Part shown: positions 1-64,000 of the stretch, in pieces
Layout of the letters: the number at the start of each line of letters is the position of its first letter
Numbering within the stretch: the stretch's first letter is position 1
Source of the DNA: Cyanidioschyzon merolae
Lineage: Eukaryota
Assembly: GCA_000091205.1 (NCBI GenBank)
Contig: AP006494.2
Strand: one strand, 5' to 3'
DNA length: 64,000 nt
Notes under the pieces: model-generated
What the model was told of the DNA's origin: nothing
Database searches by the model: none
Seen by the model: only the letters and a program-made list of their open reading frames with translations
Made by a program: the position numbers and the translations under genes

Positions 1-600
1 ACGAAAGCCTTTGGAAAGAATGCACAAAGTTCAGGTGGGCTCGTTTGCGTATGAACCTGTACTGTTGGAAGCAGCGAGCATACGCCGGCTTTTTCAATCA
101 GTTGAGCGCCCTCAAGGAGGACGGGAGCCAAAGGCTCGTAGTAGCATACGGGGCAGGTCGATGGATGACCCACAAAGGGTGTATACCAGCTCCAACGACA
201 AGAACGTACAAGGAGTGCGCACACCGTTATGTAAAAATACCTTTAGATGAGTTTCGAACATCTTCTACACACCACGAGCTGTGTTGTACACTTCAGAGGG
301 TCGCGATGGAGAAAAGCCAGCGGCTCGCTGACGGAAATGCAAATGGCAAGGAGGGCGAACCTTCGAGGACTACTCGCTTTGGTTAGTAAAACTAATGATG
401 GCAAGAAACGAATAGAGTTCGTGAATTGAGATTTTAACGCCGCCATCAGTGTAAGGAGGTGTGCAGTACTGGAAAGAAGACCCTCGGAGTTGGCGAGAGC
501 CAACTTTGCGGGGCAACCTCCCAAAATGGAGTTATACGAGATGAAGTTGAAACCAGTAGCAGGTGGCCAGTTGCGGAACGCCGGCACAGGCGTCTGCACA
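1..600 (+). mobile_element. Fanzor/TnpB-like element, copy 1. It is 5'-truncated by the window edge and decayed. It keeps the RuvC-II/zinc-finger segment, then a stop and frameshift before RuvC-III.
   Basis: ORF 45..386 contains ...SQRLVVAYGAGRW...TYKECAHRYVKIPLDEFRTSSTHHELCC. The [IV]DE[FY]xTS..CC block matches the TnpB/Fanzor motif upstream of the zinc ribbon. A downstream shifted frame reads EFVN*DFNAAISVRRC, which is the RuvC-III D-x-N-A-A-x-N-I motif. Nucleotide homology to copies at 13790-14165, 37950-38670 and 48600-48875 is clear. Confidence 0.55.
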
Positions 601-951
601 TCGATGGGTAGACAATCGGTCTACGGCAGACGGTGTGCCAAGTGCCACCATTGTACACTGGCTTTCCAGCGTTTCTCTTTTGCAAGGCGTTTGGTGGTGT
701 TTCCAGAGACGAATTGTTTACCAAAAACGTCTTCTATCGATCTTCGAAACCAACGTGCTGCTTCCTCTGTGCGGCACGGGGCGTACGCTATGCGCTTTTC
801 TGCTGATTGACAGCGGAAGCGACGAGTCCGGTTACTGCCTTGAAGACTTAGACGCTTTAGAGAGACCATCATATCGATGGTTTCAGTTTTCTGACCTCCT
901 CCTAACCACCACGCTCGGATCTCTGTTGCAACGGCACGCGCAGCAGCTCTC

Positions 952-1894
952 ATGGCAGCCAAAGCTGAACCCGGGCATCGAGAGAGTGGAAAGCTGCATC
1001 AAAGGTGGCGCAAAGCCAAGGGAGCCGGTCATCTGAGCAAGCTTGCATCACCTGCAGAGCTGCGAGCACTCGTCCAAGCGAAACTGACACCCGAGGAGCA
1101 AGTGCGTTTTGGGATGCAGTGTGCAGGGCTGGCAGCCAAGGCACTTGAGGTACTCGACAAGTCGCTTACATCTTTAGAGCAAGACATAGAGAACGAGTCG
1201 TGTGACTGGGAAATAAGATCGGACGCTGCTGTGGACCGTGTTGCGAGACGATTCCTTGCCGATCTCGAACAGCTAAAGCAAACTGGCAGCACGCGTCGAC
1301 TCACCCAACTCAGTATTTGGCGTCGCATCAGTCGCTATGTCTTACTGGCGGAAATGCGAGCATGAACTGCAGGCTGAAGGCAGTCCTTTTGTGAGGCAAG
1401 TCGCGAAGATCGCGGACCAGGCATCCAAGACTCCGGGATACCGCCAGGTCGTTGCCTGGGAGCATCTGGAAGAGCTTGCAGACGCGGCGACTGCAGATGG
1501 TGTATTCGGTTCGCAGTCGCGGTCGATGTCACGTATCTTGCGTCGCCCAGAAAGTCGGTTTGGACTCTTGCTCACGAAACTAGAGCTTGGTGAGGAGCTC
1601 TGCACACCCGAGGAGCGGCGTTTGATGCTAGCATTGGATACCTCTGATGCGAGACTTGAACCCGAACGCATGCGCTCGAGGAAGAGGGCACCTGGTGGAG
1701 CGCAGGATGGCGCCTCTGCAAAGCGCGACCACGGGAGGTCTGCATCCGTTTCGTCGTCGTCGTCGTCGTTAGATCCAGAGCACGGGGACGACGTGCACCC
1801 AGCGGCCAAGAACGCGTCGTCCGTGAGGAAGAAAAGACGACATCATCGGCGACGATCATCCAACAAAAACGAAACCGGGGAGAATCCTCAGTGA
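952..1894 (+). CDS. Hypothetical protein. It appears as two overlapping ORFs (952..1365 frame 1 and 1337..1894 frame 2), so either one gene with a frameshift or non-coding GC-rich ORFs.
   Basis: Both pieces have a charged, Leu/Glu-rich protein-like composition and the second ends in a basic KKRRHHRRR tail. No family was recognised. Confidence 0.2.
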
Positions 1895-2888
1895 GCCAGC
1901 ATTTGAGCGAGAGTGCCGCCGAATCATCGCCGTGCCCTGGCCCAGTGGATATCGCATGATGCCTCGTTTACAGCGGTTCACCCATGATCCTGGGTGGTGA
2001 TTATCGCCGCCGGAATACCTCAGGACTAGATCGCGGATCGTTGGAAGCTACGCTCGCGTCCATCGCGTGTACCATGTGCTGCAAAAGTGGTGCTTGTCTG
2101 CAGCTCCACAAAGAGCACATGATCGCGTGCTGTGCTGCGAGCACCACGGCGCCGGCCTCTGTCGGCAAACGCGCTCAAAGGCGTACTCGCGACAAGCATG
2201 AATTCAGCAGGAATATTGGCGCTGGTTGAGGCACTACGACTGACTATCGAGAGACCAGTCTCAGCAACCGCAGCACTCGCCGATCACTGGGGCGCAGCTT
2301 AAACTCCAGCATCGATGCGGCCGCGTCAGAGCCAGACCTGCAGACTAGTGGACAGAGCGCAGCATGCCTCATTCTGGATCTCGCAGAAGTACCCGCCAGA
2401 GACGCTTTTCAGGGTAGCCAGTGGCGGATCGCGTCTATTTCGCTACCGGGAATTCGGACGGATTCCGCGTCCAGTCGACCGGGGACGGTTCACGCTCTCC
2501 ACTCGGACGTCAACGCGTTTCACTTTGGTGATGAAGGTGCTGCATCCATCCACCGACCAGTCTGCATGACGATTCGAAGAACATCGGGCGGAACCTTTGA
2601 TGCATACCTCTGGAGCATGATTCGCAGAGGTGTACTTTTTTGCAGGTCGTCGAGGTAGAGCGTGTGGCGAGAGCCACATATTTGAGCGACCTCGCACCGG
2701 GCGTGATCCAAGACACCATTCGGCTGATGCTCAAGCGTGCCTCGCGTACCCGACATGTCGCTGCTCACCTTCGTGATGCTGGTGTGCTTCTATGGGTAGC
2801 GCACTTGCGCCCGTTTGCGAAGCGTAGCGGACCTTGAGGACAAATGGCACGCTCCAGCAGCCATGCGCTTGCATAGGTCATGCATTCA

Positions 2889-3362
2889 TCATGTGCTGCT
2901 TTCCAAAGCAGCACCCAGGGCGTGGTCATCAAACACGTCGTGGAAATCCCAGAACTGCACATTCCAGCGGGGTTGGTAGCGCCGACACCAGCGCTCAAAC
3001 CCCTGGATATATGCGGGTCGCAGGTGCGCATCCAAAGCGTTCCGGAACGCCACCATGGACTCCTCGATGATCGAGGGATCCATGAGAATGCTCCCCGACA
3101 ACGGATCCAGCATCACCTTGACCGGAACATGCTCATAACCCCAGAAAGGCAGTTTCGTCCCGATATCGCCGACCGCTGCCCATCGGAATGAAAACGGCAC
3201 ATGTCGCTGGAACGCTGCGGCGAAAGCGCGATTCCCGACTCGAGGCGACCCAAAAGTCACACACATCACCAGATCCGATGACAGACGCAACGACTGTGAA
3301 TTCTCAAAACACGTCATATCGAGGGCAGCGATGCTTGCCAGAGCCCCGCCGAGAGAGTGACC
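2889..3362 (-). pseudogene. Class 3 (fungal-type) lipase, C-terminal fragment with an in-frame TGA. It is probably a pseudogene or truncated.
   Basis: Minus-strand translation reads ...NHKPVIF-TGA-GHSLGGALASIAALDMT...VTFGSPRVGNRAFA... (GHSLGG nucleophile elbow and downstream lipase_3 signature). The in-frame TGA sits exactly where a Thr/Ser is expected (VIFTGHSLGG). The upstream part is only about 35 aa long (RRGT...) and runs into the start of the opposite-strand ORF at 3509. Confidence 0.5.
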
Positions 3363-3442
3363 TCAAAAGATCACCGGTTTGTGGTTGCAAGATGCACTAT
3401 CCAAGGAGTTCATCGCACTACACGGTTGCGCTTCGCTCGCAT

Positions 3443-3469
3443 CTGCTGCTGCTGCTGCTGCTGCTGCTG
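3443..3469. repeat. (CTG)9 microsatellite. It encodes the poly-Ala run in the lipase-fragment frame.
   Basis: Nine perfect CTG units are read directly. Confidence 0.9.
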
Positions 3470-3508
3470 TTACAAAGGCCCACCTAGTTCCTCGTCGGTC
3501 CCACTGTC

Positions 3509-6457
3509 ATGAACTCTGAACTGGATCAACGGGACACCGCCTTCTCCAGAGACGAATTCTCTTTACTTTTGGCGGAACCCGCGCTGAAGAGCCTAGAGCA
3601 GCGCTGCACCGACTCTGAGCTGCGAGAGTGGCTCTCGCTTCTTGTCGCACACTACCGAACTACTGAGTACCCCGAGCCAAGGTTTCTCGATGATACGCTG
3701 GAAACGCTACGACGATGTATAGCAAATGCCGTTGAAGAGAATAGAGAGGCGCAACTGCCAGAGGGTGATATTTACGATAGCGCTGGGGAAACGGCTGGGC
3801 CGCTCGCTCTAGAGTTGCTGCTATCAAGCCTCGATCTCATTGCCAAGTCGGTTCTGAAAAATGCAGCTCTCGAAATGCCAAGAGACCACGGAACAAGCGA
3901 GGCGTCGGATCGATCAGCCGCGTCAAAAGCTGCTGGAAAACACGCTAGTGCCGTTCGTTCAACGGCATCCACTGCGCTGAGGCTCTTGAGCGGCCTCTTC
4001 TCTGCAGACGATTCCCGCGTGGGGCCTGCCACCAGTGACGCGCCCAGCGAAAGCGCGTTGCATGTCCTTCTACACAAGTTGCCGTGCTTGTTACAGCTCG
4101 TTGCCGACGGCTACCGTGCAAATCCCGCGCTCTACCGCCGCTGCAAGTCCTTTGTGAATAGTTTTCTAGCGGAACACCTCACCGCGTATAGTTGTGCTTT
4201 ATGTATCGCTAGTGCGGATATTTCGGAAGGAAATGTTCTTCCAACGTCAGCTTCGCTCGGTTTTCTCGAAAGCATCATCAAGCTGAGCACCGGATCCGAT
4301 ACTGTGCCTCCAGCTGTTCTCTGCGCTTGTATCAGTAAGCTGACGACTGCGATTGCGCTTGAGCAAGCGCAACAGGGACAAGCATCGTCCCGGAACGCTG
4401 GAGCGAGCCAGTCAATACTTACGGATCCTTCGCTATCAACGTTGCCTCGTGCTGGACTAGCGCTATCTGAGGTGGCGAGCGGGAAGGCATCGAACGCTCC
4501 CATGGCTAATTCGAAGGCGCTAGCAGCTGAGCACAGGCAAAGTGCGCTCCAGAGTCGCGAGCAGCGTCGTGTGCTCGCTGTGTTTCTCGCTGGCGTTAGC
4601 GCCGAAAATTTGAAACGCCTACAGAACCTCCATGGACATGCGCTCATCGTGCTGCAGTTGTGGATTGATCACATCAAGCCCAGTGACTTGGCCGCGGATG
4701 AAATGCTCTCAGCATTCTCCATGCTCATGGATGCTACGATTCGGTACTATCGAGAGCCAGTGTGCCCGCTGCTGCTTCTGCAAGCAGTGCAAAGTTTCGT
4801 GTATCGCTGTTCTTCAGAGAGGGCCAAGTATCCTCTAACTTTTCTTGATCGTATTCGCGCGGCAATTGAGACGGTCATCGGAATTGCCGGTGAGGACTGG
4901 CAACCGCTGGGCGCCCGCGATCCACAGCAGACGCAACATGAGCGCAGCGTGCGATTCGCGTTTTCCAGCCTCGGGTTGGAGTTCCTGACTGCGTATGCGA
5001 TTCCTCTCGTCGAGGCCGTCTTTCGCGAGGACAAGACAATGCGGAGGAAGCTCATCAGTGCAATAAGCGTAGTAGCATTGCGCATTCTCAAGGCTCCATC
5101 GCCGGAAGACCCCGAAAACACGCCGCCGGCAATCGTCAGGGAGCTGACGGCGGCATTGGACCCGAGGCTGCACAGCTTAGGTCGGGGACTTGACGCTATG
5201 GCCTACGACTGTGACATTCAAATTTATGCGGATGTAGCAGCGGGCTGGAGACCTTGTTTCGAGGGAGACCTGCAGGTCGCGTACAAAACCAGGGCCGCTC
5301 TGCTCATCTACAAACTTTTAGAACCGTCCATGTTGGATGATTTCGGAAATGAAGTCACTGAATCCAGTGAATCTGGTGGGCGCTCCCAATGGCGAGTGAA
5401 GGACTTGCAGGAGCGACTCGTTTCCGCGTTTGAAGACATCGCCTTTTTTCGCTTTAAGAATCGAATGATGCTGCTTCTGCTTGGTCAAAGCCTGGGGGCA
5501 ATTTTTCGACATAGTGACTCGCTCCAGATCGCTCTCATCGGTGAAAGCAGCACCCGCAACCAAAGCCAGTCGGTAACCACAGCGGCACTGTTCCAGGCGC
5601 GAGACGTATCCGCCGATGAAGCGCGCTCCCTGCGGCGCATCGCTTTCATGCTCTTTCATAGTCGCGTGGGTGAATTTACGTCCCAAAGCCGGTCTCTACT
5701 GCGCAGAATTGAATCCGACTGGCGCAAAAATGACGCGAAGGTGTCCGCGGCCTGTTTCCTGCTCCTTCGTGTCATGCTTCTGCGCTTTCCGCCCGAGCAT
5801 CTGCTTGGCTCGCGGGCGACACTCTTGTCAGAAACCTTACGCATATTACGTGGTGCAACGGGAGAACCCATTGCTGCTCTTGGCGCTATCAAATTCGTGG
5901 ATCAGCTCCTTTTGCTGAATATGCCCGAATTCAGCTATGTGCTACCCATGTTCTTGGCAATCGAACCTTATGCCGACGGATTCGCGCCCGAGCCTTTGCT
6001 TTCCAGGGGCATATTTGCGGAAAACGAGCCATTCAGGAAGCCTGCGCAGAGCATCGGCACGCTCTTGCCTCCGTACGCTGTTGGCCAGAGCGCGAAGCGT
6101 CAGGGAAAGCCGATTCTCGTCGAACTGGCCGCAGGCGTCGAGGACTTTGGTGATGCACTGCCCCCCGAGGCCGGTAGACCTATCCGAATAGATCCTCAGC
6201 GGTTTCTAAGATCGAGGCAAAATCACTTATCAGTCAGTGCAAAGGAGACTCCCCAGTCCTCGAGGAGTGTATCGCCCACTGAGGCGCTACGAGCTCTTCG
6301 TAGTTATGCGCTGCACCTGGAGTCTTCCAACGAGCAACGTCGTTGCGTCTATATCTTAGCCCTTTGCTATGTGCGTGCTACCAGGAACCAGAGAAGAGAA
6401 CTCGATTCTGATATGAATTCTACCGCTTTCCAGGTGCTCTTGGAGGGAATCGTCTAG
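3509..6457 (+). CDS. Hypothetical 982-aa protein, Leu/Ala-rich and probably helical-repeat. No family was recognised.
   Basis: An uninterrupted 2.9-kb ORF with an ATG start at 3509 is very unlikely by chance. Protein-like composition, no recognised motifs. Confidence 0.5.
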   Translation: [982 protein letters not shown]

Positions 6458-6592
6458 TGGAGTCGTTTGTTTTTTGGCATTACATGTGCAGTTGCACAAG
6501 TGACAACGCACATGTTACACCCGTGGCAGAATAAAGTGGAGCAGGTCGTTTCATCCAACACAAAGGAACAAGCTTGAGTTTGGAATTCCGTC

Positions 6593-7917
6593 CACGATCA
6601 TCAACTCCAGCCTATATGGGGTTTGTTCTGTAATTAGATTCTCCACCGTTCTCTTACGAGCGGATTGCAATACCTTGGACGTCTCTTGTCCTCTAAAATC
6701 GTTTACAGCAGTCAAAGGGTGATGACGGCAGCGCTCAAGTCCAGAGTTCACAGCATCCTGCAGTTTTTCACGTATTGCATGCATAGACGCAAGTCACAGT
6801 TCCCATGTCTTCTTCGTACACATCTGAGTGCGTCCTTCACACCAGTGACACTCGGCTGTGGTCAGCAGGCGATCGAATACGTGCTCGACAACGCCGCCCC
6901 CACGAGCTGTCCTGCAGCGCGTGAACGCTCGGGGCATCACTCGGTGGATGCCCTTGACGCATACTGAAAGCACCCAGCGAGGCGCTCGCTTCCGTTCCCG
7001 AGCCCCGTACCCTACACTGGGATCATCCGCTTCAGCTGAGCGATATCCTCAGCGAGTGTTGTATCGGCTGTGGGCGCAAGCGCACGCTGTTCCATTCGGC
7101 GGAGGAGTTATGGAATGCAATCTAGTCCGCCATGAAACGTGTACAGAAACGTACGTTCAAACCGGAGAACAAGCCGATAGACTCCGATCCGTCGACGCTT
7201 GTCTCGTACGTAGCGGTGGCGCATGCCCTACTGGTACCGAGTGCTGCGATGACCCCAGTCCGCTTCAGTCCACTTTTCCATGCGAGAACAGGAGAGACGA
7301 GCGCTTCTGGCAGCAGCACCAGCAGCACCATAGTGCCCTGAGAAGCATCACGCTGGTACTGAATGTCGATTCTTCACTGGTCATCACGAAAGGAGGATTT
7401 GTTTTCCGAAATGAATCGATCATTTGACGTGACAAGGCCAGTGGACGTTCAGCAAGCGCTCGTGAACAATGCGTCAGAGGACGACACGTCGGGGTTTCTC
7501 GCGTTGCGAGCCCCGCTGAACGACTCGCAGTGCGCACACGAGTTGCCTTGAGCCCCAAAAGATAAGATCGATCATGTAGAGACTTCGTGATTTGAACATA
7601 CTGCATGTCAGAAATGGAGAAGCGTCGAGATACGTGCGAATGAAGTATATCATGGTGTCACTGTATCGGTTGGTTGACGAACGCACGTACGAAAGCGTCG
7701 TGAAGCATCGTGATATCGGTGACGCCAGGAAATCCAGCAGCCGGGCGTCGAAGAGACCCCCGCGACCAGACCACCGATCATCCTAGAAGTACGAATGAAT
7801 CCGTGATCCCCCATTGCTGTACCTGGGCTCTCGATGCTGGGCATCTAGAAACGTTCGGAACTACGTCGCCAGGCATGCATGGAGCGTGCAGCTCAGCACT
7901 CCATTCTATACTGACAC
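6593..7917 (+). repeat. Dispersed repeat, copy A (1325 bp) of a 1.33-kb direct repeat family. Its partner is at 24877..26213.
   Basis: Near-identical sequence from cacgatcatcaactccagcc... to ...ccattctatactgacac. Embedded ORFs differ by about 1-2% at the amino-acid level. The internal CAG/CAC tract varies in length between copies. Confidence 0.85.
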
Positions 7918-9908
7918 ATCTGTAGCAGCGCTGCATGCTGTCCGTTGACGTGTACGTTTGCCCATCGCATGCACCACCACTACGGCTGCTACTTCAGTTA
8001 CCACCACCAACCCCAAAGTCTTGAATCGGAAACGCAGACAGGCGTCTTCACATCGGAGCAGCGCATATTGTAGTGGGACGCCCTCCGAATAGACGTTGTT
8101 TAGAGGCACGACGCCCTGTTCGTAGAAGCAAGGATGTATCCATTTGTCCACTTGTGATTCGTAGACTGGCACGAGTTGCAAGCTGCTGTCCTCCAGATAT
8201 CCGTACTGCCGCCGAGCGGTGTTCATCATTTCTACAAGTAGCCGCGCCTCGGTCTTAGAAGCATTGTCCAGTGGCAAGGTTGACTTTGCCTCGGAAACGA
8301 TGCAGGCTAGCAATCCCGGTTGCGTGCTGTTGTCTAGAGAACGTCACCTGGGTTCCTGGTTCCACCACGAATCTCGTGCTTTGGGACATACTGCTTTGGA
8401 GACCCTGGAACGTTATAGCATCCACGGAAGCACTGCAATCTTTTTCCGAGATATCTGTTTTGATCAGTGCCCTATCAGGGAGATGCTTGCCCGATGCATC
8501 CAACTTCGCTTAGGGACAAGCTGCTCCGAATTCCATGTACTGGAGCCGATCTTCCGAAAGACAGTATCCAGCTCGATGCATTCGTCGTGATCAGAGGAAA
8601 CTACTCCCCGCCGAACTGCAACAAGTGTGTACAAACACCTGCCCAGAGGCACGGTTGTGGAGCGTATCGGACCTCGGCACGAAAGCCGCGGAGAGCTCTA
8701 CAGCCGCACGGTGGTCTCTTGATCCGGCTTCCCACTCGTACAGAAGCACGGGTCTGTCTGAAACTTCTAGAACACAGCAGCACCTGCGGGGGAACTGTGG
8801 TCACGTCTCTGGTTACCGTTCGTATTCGTGGATTGTAGACACCACTGGTTTGACGCAGCGTTCCGTCAACAGGTACAGTAGCGCTAGTGCGGAAGCGTCA
8901 AGCGTACCGGACGTTGGTGCGCGGCACTGGCCTTTCGGGTCTGGACCTCTTTATGGGCAACTGTTTTGGAACAGAGCAGCGGACAAAGCACCGCGTGCAC
9001 CCAGAAAGCAGCTACCGGACGGAGTCCACGTCGTCAACCGTTCGACGAACGCCTCAGTCTGGCCGCGTCCTCGGTAGTGCAGCAGCGGGTGCAGACGCGC
9101 CAGCGCCCACCGAGCGACGAGAGGTGCTCGCGAAAGCCGCCGAATCGCGGACCCAGAAGTATCATAAGACAAGAGACAAGTCTGCGGGAGTTGAGCGGAA
9201 GCAGATGCGCGGACCTCGGGAACCATTGTCACCGGCCGAGCAGCGCCATCAAGAGGAGCTCGTTCGAGGTTGGCAGTCGTGAACGAGCTGGTGCCCCTCC
9301 ATAAGCTTTGCTCGCGCGTCGCCAGGCACCGACTCGACAAAACCAAGCCCCGGAACAAGTAAATGCGATCAAAGTGAGGTCAGGGCTTGTTGTCTCTGGA
9401 AGCAGCTTGCGGCCTTGCGCTAGACTCGACCGACCTGGAGCAGCGGACGTATCGCCCAGCGGGAGGAACCAGTGCACGTACTTCCACAACTTCCAAGGTC
9501 ACCAGCAAGGCATCCAAAGCAACGGACCATGGCATTGGATTGCGTCGCGTAGATGCTCGTACGGGCATCACCAAGCCGCCATTTCGGTGGACGATGTCCA
9601 CGATTCGCACCGCTTTCCGATGTGCATAGGATCTTGCCTCGAAGTCCGATGCGAACGCTGGTATAGCGCTGATGGAACACGAATGCAGCTTTCGAAGACG
9701 CCAGACCCATGCCTTGGTGATGAACGACACCATTCGTGTATCCGGACAAGTCTGGTTCAATCCACGGACGCTTGACCAGGAAACAAACATTGCATGGCGC
9801 TTGCATAGCTCCGACACGGTATGTGCAAACAGGTATGGTTTACGTCATCAGCCCTGGGTCGCATTCGCGGTACGCACACTCCGTTCCATCCACCTTCCAC
9901 GCCTTTTT

Positions 9909-12500
<2,592 letters not shown>

Positions 12501-12562
12501 TTACCGTTACAAGCGGTCGAGCGCTTCACAACGCGAATGCTGCCCGCACGCGATTCAGCAGG

Positions 12563-12600
12563 CGTGCGTGTGTGCGTGTGTGCGTGCGTGTGTGCGTGCG
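12563..12600. repeat. (GTGTGCGTGC)n-type microsatellite in the CDC48 5' flank.
   Basis: gcgtgcgtgtgtgcgtgtgtgcgtgcgtgtgtgcgtgcg is read directly. It lies about 75 bp upstream of the CDC48 ATG. Confidence 0.85.
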
Positions 12601-12925
12601 CTTTGTATGGATACATGCATGAAGCAGGTATGCTCCGGCAACTTTGCGTGCGGCTCGAGTCGGTACTCTGTACAACGAGTGCATCACATGAATACGGAGT
12701 CCTCGTACATCGACAGGAAAAGTATATGATCGCACGCGTAGGTATAAAAAGTATATCAGTGATCAGCGCAGCTTGTCTTGCAAAAATGCCGATCAGGCTC
12801 ATTCGGCATGTCTTTCATATCAATTCTGTGACACCCCTGGTGCGGTGCATCGCAGGGGACCGAACAGACGATGGAATGTAGCACAGAGATCGTAGGCAAG
12901 TCGTCTGCAGGATACGTATTCCGTA

Positions 12926-13714
12926 ATGAACAGTGCGACGAGGACAAAATTCATCCTCCCGGTCAGTCGTACCACAGTATTCAAGTGGTTGAGGAACTTT
13001 GAAAGAGCGACGCATATACGGACCGCACCAAAAACCGATAGTTTTAAAGATTGCTTGTGGTCAATGGTGGCGAACCACCCGTTGATCACGTTAAGGAAAG
13101 CAAAAGCGACGATCGTAGCCACCACGCACATCTCTGATCCTAACAGCTTGTTCGTATGGTCCTGAATACAATGGGACGCAGCTGCAAAAAATGTTCTAGT
13201 TCACATACGGCCATCTTCCACCGAAATCGCAACGGCAGCGTTCATGGATCGTCGCGATCAGTATGAAGCACAGTAACGTCGGTTGTTTCTTTCATCCGAT
13301 GAGACTTTCTTCGAACGAAACCGTCGGAGTGTGTATGGGCATTCGCGGAACACGGAGACCGTTGTATGTAGAATCGAACTCGAAAAGCAAGATGACATCA
13401 CCATCTATTCTTGATGTGGTGGATTCATTTGGCGGCCTCAGTTTTGCTCCCAGTGAGGGCTCGTGCAAAGGCACCAACCACTTTGTCGAATCATTGAATA
13501 CTTTTCGCTGAGGTCTGGCGACGACCTTCTATTCGACAACGTGGATTTTCTCCAATTTCCTCGAATTCGATTTTTGCCGATGGTATCGGAGGTAGAACTG
13601 CTTTTGATTCCTCCGTACGCTCCGTGGTTGAACGCCATCGAAGGTGCGTTTTGTATCGTGAAACATTATGATAGCTTCACTAGGCGAATCGCGGAAGCGT
13701 TCAGCGCACGGTGA
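12926..13714 (+). mobile_element. Tc1/mariner-IS630-like (DDE_3-type) transposase pseudogene. It has an HTH region and a degenerate DDE domain and is frameshifted.
   Basis: An HTH-like segment reads ILPVSRTTVFKWLRNFERA. The degenerate first half of DDE_3 reads ...GIRGTRRPLYVES...KMTSPSILDVVDSFGGL...EGSCKGTNHFVESL. The catalytic second half reads LLFDNVDFLQ...LLLIPPYAPWLNAIEGAF, matching the DNAxxH...PPYSPdLNPIE signature. At least two frame changes are present. Confidence 0.5.
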
Positions 13715-13789
13715 CACGGGGGAACGTATCGTCGCTCGTGAGCAAGTGCTTATGCTTGCGGGAGGCTGCTCATCTTAGAGCCTAAGGAA

Positions 13790-14165
13790 AACCCCTCAGA
13801 AATATATTATGGGATGAGCTGGGGTCTACATGTCAGAAGGTTGAAATGGAGAGAAGCCAGCGGGAGCGCTCTAGTGACCGGAAAAGACGTTGAGCTGACA
13901 CAGCACCAAATGGTACTGAGGGCACGAGGCCGCAGCATCCTTGAAATGATTAGTTCAGTCAGAGACAACGCACGCCAGGAGTTCGTGAACCGAGACTTCA
14001 ACGCCGCCATCAATATCAGACGATGTGTGGTGTTGGAGACGGGACTCGAGGAGCTGAGAAGATCCAAATTTGTGGGGCAGCCTCTTAAGTTCGAAATCTA
14101 CAGGGAGAAAATGAACCCGATCGGAGTCGGCCGGTCGAAAACGGCTGGAAGGCGTCTCTGCATCG
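13790..14165 (+). mobile_element. Fanzor/TnpB-like element, copy 2 (3' fragment: RuvC-III region and 3' terminus).
   Basis: The sequence ...RQEFVNRDFNAAINIRRCVVLETG...FVGQPLKFEIYREKMNPIGVGRSKTAGRRL carries the RuvC-III motif. It aligns at nucleotide level to copies 1, 3 and 4 and ends in the shared 3' motif cggccggtcgaaaacggctggaaggcgtct. Confidence 0.55.
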
Positions 14166-15345
14166 ATTCATTTATGCACGCTATGGTCGCGGGACGTGTT
14201 CTTTCCACTGAACACATAAGCATTTGCGATCTTTCCGTAGCAACGGAAAACCATCCGAGAAAATGTTTATATATCGCATCGTTTAGTAACGATCAAGCCC
14301 GACGCTCACTCCGGACGGCTGTAGAACGCATGCCGTCCTCTGTTTCTACTGTTCTCAGCGGTGCTGTTCAGCAACGATGCAGCTGCATGGGCGACTCGTG
14401 CTCATCGCTCGCCCAGGGCGCGTCGGTTCCCAATGGATTCGCCTCAGTGAAGACCCGTCGTGAAACAATGGCACTCGGGTTAAACGCCACGAAACACACC
14501 GGGGGCTTAAGAGATGGAACTTGGCCATACGTGCATCCATCGGATTGCTGCACTTCCCAAGCGTATGGTGCATGGAAGCCTCCTGTGTCACATGGTGATC
14601 GCTTTCCTGGTTACCGACCGCGCTCGCGCACTGAGAGGCATCTGATTAGATCTACTGATTCCACAACATCAAGAGATTAGCAGGGTGCATTCAGGATCTT
14701 GCGACGGGGCGCTGTCCGGCGTCTGCCTTGCGACAAGCAGACCCGTACCTCGTGTCGCATGTCGCTGCGGACAGAACATGCCTTCGTCTCAAGGCAGGAT
14801 CGATGCGGTTCCCAGAGCCGCTCCATCGCCCACGCAATCCGCACGAGCGTGTGATTCGAGTCGACGAGTCGCTGCGGCTCATCGGGTCTTTCCTCGACGT
14901 CCAAATAAAAAATTGGCTTTAGTCTGGTGCGAATAAGGCACGTCTCGAGATGTACGCAGCTGCATCCGCAGGCCCGAGAATCACGATCGCGCATCCAAGC
15001 GATGTTGTATAGATACAGCGACTTTTTGTGCCATAATATCCATAAATGGGTCATTCCAGTCATGATGGATCAGCGCTCCTTGCGCGCTCGAGCGGACCTC
15101 GGCGCCTGACACGTTCGGGGCGGTAGGCGTTGCGCGCGACCCAGGCGACTCTGTTCATGCTGAAATAGATGTATATTTATAATCTAATATGTATATAAAG
15201 GACACATGATGCAGTGCACAAACCGGGCGCCGGCATCGCACCGTACCGTAACTGTGGATGCTAAGCTTACGCTATTACGGGGCGTCCAAGTCGGTACTTG
15301 GAACCTGCACGTTGGCGTCCTACGACTGGTCACAGGAACCCGCAA

Positions 15346-18300
15346 ATGGGCCAGCAGCAAAGTCGTACGCTGCGGAACCCGTCAGGGCACCTTCAGGATG
15401 CCAGTAGAGACGAGGAAACGGGAGCCGTTACCGACAGTCCCAAGACTAATTGTTGTCCGCGTTTGAGCCAAACGCTGGATTCCGGTGAGGCTCAAGGAGC
15501 CGAGACCTTGCGCGACGCTGCAGGACCGAGCGAAGGCTCTGGTGGAGCGACGGTGGGGAGAAGTCACCACACCACCCCGTTGCTCCGGGCTACGAGTGCT
15601 GCTGCTGCGTTGGCGACGGGGAACCCTCGCGGGGGCGCAAGCGAGCCCGGAGGCCCTGGTGAGGGTGTCCAGGGAACCATAGGGTCACCAGGGCTCACAT
15701 ATAGCCGTTTTCATTTGATGCAGATCGCAGCAGGTCGACCACTTGATGCCGTGACCATAGTGGAAACAGTCTACGGCAGAATGGTCGGGCTCGGAGCACC
15801 AGCGCCGCCCGAGCTTTCGGAAGCAAGGACTGCGTCCAGTTTAACTGTAGGTGAAGCGAACATGAACCTTTCCACTTTGCAGCCGACTTCGTATCCAAAC
15901 ACGTTCAACGCTGCGCTGCCGGCTGTGGAGCCTCCCGTACTCGTGCTCGATGAGTCGTCAGAGCCGGTCGCTGGCTTCCAGCCCTTGCACGGGAGGGTTG
16001 TTTCCAACTCGGCCACCACTGTTCATGAGTCTGTACCAGTTCAGTACGCTGAGTCAGATGCCAAGGCTGGAATAGCGCAGAGCGCGGGGGTTCAGATTGC
16101 CCGGCTACGTGCTCACGCCCGCCAGGAAGCAGCAGACGACTCGAGATCGAGCGCTTCACCAGAGTCGTCGGAAGAGGCGGGGGCACTCTCGGTTTCGCTT
16201 CCTAGCTCGCCTCAACTATCACGCATTAGTAGCTGGCGCAAATCGCAGCCGCGAGATCACCGCTTCATGAAAGACGGAGTGCGCTACTCCAGATCAATGA
16301 GGCACCAGTCATCGAGTCTGAGTCTTCGATCCCTCGGAAGGGCGGATACGATGGATGATGAAGCAGCACGGGAGCCGTCGCTTCTAGAAACCGGAACACC
16401 TAGCCAGTCACAGACTTGCTTTCAGGTCAGATCCGAGGAGGAAAGTTTCGCCGGTCCTCGGACCGTATCCGAGAAAGGTATGCGTGCGGCTCTTTCCAAT
16501 AACGCAACTGGGATGGCAACTATTTTGGAAGCGAAGACGAGCATGGATCCCAGTATCCAAGCAGAGCAAAGCGCCGCGATTTCAGCGCAGCTAGAATCTG
16601 CGCCTCCCAAAACGAGCCTAGGGTCACCGCCGCGTTCAGCGCCTTGGCGTCCAGCGGACACTGCAACGGAATCAAAAGAGCTTCGTGTTGGTGCGTCTGG
16701 TGATGGATATGCCCCCGAGGTTCACACTGCGCAAGATCACGCGCTGTTCGGGAATTATGCCGCATACGCACCTGATGCGACCTTCAGCTTCGCCACGGCA
16801 ATTCCGGTATCGGTGGCGACCTTGTATTTTGCAGACCCCGACAAGAGAGGAATTTTCTATGAAAAGAGCCTGGCATCGATTCTCCACAAGTGGCAGCGGT
16901 TCCGCGAAGAGTGCCGACGAGATTTAACGCTTCGCAGCCGAACGCGTCTACGAGCATTGAAAGCGGCCGCTCTGTTCTCAACTTCCGTCGTGAAAAGCCG
17001 TGGCATCCTCACGCTGAAGAGTGTTCGACGTTGCGTGGAACATGTCGACGTGCGCCGCATTTATCTGGGGCAAACGAACAACAGAGCACAGATCGGGCCA
17101 GAGGCGGCCACATCGCTCGATTTTGACACATGGAACGACACCGAGGGGGATCCGGACGCAGATTCTGCAAGCAGCGACAATCAGGCGAACGCCGAAGATG
17201 AAACAGCGGAGGATGATGATGAGGAGAATCCACCGCAGCAGCAACAGCAACAGCAGCAGCAGTCCAGCGAAAACGCTGCAGCGTATGCTGCTGGGCGTGT
17301 TATGCAGGATCTGCCAGGCTCAATGCAGCACGCCAGCGCATCGAGCAGCGCGGTACCTGCCGCGGATCGTGTGGGCGCCTGCGATAGTCATCAGGATGAC
17401 CAGGATACGAGAATGAGTGATGATGAAAGTGACGAGGACGAAGACTTTGACGAGAGCGATGATGAACGTAGCTCCTTCGAGGATTCGGACTCGACCTCGA
17501 ACGACTCGAGCGTTGTGCTACGGCGGACGCCCGCGAATCACGCCTCTCATGGTGTAGCAGCTCGTGATCAGCGCTCTGCGCCAGCTTCTGAGGCACCCAT
17601 CGCCCAAGCAGCGGACTCAGCGTCCGCCCCGAACAACCTGCTCGCCGAACGGACACCGCAAGCGAGCAGCAGCGAAGCGTACCGACAGATGCAGACGAGC
17701 GCGAGCGCCCAAACGAGCACCACGTCTGCCACGACGACAGCGTCGTCGACCACTGCTAGAGCGCAACGGTCCTCTGCAACCGGACGCTCGCGGGAATTAG
17801 CCCAAAGCGATTGGATACAGGCTCAAGTCAAAGAGGTCGAGCGACTCGAGCGCCGCGCAAACCGCTGGCAACTCTACACCATCCACAAGCTGCTGCCCTG
17901 GGGCGAAGATCGAATCTGTGACAAATTTGATCAATTCGATCTAGGGGCCATCCGCCGCACGCGCTCGTGGCCAACGATGGACCCGCACGACGCCTCCGCA
18001 CACGTGGATCATACGGCGTTGATGGCGGGAACCTTCATTGAACGTCAAACAGCAGCTGGATTTGAGCATTTCGACCTGACCGAGGCGGCGATCAGTCTCG
18101 AAGCAGCTGCGCGCATGCTTCGCCACGACATTGTGAAACTCGCAGAGATCATGGAGGACAACGACGAAGAGCGCAAGAACTTTAGCGTATGGCTCTTGCG
18201 CTTGGCGACTGGTGGTCGGATTCGGAATGAGCTCCAGACGCCTGAGACGCTTCAGGGGCTGCGATGTGCGAATCCCTCGGTATCGAGTGCGGAGCAGTGT

Positions 18301-20496
18301 ACGCTTCACACGCACACACAGAATGGGCGTGCGCCTACCTCGACGCCTATGGCTAGCGCTAGCCTTGTGGGTGCGAGCACGCGGCAGCTTATGCCCGCTG
18401 CCGTGCCCCCAGGTGCATGTCTCGACGAGCGTAGCACGATGCGTTCCGCAGAAGATGAAATCCAGAGCGGCAACATCGTGGACATGCACGGCATAGCGGC
18501 GGTTTTGCGAATGCTCTGGGAGGACTGCATCGACGTCTTCGAGGCAGATTTCGCGAACCGGCGCCACGATGATCTCGCTTTCCCGAACGATGAAACTACG
18601 GAAGCGTTTCGACGCCTCTTGGATAACATTGTGGACTCGTTCTCGCCGGCAGCGAGCCTGTCGGTATCGCATCGGGATAGTCGCCACTTTTTGACGACGG
18701 AGGAATTCATGAGCCTCGCTGATCTCCTAACCCGTATGTATGTTCGCCAAAAGAATCGAATGGAATGCGTTGGACGCTACGAGATTGGTCGGCTACTAGG
18801 ACGAGGCTCCGAGGGGCGCGTTCACGTCGCTCGTGATATCTACACCGGGCGCCGGTACGCCATCAAAATGATCCGTCGAGGCAAGTTTGTGGAGTTTGCG
18901 CGTATCGATCGTGAGGTGCAAGCAATGCAGGTCGTTGCCCGCCATCCCAACGTGATCCATCTGCACGAGGTACTCGAATCCCGCCGCAACGTCTACCTCG
19001 TCATGGAGCTGTGCGGAGGTGGCAGCGTGTACGAGTTCGCTTACGCCCGCCTGTGTCGTACGTCGGAGCAGCTGGATCGCAACAAACCAGAACCGCTACT
19101 AGATGAGGCGGAAGTGCGCTTCCTCGTGCGTCGACTTGTTGAAACGGTGGCATTCTGTCATGCACATGGGGTCAGTCATCGGGATCTGCGGTTGAACAAC
19201 CTCATGCTCCTGGATAGTGGTGAATTGAAAATTGCTGATTTCGGACAAGTTGGACTGTTCAGTGCCGGTTGGGATATGTTCGAGACGAACCTAGTTGGCT
19301 CGCTTTATAACCTCGCCCCAGAACTGGTACAAGGACAAGTCTATCAGAGCACCAAGGTCGACGTCTGGTCCTGTGGTGTGATCCTCTACTGGTTACTCGA
19401 GGGTCATCCGCCGTTCCCCGAGGAGGATCTCAACCGACTCATTCCGGCGATTGTGCAGTGTCGATATGCGCCGATGCGCCTGGCGTCGCCCTTGGCCCAG
19501 GACCTTATTCGCAGGATTCTGGTACCGCCAGCTGAGCGTCCTGAAGCGGCAGCGCTGCTCGCGCATCCCTTTTTCACTGGTGTCGAAGCCGACTCGCCGG
19601 CCGCTGCGGACACAACGCCCAAGCCAACGACAGCGTCTGCTGCTGCTGCTGGGGGAATGTCTGCCGCGGCTCCAGACGGTACTGTCGCCGGTACAAGTAC
19701 TGCAAATGCGGCGAATGCGCTAGGCTATTCCAGAGTCCGTGGGAGCGATCCAGCATGGGAGCGGCCTCTCCAGATGGATGTCCGCGATTTCGCCCTCTGT
19801 GACGCCTCCATTCTCCAAAGCATCGAAGCGGACGGGGGTTCGCTGGCCCTACAGACCATGTCCAGTGTGCTGAGCGATGGCGACATCCATTTTCATCCGG
19901 GTCTCTGTGTAGAACTGCATCGCCGGTATCGGTGGACGCTGCGCTGTTACTGGCCCGAACATGACATCAAGTTCAGTGTTGCACTGGTAGCGGGGCCACC
20001 ACGTGACGATGATGGCTACCTCTGTTGCTGTGGCGGCGAGTTCCAGTATCATCGACGTGCGTTTGCGAGTCGCGCACAACGACCACCGCTGGTTTATACG
20101 CTCTCTTTTCGCCGGCGCGGTGGCGGTAGCCTCCTCTTTATGCGTGCAGTTTGCAAAATCGCGGATCGTTTCTATCAGCGATACCGACGTTTGCTGCAGA
20201 CACCAAACCGCTGGAAGCTTGACACCTCGGACCAGAAAACGCTACCAGTTGGCGTGGAGGTATCGCCGGAGACCAACGAGGCACCTGCTGGTGCTGCAGT
20301 CGGTATTGCCGGTGGACGGGGCTCGCTCGAGTCCCGCTTGAATCCGTCGCGCTTCTCGCGTCCAGTTCGACGACTTTTGTATCGTTTGCATCTGTCGAGT
20401 GCCGCGAGTCGACGTGGTACCCCGAGTCAAGCGCAGTCGCCGACGACGAATAGTGGAGCGCAGCGTATTCCCTCAGAAAACGACGATGCTGTCTAA
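15346..20496 (+). CDS. Very large Ser/Thr protein kinase (about 1716 aa). It has a CAMK-like kinase domain at about 18775-19580, a long low-complexity N-terminal region and a C-terminal tail.
   Basis: The kinase domain reads GRGSEGRVHVARD...AIKMI...HRDLRLNNLML...KIADFGQV...APE...DVWSCGVILY. The ORF caller's start at 15298 is TTG; the first ATG is at 15346 (MGQQQS). The whole 5.2-kb frame is open. Confidence 0.8.
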   Translation: MGQQQSRTLRNPSGHLQDASRDEETGAVTDSPKTNCCPRLSQTLDSGEAQGAETLRDAAGPSEGSGGATVGRSHHTTPLLRATSAAAALATGNPRGGASEPGGPGEGVQGTIGSPGLTYSRFHLMQIAAGRPLDAVTIVETVYGRMVGLGAPAPPELSEARTASSLTVGEANMNLSTLQPTSYPNTFNAALPAVEPPVLVLDESSEPVAGFQPLHGRVVSNSATTVHESVPVQYAESDAKAGIAQSAGVQIARLRAHARQEAADDSRSSASPESSEEAGALSVSLPSSPQLSRISSWRKSQPRDHRFMKDGVRYSRSMRHQSSSLSLRSLGRADTMDDEAAREPSLLETGTPSQSQTCFQVRSEEESFAGPRTVSEKGMRAALSNNATGMATILEAKTSMDPSIQAEQSAAISAQLESAPPKTSLGSPPRSAPWRPADTATESKELRVGASGDGYAPEVHTAQDHALFGNYAAYAPDATFSFATAIPVSVATLYFADPDKRGIFYEKSLASILHKWQRFREECRRDLTLRSRTRLRALKAAALFSTSVVKSRGILTLKSVRRCVEHVDVRRIYLGQTNNRAQIGPEAATSLDFDTWNDTEGDPDADSASSDNQANAEDETAEDDDEENPPQQQQQQQQQSSENAAAYAAGRVMQDLPGSMQHASASSSAVPAADRVGACDSHQDDQDTRMSDDESDEDEDFDESDDERSSFEDSDSTSNDSSVVLRRTPANHASHGVAARDQRSAPASEAPIAQAADSASAPNNLLAERTPQASSSEAYRQMQTSASAQTSTTSATTTASSTTARAQRSSATGRSRELAQSDWIQAQVKEVERLERRANRWQLYTIHKLLPWGEDRICDKFDQFDLGAIRRTRSWPTMDPHDASAHVDHTALMAGTFIERQTAAGFEHFDLTEAAISLEAAARMLRHDIVKLAEIMEDNDEERKNFSVWLLRLATGGRIRNELQTPETLQGLRCANPSVSSAEQCTLHTHTQNGRAPTSTPMASASLVGASTRQLMPAAVPPGACLDERSTMRSAEDEIQSGNIVDMHGIAAVLRMLWEDCIDVFEADFANRRHDDLAFPNDETTEAFRRLLDNIVDSFSPAASLSVSHRDSRHFLTTEEFMSLADLLTRMYVRQKNRMECVGRYEIGRLLGRGSEGRVHVARDIYTGRRYAIKMIRRGKFVEFARIDREVQAMQVVARHPNVIHLHEVLESRRNVYLVMELCGGGSVYEFAYARLCRTSEQLDRNKPEPLLDEAEVRFLVRRLVETVAFCHAHGVSHRDLRLNNLMLLDSGELKIADFGQVGLFSAGWDMFETNLVGSLYNLAPELVQGQVYQSTKVDVWSCGVILYWLLEGHPPFPEEDLNRLIPAIVQCRYAPMRLASPLAQDLIRRILVPPAERPEAAALLAHPFFTGVEADSPAAADTTPKPTTASAAAAGGMSAAAPDGTVAGTSTANAANALGYSRVRGSDPAWERPLQMDVRDFALCDASILQSIEADGGSLALQTMSSVLSDGDIHFHPGLCVELHRRYRWTLRCYWPEHDIKFSVALVAGPPRDDDGYLCCCGGEFQYHRRAFASRAQRPPLVYTLSFRRRGGGSLLFMRAVCKIADRFYQRYRRLLQTPNRWKLDTSDQKTLPVGVEVSPETNEAPAGAAVGIAGGRGSLESRLNPSRFSRPVRRLLYRLHLSSAASRRGTPSQAQSPTTNSGAQRIPSENDDAV

Positions 20497-20718
20497 AAGG
20501 CAGGCGAGAGGAAACGAAATTATGTCGTGGCGATGCGTTTTCATTGGTATGGAGCGTGGTACTGCAAGTACCTTTACCTGGATCGAGGGCGCGCAAACCA
20601 CGCACGCCATGAACGGAGCAGGCATCCGCGATACCCTGTACAAACAGTGGGAAACCTCAGCACATCCTTGATCGTTTGTGTGAGTGCGTGTGATTCATTC
20701 GTTCGTTCGTTCGTTCAT

Positions 20719-23700
20719 TCATTCATAACTGGCCTGGAGAAGCGATGTGCGTTCGCCGCCTGCAACTGGTTGCATATCTGGTGCGGTACCCGATTCCGTA
20801 TCCCCGGTAGGTGCGAGTATCGCAACTTGCTCGTTCGTGGCGTCGATGGGCAACGACGCTGGTCCAGTGACGAAAGCTAAAGCCTCCGCCACGGAGACGG
20901 GCTCAACACACGATACACGTCCACGAATCGTAACGCCGTAGCAGCGATCCGCAACACGAACGAGTTCCGGGCGAAATGTGGTGAGAATCAACTGTGGACG
21001 CGAGACGGATGAACGTGCTGCAGACGCTTCGGTTCCATGACCAGCATCAGGGCCTGGTTGTCGTTGCTGCAAAAGCGCTGCGATGCGTTCGCGCGAGGCA
21101 GCGTCGAGACTGGCGTCTATTTCATCGAAGAGATAAAAAGGGGCAGGGTCCAGACGTTGAATGGCCAGGATCAAAGCCAGGGCTACCAGGGTTTTCTGGC
21201 CACCGCTCAGCGCCGCCATCAAGCTGAAGTGATCCTCCGATGGAAAGCGCACACGAATAGCGACCCCGGCAAAGTCCACGTTCGTGTCGGTGGTATCGGA
21301 CGCAGTCGGATGCGGACCTCGTTGCATGACGAGCTGGGCCGTACCACCGGGGACCAGCTCAGCGAATACAGCAGAGAAGAGTCTGGCGATTCCTTTGAAA
21401 GTGCGTTGCAAGTCGTTGGCTCGTCGATGGTCCAGGGTATGGATGAGCGTTCGGATCGAGTCGTCGCCACGATCGAGTTCCTCAAGGCGGGTGCGCAGCT
21501 CCTCGCGTTGGTTCGCAAACACCAGATATTGTTCGAGCGCTTTCTGGTTAACCTGGCCCAACTGGCTGAGGCGGGTATTTGTCGCCTCCAGACGTTGCAT
21601 GAGCGTTGTCAGCGGCACATGGGCGAGCTCGTGATGTTGGGCGGGAGCAGGTCCGAGTTCCCGCAGTTTGCGCTCGGTCTCCGCTTTGCGTTGCTGGAGA
21701 TGCGTATGACGTGCGACGTGGATTTGTAGGCGCTGGCTTTCGGTGGCGAGGGCCTCCTTGGCTACGGGAAGTTGTGCCTCCAGTGAGTCACGCTTTCGAG
21801 CGAGGGCGTCAAGTTCGGTGGCTGTGCGCTGAAGCGCCTCAGCGATGCGATCCTGCGAGACTCGCTGGGCCTGGAGCACGCTGCCAAGCGTCTCGAGCTC
21901 TCTACGCAAGCTCGTCTGACGTGTTTGTAGCTCCGCTATAGACGGAGGCGCTTCATCCGGATCGCTCTGCAACGCGACTGGCACAGAGATGCCGGACGCT
22001 GAATCGAAGAGCTCCGGTGCATCCTCGAAAGTCTCGCGAAGAAAACGTTTCTCCAGCTCCCGCAACTGACGCTCGATGCACGTTTCCAACTCGCTTTCAA
22101 TCTCGACGAGACGCTGCTCGAGGGTAGCACGTGCTGCAGCGACTGATTCTAGCTCTTTTTCGAGTGCAGCAAGCCGGGCAACGAAGGCATCTGCAGAAAT
22201 CGCTGTCTGCGGTGTAGGTGATGACGATGAGGATGAGAGTGCTGCGGTCCGTTCCGAAAACTCATCGCGCAAGCTGCTGAGCACCAGTTCATATTCGTGA
22301 ACATGTCGCTGCAGGGTTTGCATGCGCTGCCGTTCAGTCTCGAGCGCAGCCTCAATGGAGAGCTTCTCACGATCCAGTTGGGTGAGCGCACGTTGATGGT
22401 CGCGCAACTGATTGAATAGGTTGCGCTTTTCAGCTTCGGATTTCTGGAGTTCGTTCATCGTCCGCTGAATCTGCGATTCCAGTGCGGCAAGTTGTGCTCG
22501 GATTTGCTCACGCTCGGACTCAATCTGTTGAATTTGGATGCGGATCTTGTCGTAACGCAGCAGCGAGGCAAGTCGAGACTGGCGCCGATCCGTGTATCCA
22601 CCGTGCATTGCCCCGCGTTTGTTCACAAGGTCGCCCTCTAGGGTCACGCAAGGCACATTGTACCCGCGAGCCAGTTTCGATGCGATTAATATGGAGCGAG
22701 CAATGAGCGTTCCAGCCACCACGCGCTCAAATACAGGGCTGAAGCGCTCATCGCGTAGGCGCAGCCGCGAAACCAACGGAACAGCCTCTTCGGTGGGTGG
22801 CGGGCTCATAGAGTTGCGCTTCGCGGCGTCTGATGCATCGTCTCGTACCCGGTTCAGAGGAATGAAGGTTAACCGGCCTGCATTGGCTTCGCGTAGCCTT
22901 TGAATGAGATATGCCGCGGTTTCATCGGTATCTACAACGATGTAGCAGAGCGCCGACCCCATTGCAGCCTCGACGGCGACGTAAAACTTTTCATCCGTCT
23001 CGAAGAGCGTATAGAGTGGGCCGTAGATCGTACCGCTGTACTGCAGGTTGCAGATATACTGATACGCGTTGAGAAACTTGCTTCCGACCGACATGCGTTT
23101 GCGGCGCTCGCTCTCCGTGAGTTCGGATAGCAACGTAGCACGCGAGCTCTCGAGTTCTGCTTCTCGACGCCATAGTTCCTGACGTGCTCGATGCGCTTCG
23201 TTGCGCTCACGTTTTAACTCGGCTAGACGCGCATTCAACGCGTTCAACTGTTCACGATCCGAGGCAAATTGGGTTTCATTAGTTTTGCGACGCTCGGCTA
23301 TACTCGATAGCTCAAATTCAAGACGATGAATTTCTCGTTCCGTTTCCTGCAACTGGGATCGCGTTTCATGTCGCAGCTCTTCGTTCCGTGCAATCTCGTT
23401 ATGGAACCATGCGTTACATTCATCGACTGTTCTAAATTGGACGTCTCGTGTTTCTCGTGCCTGGAGCTGCACAAGCTCCTGTTGCGTCATAGCCATCGCG
23501 GTCCGCAGATGCTGTTCCTGTTCTCGAAGACGTTCATACTCTGGAAGAATGCGATCACGTTCAGCGCGGCGCTGCTGTGCTGCTTGCCGCAGTGTCTGGA
23601 TTTTTTGCTCCACTCGATCCAGCTCGATCGTCTCATTTTCTAGCTGCTGCGTTACGAGCGCCAATTCAGTTTCCAGCGCACTGCGCTGCTCTGCCGCTTT

Positions 23701-24588
23701 GACTAACTCCAGCTTCACCGAGCTTTGGTCCACCTCGAGACGCGCTCGTTCCCTTTCTATCTCGGCTATACGCTGCTCAATTTCCTCAAGCTCTACCTCA
23801 AGACGCCGGCACTCCTGATGCATCTTACCGAGTTGAACGCCTTCATGCTGTCGCTCATGCTCCAAAGACTCCAGCTGGGTTTTCAGTTCGGTGAGCTCGC
23901 GCTCGTATATAGCTCTCTCCAGCGAGCGCCTTTCGCGGTCAACTTGCTGATAAGCAACCAATTGCTCCTTCTCATTTTCAAGTTCCTGCAGCCGTTTCTC
24001 AATATACTCCAGAATCTCGCGGATCTTTGCTCGCTTTCCGATGCTCTCTTCAAGGATGCGGAGGGATTCGGCACGCTTCTCCTCATAGGTGCGTGTGCCA
24101 GCGATTTCCTTCAGGAGCTCAAGTCGCTGATCGTCCTTCATCGTACAGAGAGCAGCGACCTTTCCCTGTTGCACGATATAGTACGGATTTGAACGAGAGA
24201 ATCCGGCACTCTCAAAGAGAGCCGTAACCTCAGCTCGGGAGACACTCCGACGATCAAGCAGATACTCGTCTTTTTGCAACCCAAACATTCGCCTGAGCAC
24301 AACCCGGGAACGTTCGATTGGCAGACGCCCGTCACTGTTATCGAAAGTGACTTCTATGAACGCAGATAGCACACGCCCAGATGGGCCTTCATGTAGAAGA
24401 GCAGACCGCTGCTCGGCGTTGAGACCGGGTCCCGCGTCCCCAAGTAGCAGACGCACGGCTTCGAGCAGGTTCGATTTTCCTGAACCATTGCGCCCGACAA
24501 CGACGTTTAACCCTTCGTGAAACGGACCGATAAACGTTTCGTCCTTATATGACTTCCATCCACAGATTCGGATCGAGTGGATGTGCAT
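20719..24588 (-). CDS. SMC3: SMC3 (cohesin subunit), single exon.
   Basis: The N-terminal Walker A reads [22 protein letters not shown]. Long coiled coils flank a hinge. The C-terminal signature reads [36 protein letters not shown] (SMC3-type DPAPFY). The likely true start is [11 protein letters not shown] at 24588; the caller's ORF extends 53 codons further upstream. Confidence 0.9.
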   Translation of the reverse strand: [1289 protein letters not shown]

Positions 24589-24876
24589 GAGCCTTGTCCT
24601 CTGCCGGGCAGTTGTGAAAGGGCCCGCGATAGCGCCTCTGGAACTAACGAGGACTCGGTGCAGGGCACACCCGAGTGCTCCGCGCCAATATCGTACCCGC
24701 GCGCGCGAATGGCGCCGCGCATTTCGATTCGCCATGGAGGTCGACATGGACGCCCGTTATCAAGTTGGTACAATTGTATAAAATATGGAATATATGGATT
24801 AGGTACTTTTCAGAATGGAAATGGACGGTGCTCTGACCGTACTAGGTTGCACGCACTCGGGGTTTATGTATCTTGA

Positions 24877-26213
24877 CACGATCATCAACTCCAGCCTATA
24901 TGGGGTTTGTTCTGTAATTAGATTCTCCACCGTTCTCTTACGAGCGGATTGCAATACCTTGGACGTCTCTTGTCCTCTAAAATCGTTTACAGCAGTCAAA
25001 GGGTGATGACGGCAGCGCTCAAGTCCAGAGTTCACAGCATCCTGCAGTTTTTCACGTATTGCATGCATAGACGCAAGTCACAGTTCCCATGTCTTCTTCG
25101 TACACATCTGAGTGCGTCCTTCACACCAGTGACACTCGGCTGTGGTCAGCAGGCGATCGAATACGTCCTCGACAACGCCGCCCCCACGAGCTGTCCTGCA
25201 GCGCGTGAACGCTCGCGGCATCACTCGATGGATGCCCTTGACGCATACTGAAAGCACCCAGCGAGGCGCTCGCTTCCGTTCCCGAGCCCCGTACCCTACA
25301 CTGGGATCATCCGCTTCAGCTGAGCGATATCCTCAGCGAGTGTTGTATCGGCTGTGGGCGCAAGCGCACGCTGTTCGATTCGGCGGAGGAGTTATGGAAT
25401 GCAATCTAGTCCGCCATGAAACGTGTACAGAAACGTACGTTCAAACCGGAGAACAAGCCGATAGACTCCGATCCGTCGACGCTTGTCTCGTACGTAGCGG
25501 TGGCGCATGCCCTACTGGTACCGAGTGCTGCGATGACCCCAGTCCGCTTCAGTCCACTTTTCCATGCGAGAACAGGAGAGACGAGCGCTTCTGGCACCAG
25601 CAGCAGCAGCAGCAGCAGCAGCACCAACGCGCCCTGAGAGGCATCACGCTGGTACTGAATGTCGATTCTTCACTGGTCATCACGAAAGGAGGATTTGTTT
25701 TCCGAAATGAATCGATCATTTGACGTGACAAGGCCAGTGGACGTTCAGCAAGCGCTCGTGAACAATGCGTCAGAGGACGACACGTCGGGGTTTCTCGCGT
25801 TGCGAGCCCCGCTGAACGTCTCGCAGTGCGCACACGAGTTGCCTTGAGCCCCAAAATATAAGATCGATCATGTAGAGACTTCGTGATTTAAACATACTGC
25901 ATGTCAGAAATGGAGAAGAGTCGAGATACGTGCGAATGAAGTGTATCATGGTGTCACTGTATCGGTTGGTTGACGAACGCACGTACGAAAGCGTCGTGAA
26001 GCATCTTGATATCGGTGACGCCAGGAAATCCAGCAGCCGGGCGTCGAAGAGACCCCCGCGACCAGACCAGCGATCATCCTAGAAGTACGAATGAATCCGT
26101 GATCCCCCATTGCTGTACCTGGGCTCTCGATGCTGGGCATCTAGAAACGTTCGGAACTACATCGCCAGGCATGCATGGAGCATGCAGCTCAGCACTCCAT
26201 TCTATACTGACAC
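24877..26213 (+). repeat. Dispersed repeat, copy B (1337 bp) of the 1.33-kb direct repeat family.
   Basis: The same termini and internal sequence as 6593..7917, in the same orientation. It carries a longer (CAG)n tract. Confidence 0.85.
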
Positions 26214-28153
26214 GGGTACAGGAAAGCGCATCAAGACAGCGTTCTCGATTTACATCGGCACTGAGCTTTAGGTGATTGCGAGATTGCAATCGGGGCTCCC
26301 AACGGTGATTAATATGCAAACCGTTAAGCTGATGTCCGCTTCGAATAACTCACCGCCGACAAGACATGGAACCACTCATCGTCCGGGAACCATGTTCGGT
26401 TCGGGACCCGGGAATGAATCCATACTCTTGGATCTGACGGTAACGCAAAGAGTCTCGGTTGCAGGAGTCTCGCCAACAAAGGGCATCTATGATTTTTTGT
26501 CTGAGAAAGACTTTTGTCAGTGCGAGCAATCAGATTCTCCGTATGCTACGGTATGTGCTCTGGTATTTGAAGCGAAAGGATGGGTGTCGGGAACAGAGCA
26601 GATTACCTTGGAGTAGATGCTCCCACATCTTCCGAATATTGCTCCATTGGTTCTCGATTTTCGCCTTTGCAATGCAAGATACCAATGGCGACACACCTAG
26701 TGAAGAGAATCTCGTTGTTCAGTGCACCCATGGGGGGATTGAGCCTTCTATGGAGGGAAACTGGCGCTCGACAACCCTTCTCGACGCTCAGTGGTCGATC
26801 GCTGGTCACGTATTTCCAAGAGCATCCTGAAGCGGACTGTTTCATTTACCAGCTCGTTTTGAGGAGCACCAAAGATACTCCGCCATCTTTATTCATCCTT
26901 ATATATGGACAGCCAGCACATGTAGAATCCGAGCGGAGAATCGTGCTCTGGCACGAACTATTGGGAAAGCGAACGCACCCGGCGGCACCCGGGTCGGAAA
27001 CAGCCTTCAGAAAGTCGACTAGACTGCCACGGTACAATACAACGTCCTATTGATCGATCACCTCATTGGGGTAGGTTTTGCTTCCATTTGTTGCCGTAGT
27101 CGTTCGACGAAGCGATGCTCCGAGAGACGCTTTCCCAAAAGTTCGTGAAAGCATTTCCAGGCAACGGCGCCAAGCAGGCGCGCAAGACTCGCATCTCTCG
27201 CAGCGCTAGCTCGACTTGTGTCGCGCAGCTTGCCTGCCTCGATGAACAACGAATCCTGTTACCAATTTGAGCGATCAGGGTAAATGAGTAGACGCTCAGC
27301 TTGTATCTTTTCCAGAGGAACGAACGGATCCTCGGTTAGCACTTAGTCTCTGGCGCGCACATGTTGCAAGGGTAATGGACACTCGAGAATCCACGAATTC
27401 GGTCTCTGGACAGCTCACAACGATTCAGCGTGACAGGTACTACTTCAACTCTGAAACGTTTCCTTTTGTTGAGTGAGGCGAGCACTCATCGCTCCCGTAA
27501 TAAGCCTCTGCGTTTCGATCCAAAACCAATCATGTACGATGCAATGCATGACGGTCTCGTACAGAATCGCGCTTCTTTCTGCGTCCATCCGTGGCTCTTC
27601 ATCACCGCCCATATCAACACTACGGAAAATTCATACCCAATCGCTTCTTCGGCAGTGTTTCTTAGACAGTCTACAGATTGGAGTGGATTGACAAGGAGAC
27701 AGCCGCGTAAATGGAGTCTGATAATGTCTGATATAGGTGCACATCGTTCAAGACAACGCCTACGCGATGAGTGGTTCATTAAGCTGCTGAGAGCAGAATT
27801 CTTAACTTGTAGAGACAGGTCCATTTTCTCGTAATGTCGGTGACAGCATAAAGTCATTCCGCAACCTTTCGACAACCTGCAGGAAACATTCTTTTTGTTG
27901 AACACCTGCGACAAAAAGAATCAAAAACAAAATATACATGCTGGTATGAATAGTGCAGAACTCAGCATTCCGCGTACAGCGATATCCGGCAGGCAAAACC
28001 TCTTTCGTGATCTTTTCATGCGGTTCAGCCTGCACATATCGGCGCAACGCCCGCCGTCGTGCATGAATTCAAAATACCTGTCGTTGTAGCATACTCTATT
28101 AGCCGCAAATTTGCAGCCAGATTGCATGCCGCAAGCGGTTCACGAGTACAGAC

Positions 28154-28993
28154 TCAGACGCTTGTTGGCGATTTGATAATGATGTCGCCTGGGCTCTGCC
28201 AGGTCCACGCACTTGTTACAACAGCGCTGCCGCGTTGTCCGCCATATTGCAGCTCGCGATAACGAGGCACTTCTTCTAGGCACCGCAAGACACAGCCAGG
28301 TGATCCGCCTTGATCGGAGGCATCTCGCCAGTGCGACTTGAACACGGACATGACGAGATGTTCGAGTTCTGCAGCGGTGCAGTTGCAACTCGTTATCACG
28401 AGCATCGACTTGTTTTTAATTGGGTTCAGCCATTCGAATATGCATCGACCAATGTACGCATGTACTTTCGCCATGTCGCCGCTGAGAAGGATGGCGTCCA
28501 GAGTGCCCTTGTCGTGCACGATTTCCACATGGCCGTCGCTCGTCGGCGGCGAATACGTAAGCACGTCACTAACCTGGAGGTCCAGCTGAACCTCTTTTCG
28601 GACTGACTCATCCCAGAGCTGGACAAAACTTCGTTTCGCGACCCGAACGCCGTAGATGGAAGCGTCAAAGCCATAGAGGCGTCGAAAACCGTACTTGTGC
28701 GCAAGTTCGCGTAGAAACTCACCGTTACCACAGCCGACGTCGAGCAGCCGCAACCGCTCGACGTCACACCCAGCTGTCTGTTGAAGCCAACGACCGAGAT
28801 GCGGTCGTGTCCAGCGTTGGAACCAATCCTCGAGAACCTCAGGGTTCTCTTCGAACTGCTCCAGTTCGTTCGCGTAGAACGCTTCCCAGTATTGCACATC
28901 GCCGAGTTCGCAAACACGCGTAGCTTCCTTAGTGGACGCACTTGCCTGCAACTGGGACGCTGCGCTCACATCGTGATCTCCTAACTGGTCCAT
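28154..28993 (-). CDS. Class I SAM-dependent methyltransferase, METTL10/Efm4-like (eEF1A lysine methyltransferase family).
   Basis: The N-terminal region reads YWEAFYANELEQFEE...EDWF, followed by motif I LLDVGCGNGEFLRELA and downstream FDASIYGV. The ATG is at 28993; the caller's upstream extension uses an alternative start. Confidence 0.6.
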   Translation of the reverse strand: MDQLGDHDVSAASQLQASASTKEATRVCELGDVQYWEAFYANELEQFEENPEVLEDWFQRWTRPHLGRWLQQTAGCDVERLRLLDVGCGNGEFLRELAHKYGFRRLYGFDASIYGVRVAKRSFVQLWDESVRKEVQLDLQVSDVLTYSPPTSDGHVEIVHDKGTLDAILLSGDMAKVHAYIGRCIFEWLNPIKNKSMLVITSCNCTAAELEHLVMSVFKSHWRDASDQGGSPGCVLRCLEEVPRYRELQYGGQRGSAVVTSAWTWQSPGDIIIKSPTSV

Positions 28994-31900
28994 TCGTGAA
29001 CGCAGTACCTGTGCAAGAACCCAGCGACGACTGCACACCCGTGCGGAGCCACAGCTTTCAGGGAACGTTCCAATGCCTTACAGCTCACTGACGCAGATGC
29101 ACGCCCGGCGACAAGCAAATGACGATTTGATCCATGGAACAGTGCGATGCATGCTACCGGAGAGCACGAGCAACCACGACAGAATCTACCCCGATGCAAC
29201 GCTCTCCAGGAAAAACCTCATGTCACTTTGCATGTCGACTCCCGTGCCAGCGTCGGGTAGAGCGTGATCCCGGGTCGAACGGCACGATACCGGCTGGAGC
29301 ACCTGACAGAAACCCCAGCGCCCCGATCTCAAGGAGCGTGAATCATTATGGATGGGGCTCAGCTGCTGTCGGTAACAGAGAGCGGACTGCAGATGTCATT
29401 CCCCGGATAAGTGTGCATATCTGGGACTGTTCCTGGTTGACACGTGGGAGCCGTGTGCATGCAACCAGGACGCACACCCGATCCACAGGATCGCCAGCTC
29501 GTACGCATGCATAGCCGTCTGGGCCGGTGTTACTCGACGCGGCCTGCAGAGTCGAGGCCTCTGTACTTGCAGGATTCTATATATCGACGTGCATGCATAG
29601 ACAAAGCCAGATTATCTTGTGGTATAAATTCGAACCGGTTGCGTGATGCGCAATCCAATAGAGACTTCAAGGGTGCACGAATCGGTTGGCGCTCTGCAAG
29701 CGATACACACAGCAATTGCACGATCCCATTCAGCTTGTCTTTCTTTGTCTGATCTCTGTGGATGAGAATTTTGCTCGCTTTTTGTCTCTGCGATGACAAC
29801 GCGATCGCAAAGGATCGAAAAAATCTCCAGCTGAACCTGCTTTCCTCGTGCTGTCTTTCGAGTAATGAAGGCGAGCAACCACAAAATTGACGCGTTGTTC
29901 TCCTGTTCAATTCTCTCAGAACGAGGTCCCCTGGTTATTGTTTGAGACAACCTCACGAGGACGGAAACTCTGGCTCTTGTTAAGAGACTTGAACGCCGAC
30001 GCGCGATCCTGGCTAGACGCTCGCGTCACAGTGTTATCTATGTGATCCAACGATTCTCAAAGATCCGCTCCGTCATTGAACCGCGCGAGAACGTTCGCCG
30101 CCCTTTCAAGGAAAAAATCCTTATTCGGTACGCTCGCTTAGCTAGTGACCGTATCGCGATTCTTCATACCATAACATGGGCGTGCCTGCAGCCGCCGATG
30201 CATATCCGGTTTCTACAGATGGACAGCAGTCTATGATTTTTGACCCGTACACGCGGAGTGCGAGTCGCAACAGATGAGACGCATCGTGGGCGCGCATGTG
30301 CACAACGGCCTCGAGCCTCTTCCCACGCACGTGCGTCGTTGCGCAGCCGTACAATTACTGCACCTTGAGAACGATGGCGTACGCAGCGTCAAAACAACTG
30401 GCAGCGCTGGGCACGGCGCCAGCGCGACCCCTGTTGCTGCGTCAATCTTTCCTCCGTACCTCATGGGCACATTCGCATGAGACTTGTCGAGCCTCGTGAC
30501 GTCTGGAGAGGAACACCAATCCCAGCGTCTGGTGCCGGTAGGAATCGCATAGCCGGTGTATTCTGTTTCGAACGACGCATCTGATACGGTAAAAGACAGG
30601 CATCATTTCTGCCTCGGCTGCATGCCGATGGCATGGACCGACCAAGTACGGTAGACGAGGTGCGGAACGACTGCACCCTTCTTGGATTCCAATGGAACAA
30701 TGCATTCCTTACTCTCTCCCTGCGTTGAGATTTCTTGCCCAACTTTTTTTAGATACATAGAATTGCCACTCAGAGTGAAGCAAAAAGGACTTGCGTTTTC
30801 ACAGGTAGCTTGAGCATTCTTAGTCTTTGATTTCTTCGATGCATCTTGTTCAACGCTATATTAAGGGAAATCGTTACGTTACCGAAATCAAGATGTTTCG
30901 AGACAGAATCGTACAAGGATTTATGAAAGAAGCGACCTCATAAACCAATGCAAATGTACAGGTCTAAACTCTTCTCCCTTCCCTTATGTGCACTATGCTC
31001 AAATCACGCATTCTTCAAATTATCGATCTCGCAGTTCCACGGCAGCTCGTGGGCGAAGCGAATCGCGCCCCTGGATTGACGACAAACAAGAATCGACGTC
31101 ACCCTTTGACGACTTGTTCACAAGCTCATGCCGAATGTTCACTAAACTTTTTACGTCAAACAATTCATTCCGTTAGAAAAAAGCCCTCATCTCTTTTTGG
31201 CCATCAACGACCCGATACTCAGTTCCAGCATGATGCCTTTCAGAGTCCACGCTCTCAGCGGATCCTTGCTCTTCTGTTCGCTTGGAAACGGATCTTTGAC
31301 TCGGATTTGAGCCATCGCAGCGACCGCTCCCAGTGGAGCGAGCGTCATCGCTCTGTTCCATGAAAGCGTCGACACAACGGCATGTATCGACTCGTTCTCC
31401 AGCCTGGACCCTGCTTCCGATACCTGTTTCATCATGCACAAGAATGCGTTCCCAAAATCCTCTACCAAACGGGACAGTGTGCGCTTGCGTGCGCAGCGGA
31501 CAGTTTACCCACAGACTGGGCGCCCGGAAACAAGCCCATCATCGTATTGCACGGCACTGCACAGGAATGGAGGTGCGAATCGACTTGAGCCTGCTCTACT
31601 AGTCATGGACATGTAGCGAGCGATGACGGAAGCGTTCAGGCGCCACAGGGCAGCCTGCGAAGGACGCCGTATAATGGACATACGGGAACACCTGACCAAA
31701 GCAGCGCGTCACCGCTGCGAAGCGTCCACTGAAGCTATCGACATAGACGATGAAACTGGCAAGCGAAACGTCGATGCCAAAGTCCACTTGTGCATAAAAT
31801 ACGGCGGGAACGTGCTTCGACTGCTGGAAACGAAGCTGGACGGGAGGACAGACCGGTGGATTCAAAACCGGATACAAAAAAGCGAAAAGAGGAAGCAGTC

Positions 31901-32699
31901 GACCATGAAGCCTGCCAAATCTGAGGTTGAATTTCCTTGTGAGGAGCTTTCCAATCATGAACATATACACCTGCTTTCGGTCAGTGAACCTGTCCCATTC
32001 CAATCTCACATAGGTGCATGCTGTCTGTATCTGTCTTTCATCCTATGTATACATATGATGATGTCCACATGCATGCAGTGCGCCACTGGTACTGCACGGA
32101 TCATGGCCAGATCGACTGCGGCGTGTGCGCTTGCGCGGATGCAGGTATTTTTTAGTGGACAAAACGTTTACATAGGCCAGCGTTCTCCGATTATGTGCTT
32201 TTTCCTCTCTTTTTGTGGGGGTTCAGTGCACGGTGAAGTATCCATCAAACGCCCTACCTCCAAGTTACACTACCCATACTTCTTCTCGGATTTTCAGGTC
32301 GTTTCATACGTTCTGTTTTGTGCCTAGTACCTGCCCTAATCATCCGCCTTTGCGCTTGAACCGCTGGGGCGGATAGTTCATAGAGACAGAACGGCGTTGC
32401 CGTACCACACAGAGGACGTCAGCTCGAGGCGCGCGGATGCAGGTGCCTGCGCGATCGCTCGGCAGCGCGGCGCGAATGCCGTCCGGATTGGCGCATTGCT
32501 CCGTGTGGGCTGCGGCACGCACGCACGCACGCACGCACGCTTGATTCCTGTATATCAGGCACGCATACAGGGCACGTCCTCGGGTGCAGCGTCTCGACTC
32601 GTGTTGATTGTCGAGCAAACGCTGGCTGCAGCTCTTTGGCAGAAACTTCAGTATTTCACTCAGTTCAGAGTGCTTTTGCTTCGCTCTAGACGCTGCAGG

Positions 32700-33734
32700 A
32701 TGCAGGGTGTCCGCGCGGTCGGCCTCAGCAGCGTGCGACGTGTGTACGCAGCGGCGCGTGCACACGTGCAGTCGAGCACACCTGGTGGTGGTGGTGGTGG
32801 TGGTGGTGGTGTTGGAAACTTCCTGTCCTCAAGCAATGAAAAGGCGCTCGGAGGTGTGCGCTTTGCAAGTTTAAAAGCCGTGAGGAACCGCATGCGTTCC
32901 ATAGCATCGATCGGCAAGATCACAAAAGCCATGAAAATGGTGGCTGCTGCGAAGCTTCGCGGTACACAGGCCCGTCAGGATCTAAGCAGACCTTTCGCGG
33001 CAAGCGTGCGTCAGTTCTTTGACTTGCTACCACTTGAGAAGCTCGGTTCTGAGACAAAGGCCGGTGTGGCGGAGCCGAAACGACGTCTCTTGGTCGTTAT
33101 TACTTCGGATCGCGGCTTGTGTGGTTCAGTCAACACCAACGTCTGCCGTCTGGCGCGCCAAATGCTCCCGCATGGCGCAGCAAGCCCCGTCTCCGATGGT
33201 GTCGAGACCAACATCATGGTGATAGGCGACAAGGGCCGGGACGCGCTCCAACGCACGAGTGCAGCTTTCTTCACGACCACGTTCCGGGACGTTTTCAAAG
33301 CTCCAGTATCTTTCCCACAAGCCGTGATCATTGCCGAGGAAATTCTAGCGCAAAGTCCTGATGAGGTCGTCATTTTCTACAACCGTTTCAAGTCCGCGAT
33401 TAGCCAGGTGCCAACGCAGCAGCCCTTACTGGGCCTGCAACTGCTCATGGACAACGCCAGCGTCTTTGATGGCTACGAGTTCGACTCAGACATGGATTCG
33501 TCGCAGGTAATGGTGGATCTTTTCGAGTTCGAAGTAGCCACACAGCTTTACGGGGCTTTACTTGAGAACGCGACCAGCGAGCAAGCAGCGCGAATGTCGG
33601 CGATGGACAACGCCTCGACGAATGCTGCGGAAATGCTCGACAAATTAACCCTTCAGTACAACCGCGAACGTCAAGCTGTCATTACGACAGAGCTTGTTGA
33701 AATTGTTGCCGGGGCCTCTGCGCTTCAAAAGTAA
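32700..33734 (+). CDS. Mitochondrial F1 ATP synthase gamma subunit with an N-terminal presequence.
   Basis: LKAVRNRMRSIASIGKITKAMKMVAAAKLRGTQ... matches the gamma-subunit N-terminal helix. The C-terminal helix reads ...ITTELVEIVAGASALQK. The ATG at 32700 gives an Arg/Ala-rich presequence containing poly-Gly from a (GGT)n tract. Confidence 0.85.
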   Translation: MQGVRAVGLSSVRRVYAAARAHVQSSTPGGGGGGGGGVGNFLSSSNEKALGGVRFASLKAVRNRMRSIASIGKITKAMKMVAAAKLRGTQARQDLSRPFAASVRQFFDLLPLEKLGSETKAGVAEPKRRLLVVITSDRGLCGSVNTNVCRLARQMLPHGAASPVSDGVETNIMVIGDKGRDALQRTSAAFFTTTFRDVFKAPVSFPQAVIIAEEILAQSPDEVVIFYNRFKSAISQVPTQQPLLGLQLLMDNASVFDGYEFDSDMDSSQVMVDLFEFEVATQLYGALLENATSEQAARMSAMDNASTNAAEMLDKLTLQYNRERQAVITTELVEIVAGASALQK

Positions 33735-34054
33735 CGGATTACGATGCATGCTAGGCAGATATTTAAAAATGACGTTCACGCGACAGGTCTTTTGCACTCG
33801 GTGGGAGCGTACGAAACCTGTCACCAGTACGAGCGAAAAAGCGACAAAAATCCACAGGATTTCGTGCAGTGCACGGGTTTCTCGCTGCTAGCATGGTGCG
33901 CGATAAGCACACCCCGGCAGCGTCATTCTATTTTGCATGTGACGACTGATCATCGGCCTTTCACCAGTTGTTTCAACGGTGCCTGCAGGGGAGCGTGGCG
34001 TCGTGTATCCGCGCGCAAATTTGGTTCAGTCCATTGGAAATGTACAAACGCAGA

Positions 34055-35338
34055 TCATTGCTGCGCACAGCTCACTCGCTGGGCACCACCGGGGATCCCA
34101 TTCGCGCCATGATCATCGTCGGTTTCGTAAATGTCACGAGGGCCTTCATCCATACCTGCTCGCAGTTGCGATTCATCAAAGTCGATGAGCTCAACGTCTT
34201 CCTTTTCGCTGCCGTCGACGCCATCGAGCTCCGGTTCTGCGCACCGTTGGCCGAGTGCCTCTTCAAGTGCTGGTCGATACTTCAGTTCGATAGTACGCGG
34301 AAATTCAATCTTGAATTTGACTACAAGGACGCCATGCTGGGTTGGTCTCCGATAAATTGGCATACCTTCTCCGGCAATGGTTTTGAGCGGCATCGATCCA
34401 TCAATGACCTCACCGGGACGCGACCGCACCACAAGCGTGCGATCATCGAGCGTCCGTATCGTAAAACAGACACCGCATAGTGCCTCGACCAGCTTGATGG
34501 GTTGTTCCATCAGCAGCGTGGAGCCTTGGCGCTGAAACACCGGGTGAGATTTCTGCTGCAGAACGACAACGATATCACCAGGCTCCACACCGGGTTCCTC
34601 GTCGGCCTCGCCTCTGAGAACAATCTTTTGTCCATGCGACATGCCTTTGTCGATATGAACTTCAATCACGGCGCGGTCTTCAATAACGCGCTCACCCTTG
34701 CAGGTTGGGCACTGGTACTTGCGTGGTACGGAACGTCCAGAGCCACTACATTCAGAGCAAACGGACTGAATTTGCTGCACCATTCCCGGAGCAAGCTGCC
34801 GTATTCTAACCTCCATTCCGGTGCCCCGGCATCCACTGCAGGTAAATGACACGTTGCGCGGGGCATCTGGACTGGCACCCGAGCCTTTGCACGCAGTGCA
34901 CACGCGTTTGCGCTGAATCGCGAGTTTTGTCGTTTTGCCGTTATACAAGTCTTCCAGGCTTACACGCAGCGGATGGACAACGTCTTCAGCCTTGCGTGGT
35001 CCGCGCGAGCGACCTGCGAGACCACCACCGAATAATGCTTCGAATATGTCCATGGGGTCACGGAAGCCGGGCATACCGCCGCCTTCTTTGAGGCCTTCTT
35101 CACCGAGCTCATCGTAAATTCTGCGCTTTTCAGGATCCGAAAGCACCTCATATGCGACTGTTAGCTCTTTAAACTTCTCTTGAGTATCGGCATCAGGATT
35201 CTTGTCCGGGTGCAGTCGCAGGGCCATCCGCTTGTACGCTTTCTTGATTTCCTCTGTGGTAGCGTCACGGCTTACCCCGAGCAGTTCGTAGTAAGCGGTG
35301 TTATTCACTTGCCCCCTACCGGACAAACGACCAAACAT
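34055..35338 (-). CDS. Type I DnaJ/Hsp40 (DNAJA/Ydj1-like) with a C-terminal CaaX box.
   Basis: The J domain reads [12 protein letters not shown]...LHPDKNPD. A Gly-rich region is followed by four CxxCxGxG zinc-finger repeats and a C-terminal substrate-binding domain. The protein ends in CAQQ, a farnesylation-type motif. Confidence 0.9.
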
Positions 35339-36722
35339 TTTTTAAAGTTTCTTTTCTGTTTCGTTCTTAAGGGCTTGCCACGAAAGTAGCAGCTTTTCTT
35401 CAACGAAACGCACTCGAGGGTGTCCGTACGGTAGAAGCCCACAGAACCCAGCAATGTTCGAGCAACTGCTGCTGCCGCCGCCACGAATATGACCGCCGCC
35501 GCCGCCGCCGCTGCTGGCGCCACTGCCACTGAGCGCCCACCGGCGCATTCTGGAATCGTCGACGTTTGATGCGCGATGCGACGATCGCAAAGCATTTCAG
35601 TGGACTATGGATCATCTTCGAAAGCGGGATACACACTGACTTACGGAAAAGCGTCCATCATGCTGCTGCACCCTATCTCCGATATCCGTTACCTGTTCCC
35701 GGGTGTACTGGTTATTCTCGCAGGTTCCACTGTGCGCCTAAGCTGTCTTGAGCACCCGCAATAGCGCCTGTGCCGTTGAAGCAAATGCATCACGGGGACA
35801 GAACGGCTTTGACCTACAACTGAGGGCGTCGGCTCAAGGCGTGGTTTGCGCGATACGGGTCCGGAGTACATAATCATGCTGGGGGCCAGCAACCTGCGCA
35901 GACTGACCTGCTGCCCGCGGCAGCGCGAAGCGATAGACTAGGAGTCCACTAGAATCAGAGCGACGCTAAGACGCAGCCTAACTGCCCCTAATCCCGGAAT
36001 AAACTGCGTTCCGGACGAGTTGTTCAGATCTCGGCACGGCACCCGCGAATGGGTGGAACATGAAGCAAGCGCCTGGCGGACTCGTCCGGCCCGCGGGACC
36101 TTCCGCCTAGGAGGCAAACTTTCGACAATATGGAAACCTTTTCCCCTGTTTTAAAGTTTACCGTAGAGGGGGAAAGAAATATGTATATACATGCTGGTGC
36201 ATCGAGAGTCTCTGTTCCTTATTCTTAATAGGGCGCTCGATACGCGCACCTGGGAGATCTGGCTGTAACGAGACACGACGCGCATCTCGCCTTTGAAGCG
36301 AAACGCGATGCTCATAGTTAGCGTGCTAGTCTATCGTACAAGATGTATTTGCGTTACAGTCGTAGCCAAGTATAGTGTCTCATCTCAGTTTTGTTTCAGC
36401 CTTCAAGTGGCTATGTTCAAGTGATCATTACGAGTTTATAACATACGCGTTCAAAGTGGGTTCTTCATCAAAACTAAAGATAGAAAGTTCTGGAAAAGGA
36501 AGTAGAGGATCCTGGAGGGTGGCTGTAGCCGGCCGCCGAAAAACAAAACGAAAAACAGTGCCGAGCAAAGAGCAACAGGTGATGACGAAGAAGCAGGAGG
36601 GTGAGCCAGACATCAGAAGCTGCCCGAGAGACGACAGTACGACGAGATGGATATGAAAGCGTTTCCTCTACGCCTAATCAAGGATTCCTACGAGCAAAAG
36701 TAGCAAGAGGCTATCAGAAACC

Positions 36723-38670
36723 GTGCCGAGTCGTACTCCAGCAATGTTTGTAACGCATCTTTTCGGACTAATGCATTTGGTTAATGGGATGGAAGAGGAC
36801 GTGACGGATATCATAGCAGTCGATATTCCGGGTGAAATTTTCAACAAGACCTTTATTCGTCACATGATGCTTGGCACCGGGGAAACGTCGAGGAGAAATG
36901 AACGAGTACACGCCTTACACGAAAATCACGCCGAATACCGCTTCAACGGTACTAGATACAGGGGCGACGCAGATATTTACCGCCACGGGACAATGAAGTA
37001 CCTCACGAATTTGAAGAACCAATTCACCATGAACATGAAAGGCTTCATGATACGCTCCATCTTTGCGCTGTACCCGGGCCTGTCTCGCAGAGGGACACAG
37101 GCCATCATCGACGGCATCGCGAACGATAGTAAGAATGAACAGAAGATCGAATTCGTCGACGATAAGACATCACACAGGAGAAAGAACGAGGCTTCTGTAA
37201 TCCGTGCGGCAATTAAAGAGCACCGTGCAGTCTTGGGCCTTGTCAACCCAGCAGAGAAGCTAAGAAATATGAAAAAAGATGATGAAAGATGTTATCCCCT
37301 AATCCTGCGCTATTTCGTGTTTCTGGAGCGAGAACTCGAACGCATGCTGGAGATGACGCTGAATGAGGAAGAAAATGAAGAGTCGCAGAAATGGAAGGCT
37401 GTCCTAATGGAGAACCGCTTCAATGTCGTTCCGTTATGCAACATCAAGTCACAATTTGTGGCTATAGACTCCAGCGTCCTTCATGGCATGATCAGGGAGA
37501 TCTGTCCGGAGTTCGATGTTAGCAGGAAGGAGAACTCCGGTGAAAACCGGGAGACGTACTGGAAGAATATCCTCGATTTCAAACGTCTCAAAACGAGTAA
37601 GCAAAAGGTATTCACTGGGTTGATCGAAACCGATGGGGTAACCATTTGTGGACACTATCGGATGTTGATGGCAGATCGTCCTGGTCCGTCTTCGATATCG
37701 CCCGTGACGAAGCATGAAATAAAGAAGAAGGTGGATCCTTCGACGCAGCAGATGCAGGAGAACGACTTTCGTTGTCGGCCTTGACCCCGGGAACACGAAT
37801 ATCGTTACAATCGCAGGACCCACGCGAGAGGAAGATGGTATCAAAGGCAAGTTGCGTCAGAAAGACATACGGCTTTGGAAGTTCTCAAGAGCTGGGTACT
37901 GCCGAGAGTTTGGGTTAATGAATCCAAGGATATAGAATGAGAAGCGGAACGCAGGAGTGAAGAAGCACCTAGAAGCGATCGGTAGCATAGCGAGCCGCGA
38001 AGCAAACTGTCAAGCTTTTCGGGATTTGATAGAAACTCAAGCTGCTCATCAGGAGAAGCAGTGGAAAGAGTATACAAAGCCCCGGTGGGTTCGTCAGCGT
38101 ATGAACTTGTACGGAGGGAGACAGCGTACATTCACCAACTCCTTCAATGATTGTACGCCCTCAAGAAGGACACGAGTCAAAGGCTCGTAGTGGCTAGCGG
38201 AGCAGGGCGCTGGGCGTCCAGAAAATGGAAGCATACCGGCTCCATCGACAAGAGCGTACAAGGAGTGCGCAGAGCGTTTTGTCACTGAATTGGTGGATGA
38301 GTTCCGAACGGCCTACGTGCATCATGAACGGGGGTTTACACTCCTGCCAGTCGAGATGGATGGTGCCAACCGAACGCTGAGGATACAGAAAAGTACGGAG
38401 AGCGGACAGAGCACAAAATGACACAGTGAGCGCGAGTTCGAGGACTCCTTGCACTGGTGAGTACAAGCGGTGGCATGGAACGCATGCAGTTTGTGGACCT
38501 GGACTTCAACGCTGGTATTGATATCAGGGGATATGAGGTGCTGGCGCGGAGACCCGAGGAGCTGACACGAGCGAACTTTGTGGGCAGCTTCTCAGGGTCG
38601 AAGCGCACAAGGAGAAACTGAAGCTTACAGCAATCGGCCGGTCGAAAAAGGCTGGGAGGCGTCTGCAGGT
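36723..38670 (+). mobile_element. Fanzor/TnpB-like element, copy 3. It is nearly full length but pseudogenised. Its 5' end may extend to about 36375.
   Basis: A 353-aa N-terminal ORF (36723..37784) is followed, in a shifted frame, by [17 protein letters not shown] (RuvC-I-like) at about 37770-37810. Then comes a stop, then ...MNLYGGRQRTF.../...SQRLVVASGAGRW.../APSTRAYKECAERFVTELVDEFRTAY (pre-zinc-finger motif with the Cys lost). VDLDFNAGIDI (RuvC-III) follows at about 38497-38530. The element ends in cggccggtcgaaaaaggctgggaggcgtct. Confidence 0.6.
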
Positions 38671-40693
38671 CGGTGTATATAAATACACGCGACAGACGTA
38701 CGGTACGAAAACACGTCGATTAATGCCTGTACGCCCGGTGTACGCATTGAGGGGGCTCTTCGTTCGTTTGACGGAACGTTCGCATTGAAAGGAATTCCCG
38801 CTTGTGCGCTTGCTATCGGCGCTCGGAGAGTTCAGCCGGGAATGCGTGCTGCAGAAGCGCGCGCAAAAAGTTCATAATGCATATAGGAACAAAACTGCCC
38901 ACAATGTGTGTTGATAAGAGGTAAACATAATAACATGGGTCATGCTGGTGAGTTCGAGACGCTTTCTCTGGGACACGGGATAGGTGATTCGCAGCGTTGC
39001 AGAGTATGGTTGTCTTGTAAGTAACAGAGTTCTTCAGTGGCTGTTGGAGCGCTGCATCCACTGCAGACTGCAATCTCACCCGATCGCCTGCTTGGGAAAG
39101 GCCGACTTGTTTCCATGTTGTTCAAATTTTCCAAAAGACTTGTGAAACGTTGTCATGTCGATTCGTCATAAAACCGGTAAAAATCAAACAGTAAGTTGGA
39201 GGTACAGGTCGCGAACCCAACGAGCTGGCACGACGTTGCAACGATGTGTAAGCACGCGTTGAGCGGTTACCTCTTGCCTCTACGGTTTTTTGGCAATGAT
39301 TTCCGGTGCAATGGTCAACGAGTGCTCGTTCCATGTAAACATTGCTTATCCTGCCTGGTGGATAGCAACATCATGAAGCCAGCATATTCTAGGTGCAGGC
39401 GCGGGTACCTGCCGAAAAATGACGCTAGAGTCAGATGAGTGTCCCTAGGTGTCAATGCAGCAGGCCGCTAAAGCATTTCGTTTCGCTTGGTCTTCGAGAA
39501 AGAGACGCAGGGCATGTCCATCTGCATGACCAGCGGTTGCAATTGCATGCACCGGAGGTTGCATCCACAGGTCAATACTCAAATCCAGGAGCAGCAGCTT
39601 CCGAATGGTGGATGAAAAACGCCAAAGTCAATGCCAGAGACGCGCTGAAAACCGTGTTGATGGACGGGATGTGTACACGTGATCTCAGATCTCGATCAGG
39701 TTCCACGAAATGCTCCGTTCCTGTTTTTGTGTCGATTTCGCCCCAAAACCTGCATCCGAACCATGTATACAGTGCACAGAATGAGGGCAATCATGTTTAG
39801 CTGCTGCGCGTAACGTCCAAACCGCTGCCCAAGATGCCTGTGAAAACTGCTTCACGCTAGTTTTTCGTTCCCTGGCGCCGCAGTTAACGAGCCAGACGGT
39901 AGAATACTCGAGTTCCACGAGTGGTTGAACCAATGCGCCTGCCCTGGCGTTTGCGATCGACCAGTATCCCTCGGGAATGCGCTTCAGGCGGCTTAAGTTC
40001 GCTCCTTTTCACTTGCACATCCTCGCATTTCGTTGCGATCGGTTGCGTCGAGTTGTGAGCACATTTGCCGAATATAATCCGTACTGCGTCTGCAGCTTGT
40101 GCATTTGCTACCTGCTCGTCCAATGTCACCACAGTAGCCAGGTTCCGTGCGGTCGCGTCGGAGAATCTCCAGCTCGCTGGACGGACAGAAAGCCCGGCGC
40201 CGCTCTCTCTCGTAGTTTGTTCCTCATCTCGCCATCTTTTCAATACGTTTCAGCGGCAAATGTACGGCATAGATGAGGCATCACACGACAACAGTCTCAA
40301 AGTTTGAATCAACGGTACGCTTTAAAGATGTAGAGCACGATGTGTTCAAGATTTATCAGCTTTCGTCGACCGCATTTGTTTCAATTCATGTATCACATTG
40401 CGGAAAACAAGTCGTTTTCGTTTTTAAAAGAATTCAGAGCGGCAAGCAGCCTCGAAAGTGCCAGGGTCTGGCGCCGCCTTCTCCGCTGCTGAGTAAGCAA
40501 GAGCGTTTGCACCTGTCATCACGCTCCAGAACGAACACTTACGTGTCAGGCGTGCCTTTCGGTCTCGCGACGGCATCTTGACCTTTCTCGCGTACTTTGA
40601 TCATCAAGCGCTTCGGAGGCGGTCAGCGCGCTTTCATAGGGCACGGCCGTACGCAGGTTCATGAGTCGGGCGACGTGGAGACCAACCCGCATC

Positions 40694-42028
40694 TCATTTA
40701 AACAGTTTGCGTCTAAGGAGGGTGCGGTCGAACCTCGTGGTGCGCTTCACCGGTATATACCGCCACAGCACTGCCATCGAGCTGCCCATAAGCGCCATCC
40801 ACACCACGCTCACCGCTGAGGGCACCCGAACAGCAAATTCTTTGAAATGGAGTTTCGCGAGCAGAAACCCAAAGGCAGAGCTCTTCATCGCAGTTTCGAT
40901 AGCAATTGTTCGACAAACGACTTCATTGTACCCGAGAAAACGGGGGATAAAGTAACCAAGGCCACCGCCGAGTAAGTGCAGTAGAAATACAGGGATCTGG
41001 AGCGAGAGGCCCGCTGCGAGAATAGGTTGAGCCACCTGTGCAACTGCACTGCCTACCAGAAGACACGTTGAAATCACGCCTATCAAGGGAGAGAAAGGTA
41101 AAATCCGCTGTACAATGCGATTCGCATAGCGATTCAATAGCATGCCCGTAGCGATCGGAGCAAGCACCACCTGCAGCGTAGAGAGGGCGATCCCCAGGGC
41201 ATCCACGGAAACGACGGCACCGATGAGGACCTTGCAAAGGAACGGTGTCATGAAGATGGCACCTATCGTGGAGCACGTTGTCATCATCACGCTAAGCGCG
41301 ACATTTCCATTAGCAATATAGGTGCAGAGATTGCTCGCTTGGCCACCATTGATGGAACCGACGAGCACAAGGCCGGCGATTAGCTCCGGGGAGAGCCCCA
41401 TCAAGTGCCCTAGCAGCAGCGCCAGTAAAGGCATAAGGGCGTAGCATCCAAGGAAGCCGACGCCGATCGCACCAGGGCGTCGGAGGACTCGAGCAAAGTC
41501 ACGCGGCGTCAACGTAATGCCCATGGAAAGCATGAGTATGGCGAGGCCTAGCGTAAAATACGAAGTAGACACCCAGAGGAAAGTCTCTGGGCGCCGCAGA
41601 GCAATGACAGCTGAAATGAGCGTCCAGAGAGGAAAAAGATTTGTCGCCAGCGTCGAGTACCGAACAAAGCGCTCCCATAGCGACGCGCGCACCGGACTGG
41701 AGCTTTCCAGTGTTGTTGAGGGCGCGAGTGCGCTACCACCGGCAGCCGATCCGAGCGGTGACCCCGCCGCACCAGACCCTGATAGAGAGGATTTCGCCTG
41801 GAGCTTTTGCATGTCGTCTCGATCACTGCTACCAAACTGACATCCACGCAGTCGCAGAGGAGCCGGCAGCGCTGCGACTGGTTGCTGCCGCGGGACGCCC
41901 TGCCGCAGCGACTTGCCCACTGGGTTGGTGCGGCCTGACCATCGAGTCGCGGGTGACCAAATCCTAGAGTAGCCAGCACAAGTTGTTAAGAAACTTAACT
42001 CACCTAAATGTAAGCTGTAGCGTGGCAT
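40694..42028 (-). CDS. Bile acid:sodium symporter (BASS/SBF) family transporter with an N-terminal extension of about 110 aa.
   Basis: Multiple transmembrane helices are present, with the family motif GLVLVGSINGGQASNLCTYIANGNVALSVMMT. The first ATG is at 42028; the caller's start is TTG. Confidence 0.7.
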   Translation of the reverse strand: MPRYSLHLGELSFLTTCAGYSRIWSPATRWSGRTNPVGKSLRQGVPRQQPVAALPAPLRLRGCQFGSSDRDDMQKLQAKSSLSGSGAAGSPLGSAAGGSALAPSTTLESSSPVRASLWERFVRYSTLATNLFPLWTLISAVIALRRPETFLWVSTSYFTLGLAILMLSMGITLTPRDFARVLRRPGAIGVGFLGCYALMPLLALLLGHLMGLSPELIAGLVLVGSINGGQASNLCTYIANGNVALSVMMTTCSTIGAIFMTPFLCKVLIGAVVSVDALGIALSTLQVVLAPIATGMLLNRYANRIVQRILPFSPLIGVISTCLLVGSAVAQVAQPILAAGLSLQIPVFLLHLLGGGLGYFIPRFLGYNEVVCRTIAIETAMKSSAFGFLLAKLHFKEFAVRVPSAVSVVWMALMGSSMAVLWRYIPVKRTTRFDRTLLRRKLFK

Positions 42029-42685
42029 CGCTACCAAACCGAACCAACGTCAAGGTAGTGTACCTTTCGTACCTGCGTCAGGCGTTCCGGGCACTTGAAG
42101 CGATGCCGCCGGCGCAGGCGCAGCACCGCTTGTGTCCATTTTTGTATCCAAACACCGTTGTTCGGTACGGCAGTTGCGTACTCGCTGAAGCTACGTATGG
42201 AGTCAGGTGCACCGAACCAGACTCCCTAGTACAAGGGATTTCTATAGAAGATCAGGAAAGAGACCCCGGAACTTGTAGAGATCAGCTCAGATTCAAATGG
42301 CCTCGGAGGAAAGTTGTCGTCGACGACAGAGGTCAGAGCGCTGTGGCGACAGAGGCACTGCGGGCGCTTGACCTACAGTGGGCGCCTCCTGCGGCGCAAC
42401 CAGCGTTGGCGCTGCTGTTGCCCTCCAGATAAAGACCGGTTTTGGATTGCCATTGCGGGCGTTGGCTTGGCGCAAAGTTTATCCGACGCGGACCGAAGTC
42501 TCGTCGTCGGTTTGGGCTCTAAAATGGATGCGCAGGCGAGCCTGCTGCCGGGAGCGGTGCTGGATGGCACGCTGAAGGAGCTCGGCAGCCAAAGCGAAGC
42601 CTCGACGTAGGCCGCGCTAGCCTGCATCGTTCCAAAAGAACGGTGCCGTGGTCGACCTGCACCTGCCTCGCCTCAGCATCTACCG

Positions 42686-45301
42686 TCACTGAGACGGTGC
42701 GTCTGGCGCGAATGCCTCCATTAGGGCGCGGACGCGTTCAGCATCGACACCGACCGCACGGCGTTCCTCCACGGAGTAGTGGCGATGGAGGACAGCAACA
42801 AATTCGCTTAGCACTTCTTGTACGTTTTCCCGCAAGATCTCGGTCAGGACTCGACTTCCATGTGGTCCAAAGAGACGTTGCCAAAAATCCAGGATTTGCC
42901 GTAAAGCAACAGGTTGCGTTTCGAGGTTCGGATCGATGGGGACGCGGTCAAAACGCAGCAGAACGGTAGCCCAGATCTCTCGAACGCAATCGACCGTTGC
43001 AGTAGTGCCAGCTTCCCCCTTCAGAGCGGCAACATTGCTGGATGCCGCCACCTCAGCGAGAAAAACAAGTAGAGGCTGTAAAAGTTCTCGAAGTGCACGA
43101 AATACCACAGCTTCGTATGCAGCTCGGAGCTCGTCTCTTAAAGTTTCCTTCGAGTTGAGGTCCATACGTTTTGGAATGAGGTCTCGCACAGAGCCGAACA
43201 GATGACGAAGACTCACCTGACCTCGAATGATACGGGAAACCCCTGCGCGGAATTCGTCAAACGATAAATATCGGAGTTGTCGCTCTTGATCCACGATATC
43301 GAGTTGCTCAAAGAGCATAAGATTTTGGTGCAAAATCAGCAGCTGCTTGAGATAGAAAAGCTCCGCACTGTCACTGGTGGCGGCATGCGGATCCAGACGA
43401 GGCGAACTCAGCGGGCTGCGTTGGACACTGCCCTGTGTTTGACCAGGCGCCGAGGCTTTTCGCAAACTCGCTAGCGCTAACACGGAACTCTTGTCGGGTT
43501 CAAGGCTCTCTCTAGAAGCCGGCGGCTCTAGCAATGCAAGCCTCCTAGCTGCCGTTTGCAGATTTCGAATACAAGCTTCGATGGCCTCTCGGGCGAGACC
43601 CGCGAACACCAGGGCGTCAATGCGACCATGGAGAAGTGCCAAAACCTGAAGCGTAAGCAGTGTTGCTCGATAGACCGCCGACGACGGTGTACTAGTCACT
43701 GGCTGCGTGTTAGGGCCCTCCAGTGACAACTGCTGTGGCCCATGTCCCCGATTAGGACGTTGGAAATGAGCGTAGAGAGCCTGCAGGTCTCCGTCTGATG
43801 GCTGAAAACGGAGAATTTGATCACGAATGAATAACTGCGCTCGATAGATTGTGCGCTCACGGGTGTCCGCCAATAACGAAGTAACCGGCTCTGTAAAGCA
43901 TGACGCAACCAGATCTGAAGTCGAACGCGAAAGCTCAGTTTCCATCGCTTCTTTCTGCAGAAAATCAATGCATCGAACGAGCGCGTCAAGATCACTTTCC
44001 TGCAGCACTCGCGGCAGAATGTAGATCGAGATAAGGTCAGCGATTGATCGCAGCCACTGACGGAGCGCAGATAAGGGTTGCGCTTTTGCCCCAAGAGATA
44101 CACGAAGCAGCATATCCTGGGTAGTCTCGGATGAGGGCAGCATCAGAGCCTGAAAGAGCTGGAGCTCCATGGTACAAACTTTAAGCAGCATCGTCGTTGT
44201 CGAACGTGCTGCGAGATCCAGCTCTTCAGCGCTTGCAGCAAGTCGTGCCTGCTCTTGGGCCAGCGGAAGCACGAGTCGTCGTCGTTGCTCCACAAAAAGC
44301 ATCTCGCATTTTGCGAAGAACTGCATGGTCTCAGGAGAATCGGCGGGTGCCAGGTTACAGATGGCATCCATGAACTGGCGAGTCTGCTTGCTTAGCTGCC
44401 GGAAGCGAAGGTTGACGATTGCATCTTCGCGATCAGGAGCTTGTAGCCGTCGCTGGTCGGCAGGTAATCGGGAAAGCTCCATAGCAAGGCCTGACGTTAG
44501 GTGTCTCACCAGGACTCCAAGATGCGAACAAGTGAGCTCTCGCGCTCGCTGCAGGATTTTTTCGAGCCGGTCATGTTCCGTGGCGCTCCAAACGCTGTTG
44601 CTGCTGTTGCTGCTCCCGTGTGCTGCAGCCAGTTCCGCTGAGTGTGCGAGAGCACCGCTGTGCTGCATACGCTCCTGGCACATACCCAACGCAACGAGCA
44701 CGTCGTGAATATCGTTACCTACACCGTCCGCATCCAACGAAGAGGTTCGAAGCGAGGCCATCTCGACCGTATCCAGCTTCTGACTTAAGCGCTCCAATTC
44801 TTCCCATAACTCCAAGCGCTCACGCATGCTTTGTGCTTTTCGTTCCAGCACCGTCTTCTTTGTGTACGCGTCCTTGAGTGTAGCTCGAAACATCGAGAGA
44901 TCTTTTTGTGCTTGCGTGCAGCGAGTCTCCATTTCCTCAAGAGTGGTTAGGAAACTTTGTACTTGCTCGAGGGCGTTCCGCACTCTCTCCAGATCCACTT
45001 CTATGTCGTGCTGAATGCGTTCGAGAGCGCTGCGTCGTACGTCCTCTAGCTGTAGATCAATCACGTCGAGTTCGGTGCCGAGAGCCGATTCTTGTTCAGG
45101 CGTAAAGTCTCCGGATGTATCCGCTCGGAAAACGCTTGATTCCTGATCATCTTCTGCGACTGTTTCGAAGAAATCGGCCCTGCTGAAGAGCTCACGCGCC
45201 CTCAGGAACAGTTGCTCTTGAGTCTCGCGTAGTGCGGGGTCCCCGTCGTAGACGGCATCAAGAGACTCCCACCGCGCGAAGGTATCCTCTGCAACTTTCA
45301 T
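42686..45301 (-). CDS. Hypothetical protein of about 870 aa with an N-terminal coiled coil followed by a long helical region. It is possibly a subunit of a CATCHR-type vesicle-tethering complex, but that is speculative.
   Basis: A long ORF with its first ATG at 45301 (the caller's start at 45367 is TTG). It is Leu/Glu/Arg-rich with heptad-like N-terminal segments. No diagnostic motif was recognised. Confidence 0.45.
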   Translation of the reverse strand: MKVAEDTFARWESLDAVYDGDPALRETQEQLFLRARELFSRADFFETVAEDDQESSVFRADTSGDFTPEQESALGTELDVIDLQLEDVRRSALERIQHDIEVDLERVRNALEQVQSFLTTLEEMETRCTQAQKDLSMFRATLKDAYTKKTVLERKAQSMRERLELWEELERLSQKLDTVEMASLRTSSLDADGVGNDIHDVLVALGMCQERMQHSGALAHSAELAAAHGSSNSSNSVWSATEHDRLEKILQRARELTCSHLGVLVRHLTSGLAMELSRLPADQRRLQAPDREDAIVNLRFRQLSKQTRQFMDAICNLAPADSPETMQFFAKCEMLFVEQRRRLVLPLAQEQARLAASAEELDLAARSTTTMLLKVCTMELQLFQALMLPSSETTQDMLLRVSLGAKAQPLSALRQWLRSIADLISIYILPRVLQESDLDALVRCIDFLQKEAMETELSRSTSDLVASCFTEPVTSLLADTRERTIYRAQLFIRDQILRFQPSDGDLQALYAHFQRPNRGHGPQQLSLEGPNTQPVTSTPSSAVYRATLLTLQVLALLHGRIDALVFAGLAREAIEACIRNLQTAARRLALLEPPASRESLEPDKSSVLALASLRKASAPGQTQGSVQRSPLSSPRLDPHAATSDSAELFYLKQLLILHQNLMLFEQLDIVDQERQLRYLSFDEFRAGVSRIIRGQVSLRHLFGSVRDLIPKRMDLNSKETLRDELRAAYEAVVFRALRELLQPLLVFLAEVAASSNVAALKGEAGTTATVDCVREIWATVLLRFDRVPIDPNLETQPVALRQILDFWQRLFGPHGSRVLTEILRENVQEVLSEFVAVLHRHYSVEERRAVGVDAERVRALMEAFAPDAPSQ

Positions 45302-47101
45302 ACAAGCAGCAAGCGGTGGAAAAGTTTCTCCTAACCTTGAAACGCGAAGGAACTGAAATATTGGCAACGAAGCACAGGCTCACCGTGAAAGAAGCACCGG
45401 GTTTCGCACGAGCGACGTGGTCCTTACTCGCGTCGGATTGAAATGCATCACTAAACTGCTCGTTCCGTTCCAGATTTGCGTTTTTTCTCCGAATTTTTTT
45501 TATAGATCTATAGCATATACACTCGAAGTGCAGCAATTGGGACTTGCGAACTTCCACGTCGATTTAGAATTCGCGGTCGTCTTTGCATGGTGGCAGCTTC
45601 GATTCTTTGCCTTTGGAATTCGGTACGTCCCAGGAATCAAGATGATTTGCGACTCCCTCAAGGAAGGATGCGTGAAATAACCGATATCATCATCAATGCA
45701 TGCGTGAACGTCTCCGCTAATCTCCTTTCTTTACGCGTAGCACGCCCAAATCCTGAATTCTAAAGCTTATGCATTTTTCTGTTTCAGGGCAAATAATGAG
45801 TGCTGCAATTCGTGCCGCTCCATGTGCAAAGAAAAACGCCCAAAGTCCTCACTTGATTACTTGTTCATAATCACATACTAAAAGTTAACTGAGCTTATTA
45901 AGTCAAAGAGTCGATACCATTCAAAAGACAAATCCTCTTCTCTTCGCGCCCATTAAAGAAACGGTATTCGGTATCAGCGTGATATCCCTCATCGGATAGG
46001 CCCCAGAGGATCCCGCCCTGTCTGTTTCCATGGAAAAAAATCATGAACTCGGTCTCCAGTCATCCCAGCGTTCGCCTTCAGTGGCGACCGCGTCACTACT
46101 TCGGAAGACGGGAGCTTAGATGGACCGAAACTTCGCGACATGATCTCCAGCCTGGATTTTCATTCCGGTACATGTTTCAGTATGGACAGCATCGCGCTCC
46201 ATGAATCCTCTGTCGAATGGGGCAGCGTGCGCCTCCACCTGCAGCAGACAAAGCAGCCGCCGGGGCCAACTTCCAGACGATGCCCGTAATCGTAGGGTAC
46301 GGCACTGGGCGCGGAAGCGGAGCAGCATATCCTGGGAAGCCTTCTGTGCCTGTCAGGGGCATGCACCGATCCATGAAGCAGGCGTTCGCATACCACAGGC
46401 CGGAGCCCTGATGAGGAGGTATGGTGGGCGTACGGGCGCACCTGATTACGCTCAAGTGTCATCGCTGCGATGGACGCACCGAGGCTATATGGAAAGAAGA
46501 TGGAAACTTCAAGAGCAGCTTGCATCGCAACTACCGTCTGTGTATGCACCGTTTCGACTCCAGTCTGAAGCGGCAAAATCGGGGCTTAACTTTGCCAAAA
46601 ACATCCTTCCGTTGCTGACAAGAGAGCTGTAGTGAAAGGAGAGATCAGCGTGTTTGAAGCCAAAGATAAAAGGAGCAGGATGCAGTCGCAGAAAAGTCCT
46701 GCAACGGCTGGTGTTGATGACAATTGGACGAGGCCCAAACTCTAACATGTACATCTGAGTTAGAGAACTTCCATTCCATTCTGACACGATTCTATGAACG
46801 GTACGCGCTCTGTGGTATTTCGGTTTGCTCAGCGCTGTGGACCTCCGGAAATACCCACGCATGGGGTCTAAATTGGCAAACATTGTATTTCTAGGATTCA
46901 TGCACCGTCCGGACCCGTGTCCGACGACTGCTGCGGAGGCCGGCAAAATGTCGCTCTCTACTGGAAGCGGTTTCCCCCAGATCGACGGACACACGATGAA
47001 CATGACGATGCCAGGTTACAGTGAATGCGCGTGCGTTTCCGAAGCGGCTAAGAAATGTGCTCGAAAAGCGCGCATTCCGAGATGTTCAGTCATCTATACA
47101 T

Positions 47102-47860
47102 TCAGAGATCAAATACTTCAAAAGGCGGAGACTCCCAAACCTCAAATGGTCGTACATACGGTGCTGCAACAAGCAGCCGATTCATATCGAGTGCCATGAG
47201 GGTCTTATTCACTGCTTTTTCGGAAGCAGCTACGTTCAGAAGCAGATGCGCCAAAGTGCTTCGATGTATGGTTCCAAAACCGACCTTGCTTTCACTGACA
47301 ATAGCACGGCTGTCGGCGTCACCATGCTCGAGCGCGCCGGGGCGCACAATCGTATACGGCAGACCACTCTCACGGACATACTGTTCGACTCGAGATAGTT
47401 CCAGGAGAAGCGGCCTTAGTACATCAAATGCCTGCGACGGTATAGCGTCTTCAGAGTCACCGCAACCGAGTAAAGTCACGAGAACCAGTCGCGTTTTCGA
47501 TCGGGGCTCGTTCGTCTCCCCTTGCGCTCGTAGAAGGTCGATCACGACCTGGTTTTCGCGAAAGATGCTTCGTCTCCTCAGTCCTAGATCGTCATCGTTT
47601 ATCGAAAAGAGCGTTCTCGGGTTGTAGTGTTCCAGATCTGTTGCAGCGCACTCCAGAAAATCTACACCTGGACCCGGAAAGTGCAAACCAGCTCCAGCGC
47701 TGTGGCTCTCTATCGGGTCACGCGCACCGATAACACCGATAGCATCTGGCCGAAGAGATGGATCAGGTGTACGGGTCAATGCACCGACGAGCTCTTGACC
47801 AAGCGGCGAATTCGCGCCTGTGACGCAAACTCGTCCGAGTTTGCTGCGCGACTGTTGCAT
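47102..47860 (-). CDS. NAD(P)-binding Rossmann-fold protein, NmrA-like / atypical SDR.
   Basis: The N-terminal dinucleotide-binding motif reads RVCVTGANSPLGQELVGAL. The ATG at 47860 is the most plausible start; the caller's ORF extends to 48010 with a TTG. Confidence 0.45.
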   Translation of the reverse strand: MQQSRSKLGRVCVTGANSPLGQELVGALTRTPDPSLRPDAIGVIGARDPIESHSAGAGLHFPGPGVDFLECAATDLEHYNPRTLFSINDDDLGLRRRSIFRENQVVIDLLRAQGETNEPRSKTRLVLVTLLGCGDSEDAIPSQAFDVLRPLLLELSRVEQYVRESGLPYTIVRPGALEHGDADSRAIVSESKVGFGTIHRSTLAHLLLNVAASEKAVNKTLMALDMNRLLVAAPYVRPFEVWESPPFEVFDL

Positions 47861-48599
47861 AGACAAACGTTGCTGGCGAGCCCGTAGCTCTCTTCGAATG
47901 CCTAGCGAATCTCGCTCTTCCAAAGCCCTAGAGATACACGGCAAAAACGCATAATGCTCTGTTCTCAACATAGGTAACGAACAAGCACAGGAACGGGAGT
48001 TGCACTTCAATGAGCTCCGCAGCGCTTGCGCGTGAGATTCTCACGCGTAGCGACTTCCAGGCGGTGCGCGCTGAGAAAGACCCGCTGATCGGCACCGGCA
48101 ATGCAGACACAGAAGGCAGCGTTCTCGCTGCGAGACTCGTTCGAACAGCTTCAACGTGTTGGACCAGGTTTTCCTTATGAACAGCTTTTGTCCAGGTTCT
48201 GGTGCAAACCATGGATAGCTATGATACGTAATCTGCGGGCCGTGACATATGGGAATCATCGAAAGTACGGTTCGTAGTAAACGATAGCAAGAATCAGCCG
48301 GTGTGATATGCGAGGGACACCCTCGGCACAAAATTACGGCCTTCGACCACAAAATTGTTCCACCTTCAGGTGAGTTTCATCAAGTGCGTTTTCGCGGTGT
48401 ATAGCAGACGCGTTCGAGGTGGGTTCACTCTAAGAAATAAAAAATCCATAGGAGAGATATGGGCGAAGAAGTCGGGGATCTGCTAGGGTCGGCATCGCCG
48501 GCTGCAGGAAAACACGAAGAAATCCTCTTTTCGCTGACCATGGGGCGAAAAAGAACAGCAACAAGAGCGACGATACTCGAGGGAAGGTGTTTGCCCAAC

Positions 48600-48875
48600 G
48601 AGATGATGACGAGATTGTAGTGGCATATATGGCACGAGTATTAGGAATTTTTGCACCTGTGAATTCAGTCAGCGTCAATGCACGCATGGAGTTTGTGACC
48701 CGACACTTCAACGATGCTATTGGTATCAGACGATGTATGGTGCTAAAGACGAGACCCTAGGACCTGCCACGATCCATCTTTGTGGGGCAGCCTCTCAGGC
48801 TCGTAGTGTGTGAGCAGAAACTGAAACGGATTGCAGGCGGTCTGTCATAAAAAGGCTGGGTGGCGTCTGTGAGTG
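48600..48875 (+). mobile_element. Fanzor/TnpB-like element, copy 4. It is a short 3' fragment in which the RuvC-III catalytic Asp is lost.
   Basis: MEFVTRHFNDAIGIRRCMVLKTRP...FVGQPLRLVV... aligns to copies 2 and 3 (EFVNRDFNAAINIRRC / FVGQPLKF). It ends in ggctgggtggcgtctg. The start coordinate is approximate. Confidence 0.4.
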
Positions 48876-49690
48876 GGTATGTTTATTCACTTTGTGTTCG
48901 TGGAAATGTTTCCGTTTCACTGACTGTCTTGGACCAGACATCATCCTGGGTGCTCGCATTGCGCTTCGAAAGGCCATATGACGTGATGGGGTCACGGCAC
49001 CGCGGAGCACTGGCACGTCCACTTGACGACCGCCACTTCGGACGGTGCGCCCTGACTCGGCCTCCACAGAGAGGCACCCCGGTGCTGCCGCATCGCCCTG
49101 CATCCACAACGGCGGCATGCAGATCGCCCCAGCCAGCGTCGCTGTGTGTGGATCGTCGCGCATGCTCGGATCGCGCGATCCGCTCGCCTTCAATGCGACA
49201 GGTGCTCCAACGCTTTGCCACGTGTCCGTTGCTGAATGCGTGCAGTCGCGATCGCCGTCACGCACGCACGCATGCACACACGCGGGCGTATGGCGGTATT
49301 GAGGCGTTTGCATTGGCGGGCGCTCTTTCTGGCACTGCAGCCGGGTCCAGCGACAGGCACGTGGCTCAGGGAGCAAGTAGTAACGCCTCACCAGCATCGA
49401 GCTTGCGACGTGCAGGAGTGTACGCGGTGCATCGATGGAGACACGCCTACGGACACGTGTGCGACATTGGACTCTGGCAGTGAGCTGGCCTAGTCAGAAT
49501 GCACTGACGGAGAGATGCAAATGCACACCTATAAAGCATGGATTTCGGCGAGCAACCAGGAGCATTTACAGTACACCACCCGAAAGATCCATGCAAGCAA
49601 ACATTTCGCAGATACTCTGGGCGGCAACCAGGAAAACTGGACGTACACACATCCAGATCATACACACAGACCTGCGTCCCGCCCAAGGCC

Positions 49691-51398
49691 CTAGCTCGAG
49701 ACCCCCGCCGAGTCGCCACCGCTGAGCCAGCGCGTGTGCCACCGCCGCCCCGGATCGTCCAGACGCTCGTAGCCGTGCGAGCCGAAGCAATCCCGCTGGG
49801 CCTGAACCAGCTGGCTTGAGCGCAGCACCGCCTGTCGATACGTGTCGTAGTACGAAAGGCTCGCGGTCAGCGCCGGCGCCGGCACACCCAGCGATGCCGC
49901 CAGCCCGACAACACGCCTCCAGCTCTCGTGGCGACGTCCAATCTCCGCAGCCAGGTCAGCGTCCAGCAGCAGATTCGGCAGGCTGGGGTCTCGTCGAAAA
50001 GCGCCCTCGATCCGCTCAAGCAGCTGTGCCCGAATAATGCAGCCGCCCTTCCAGATGCGCGCAAGCTCCCCGAGATCCAGCGACCAGCCCTGCTCGCAGC
50101 TCGCTCGATGCAGCAGACTGAGACCCTGCGCGTAGCTACAGAGCTTGCTGCAGAAGAGTGCGTCCTCAATAGCAGCGATCAACGCTCGCTCCGCCGATGC
50201 ATCCGAACGCGACGTCGACGCCGACGCTCGTACAGAGCCAGACGCTAGGGCGGCGACACGCTCGGGAGCTGTGTCCGGTCCAGTTTCAGCTACAGCGCCA
50301 GCGGCTCCGGGTGAGGCACCGGCGGCCGCCAACTCGGAGGCGTGCCCCGTACCCGAGAGCCGCTCGGGTCCGCGGAGCACCCGCGACGCACGCTCGCGCT
50401 CGTCCTTCCGCGCTGAGAGGAAGCGCCCGTCGAGCGCGGCAGCGATGGTCGGCACCGCCACGCCCCGCCGCAGTGCCTCCGTCATCGTCCACAGGCCAGT
50501 GCCCTTGCTCTCACTCCGGTCGAGGATTTGGTCTACGAGCGCTGGCGCCGACGCTGCCGACGAAGACGTGTCAGGCACGCGTAGAATGCGCGCGGTAATC
50601 TCCACGAGGAAGCTTTGCAGGGCGCCCGCGTTCCACGAGGCAAATACTTCCGCAGCCGCCATCGCATCCAAGCCAACGGCACCCCGAAGCAGGTCGTATG
50701 CCTCGCCGATCAGCTGCATATCGCCGTACTCGATCCCGTTGTGCACCATCTTCACATAGTTCCCCGAGCCGCCCGGCCCAATGTAGGTAACGCACGGCCC
50801 AGAGCCGGGTACCTGCGCCGCAACCTGCTCCAGCAGCGGCGCAAGCTGCTGGTACGCCTCCCGTGAACCGCCCGGCATCAGGGAAGGCCCGTAGCGCGCA
50901 CCCTCCTCGCCACCGCTTACAGCCCATGCCTACGTACAGGAGGCCGCGTGCCGCGACAGACGCAGCACGTCGCTCCGTATTCTCGTACCACTCGTTGCCG
51001 CCGTCCACGATGATGTCGCCCGGCTCCAGAACCTCAGCCAGCGCCTCGACGGTTGCGTCGACTGCGCTCCCCGCCTTCACCAGCAGGAATACCCGCCGCG
51101 GACGCTTCAGCGAAAGCGCAAACGACCGCAGGTCCGCAAAGCCGGTAACGCTCCCGCTGGCTGTCGTGTCATCTGCCGCGAGCTCCCGCTGCGCCCGCTC
51201 AACAGTCTCCGCCGTCCGCGCATACGTTCGATTGTACACAGAGACTCGCCAGCCGTGCGACGCTAGGTTCAGTGCAAAGTTCTGACCCATGACCGCAAGG
51301 CCAATGACACCCGCGTCCGATATTGCGCGACCTGCAGGATGTGACGACGCGCTTTCCCGGACAGCACTCGACGGAGACGAGCCCTCCGTCGCAGACAT
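49691..51398 (-). CDS. 6-phosphogluconate dehydrogenase (decarboxylating). The reading frame is split by an apparent 1-nt insertion near 50915-50925 (ORFs 50571..51671 and 49691..50878).
   Basis: The N-terminal NAD(P)-binding region reads GVIGLAVMGQNFALNLASHG...GLLYVGMG. Then the frame is lost where VSGGEEGARYGPSLMPGG is expected. That expected sequence is recovered exactly in the -1 frame and continues into ORF 49691..50878 (YIGPGGSGNYVKMVHNGIEYGDMQLIGEAY...). The likely ATG is at 51398. Confidence 0.8.
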
Positions 51399-51959
51399 GA
51401 CGGCAGCACCACATGCTTGTGCGCGGCGGCCTCGGAGCAGGCACCAGCGAGCGCTTCGGACCAAGCTCAGGCTCCATGTCGGGTACGTACGTCTGGGTGT
51501 CCAGGAGTGCGCACGCGGAGGCGCCCAGCGTCCGAAGCGCACCGCAGCGACAGGTGCAGCGGCCCAGCACAGCGCACCGCCACTGGGACTCCGGCGAGTG
51601 CCCGCTGTCGTCGCCATCCTTGAGACGATCCACAGGTGGTTTGCGTGACCGAGGGCGGCCGGCCTGTTCACCGGGTGCGCCTCCTCGGTCTGCCGCGCTC
51701 TAGACGGGGCAGCGCGCAGCGACTGGCCGTCTGGTGCTGCTTCCGGGACTCCTCAGCTGCCGATCCTGTGCCCCGGCGCGAGCACTCGGCAACTTGACGT
51801 CTGGTGCTCGCTCAAGTCTCTCACGGTCACTACGACAACACGCACGCTCAAAAGCTGAGCACAGCGAAAAACAAAACCGATCCGCGATGCACGGGGGTGC
51901 TGCAGATCGATGCAGTCCGCGTCACGAGTTCTCGCAGTAGCACGAATACCACCGACAAT

Positions 51960-51961
<2 letters not shown>

Positions 51962-51997
<36 letters not shown>
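51962..51997. repeat. (CAG)12 microsatellite.
   Basis: Twelve perfect units are read directly. Confidence 0.9.
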
Positions 51998-52000
<3 letters not shown>

Positions 52001-54610
52001 GCAACGCAACGTACTCGGTCCACAAACAGCCGCAGTCAGCGACGAATGAGCGGCTCGCTCAGTAGCTCGCAACTGCAGCTCCAGCACGAGTACGCAACGG
52101 ATCGCAGACAGCCGCCACGAGGCCGCAGCGCTACGCACAGCGCGCGACGCACCGTCAAGCGCTATCCTGCGCTGGCGGCCGTCGCCGCAGCAACGCAGGC
52201 GGATCGAATGCGCACGGGTATATATATGAATATGGAACCTCAATCATCACTTGCGTTCAAACCATAGCTGGAAACACCGCGTCCCATCTCGAATCGCGAA
52301 GTTAAGCAGCATTGGGCTCTCTGAGTACTGTGATGAGGGATCGCACGGGAAACGGGAGTGACGCTAGTTCGCTTTTGCCACCACGTCGCGCTGACCTGTT
52401 CTAAAGCGCGCAGCAGCAGACGCGAGCCGGGTAGTCTGGCGGGGAAGCACTGTGAGGCCGGCTTGCTCCGGAATACACTTGCAACCGGTGGTCCAGATCG
52501 ACGACGATAACGAGTGGGTAACTGCGGAGGCCTGGTTGCATAGAGCGATCTTGCAGCGCTACGGACCGCAACACCTGCCGATATTCTGGAGGAGGTGCGA
52601 TCGCCCCCGCACGACGAACCCCGTAGCACCCAGAGGGAGTACGCACCCGCGCTACACCATGAATGCTAAAAAGGGCGGCAGGGCAGGGGCTGTCGCCCCG
52701 AACGCGTATTGCAGACAAACTAGCGCGTCACGTTCCGGTGCGTCACATGCACGCAAACTCGGGTGCCGTACGTATTCATGGTGCTCGACACGCATTCTTC
52801 CCTATGGTAGTGTCAGATTGGAATGAAACACTGAATTGGTCGTTCGGTTTCTGCCTTTCCACTTTTGGATTCGATATATAGCTTCGACATTCCAAGCGCA
52901 GGAATGCTTGCGTACTGATTTACACGGCTTTCCTGGAGTCTGGGTCGTCTTTTCAAAACGACTTGTTCGATCCCTCTCTCTATTGTTCGTTACGGAAGCT
53001 ATATCAAGATGCTTCGCCACGCTACGGACAAAGGGCTCCTAAAATAATCGTTTTCATTATCCATTCCGTGCGTCCATGGCTCCGCTGCTCTCCATGCTTT
53101 ACTTGTAGCAAGCCCAAATCCCGAACTCTTTTACGTTGCGATCTTTCCGTATCTCGTCAACTTGTGCGCGTAGCAATTCTTACCGTTGGATCGATGAGAA
53201 AGGGCCATAAAAGTAATACCCCGACACATTGTTCACGAAATCATGTCGAAACCTCACGGAACCTCACACGTCAATAGTTGATTTCGTTCGGGCGAGGAAT
53301 CGTCCTTTCTTTCCGGTCATCGATGAAATTGTATACAACAACCGTGTGATACCTCTCAAGGGATACGCTTCCGGTGACTTCTGTTTCTTATTTTTGCATG
53401 GAAATGGGTATTGGCCTCGGGCTCTTGTCCTTGCAACGATCGCTTCCAACGGCGAGACGTCTCTGCTTTGCGCGGAAGGAGTGTCGACGAATCGAAATTT
53501 CCCGGTCTCCTATCCGGCCTAGATCCTCCATCTGGTACTTGTTTCATCATGAACAGAATCGAGTTCCACAAACCCTCTGTAGAATCGAATAGCGTGCGTT
53601 TGGTCGTACAGCGAATATAACAATCGTCTTGGAGGATCGCTCAGAAGAAGCCGATGATCTTCGGGTACGAGACCTGGCCTGGAAACAGAGAATCGCATGG
53701 TGCAGAGCCTCTGGTGCCCGTCGAAGGCATCTACCGAGCGGTAAAGCAAGCGTTCACCCGCCACAGGGCAGCGTCCTGAGGCGAAGGATCGGTAGACAGA
53801 TGGGAACACTCGACAACAGCCACGAATCACTCTTCCACAGGACACATCGAGTCTGGATTAAAAGAGCGTGTAAACGCCAAGTGATCCGTAGATCGCACCT
53901 TTTGCGTGCACATGAAATGCCTTGACAAAGACCTTAAACAGCGAAAACGGGACCCCAAAGCTGCCATCAACAACCCTCGGCCGCTGACAACAGAGCTGGC
54001 GGAAGAGGAGAGACCAGCGTATTAAAAGCCGAGGCCAAGAGGGAGGAAAAGGAAGCAGCTGCATGAAAAGCTCGCAATGGCTGGCATTGATGAAAGCGGG
54101 AAAGGACCCAAACCTGCCAGTGTACACCCGAGTTAGGTTTTTGAACCCGTTCTATTGTGGTCTGAGATGGGTGTATAAACGGACCCAGAGAGTGCGAAAC
54201 CTCCACTTTAAGATTTCATACAATTCATTAACATGTCCCTGGGGAATTAGGGCTTTTACAAAAAATGACTCGGCCTGTGCAGCGCAGTCTGCAGAGTATA
54301 AAGTAACATCCTCCGCTCTTTCAGAATCGTAGTTGACCAGGCTAGCTCGCAATGAGCAACGTTTTTGCTACAACCTACTCCATAACGTGAGCAAGAACGC
54401 GCACTTCCTGGTTGGCTCCATCAATTCCCGGGAAACATCGCTATAAGGTGCGGGTACCTGTTGGCGAAAGCAAAATCTCTTGCCCTTGCACCCCAAGCAG
54501 CTCTGAAGCTTCAGGATCGCACTAGAGTTGGCGGATCTCGTCTGCGCGCAAGCCGCGGCCGAAAAGATTTGCCCAACACCGTAACACAGAGCTAAACTAT
54601 CCAGCAAACA

Positions 54611-55510
54611 ATGTTTCTGTGGGCTTCGAGCCCGTGCTTGGTAATCGGACGTGGAGCGTTCCCTCTGGGGAAGAGTCGCTCGCTGACCTGTGGAGCAAAC
54701 AGGAGGAGAGTTTCGTCCCTTGGAAGCATAGATTCTTTGGGAGCAACGCTGGGTATTGCGCTCACTAGGGAACGAGGGAAGAACTCTAAACTTGCGACGC
54801 TTGTGCGGCGCCGGCTCCCAGAAGCTCGCATATACGAGCTGCCGTGCATCGCTCATAAGGTTCGGACAGATGCAGACCGCATCGTTCAGCTGCTGGCATC
54901 CGACGCCGATTCCATAGACTGGATTCTCATAACGTCACCGACCGCGGCTGAAGTTTTCGCCCAGGTCGTCCGGTCTGCACAGGAGCGTGGACTTCAACGG
55001 CTGCCACCGATAGCGTCTGTGGGTGCAGCTACGAATACGGCGCTTTTGAAATATTCCTTGCAAGCGAACTTCATACCATCGCGTGCGATTGGTGCATGTT
55101 TAGGCGACGAGTTACCCGTTGAGAAGTTGCCCAAGGTGCGTATTCTGTATCCGACCTCTGCGAGCGCGAGCGATGAAATTGAGAAACGTCTCCGCTCGCG
55201 AGTTCCCGCGGTAGAATTCATTCGCATAGATATGTACGATACCATCGAGGCGAAATGGACAACAGAGGACATTGACACTGCACGAAACAGTGTCGACCTT
55301 GTCACATTGGCTTCGCCTTCAGCTGTAAAGGTTTGGGCCCAGCGGGTTGGAACCAAGCAGCCAGCTGTGTGCATCGGAAAGACCTCAGCAGATGCAGCGA
55401 AAGAGGTCGGATTCAGCGAGGTGTACGCACCGTCTGATCCGGGTTTAGAGGCCTGGGTGGATACGCTCGTGCGAGTATTTGAACAGAAGCGCACTGAGAC
55501 TCGAGGATAA
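54611..55510 (+). CDS. Uroporphyrinogen-III synthase (HemD/UROS)-like protein with an N-terminal extension.
   Basis: Two-lobed HemD pattern with the blocks DWILITSPTAAEVF, IASVGAATNTAL, RILYPTSASASDEIEKRL, EFIRIDMYDT, VDLVTLASPSAVKVW and AVCIGKTSADAAKEVGF. Confidence 0.55.
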   Translation: MFLWASSPCLVIGRGAFPLGKSRSLTCGANRRRVSSLGSIDSLGATLGIALTRERGKNSKLATLVRRRLPEARIYELPCIAHKVRTDADRIVQLLASDADSIDWILITSPTAAEVFAQVVRSAQERGLQRLPPIASVGAATNTALLKYSLQANFIPSRAIGACLGDELPVEKLPKVRILYPTSASASDEIEKRLRSRVPAVEFIRIDMYDTIEAKWTTEDIDTARNSVDLVTLASPSAVKVWAQRVGTKQPAVCIGKTSADAAKEVGFSEVYAPSDPGLEAWVDTLVRVFEQKRTETRG

Positions 55511-56112
55511 AGTTCCGCGTAGTGCGCCACGACGCCGGTCGGACTGCGAGCATCAACCGTTGGATAGCGTGCAACCTTGGCACATGAAAAGTCATGCAAG
55601 GTACGATGGATGGCGCGCACACTGACCGGTTGGCGTGTATGGTTTTCCGACGCAAGCAGATGATCTGGATGCGCGTTATTCTCAGAGCAGCGCATTCTAG
55701 AATACGTGTATAGGCACGGCCTTTTTATTTTTTTGTTCTCTACCGCGTATTCAGCAAAAGGGATGTGTTCTGCAGATTGGAGAAAGGTTGTGGAATATGT
55801 TTTTGAAGTCACTGCGAGATTGCGAAGAAAGACCTGACTCGTACGCGTGGACAATGCTATTTTTTAGCAGGGGGATGGACGAACTTTGTCTTTGTGTTTA
55901 TGCGGAACATCATGCGCCCAAAACAGTACGGATCAAACTATGTCGACGACAAGACGATCCTCTAGTCAATCCATCCCACTCCATGCGTTCCCTTGGAAAC
56001 ACTTCGAAAGAATCCATAGCTTCCGAAGTTTCCCTATCATTGATATGTGCTTTGATGACGAGACACCGGTGGACAAAGAAAATGCACACTTGTTTAGGAG
56101 ACCTTTGCGCGT

Positions 56113-56571
56113 TAAACAACACACATCGATTTCGCGCTGAAATGCGAGCACTTAGATCAAGAGGGAAGGGTGTTCGTCGCACTCGATGAGATTTCACTCG
56201 TGGAAAACTGTAGACCAGTATATGGGTACGCTAAGCGAGGCGAACGGCTGTTCGTAAAGAAGAGACAGGCGAGCAGAACAACAACATCCCGCCTAGCGGC
56301 GATTCAGTCATATGATCGCCTGCGAATCGCTGAACAGATAGGATCCTTCAGCAGCGCATACTTCGTGGACGCACGATGTGGCTCCTCCGTTCCGCATTCC
56401 TCTGCCTTGCTTGTAAACCACGTCGCATTCGATTGCTCAAATACAGCTGTGGAGTACGAAGCTGAAAGGAATATTGAGATGCTCTCCGTGTCGGCCAGTT
56501 TTCCCTGCCCAGCTCTCTTTGAGCGTATCGTCTCTGTTGCCAAAAGTCATTCGACGCGTATTGATAAATAG
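56113..56571 (+). mobile_element. Tc1/IS630-like DDE_3 transposase remnant, N-terminal half of the catalytic domain only.
   Basis: RVFVALDEISLVENCRPVYGYAKRGERLFVKKRQ...RLAAIQSYDRL...FVDA matches the DDE_3 start (vvfiDEsgf...rGer...vsvigAis). It aligns to the degenerate copy at 13263-13511. A possible upstream continuation in another frame is at 55886-56140 (W..FPIIDMCFDDETPVD). Confidence 0.4.
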
Positions 56572-59403
56572 CAGAGTCCTTCGCGCTTCTGACACGGAAT
56601 TTCTTCGATAAGTCGGTCTCTACGTTCATCAGCCCTGAATCCATCCGCTCCTCCTCAGCTCGTGCACGGATGAGAGCGGAAAGATGAGATTCAGGCCATG
56701 GGGGTCGCGCAATGGAGACGGTAACGAAAAGGTACTCAATGAGTAGTAGACAGACATACTGAAAAGGAATCTCGGTCAAATCATCAGTATGATGCGTCAG
56801 AATCCTGAGGGAAAATGGAATGGCGTATAGCGGCCATCTTCATGCAATCCTAGACCGTACACGAGAAGGAGAAGAGACCGCCGGACGTAGAAAAGAAAGA
56901 TCCTTCCAAAGGAAACGTGCATGTACAGTAAGTAGAACGAGTCGGAGCAGAAATACCAGTCTGGAAACTTGTCAAAGCGCTCCTAGTAAAACACGTCAAC
57001 GGGGCCAAGGTCTCAGAAACGCAACATGCAGGGCGTCATTGGGGATTGCGTCGATCCGTACTCGAGAAAGCCTCGCCTAGCTTACCTCGCCTTTAAACAG
57101 CTCGTTAAGAAACTGTTCGCACGAGTTCTGGACACAGGGCTGCCAGCTGTCCATATTACTATAAGATTTTTCAATCGAACCTTTCGCGCGACAACATAAC
57201 TGTGTCCCCGGGCATAAGATGCAGTAAGACGAGAGTGTATACTCAGTGAAGAGCACGAACGCTTTCCAATAGATTTTGACACGTCGCCGCACGACGTCGA
57301 CGACGGGAACATCGAGACAGCGCCGGCGCCAGGGAGTATCAAACGAACCGCCAAAACGAAAACCGTATGCGGGTCGCTGTCGAGCGCCTCATGATGCGCA
57401 ACCTGTGAATGAAGTACCCATACCTCACTGAACCAGAAAGATGGTGACTGATCCAACGCATTCTTCGGGCGTCTATGGAGGCAAATGACGAATAGGGCTT
57501 CGCGGGAGTGCATGCGTTGTTACCGAGTTCAGAAGCAACAGTTCCACGAAAACGAGGCTCTCTTCATATGGTCCAAGCTCAGGATGTTACCCTCGGCCTC
57601 GGAGCAATGCACGTCGTATTCAACGGATGGACGATACACGATGTCTTCTTTGCATGTATACTTCGCTACATGGTTTTCATGAACGCAGCCCTGCAGTGCA
57701 AAGCAGACTTCCTCATGGAACCCGAATGCCCCGCCCGTCTCGAGCTGCTTTTCGACATGGTCCCTGTACGTGGCATCAGGACCATTAGATAACCGTGGGC
57801 GCTTCTGTTCGGTACCAAATGGCGTCCTCAGTGAGCCGTGGCTGGTGCCTGTGAGCAAATACGAGCACTCAGCCGGTGTCAAGAAGAGCACACAGGGTGC
57901 TCGTTCAATTTTTCTGGTTTACAGGAAGGGAACACAGAGAGGTTTACAGGTTCTATGGAGACCGATGGAATATCGATCTGCATGCAATTTTGTAGAACTA
58001 TGCCCGAATCGAGCAACGAGATGCATTCTTATCCGTTTACAGTAGTTGAAAAGAGAGGCATGTAACGGGCGGAAATCTCGAATAGAAGAAATCCATGGCC
58101 GTCGTCAAAGCTTTGAATCACAAGGCTAGTGCCTGCTGCCTAAGCATAAAGCTGATGAAGCTGCTCAACTTTCCCCGAGCTGGATAGCAACAAGAACCAG
58201 GCATGATGGACTTCAGAAGGGATATCAGCGAATGAAATGTCTGGGCCAGGACGCAGCTCGACTTTCGGAGCACCGCATCAGTCGGGGAGAGATACTTTGT
58301 ACGCTTCGTTCAGAGAGAAAATGAGCGCCTGACTGGCACACAGAAACGATCTTTGATGGGCGTGCATGAGACTGCGCTGAGGTTGCAAACGGTCTCGGAT
58401 GTACAAATGCAATAAGCGTGCATTCGACAACTTGTTTGGTCAGTTGGAGACGGAAATGACCGATAAGCTGCGTCGTTTGATGGTAGCCTATGGCGCTAGA
58501 CGTGCTGTAGCGTGCGGTCGCTGTATTCCGGCGACCCCGCGACGGAAGCATACAGCGAGTGCAGGAATCGATGCTGTAGGATTCCCATCAATGCGTTGAC
58601 GGCGACATTCATGCACCACGAGCACAGGTGCACGTCGGAAAATGCCAGAGAAAAGGAAACTGCAATACAGAGCGACGCGCTAGATGGTTTCCAGAAAGCT
58701 AAGCAAAAGTCATATGGCAAGGAATAGGAAAGCGAATGGCTTGCTATGTTGTAAATCAACCTGTAACCATGCGCGCAAGAACTTTTTGCAACCAGACTCG
58801 CATGCCCTGATCAGCAACCGGTAATGTATCGTGCTTCCCAAGCGTCCAGCGGCTTTGAGTCAAGCGATTTCTCGAGAAAATGGTTTCGTACTCAGCGTAC
58901 GCATTGTGCTGAAACACTGAAGGTATCTAACCAAAAAAACCAGTTGCCAGGAGAGGAACGGAGAAAGACTTGCCTCGGGTAGTGCAGTGGTAGCGCACGG
59001 CCGGGCGATCCACCAATGCTAGAGCACCTTCTATACACAACAGCAACGATTTCTCTGGGCAATTCCTGAGCAATAATGGTGTTCCATCATTCAATACCAC
59101 TGAACGTCAACTCCTGCCACAGGCAGACCTTACTTCGAGCCATCGTGCGCCAGGTTCTATGTCGGACGAGTGCCACCTGCCCGTTTTCCAAACATTAGAT
59201 GTCACACAGAGCTGGTGCCTTGAAACCTTTTGCCAATATCCTAGGACCAAGACTTACAGGCATACGCTCGCGTCTTCCGCCAGCGACGACTGAAGGACGC
59301 GTTGCTGCATTGTGCTGCGGCAACTCGGGTTACTCCGTGAAACCAACGGTTACTCATCGAATCCCTGTCAAGTAGGTTCCACAAAAGCGATCAGCTGACG
59401 AGC

Positions 59404-59643
59404 CTAGCAAACGTGACCGCCACGGAGCGCCAGAACCAGATGAAGGACCGAGCCTCCCTCTATGTTATACTCTCTTGCGGAACGATCGTCGGCGAGCTGT
59501 TTTCCTCCAAAGATCAATCGTTGCTGCTGCGGCGGTATGCCTTCCTTTTCCTCTATGCGCTCCTTGATCCTCTGTATAGGGTCATGCGGTTCAATATCTA
59601 ACTCGACCTCCTTGCCTGTTAAAGTCTTGACTTTAACCAGCAT
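59404..59643 (-). CDS. NEDD8: NEDD8/RUB1 ubiquitin-like protein with a 3-aa C-terminal propeptide.
   Basis: [50 protein letters not shown]...[17 protein letters not shown] is nearly identical to NEDD8 over its length. The ATG is at 59643; the caller's ORF is extended upstream. Confidence 0.85.
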
Positions 59644-59932
59644 CGTTTCGCTGGGTTCGCTTCGTAGCTGGAAACAGAACAGTTTTCCAGGATATTGATG
59701 CGGTGGCCTGCACGCTGTCCCAGCCAGCATGGGGTGGTGGGGGCGTCGTCCACAGCGCGCGCCTTTTCCGCGCCATACTTCGCAACTTCATTTGGAGCTG
59801 CAAAGGTGAAAGGAGTCGCGGATTCACGCTGTACACCTTGTCACGGGTCCTTGTTTGATTGTGTCTGTTTACTGGAAGCAGAAAGAGGTCTGACGTGCGA
59901 CAGCACTCTGGAGCTGATAAAATGAATTAGCA

Positions 59933-61993
59933 ATGCGAAAGGAATTGTCAAGTTCAGCATCCTCTGACCTTGTGATGGAGGCGGCCTGCAAGTGCCACGA
60001 ACCGAGTCACCACCAAGTTCGTGGCCTCGAAAGCTCCTTTATTACTGTACCATCGCAAGCATTATTCCGTTTATTGTCGAAGAAAGAGCTAGGCAACGAA
60101 CGACGACAAACGACGATAAACGTGAAGTCTCGCTGTTACACCTTCAGCATCTTGTACGGACAGGGAGTTCGGTACGCGCATAGTGACGTACGCCAGAGAC
60201 TTTCTGTTTCTGAACGAGCGTTTCTAACTTTCAGTAACGTAACTGATAATAGATTGTTTTTAGAAGTGACTCAGCTGCATGCTAAAACGTTGCGAGCGTG
60301 TTCAGAGCATGGGATATCTCACAGGGGCAGGGTGTCGAAGCTCGCGGAATCCGATGCCCCAGTGGCGCCTGTGGAGGGGGCCGCCACCCTGGGCGATCCC
60401 GATACACACGCAGTCAGCTACGAAGACGCTTTGGTCGAATTCCGTGAAACGGGCGACTACAAGCGTCTTTGGAGAGATATTCGTGCGCTGCGAGAGGCGC
60501 AAACTCCGATTGAGAACGGCCAGCTGAATACCCTAATGATGGCATGCATTAGGCGGAAGAAGCCGGATGTTGCAATTCGCATTTTCCATGAACTGGAGCC
60601 TTTGGTTTTGGGCTCTCCGAATATCGAATGCTACACGACGCTGATTGTGGCATACGGTCGCCTTCGTCAGGCCGACAAGGCTGTCGAAATACTCAACGAG
60701 CTGCAAGCTCGGTGCCGAACATTAAACAACGAGGAGCAGAGCGACAACCTGGCATTGTGCCCGTCGCTACGCACCTATAATGCGGTAATGAATGCATGCG
60801 TGGCCGCTGGGGACGTTGACAAAGCTCATCAAGTGTTCGGGGAGATGGTTGATGCTCAGGGCATTGCACCGAATGAAGTCAGCTATAACATCCTCCTCAA
60901 GTCTCATGCGAGGCGCGGTCGCGTGGAGGCAATGCAGCTGGTACTTGACCAGATGCGTGCAGCGGGCTGCGCGCCGTCGCTTGTGACCTATACCACTTTA
61001 GTCAAAGGCTACGTGACCGCTAACAAGCTCGAAAAAGCAGAGGAAGTTTTGAACGATATATTGTACAAGAAACGCCTGGAGCCGGACAGTCACCTCTTCA
61101 ACTGTCTTCTCGAAGGCTATGTGCGAGCAAATGATTGGAAAAAGGCGCTTAAGCTCGCGGATACAATGCGACAGCATGGTACCATGCCGGATGGCTACAC
61201 CAATACGCAGCTTGTGAAGGTTTGCATACAAGCCGGCCGCTTTGATCTGGCAGAGAAAATCGTAGAACGCATGCCACGGCCGTTGCCTTTGCAAATCTAT
61301 TCGATGATGATCAGCGGTTACGGTGATAGTGGTCGCCTCTGGAGTGCCCTGCGCCTCGCGAAGGAAATGCGTAATGATGGGGTTCATGAGAACGTTCGAA
61401 CCGTTTCAGCGCAGATGAGCGCTTGTCTGCAGGCACGAGAGCCGGCGCTTGCGCTCAGCGTCTTTCTTCGAGTGATGCGCGAGGATCCGTCTTTTGTGCC
61501 CGATCAGGTCATATACACGCTGCTTATTCGAGCGAATGGTCTGCGAGCAGATGTTGACAGCGCTTATCAGATTTTTTCACTGGTGAAGACCAAGTATTAC
61601 ACTGTTCGAACCGAGGTCTATAACGCGCTCATAGAAGCAGCGATGCTTAGTGGTCGAGACGATCTCGCGCTATCGGCACTCGATGAACTTATCGAGAAGA
61701 GTCCAGGCGTGAACGAGCAGACTTTTCAAGATTTGACTTGTGTCTGTCTCGTCGACCAGCAAAAGCAGTTTCGATTCCTGTCTCAAGTATGGAATCGTTT
61801 GCGGCCTCTAGGGGCACCAATAGATGGCCGCTTCTACGCTCGCTTTCTAGAGGTTACGAGTCATGTGGGCGACCTGGAGCTGGCACGAACCCTAATCCGT
61901 GATCGTTGGGCCGGCCACTTTTTAATTAATGGTGCAACAGCACAAGAAGTGCGTTCTCTGGAAGCATATGTAGCCGGACGGGAGGCTGCTTGA
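59933..61993 (+). CDS. Pentatricopeptide repeat (PPR) protein.
   Basis: Tandem 35-aa helical repeats show the classic PPR signatures (TYNAVMNACVAAGDVDKAHQVF..., VSYNILLKSHARRGRVEAMQL..., VTYTTLVKGYVTANKLEKAEEV...). Confidence 0.7.
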   Translation: MRKELSSSASSDLVMEAACKCHEPSHHQVRGLESSFITVPSQALFRLLSKKELGNERRQTTINVKSRCYTFSILYGQGVRYAHSDVRQRLSVSERAFLTFSNVTDNRLFLEVTQLHAKTLRACSEHGISHRGRVSKLAESDAPVAPVEGAATLGDPDTHAVSYEDALVEFRETGDYKRLWRDIRALREAQTPIENGQLNTLMMACIRRKKPDVAIRIFHELEPLVLGSPNIECYTTLIVAYGRLRQADKAVEILNELQARCRTLNNEEQSDNLALCPSLRTYNAVMNACVAAGDVDKAHQVFGEMVDAQGIAPNEVSYNILLKSHARRGRVEAMQLVLDQMRAAGCAPSLVTYTTLVKGYVTANKLEKAEEVLNDILYKKRLEPDSHLFNCLLEGYVRANDWKKALKLADTMRQHGTMPDGYTNTQLVKVCIQAGRFDLAEKIVERMPRPLPLQIYSMMISGYGDSGRLWSALRLAKEMRNDGVHENVRTVSAQMSACLQAREPALALSVFLRVMREDPSFVPDQVIYTLLIRANGLRADVDSAYQIFSLVKTKYYTVRTEVYNALIEAAMLSGRDDLALSALDELIEKSPGVNEQTFQDLTCVCLVDQQKQFRFLSQVWNRLRPLGAPIDGRFYARFLEVTSHVGDLELARTLIRDRWAGHFLINGATAQEVRSLEAYVAGREAA

Positions 61994-64000
61994 AAACCAG
62001 GAAGCCGGGCTTTGGGGGCGTTGTTGGTACCAGCACTCGAGACTAGTCTGCCTGTGCGCGCGCGTGAAGTGTCTTGCGAAAGTGTCTGTAAAGTGCCGAG
62101 GGTATTGCTGAAGCGTCGACGCGATCGCAGTTTGTGCCCTAGCTTGGGACAATGCGTGGCTCCAACGGGCGAATGACGACCCCGCACGGCATTTCGTTAC
62201 GTAGGCCCAGCAGCAAACGTTCGAGACGACTCGTTTTAAGCTTGCTGAATGTCGCTGTCTTGAAGCTTCATGCGCGAATGGATGCCCGTACTTGTCAAGA
62301 TTGGCTGCAGACAAATCGCTATTCGAAGGCGCTCGCACCGCAGGTTCTGCATACGCACCCGACATTGCTGGTGACCAAGCACAGAAGAGGACGATTGCGC
62401 GCTTATCGTGCGGAGAAGGCAAGTGATCTGCTTGGCGTTGCGTATCCTGCACGTCCCCAGAAAGCACCTCGGTTGGGGCTACAATTCTAGCGCCGCTCAT
62501 GACTTGGTCATGAGCCTCTGAAACGGTTTATTTGGAGAATAGTGATCGGTCCTGTTGGAGTCTGAGACACTCGAGGGAGCCAGCGTGGTGTGCGCTAACT
62601 TATGCCGATTCCAGTCGGTGTGCGTGCCGTCTGGAGGTGGCGATGGCCGTCTTAACGCACACAGACGAGTAAGCTTTCGCTCGGAATGAGCGTGCATCGC
62701 ACGTCGTCTCATGAGCGAGCAGGTCGGGTATCTGTGGCGCGGTTCGCAACCCCGCGCTCTGGGCTCGAATGCAGAAGGGATTCAGTGCTCTTCGAGCACG
62801 GGTGTTCATGTGATTCTAAATGGTATATCGGCAGTTACTGGGGCAGCATGCAAGCAGATATACTGGAGAGACAGCTTGCGCACGAGTGATAGAGCATCGC
62901 ATTCGGCGTCTGTACCCAGAGAAGACCGTCCAGCTTTTAACAGCCTCCGCAATTGACAGGATACCATCGAGGATCATTCCGCCTCTGACGGAAAAGTCCG
63001 TAGCATGCGGTGCTACTCCATGAGCGCACGAAACACGGATGCACCCCGTGGACAGCCTGGCCAATGAAAAGCGCTATCCAAACAGACGCATGCGTAGACC
63101 TTAGGTCAAGGATTGCCGATGGTAACCTCCATTGTTTTCGCCACATCAGCGCAACTTTGGGCACGTCGTTAGACACCGACGATTCCATATTTGCTTTTTT
63201 TCTCACAGGAACGACAAAGTTCCGCCGCAACCAGCGAAAATCATCGTTGATTCATACTCGTCTCTGTGCTCAGGAATTCATTGTTTTGGGGGGAGGGCTT
63301 CTACCATCAATGCTTTTGGCTGGCATTTTCAGCGCCTGCTGCAACGGAAACGCGACAGTCTTCTCGAGTAAACGTGGAGCCACTGGGGCGCTTGCGCCTC
63401 TGGTAGTTTTGAAAGCTGCCTAGAGCGTTTACGCTTCTAGGGATTCGCTCGCGGGCGTCTAGGGCTGCCCGACCGCCGGTCAGCGGAAGCAGGCCTCGGC
63501 AAGGCGAGGCGTTGGCTCCAGAGCTGACTCTATGCACGCCTCAGACGTGCGAACTGTGCTGAGGGATGTAGATGGGCTGCTCTTTCAGCGGCCGCCGTGG
63601 AGAGTGCTCGCGAAAATTCTTCGTCTAGAGCCCCGAAATCATCTCGTTGCCCAGAGCGTTGCCCCAATTCCGGGGGATTTTCCTGTTGCGTCGGTCGGTG
63701 CTTTTATTCTCGAGGCCATGGGGCAAAGTGGGCTCGCTCTGCTCCACGCGAGCTCGCAGCGCGTCTCCGGAACGAGCGTCGTGGCTCGAATCAGTGGCTT
63801 CAAGTGGCCGCGAGACCTCCCCGCAGCTGTAGTCGATCACGGAGTTGTGGTAGAGGTGAAGTTGGTGCGAGTGAGGGAGAGCGGGTTCGGACTTGTTCGC
63901 GCCACCATAGCAAGCAACGCTGGACACTCGCTGCATATTGGACCAACCGAGATACTGTACAAGATGCTTTAAAACAAAAGCTCCTGCTCAAGACGAATGC

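Follow-up and report, generated by a model that had tools for sequence, protein, structure and literature searches.

Near-identical direct repeats on Cyanidioschyzon merolae chromosome 12 are probably relics of a compact Fanzor1-like transposon homogenised by gene conversion

Two near-identical direct repeats, A and B, in a 64-kb stretch of Cyanidioschyzon merolae 10D chromosome 12 (the window; 64,000 nt) are probably ancient transposon insertions whose interiors were homogenised by ectopic gene conversion. In the scenario that we favor, A and B would go back to two ancient insertions of a ~1.4-kb cut-and-paste-type DNA transposon, which would have carried ~25-nt terminal inverted repeats (TIRs) flanked by TA and one compact Fanzor1/TnpB-like gene of ~380-420 aa, on the minus strand in A and B. 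Independent copies would have drifted to about 56-65% identity, and the interior 1,325 bp of A and B would have been overwritten by non-allelic gene conversion via homologous recombination, each locus keeping its own old 75-nt left terminus and the last ~5 nt on the right.

Read this way, the pair would be gene-converted relic Fanzor-type transposons and not a mysterious unclassified mobile unit. It would add a second compact TIR/TA-bounded Fanzor1-like family beside CMe-1A for C. merolae and offer a specific example of ectopic gene conversion from a haploid alga in which homologous recombination is known to be efficient. No general principle is changed; the value lies in annotation, in repeat libraries for the Cyanidiophyceae, and in a lead to small Fanzor nucleases.

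The near-identical repeat pair

Repeat search and local alignment confirmed a 1.33-kb repeat pair in the same orientation (Table 1), as described in a first-pass annotation of this DNA, and a check of the sequence found the end sequences quoted there to be correct. The two copies are 98.64% identical, with 18 mismatches over 1325 aligned positions plus one 12-nt indel (local alignment); with the gap counted, identity is 97.8% over 1337 columns (blastn). The mismatches are unevenly distributed, with 4 in the first 717 nt vs 14 in the last 608 nt (Fisher p=0.008), which corresponds to divergences of 0.56% and 2.3%, and with none in the first 290 nt of the tract. At 6592/6593, identity falls sharply from 100% to ~50%. 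The ends had been called precise, which holds for their sequences and for the sharpness of the boundaries; however, they appear to be the ends of a conversion tract rather than of an element, with 75-nt old termini lying outside. As annotated, the tract lacks TG..CA ends, reading CACGA.../...GACAC. An LTR pair or two solo LTRs were considered and rejected on account of these ends and of the genes in between, which are CDC48, a kinase, and SMC3.

The reported length difference in the internal CAG/CAC microsatellite was borne out by the alignment: the 12-nt A/B indel sits within it (after 7309 in A; 25594-25605 in B). The length of this microsatellite also differs among strains.

Table 1. Coordinates of the repeat pair, the family members, and associated features. 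Positions are those of the window unless a contig is named.
Feature	Position	Strand	Remarks
Copy A, high-identity tract	6593..7917	+	positions 76-1400 of the 1405-bp element A
Copy B, high-identity tract	24877..26213	+	98.6% identical to A
Whole element A	6518..7922	- (decayed Fanzor-like gene strand)	TA at 6516-6517 and 7923-7924
Whole element B	24802..26216	- (decayed Fanzor-like gene strand)	TA at 24800-24801 and 26217-26218
Old left terminus of A	6518..6592	+	75 nt incl. left inverted repeat; outside identical tract
Old left terminus of B	24802..24876	+	75 nt incl. left inverted repeat; outside identical tract
Element C	30674..32016	+	old copy, inverted vs A/B, ~58% identical to A
Element D	45427..46792	+	old copy, inverted vs A/B; Fanzor C-terminal remnant 46214-46600, best preserved
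Element E	52805..54173	+	old copy, inverted vs A/B; Fanzor remnant 53636-54067
Element F	L021 5880-7268		sixth copy, on another Cyanidioschyzon contig, outside the window
CAG/CAC microsatellite	A 7310-7330; B 25594-25629	+	B longer by 12 nt
CDC48 (BAM80658)	9909-12488	minus	between A and B
Protein kinase, 1732 aa	15298-20496	plus	between A and B
SMC3	20719-24747	minus	between A and B
CMe-1A, full-length copy	35582-38674		79.6% identity to published consensus
CMe-1A, fragments	9-689, 13814-14157, 32253-32429, 48358-48512, 48643-48869		match to published consensus
Intact compact Fanzor1-like ORF P0060 (376 aa)	L019 (1408 nt)		unrelated metagenomes
Intact compact Fanzor1-like ORF P0059 (418 aa)	L020 (1816 nt)		unrelated metagenomes
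Intact compact Fanzor1-like ORF P0061 (387 aa)			unrelated metagenomes

A dispersed family of ~1.4-kb elements

Sensitive self-blastn and MAFFT alignment revealed three further family copies (C, D, and E) within the window, all inverted relative to A and B. The independent lineages share 56-61% identity in global alignments and 63-65% locally (blastn). The CAG/CAC microsatellite is common to A, B, and a third direct copy, Z (described below), only; in the MAFFT alignment, it is missing from C, D, and E and thus serves as a derived marker of the A/B/Z lineage.

An nhmmer profile built only from C, D, and E matches A at 6515-7943 and B at 24806-26227, extending past the identical tract by 71-78 nt leftward and 14-26 nt rightward. 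For the isolated flanks, nhmmer is too insensitive, so we used pairwise alignment against shuffles. By this measure, the left 75 nt of A resemble the left end of D (z=7.0, p<0.0005), and the left 75 nt of B resemble C (z=4.5, p=0.0005) and D (z=4.4, p=0.0025). The left 75 nt of A and of B are barely alike (z about 3; 2.7 for A against the left flank of B), and their alignment is not colinear. The register of the termini shows both left segments to be exactly 75 nt long and colinear with the tract. The identical tract is nested in older homology, and the earlier statement that the flanks are unrelated is correct only in part: self-blastn finds no homology beyond the elements, but the immediate flanks are old family sequence.

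The copies bracket the CDC48-kinase-SMC3 block, as the first-pass annotation had it, and A occupies a 3'-3' intergenic region. Copy B had been placed about 290 bp from the SMC3 ATG; this fits an internal ATG at 24588, whereas 130 nt separate 24877 from the ORF's first ATG (24747). Measured from whole elements, the left end of B (24802) is 54 nt upstream of this first ATG, A begins 60 nt past the stop codon of CML020C (BAM80657; 6457/6518), and D lies 59 nt upstream of the COG3 ORF start (45367/45427); these relics adjoin genes at nearly equal distance (60, 54, and 59 nt for A, B, and D). The promoters of SMC3 and COG3 may sit inside relic elements B and D. Within this 64-kb part of a "minimal" genome, such relics take up five to six of the intergenic regions.

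Terminal inverted repeats and TA flanks

Aligned in register, the 12 ends of the six copies read TA followed by an inverted repeat of ~25 nt (CACCCGTGTCAGATTGGAATGGAAC). The dinucleotide is TA at 8 of the 12 ends (shifted in two cases by a 2-nt deletion), TG at three, and TT at one; in this comparison of occupied sites, the TA may be either a target-site duplication or the terminal bases of the element. In the consensus, the inverted repeats match at 19 of 30 positions; the maximum among 2548 internal 30-mers is 16, and none of 20,000 shuffles reached 19/30 (p<5e-5). Within single copies, 12-17 of 25 positions match. The repeats had been reported to lack both terminal inverted repeats and target-site duplications; at the level of the family, the first statement does not hold, given the ~25-nt TIRs, and the TA flanks may be target-site duplications.

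The contigs of the intact relatives described below end in or hold the same 3' terminus as the family (...TGACA..GGTG, then TA). Contig L019 stops exactly at the shared 3'-terminal TA.

A decayed Fanzor1/TnpB-like gene

Rfam and tRNA scans of the A/B unit gave zero matches, in agreement with the claim that it contains no recognizable RNA gene. The accompanying claim that there is no protein gene does not extend to the family consensus, which holds a decayed one. On the strand opposite to A/B, the 1384-nt majority consensus of independent copies reads IVVYGTG...VPVKG...TTATCHRCEG...CMQC...NRDFNAAINILRL. This minus-strand consensus fits the Fanzor1 C-terminal signature of a zinc ribbon plus RDxNAAxNI (here TTATCHRC...CMQC...NRDFNAAINI); the Fanzor1 C-terminal motif has been given as [TS][TS]-x-x-C4 zinc finger-x(5,50)-RD (Bao & Jurka 2013, PMC3627910). 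The consensus also matches Pfam PF07282 (Cas12f1-like_TNB, TnpB zinc ribbon) with E=2.7e-6 and 27.9 bits vs a 26.3-bit cut-off. In A and B, the zinc-ribbon/RD motif itself is decayed.

For the homologue search, we used a profile of frame-corrected copy translations; the bare consensus retrieved nothing. The profile retrieves the intact 376-418-aa metagenome proteins P0059, P0060, and P0061 (Table 1) at E=4e-31 to 3e-25. P0060 carries PF07282 and matches the family consensus with 46% identity (tblastn, E=1.4e-43). Among single copies, tblastn with the intact relatives gives E=2.7e-19 for D, E=3e-16 for E, and 1e-5 to 7e-11 for C, and weak matches to A (7015-6827) and B (25299-25111) at E about 0.005. 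The N-terminal ~200 aa of the intact relatives have no significant tblastn match to the consensus; in this region, the strings IIDLSVSRQLV vs GIDPGRVNLY are suggestive only, with IIDLSV guessed as RuvC-I. P0059, P0060, and P0061 are possible small RNA-guided nucleases and would form a Fanzor1-like clade of unusual compactness, with a conserved 3' terminus flanked by TA. One of their source metagenomes is a brine sample.

All six copies (A-F) bear multiple stops and frameshifts, and the longest ORF of A on the gene strand is 113 aa. The C. merolae copies are relics or pseudogenes, not active members. The five-copy alignment has no codon periodicity, as neutral decay after insertion predicts; a "non-coding" reading of this was dropped once the consensus showed the Fanzor motif. 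Other searches added little: tblastx among the copies gave like scores in all frames and was uninformative, single ORFs of A and C had zero Pfam matches, and a PDB sequence search returned nothing relevant. A DDE_3 (Tc1/IS630 transposase) reading of the consensus was rejected, as it scored 23 bits vs the curated cut-off of 28.6 and as the intact relatives show its frame to be wrong near the C-terminal end. Compared with Tc1/mariner-type (TA-target, TIR) DNA transposons, the family has the TIRs but, this sub-threshold match aside, no encoded DDE/D transposase.

Judged from sequence, the A/B family is a decayed TA-flanked, TIR-bounded, single-ORF element of Fanzor1 type, and the label "unclassified" does not fit at the family level. 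A TIR/TA single-ORF architecture has been described for SPu-1 and mariner-associated Fanzor1 elements (PMC3627910).

Relation to known Fanzor1 elements

From C. merolae, 253 copies of an interspersed element of 3.2 kb, whose truncated ORF is WSV486-like, have been reported (Nozaki et al. 2007, PMC1955436). The same element was named CMe-1A and placed in the Fanzor1 family, with a 3169-bp consensus, ~150 copies, some of which retain intact ORFs, and no TIRs (Bao & Jurka 2013, PMC3627910); that study also lists Fanzor1 in white spot syndrome virus. We compared the CMe-1A consensus from its supplement (Mob DNA 4:12) with the window and found a full-length copy as well as fragments (Table 1). A 353-aa ORF at 36723-37784 falls inside the full-length copy, and JGI labels its counterpart DUF8286.

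Between the CMe-1A consensus and the A/B family consensus, blastn gave chance-level matches only, and tblastx found only the 12-aa RD/NAAINI motif. By BLASTP, the C-terminal half of the family protein is colinear with the CMe-1 Fanzor1 C-terminus (E=6e-6, 23% identity). The two families share a genome, a TnpB-like Fanzor1 with the NRDFNAAINI RuvC-III motif, and an old age, with CMe-1A copies ~80% identical to their consensus. They differ in length (1.4 kb for the A/B family vs 3.2 kb), in protein size (~380-420 aa vs 734 aa), and in their ends, as the A/B family has TIRs and TA flanks, whereas CMe-1A is reported without TIRs. Given these differences in size, protein, and TIRs and the lack of nucleotide similarity, the A/B family is distinct from CMe-1A. 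By sequence comparison, it is a second, distinct Fanzor1-like family in C. merolae, where Bao & Jurka 2013 lists one.

SPu-1 (Spizellomyces punctatus) and PUl-type Fanzor1 elements have 24-33-bp TIRs and TA target-site duplications (Bao & Jurka 2013, PMC3627910). Like the A/B family, SPu-1 is TIR-bounded, associated with TA, and has Fanzor1 as its sole protein. SPu-1 is ~2.1 kb long, with copies ~92% identical to the consensus and some intact ORFs, whereas the elements of the C. merolae family are shorter and, in all copies seen, pseudogenes, with ~60% pairwise identity.

A third direct copy and strain variation

A third direct copy, Z, is 94.5% identical to A/B and was found at 76-1371 of L008, a 114.6-kb metagenome contig from a related strain, in which it lies about 8.3-9.6 kb left of window position 1. 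Compared with A and B, Z lacks sequence at either end, and its identity endpoints (~6615 and ~7905) differ from those of the A/B pair. At 7 of the 18 sites that distinguish A from B in 10D, the variant is confined to one 10D copy; the other 11 segregate across loci in other strains, as at 7309-7344, where A of L004 has the alleles of B in 10D. These comparisons come from metagenome contigs, in which the interior of a repeat may be a chimera of different loci or strains.

Three contigs (L002 4600-6011, L003 4575-5984, and L006 4590-5998) join the left flank of Z, on the aconitase side, to the right flank of A, on the CDC48 side, and all three switch at 7892-7906. Either unequal recombination between direct repeats has deleted 16 kb here, or the junction is a chimera of the assembly. 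The earlier suggestion that the pair is a substrate for ectopic recombination is reasonable, and the junction contigs may illustrate it, although they could be chimeric assemblies. Recombination among the three direct repeats Z, A, and B could cause deletions of 16-18 kb that take in CDC48, the kinase, and SMC3.

Gene conversion and alternative explanations

Mutually diverged left termini around an identical interior point to gene conversion and not to transposition or duplication, since a transposed or duplicated copy would carry identical termini. Because the left segments are both exactly 75 nt, the replacement would have been colinear. The nesting argument rests chiefly on these left 75 nt, the old sequence beyond the tract on the right being only about 5-10 nt. 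We infer both the nature of the homogenising event, gene conversion, and its direction. The tract endpoints would fall in blocks conserved across the family, and Z, ~16 kb upstream, would have been overwritten likewise, less recently. The uneven A/B divergence and the different endpoints of Z are as expected for separate conversion tracts, and conversion was probably repeated, amounting to concerted evolution among Z, A, and B. Conversion between ~60%-identical partners is unlikely, which favors continuous concerted evolution or, failing that, rare gap repair. By the preferred route, the neighboring direct copies Z, A, and B would have evolved in concert continuously since they were young, with unconverted edges left to drift; by the alternative route, short conserved blocks would have served as anchors for rare gap repair. 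Homologous recombination is an efficient route of DNA integration in C. merolae (PMC3764038, PMC8504449). Ongoing gene conversion was one of the options raised in the first-pass annotation, and it is the one that the evidence supports, given a tract nested colinearly in two older diverged copies.

Non-allelic gene conversion and concerted evolution are known from dispersed repeats such as yeast Ty/delta elements and from paralogous gene copies. A and B resemble such cases in having a near-identical tract within older, diverged paralogous sequence, varying endpoints, and mosaic divergence, and in the arrangement of the partners, which are neighbors on one chromosome and point the same way. Unlike the usual cases, A and B are defunct Fanzor-type transposons of an alga whose genome is very compact and almost devoid of introns, and the starting divergence of ~40%, taken from the other family members, would be unusually high for conversion unless homogenisation was continuous.

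Of the other options raised initially, recent transposition of an unclassified non-autonomous element, i.e., copy-and-paste of a 1.33-kb unit with true ends at 6593/7917, is unlikely. Its boundaries would be the sharp limits of identity, the right one only 5 nt from the right terminus, and Z would be a third, nearby copy at ~95% identity. However, both A and B have their left inverted repeat and TA 75 nt beyond the tract, colinear with it and mutually diverged instead of identical, and the endpoints of Z differ from those of the pair. In addition, all copies are pseudogenes, the window contains no transposase except for sub-threshold DDE_3 signals, and a single scan of the metagenome collection found an exact 21-mer of the unit at only two loci. 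A very recent, simple segmental duplication is contradicted by flanks without further homology (self-blastn). Its older form, a larger ~17-18-kb segmental or tandem duplication of which only 1.33 kb is still recognizable, would accommodate the direct orientation and ~16-18-kb spacing of Z, A, and B; it is highly improbable, as sensitive self-blastn detected nothing else in common between the Z-A interval and the A-B interval, nor any homology past the units, the genes in the two intervals are unrelated, and identity drops abruptly from 100% to ~50% at 6592/6593.

We also consider it very unlikely that the identity reflects purifying selection on a functional non-coding unit, such as a promoter, a non-coding RNA, or a chromatin element upstream of SMC3. 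Such a role would suit the 54 nt between the left end of B and the SMC3 ORF start and the reports that C. merolae repeats are transcribed and H3K27me3-marked (PMC1955436; bioRxiv 10.1101/2022.10.24.513474), but A, in its 3'-3' intergenic region, has no promoter context in common with B, the unit has no Rfam match, and the other gene-adjacent copies are only ~60% identical pairwise, with uniform non-periodic decay. Moreover, selection cannot give 98.6% identity between loci with ~50%-identical termini. An assembly artefact, namely a duplicated or collapsed contig end, had been named as a possible refutation of the pair and has next to no chance of being the explanation. The source is chromosome 12 of the 10D genome, which is finished (PMC1955436), A and B differ at 18 sites plus one indel, and independent metagenome assemblies of close, 99%-identical strains contain both loci: L004, L005, and L007 carry A with both flanks, and L009-L018 carry B with its right flank, covering the right junction of B.

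Within the gene conversion reading, there is a slim chance that homogenisation was driven by a still-functional Fanzor nuclease cutting at or near the relics, with the breaks repaired from ectopic copies. An omega RNA guide that matches sequence at the relic ends could have kept the dead copies Z, A, and B alike. A homing-like repair mechanism has been shown for bacterial TnpB.

Other features of the window

At 27471-27930 and 56184-55722, intergenic DNA holds a diverged (~60%) inverted repeat pair that probably represents a third family of old repeats. Rfam and tRNA scans of the window found a single match, a dispersed 5S rRNA gene at 52249-52369 (+, Rfam 91 bits), which lies 435 nt from the right end of relic E. 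The 6-phosphogluconate dehydrogenase gene (49691-51671, -) is split into overlapping ORFs (49691-50878 and 50571-51671) and lies within a 63-67% GC island vs ~54% elsewhere in the window; the split could reflect a frameshift, an intron, or foreign origin. Just upstream of a CMe-1A fragment, an 83-aa ORF at ~13466-13717 (L001 8747-8998) has a weak DDE_3 (IS630/Tc1-type) match (JGI) and may be a relic of one of the "bacterial-like transposase" elements reported for the C. merolae genome.

What the first reader, a model, noticed from the sequence alone, without database searches (positions are those of the whole stretch)
36375..38670. Near full-length, pseudogenised Fanzor/TnpB-like element (eukaryotic RNA-guided nuclease)
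The three hallmark RuvC motifs of TnpB/Fanzor appear in the canonical order on one strand but are spread over at least three reading frames. [15 protein letters not shown] (RuvC-I, GxDxG) comes first. The RuvC-II-region segment with the [IV]DE[FY]xTS pre-zinc-finger motif follows, and then D-F-N-A-G-I-D-I (RuvC-III). A 353-aa N-terminal ORF (36723..37784) precedes them, and a Lys/Arg-rich, NLS-like ORF lies further upstream (36375..36656). This is the architecture of a Fanzor1-type protein of about 650-700 aa. Internal stops and frameshifts are present and the zinc-finger cysteines are lost, so this copy is dead. It still defines a family whose intact members would be programmable OMEGA nucleases in this host. 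It is the most complete of four copies in the window.
Basis: partly seen in the sequence, partly recalled or inferred. Interest (0 to 1): 0.7.

Follow-up and report, generated by a model that had tools for sequence, protein, structure and literature searches.

The report
Dead Fanzor1 transposon copy, red alga

Summary
All three RuvC-type motifs, the 353-aa ORF and the Lys/Arg-rich N-terminus are present on the + strand. The coding sequence is broken by at least 7 frameshifts and 3 stop codons.

The interpretation also holds. The window copy is 50-58% identical to near-intact relatives from hot-spring metagenomes. A 112-member family profile hits solved Fanzor1 proteins (Parasitella E=2.4e-17, Spizellomyces E=2.2e-11). 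An AlphaFold model of a relative has Fanzor1 structures as its seven best matches in the PDB.

Seven proteins encoded in the window are identical to annotated C. merolae 10D proteins. Bao and Jurka (2013) described the Fanzor1 family CMe-1A in this genome: about 150 copies, about 3 kb, no terminal inverted repeats, and a 5' 635-bp part shared with a second element. The anatomy here fits that description.

Two corrections apply. No family member has a canonical C4 zinc finger, so its absence is not decay. The window also holds a fifth, deeply diverged copy.

Between strains the open 353-aa ORF shows 7 nonsynonymous and 3 synonymous changes, so it is not a domesticated gene.

Verdict: already known, low interest.

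The parts
35570..36232 (+). 5' module of the long form of the element. It is about 600-660 bp and non-coding. It is probably the part that Bao and Jurka report as 95% identical to the separate element TE-N2_CMe. The left edge is uncertain, between 35570 and 35645.
   Evidence: About 35 of 82 related loci share homology from about 35640-35790 onward. The others start at 36221-36249. The module also occurs alone and in either orientation, for example L014 9811-9235 and L042 8658-9275. The family's left boundary at L067 3012-3031 projects to window position about 35570.
36233..36446 (+). Leader upstream of the ORF start, shared by the short and long forms of the element.
   Evidence: DNA homology of the short-form copies begins at 36221-36249. 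The family N-terminus (P0009, MVDAFEPRSF...) aligns from 36447, and no ATG is left at that position.
36447..36595 (+). Fanzor1 pseudogene, N-terminal Lys/Arg-rich (NLS-like) segment. Start coordinate mod 3 = 0.
   Evidence: tblastn with P0009 residues 4 onward. Peptides AFKVGSSSKLKIE and GRRKTKRKTVPSKEQQ.
36605..36742 (+). N-terminal helix segment in a different frame (mod 3 = 2). In-frame stop at 36698-36700.
   Evidence: tblastn with P0002 residues 24-68 matches 36626-36760. Peptides ARHQKLPERRQYDEMDMKAF and YEQK*QEAIRNRAESYSS.
36762..37769 (+). N-terminal half of the protein, the Pfam DUF8286 region, including the FTGLIETDG hairpin motif at 37611-37658. It is still open as part of the 353-aa ORF 36723-37784.
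   Evidence: 58% identity to P0002 residues 70-404, E=1.75e-120. The JGI gene calls of this ORF carry PF26935.
37768..38150 (+). RuvC-I segment (mod 3 = 1). Catalytic Asp codon at 37783-37785 in GLDPG. In-frame stop at 37933-37935.
   Evidence: tblastn with P0002 residues 471-680, E=1.3e-62. The profile alignment places DPG on the RuvC-I strand of SpuFz and PpFz.
38151..38213 (+). QRLVVASGAGRW, the canonical RuvC-II position. As in all Fanzors it has no Glu. Frame mod 3 = 0.
   Evidence: Family consensus is VxAYGSAKF. Loss of the canonical Glu in Fanzors is described in PMC10530073.
38227..38373 (+). Segment holding the relocated RuvC-II Glu, in VDEFRTA (codon 38299-38301), followed by the degenerate zinc-finger region VHHERGF. 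Frame mod 3 = 1.
   Evidence: In relatives this Glu lies about 37 residues after the AYG position, compared with 'approximately 45 residues' in PMC10530073.
38358..38585 (+). RuvC-III segment (mod 3 = 0). Contains RVRGLLALVS and FVDLDFNAGIDI, with the Asp codon at 38502-38504. In-frame stop at 38427-38429.
   Evidence: tblastn with P0002 residues 607-752. nhmmer with the family 3' model matches 38463-38674, E=2.2e-32.
38582..38689 (+). C-terminal Lys/Arg-rich tail, GQLLRVEAHKEKLKLTAIGRSKKAGRRLQV (mod 3 = 2).
   Evidence: tblastn with P0014 residues 487-536. The family consensus tail is GRSKKTGRRLHVSWRRFV followed by a stop.
38690..38780 (+). Decayed 3' non-coding end. Recognisable DNA homology stops at 38674. 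A possible remnant of the family's terminal hairpin, CGTTCGTTTGACGGAACG, ends near 38780. The right edge is uncertain.
   Evidence: Alignments stop at 38671-38679 in 56 loci. The nhmmer match ends at model position 217 of 296. Sequence read.
3..693 (+). Copy 1. It holds the 3' third of an element and is cut by the start of the window. It is the only copy in the window that keeps the family's complete 3' end (...GCAAGGCGTTTG).
   Evidence: tblastn gives 70-72% identity to P0002 residues 574-752. nhmmer matches model positions 2-295, E=2.4e-59.
13757..14235 (+). Copy 2. A 3'-terminal fragment with an intact EFVNRDFNAAINIRRC motif, lying inside a 288-aa ORF.
   Evidence: (E=1.1e-33).
48632..48890 (+). 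Copy 4. A short 3'-terminal fragment.
   Evidence: E=3.4e-25.

Best explanation
The region is one old, dead insertion of about 3.1 kb. It belongs to the Fanzor1-encoding transposable element family of Cyanidioschyzon merolae, which Bao and Jurka (2013) published as CMe-1A. It sits in the intergenic space upstream of the DnaJ gene on a C. merolae 10D chromosome.

An intact element has three parts:
- An optional 5' module of about 0.6 kb that also moves on its own.
- One intron-less ORF of about 640-820 codons.
- A short 3' end of about 75 nt carrying small hairpins.

The ORF encodes these features in order: a Lys/Arg-rich N-terminus, the helical and WED-like half (DUF8286), a disordered repeat linker, and a split RuvC nuclease. 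The RuvC has Asp in DPG, a relocated Glu in VDEFRTS and Asp in NRDFNAA. The ORF ends in a Lys/Arg-rich tail.

By homology with solved Fanzor1 complexes, an intact protein would bind a guide RNA transcribed from the 3' end of its own element. It would then cut matching DNA next to a short motif, which helps the element persist or spread. That step is inferred, not shown here.

This copy can do none of that. Its start codon is gone, at least 7 frameshifts and 3 stops break the ORF, its 3' end has decayed, and it accumulates substitutions at the neutral rate.
For: Host: seven window proteins are identical to C. merolae 10D entries BAM80657-BAM80671, on an 859,119-bp record.

Family:
- There are 56 close and more than 160 distant homologues.
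- 2397 representative clusters match at E<=1e-3.
- The family profile hits PDB Fanzor1 at 2.4e-17 and 2.2e-11.
- The AlphaFold2 model has pLDDT 83.4 and pTM 0.81.
- Its seven best Foldseek matches are all Fanzor1. Cas12 and TnpB follow only at E>=4e-3.

Anatomy versus the published description:
- The element is about 3 kb.
- The 5' module is separable.
- No inverted-repeat ends came up in the end alignments. No dedicated inverted-repeat search was run.
- No transposase gene lies next to relatives, only host genes.

Decay:
- Frame map and stops.
- The same truncated 346/353-aa ORF is present in 31 near-identical metagenome variants.
- Between strains the ORF has 7 nonsynonymous and 3 synonymous differences. 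Divergence is 0.96%, against 0.08% in the neighbouring DnaJ.

Age: identity to other copies is 68-79%. A related species whose DnaJ is 89.7% identical has an intergenic spacer of 2.26 kb instead of 5.36 kb and no Fanzor homology.
Against: - I could not compare the sequence with the Repbase consensus of CMe-1A or TE-N2_CMe. The assignment to that named family therefore rests on host identity, copy structure and length.
- The local Pfam copy gives no significant hit.
- A profile of only the nine closest relatives did not reach the PDB Fanzor entries.
- The canonical C4 zinc finger of the published Fanzor/TnpB motif is absent.
- No guide RNA is demonstrated. RNAalifold on 37 3' ends gives only -7.1 kcal/mol with almost no covariation.
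Confidence: 0.93

Rival explanations
1. The open 353-aa ORF (36723-37784) is a domesticated, truncated gene that the host uses. It would encode only the N-terminal DUF8286 half.
For: The ORF is open. It is called as a gene in many metagenome assemblies, with 31 cluster members of 337-353 aa.
Against: Between two strains that are 99.33% identical overall, the ORF has 10 differences, 7 of them nonsynonymous. It diverges about 12 times faster than the adjacent DnaJ coding sequence and at the same rate as the surrounding non-coding DNA. The real N-terminus lies upstream in other frames and carries a stop codon.
Confidence: 0.03
2. The copy is protein-dead but still works as a non-autonomous element or guide-RNA source, served in trans by intact Fanzor1 copies elsewhere in the genome.
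For: Bao and Jurka report that some CMe-1A copies are still intact. In this family internally deleted copies keep both ends, for example L041 and L042.
Against: Homology to the family's 3' end stops at 38674. That is about 80 model positions short of the end, so the conserved hairpins and terminus are not recognisable. The copy is 68-79% identical to all others.
Confidence: 0.04
3. The motifs belong to another branch of the TnpB superfamily (Fanzor2/IS607-type, or a Cas12-like gene), or they are chance resemblances.
For: The only Pfam trace is a faint match to the Cas12f1-like TNB domain (E=0.23). Two distant relatives carry PF07282.
Against: The best sequence and fold matches are all Fanzor1. 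TnpB and Cas12 structures score 11 or more orders of magnitude worse. tblastn E-values are as low as 1e-120. No serine recombinase lies next to relatives.
Confidence: 0.01

Closest known systems
CMe-1A, the Fanzor1 element family of Cyanidioschyzon merolae (Bao and Jurka 2013, Mob DNA 4:12, PMC3627910)
   Same: - Same host genome.
- About 3 kb long, with many old copies.
- No inverted-repeat ends came up in the end alignments, and no transposase gene lies next to relatives.
- A 5' part of about 0.6 kb that also exists as a separate repeat.
- A few copies are still open and most are decayed.
   Different: No tested feature differs, but the Repbase consensus was not available for a direct alignment. 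This copy is 68-79% identical to its relatives (most of them from metagenomes), against the roughly 80% identity to consensus reported for the family, and it is one of the decayed copies.
Solved Fanzor1 ribonucleoproteins: Spizellomyces punctatus SpuFz (8gkh, 9ceu-9cez), Parasitella parasitica PpFz (9cf0-9cf3), Guillardia theta GtFz (9cer)
   Same: - Overall fold. Foldseek E ranges from 1e-15 to 4e-13, with target-normalised TM-scores up to 0.69.
- Aligned motifs: TDG hairpin, DPG, DE[FY]xTS, [RH]GLL and RD.
- The canonical RuvC-II Glu is replaced and an alternative Glu sits in DE[FY].
   Different: - Only 12-15% identity.
- SpuFz keeps the pattern CxxC...C...C (TSSVCPRCSS...HGLLGCTNPNC). The CMe type has TSYTHHELGC-x10-C and no Cys after RGLL. 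The wider clade around P0056 has no Cys pairs at all.
- No guide RNA is known for the C. merolae family.
Bacterial TnpB of IS200/IS605 and IS607 (for example ISDra2 TnpB, 8h1j)
   Same: Split RuvC nuclease in the order D...E...D, carried by a mobile element. The guide is encoded at the 3' end of the element (established knowledge).
   Different: The structural match is much weaker (E=0.057). TnpB has the canonical Glu position and a C4 zinc ribbon, lacks the long helical N-terminal half, and is usually paired with a TnpA.
Pfam PF26935 (DUF8286)
   Same: The precomputed Pfam annotation of the 353-aa ORF and of many relatives lists this family.
   Different: It is a domain of unknown function covering only the N-terminal half. 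It is missing from the local Pfam copy, and no paper in the library mentions it. The present data tie it to Fanzor1.

Membership tests
Fanzor1 | Significant sequence homology to experimentally characterised Fanzor1 proteins | tested here: met
   A 112-sequence family profile matches the PDB entries PpFz1 (E=2.4e-17) and SpuFz1 (E=2.2e-11). The window copy joins that family at tblastn E=1e-120. The match is to the family profile, not to the dead copy alone.
Fanzor1 | Fanzor1 fold: helical REC/WED half plus split RuvC | tested here: met
   AlphaFold2 model of the relative P0002 has pLDDT 83.4. Its top 7 Foldseek PDB matches are all Fanzor1.
Fanzor1 | RuvC catalytic triad with the rearranged Glu: Asp in RuvC-I, no Glu at the canonical RuvC-II site, an alternative Glu about 45 residues downstream, and Asp in RuvC-III (PMC10530073) | tested here: met
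   The codons are present in the window copy at 37783-85 (D), 38299-301 (E) and 38502-04 (D). The canonical site reads VVASGAG. These positions are nearly invariant in the family. The residues now lie in different reading frames.
Fanzor/TnpB motif of Bao and Jurka: D-X(125,275)-[TS][TS]-X-X-[C4 zinc finger]-X(5,50)-RD | C4 zinc finger (OrfB_Zn_ribbon) | tested here: not met
   CMe-type relatives carry THHELGC-x10-C and have no Cys after RGLL. The wider clade has no Cys pairs. Pfam's TNB model gives only E=0.23. The D, TS and RD elements and their spacing (about 175 aa from D to TS) are met. CMe-1 was itself one of the founding Fanzor1 entries, so the C4 finger cannot be strictly defining. I treat its absence as a variant within the family.
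Fanzor1 | Guide RNA (omega/fRNA) encoded at the 3' end of the element | tested here: inconclusive
   The 3' 75 nt after the stop codon are conserved and fold into small hairpins in almost every copy. The consensus fold is weak and covariation is minimal. No RNA data are available, and Rfam finds nothing here.
Fanzor1 | RNA-guided DNA cleavage | not testable with these tools
   This needs biochemistry on an intact family member. The window copy cannot encode the protein.
CMe-1A (Repbase family of C. merolae) | Host is C. merolae; about 3 kb; no terminal inverted repeats; the 5' ~635 bp is shared with TE-N2_CMe; copies are multiple and old | tested here: met
   Host identity. Length about 3.0-3.2 kb and a separable 5' module of about 0.6 kb. 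Four to five copies lie in 64 kb. No inverted-repeat ends came up in the end alignments, and no dedicated inverted-repeat search was run. Published description.
CMe-1A (Repbase family of C. merolae) | Nucleotide identity to the Repbase consensus sequence | not testable with these tools
   The Repbase consensus is not in any accessible collection.

The most novel reading that the evidence does not exclude
The C. merolae Fanzor1 lineage, and the larger clade around it (2397 representative clusters), may be active RNA-guided nucleases that work without the canonical C4 zinc ribbon. The CMe type keeps at most an H-H-C-C site and the wider clade has no Cys pairs. Intact copies from this alga, which on my own knowledge is thermoacidophilic, would then be naturally heat-adapted Fanzors. 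The guide-RNA end would be marked by the conserved terminal hairpin ...CGTTCGA-CTT-TCGAACGGCGTT. The dead copy in the window is only a pointer to that lineage.
Probability: 0.25. Interest if true: 0.4.

Novelty: already known. Interest (0 to 1): 0.12.

Why it matters
For this locus it matters little. It is a neutral fossil of a transposon family catalogued in 2013, in a fully sequenced model alga.

The useful by-products are modest:
- Pfam's DUF8286 can be read as the N-terminal half of Fanzor1.
- This Fanzor1 lineage lacks the C4 zinc finger once called strictly conserved.
- Hot-spring metagenomes hold dozens of related copies, a few still open. These could be tested as heat-adapted RNA-guided nucleases.

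Tried and rejected
- Pfam on the corrected translation and on intact relatives gave no significant hit.
- A PDB sequence search with the 9-sequence profile of close relatives found only chance matches. The 112-sequence profile was needed.
- An exact look-up of the 353-aa and 346-aa ORFs found nothing on record.
- I tried to define the insertion ends to the base from an empty site. The only relative without the element (L087/L088) is too diverged, at 78% in coding DNA with no intergenic alignment. The next candidate (L090) turned out to be the same species at 99.33% identity and carries the element.
- A consensus RNA structure for the 3' 300 nt was weak (-7.1 kcal/mol, covariation term -0.18).
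- The two main variants of the terminal hairpin pair in registers shifted by 3 nt. A column-wise covariation count was therefore not meaningful. I found only one clean compensatory change (L021, CGA/TCG to CTA/TAG), against three uncompensated ones.
- Rfam found only the 5S rRNA in the window.
- The idea that the 353-aa ORF is a domesticated gene was rejected on the 7:3 nonsynonymous to synonymous count.
Full report
**What is there.**
- [16 protein letters not shown] at 37768-37815.
- VDEFRTA at about 38290-38310.
- MQFVDLDFNAGIDI at 38484-38540.
- A 353-aa ORF at 36723-37784.
- A Lys/Arg-rich stretch upstream.

tblastn with relatives found later gives E=1.75e-120 and 2.4e-56 for the two halves, so this is not a chance pattern.

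**Frame map.** Alignment to three relatives divides the coding sequence into eight segments. The phase is the start coordinate mod 3.

| Segment | Phase | Content |
|---|---|---|
| 36447-36595 | 0 | Lys/Arg-rich N-terminus |
| 36605-36742 | 2 | stop at 36698 |
| 36762-37769 | 0 | the open 353-aa ORF |
| 37768-38150 | 1 | RuvC-I Asp at 37783-85; stop at 37933 |
| 38151-38213 | 0 | VVASGAG |
| 38227-38373 | 1 | Glu at 38299-301 |
| 38358-38585 | 0 | stop at 38427; RuvC-III Asp at 38502-04 |
| 38582-38689 | 2 | Lys/Arg-rich tail |

That makes at least seven frameshifts and three stops. There is no ATG where relatives start.

**Which family.** The local Pfam copy finds nothing in the corrected translation or in intact relatives. 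The only trace is a faint Cas12f1-like TNB match (E=0.23).

A word-indexed search with the corrected translation found 56 close relatives, all from metagenomes. Several cover 90% of the query at about 55% identity. A second search from the most distant hit found more than 160 full-length proteins of about 600 aa. An exhaustive profile search counted 2397 representative clusters at E<=1e-3.

A profile of 112 full-length members hits two solved Fanzor1 proteins, Parasitella parasitica Fanzor1 (9cf0, E=2.4e-17) and Spizellomyces punctatus Fanzor1 (8gkh, E=2.2e-11). The TDG, DPG, DE[FY]xTS, RGLL and RD motifs are aligned. A profile of only nine close relatives had not reached these entries.

An AlphaFold2 model of the relative P0002 (pLDDT 83.4, pTM 0.81) has SpuFz, PpFz and GtFz as its seven best PDB matches (E from 1.3e-15 to 4.4e-13). 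Cas12 and TnpB structures follow only at E>=4e-3.

The family shows the rearranged RuvC-II site that Jiang et al. described for Fanzors. The canonical Glu is replaced (VxAYG[SA]), and a conserved Glu sits further on, in VDEFRTS. The Fanzor1 reading is therefore supported at both sequence and fold level.

**Which organism, and is it new.** Seven ORFs in the window are identical, residue for residue, to annotated proteins of Cyanidioschyzon merolae 10D. They are BAM80657-BAM80671, including CYME_CML020C, on an 859,119-bp record.

Bao and Jurka (2013) listed one Fanzor1 family in this genome, CMe-1A. They describe it as follows:
- About 150 copies, each about 80% identical to the consensus.
- A consensus of about 3 kb.
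- No terminal inverted repeats, and target duplications undetermined.
- The 5' 635 bp is 95% identical to a separate element, TE-N2_CMe.
- Some copies are still intact.

**Anatomy compared with that description.** The features found here fit:
- Against 82 related loci, DNA homology ends sharply at 38671-38679 on the right.
- On the left it begins either at 36221-36249 (short form) or at about 35640-35790 (long form).
- The extra module of about 0.6 kb also occurs alone and in either orientation. Its own left boundary projects to window position about 35570.
- Relatives are flanked by ordinary host genes, not by a transposase.

I could not align to the Repbase consensus. The family name therefore rests on host, structure and size.

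**State of this copy.** Hot-spring metagenome contigs that are 99.3-99.6% identical to the window carry the same insertion and the same truncated ORF.

Comparing the window with one of these contigs, the 353-aa ORF has 10 differences, 7 of them nonsynonymous. Divergence is 0.96%, against 0.08% in the adjacent DnaJ gene and 0.83% in downstream non-coding DNA. That is neutral drift and rules out a domesticated truncated gene.

A more distant relative, with DnaJ 89.7% identical, has a spacer of 2.26 kb instead of 5.36 kb and no Fanzor homology. That is an empty site, but it is too diverged to give base-level ends.

The 3' end of this copy has also decayed. A nucleotide model of the family's last 300 bp matches only up to model position 217 of 296.

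**The family's 3' end.** In better-preserved copies the ORF ends ...GRSKKTGRRLHVSWRRFV-TAG. About 75 nt follow: a GGCG...CGCC hairpin, then CCACTACTGTACAC, then a 9-11-bp terminal hairpin, ending ...GGCGTT. The terminal hairpin has two forms, CGTTCGA-CTT-TCGAACG or CGTTTTTC-TTTT-GAAAGACG.

Nearly every copy folds into that terminal hairpin. However, the two variants pair in shifted registers, clean compensatory changes are rare, and RNAalifold gives a weak consensus.

By analogy with other Fanzors this is where the guide RNA would lie. Their RNA overlaps the 3' end of the element and extends downstream of the ORF. That remains an inference for this family.

Only 9 of 78 metagenome loci keep all four motifs in one frame.

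**Zinc finger.** Relatives of the CMe type carry DEFRTSYTHHELGCTLQRVEMEKCQR, which reads H-H-x4-C-x10-C, and have no Cys after RGLL. The wider clade has no Cys pairs. SpuFz keeps CxxC...C...C.

The missing C4 finger is therefore a lineage trait. The window copy has additionally lost one of the two Cys, with GC changed to GF.

**Other copies in the window.**
- 3-693: cut by the window start, with a complete 3' end.
- 13757-14235.
- 48632-48890.
- 57319-58911: a fifth copy, only 25-30% identical at protein level.

Noticed in passing
window 13463-13714 (+), next to 13757-14235: A remnant of a DDE_3 (Tc1/mariner/IS630-type) transposase, with the peptide LLIPPYAPWLNAIEGAF. Pfam PF13358 matches at E=3.3e-5, below the gathering score. 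It lies directly upstream of a Fanzor C-terminal fragment whose EFVNRDFNAAINIRRC motif is intact inside a 288-aa ORF (13814-14680). This may be a nested insertion or a Mariner-type element that captured Fanzor.
   Followed up: partly
window 57319-58911 (+): A second, deeply diverged Fanzor1-like pseudogene with the peptides FTGSMETDGISICMQF, RLMVAYGARR and NGLLCCKSTC. It is only 25-30% identical to every family member found. Bao and Jurka list a single Fanzor1 family for C. merolae.
   Followed up: partly
window 32254-32431 (+): A piece of about 180 bp of the element's 5' module, 74% identical to L067 3116-3294, sits between two host genes. The same piece is scattered on either strand in many metagenome loci.
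   Followed up: no
window 52249-52369 (+): A solitary 5S rRNA gene (Rfam RF00001, 91 bits).
   Followed up: no
loci L005, L019, L050, L067, L028, L060, L027, L056 and window 690-700: In about a third of the copies the sequence just after the terminal ...GGCGTT reads TG(A/T)TGGTG. This is either the true end of a subfamily or a preferred target or flanking motif.
   Followed up: no
P0002 residues 381-470; L005 6146-6450; window 37703-37777: The linker between the TDG hairpin and RuvC-I carries 1-4 tandem repeats of about 25 aa (..KHEE.K.A...Q.VQDNDLVV..). It is disordered in the AlphaFold model. The window copy has one unit.
   Followed up: no
L041 4728-6300 and L042 8658-10272: An internally deleted copy that joins the 5' module directly to the last 850 bp or so of the element. 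It is a non-autonomous derivative that keeps both ends.
   Followed up: no
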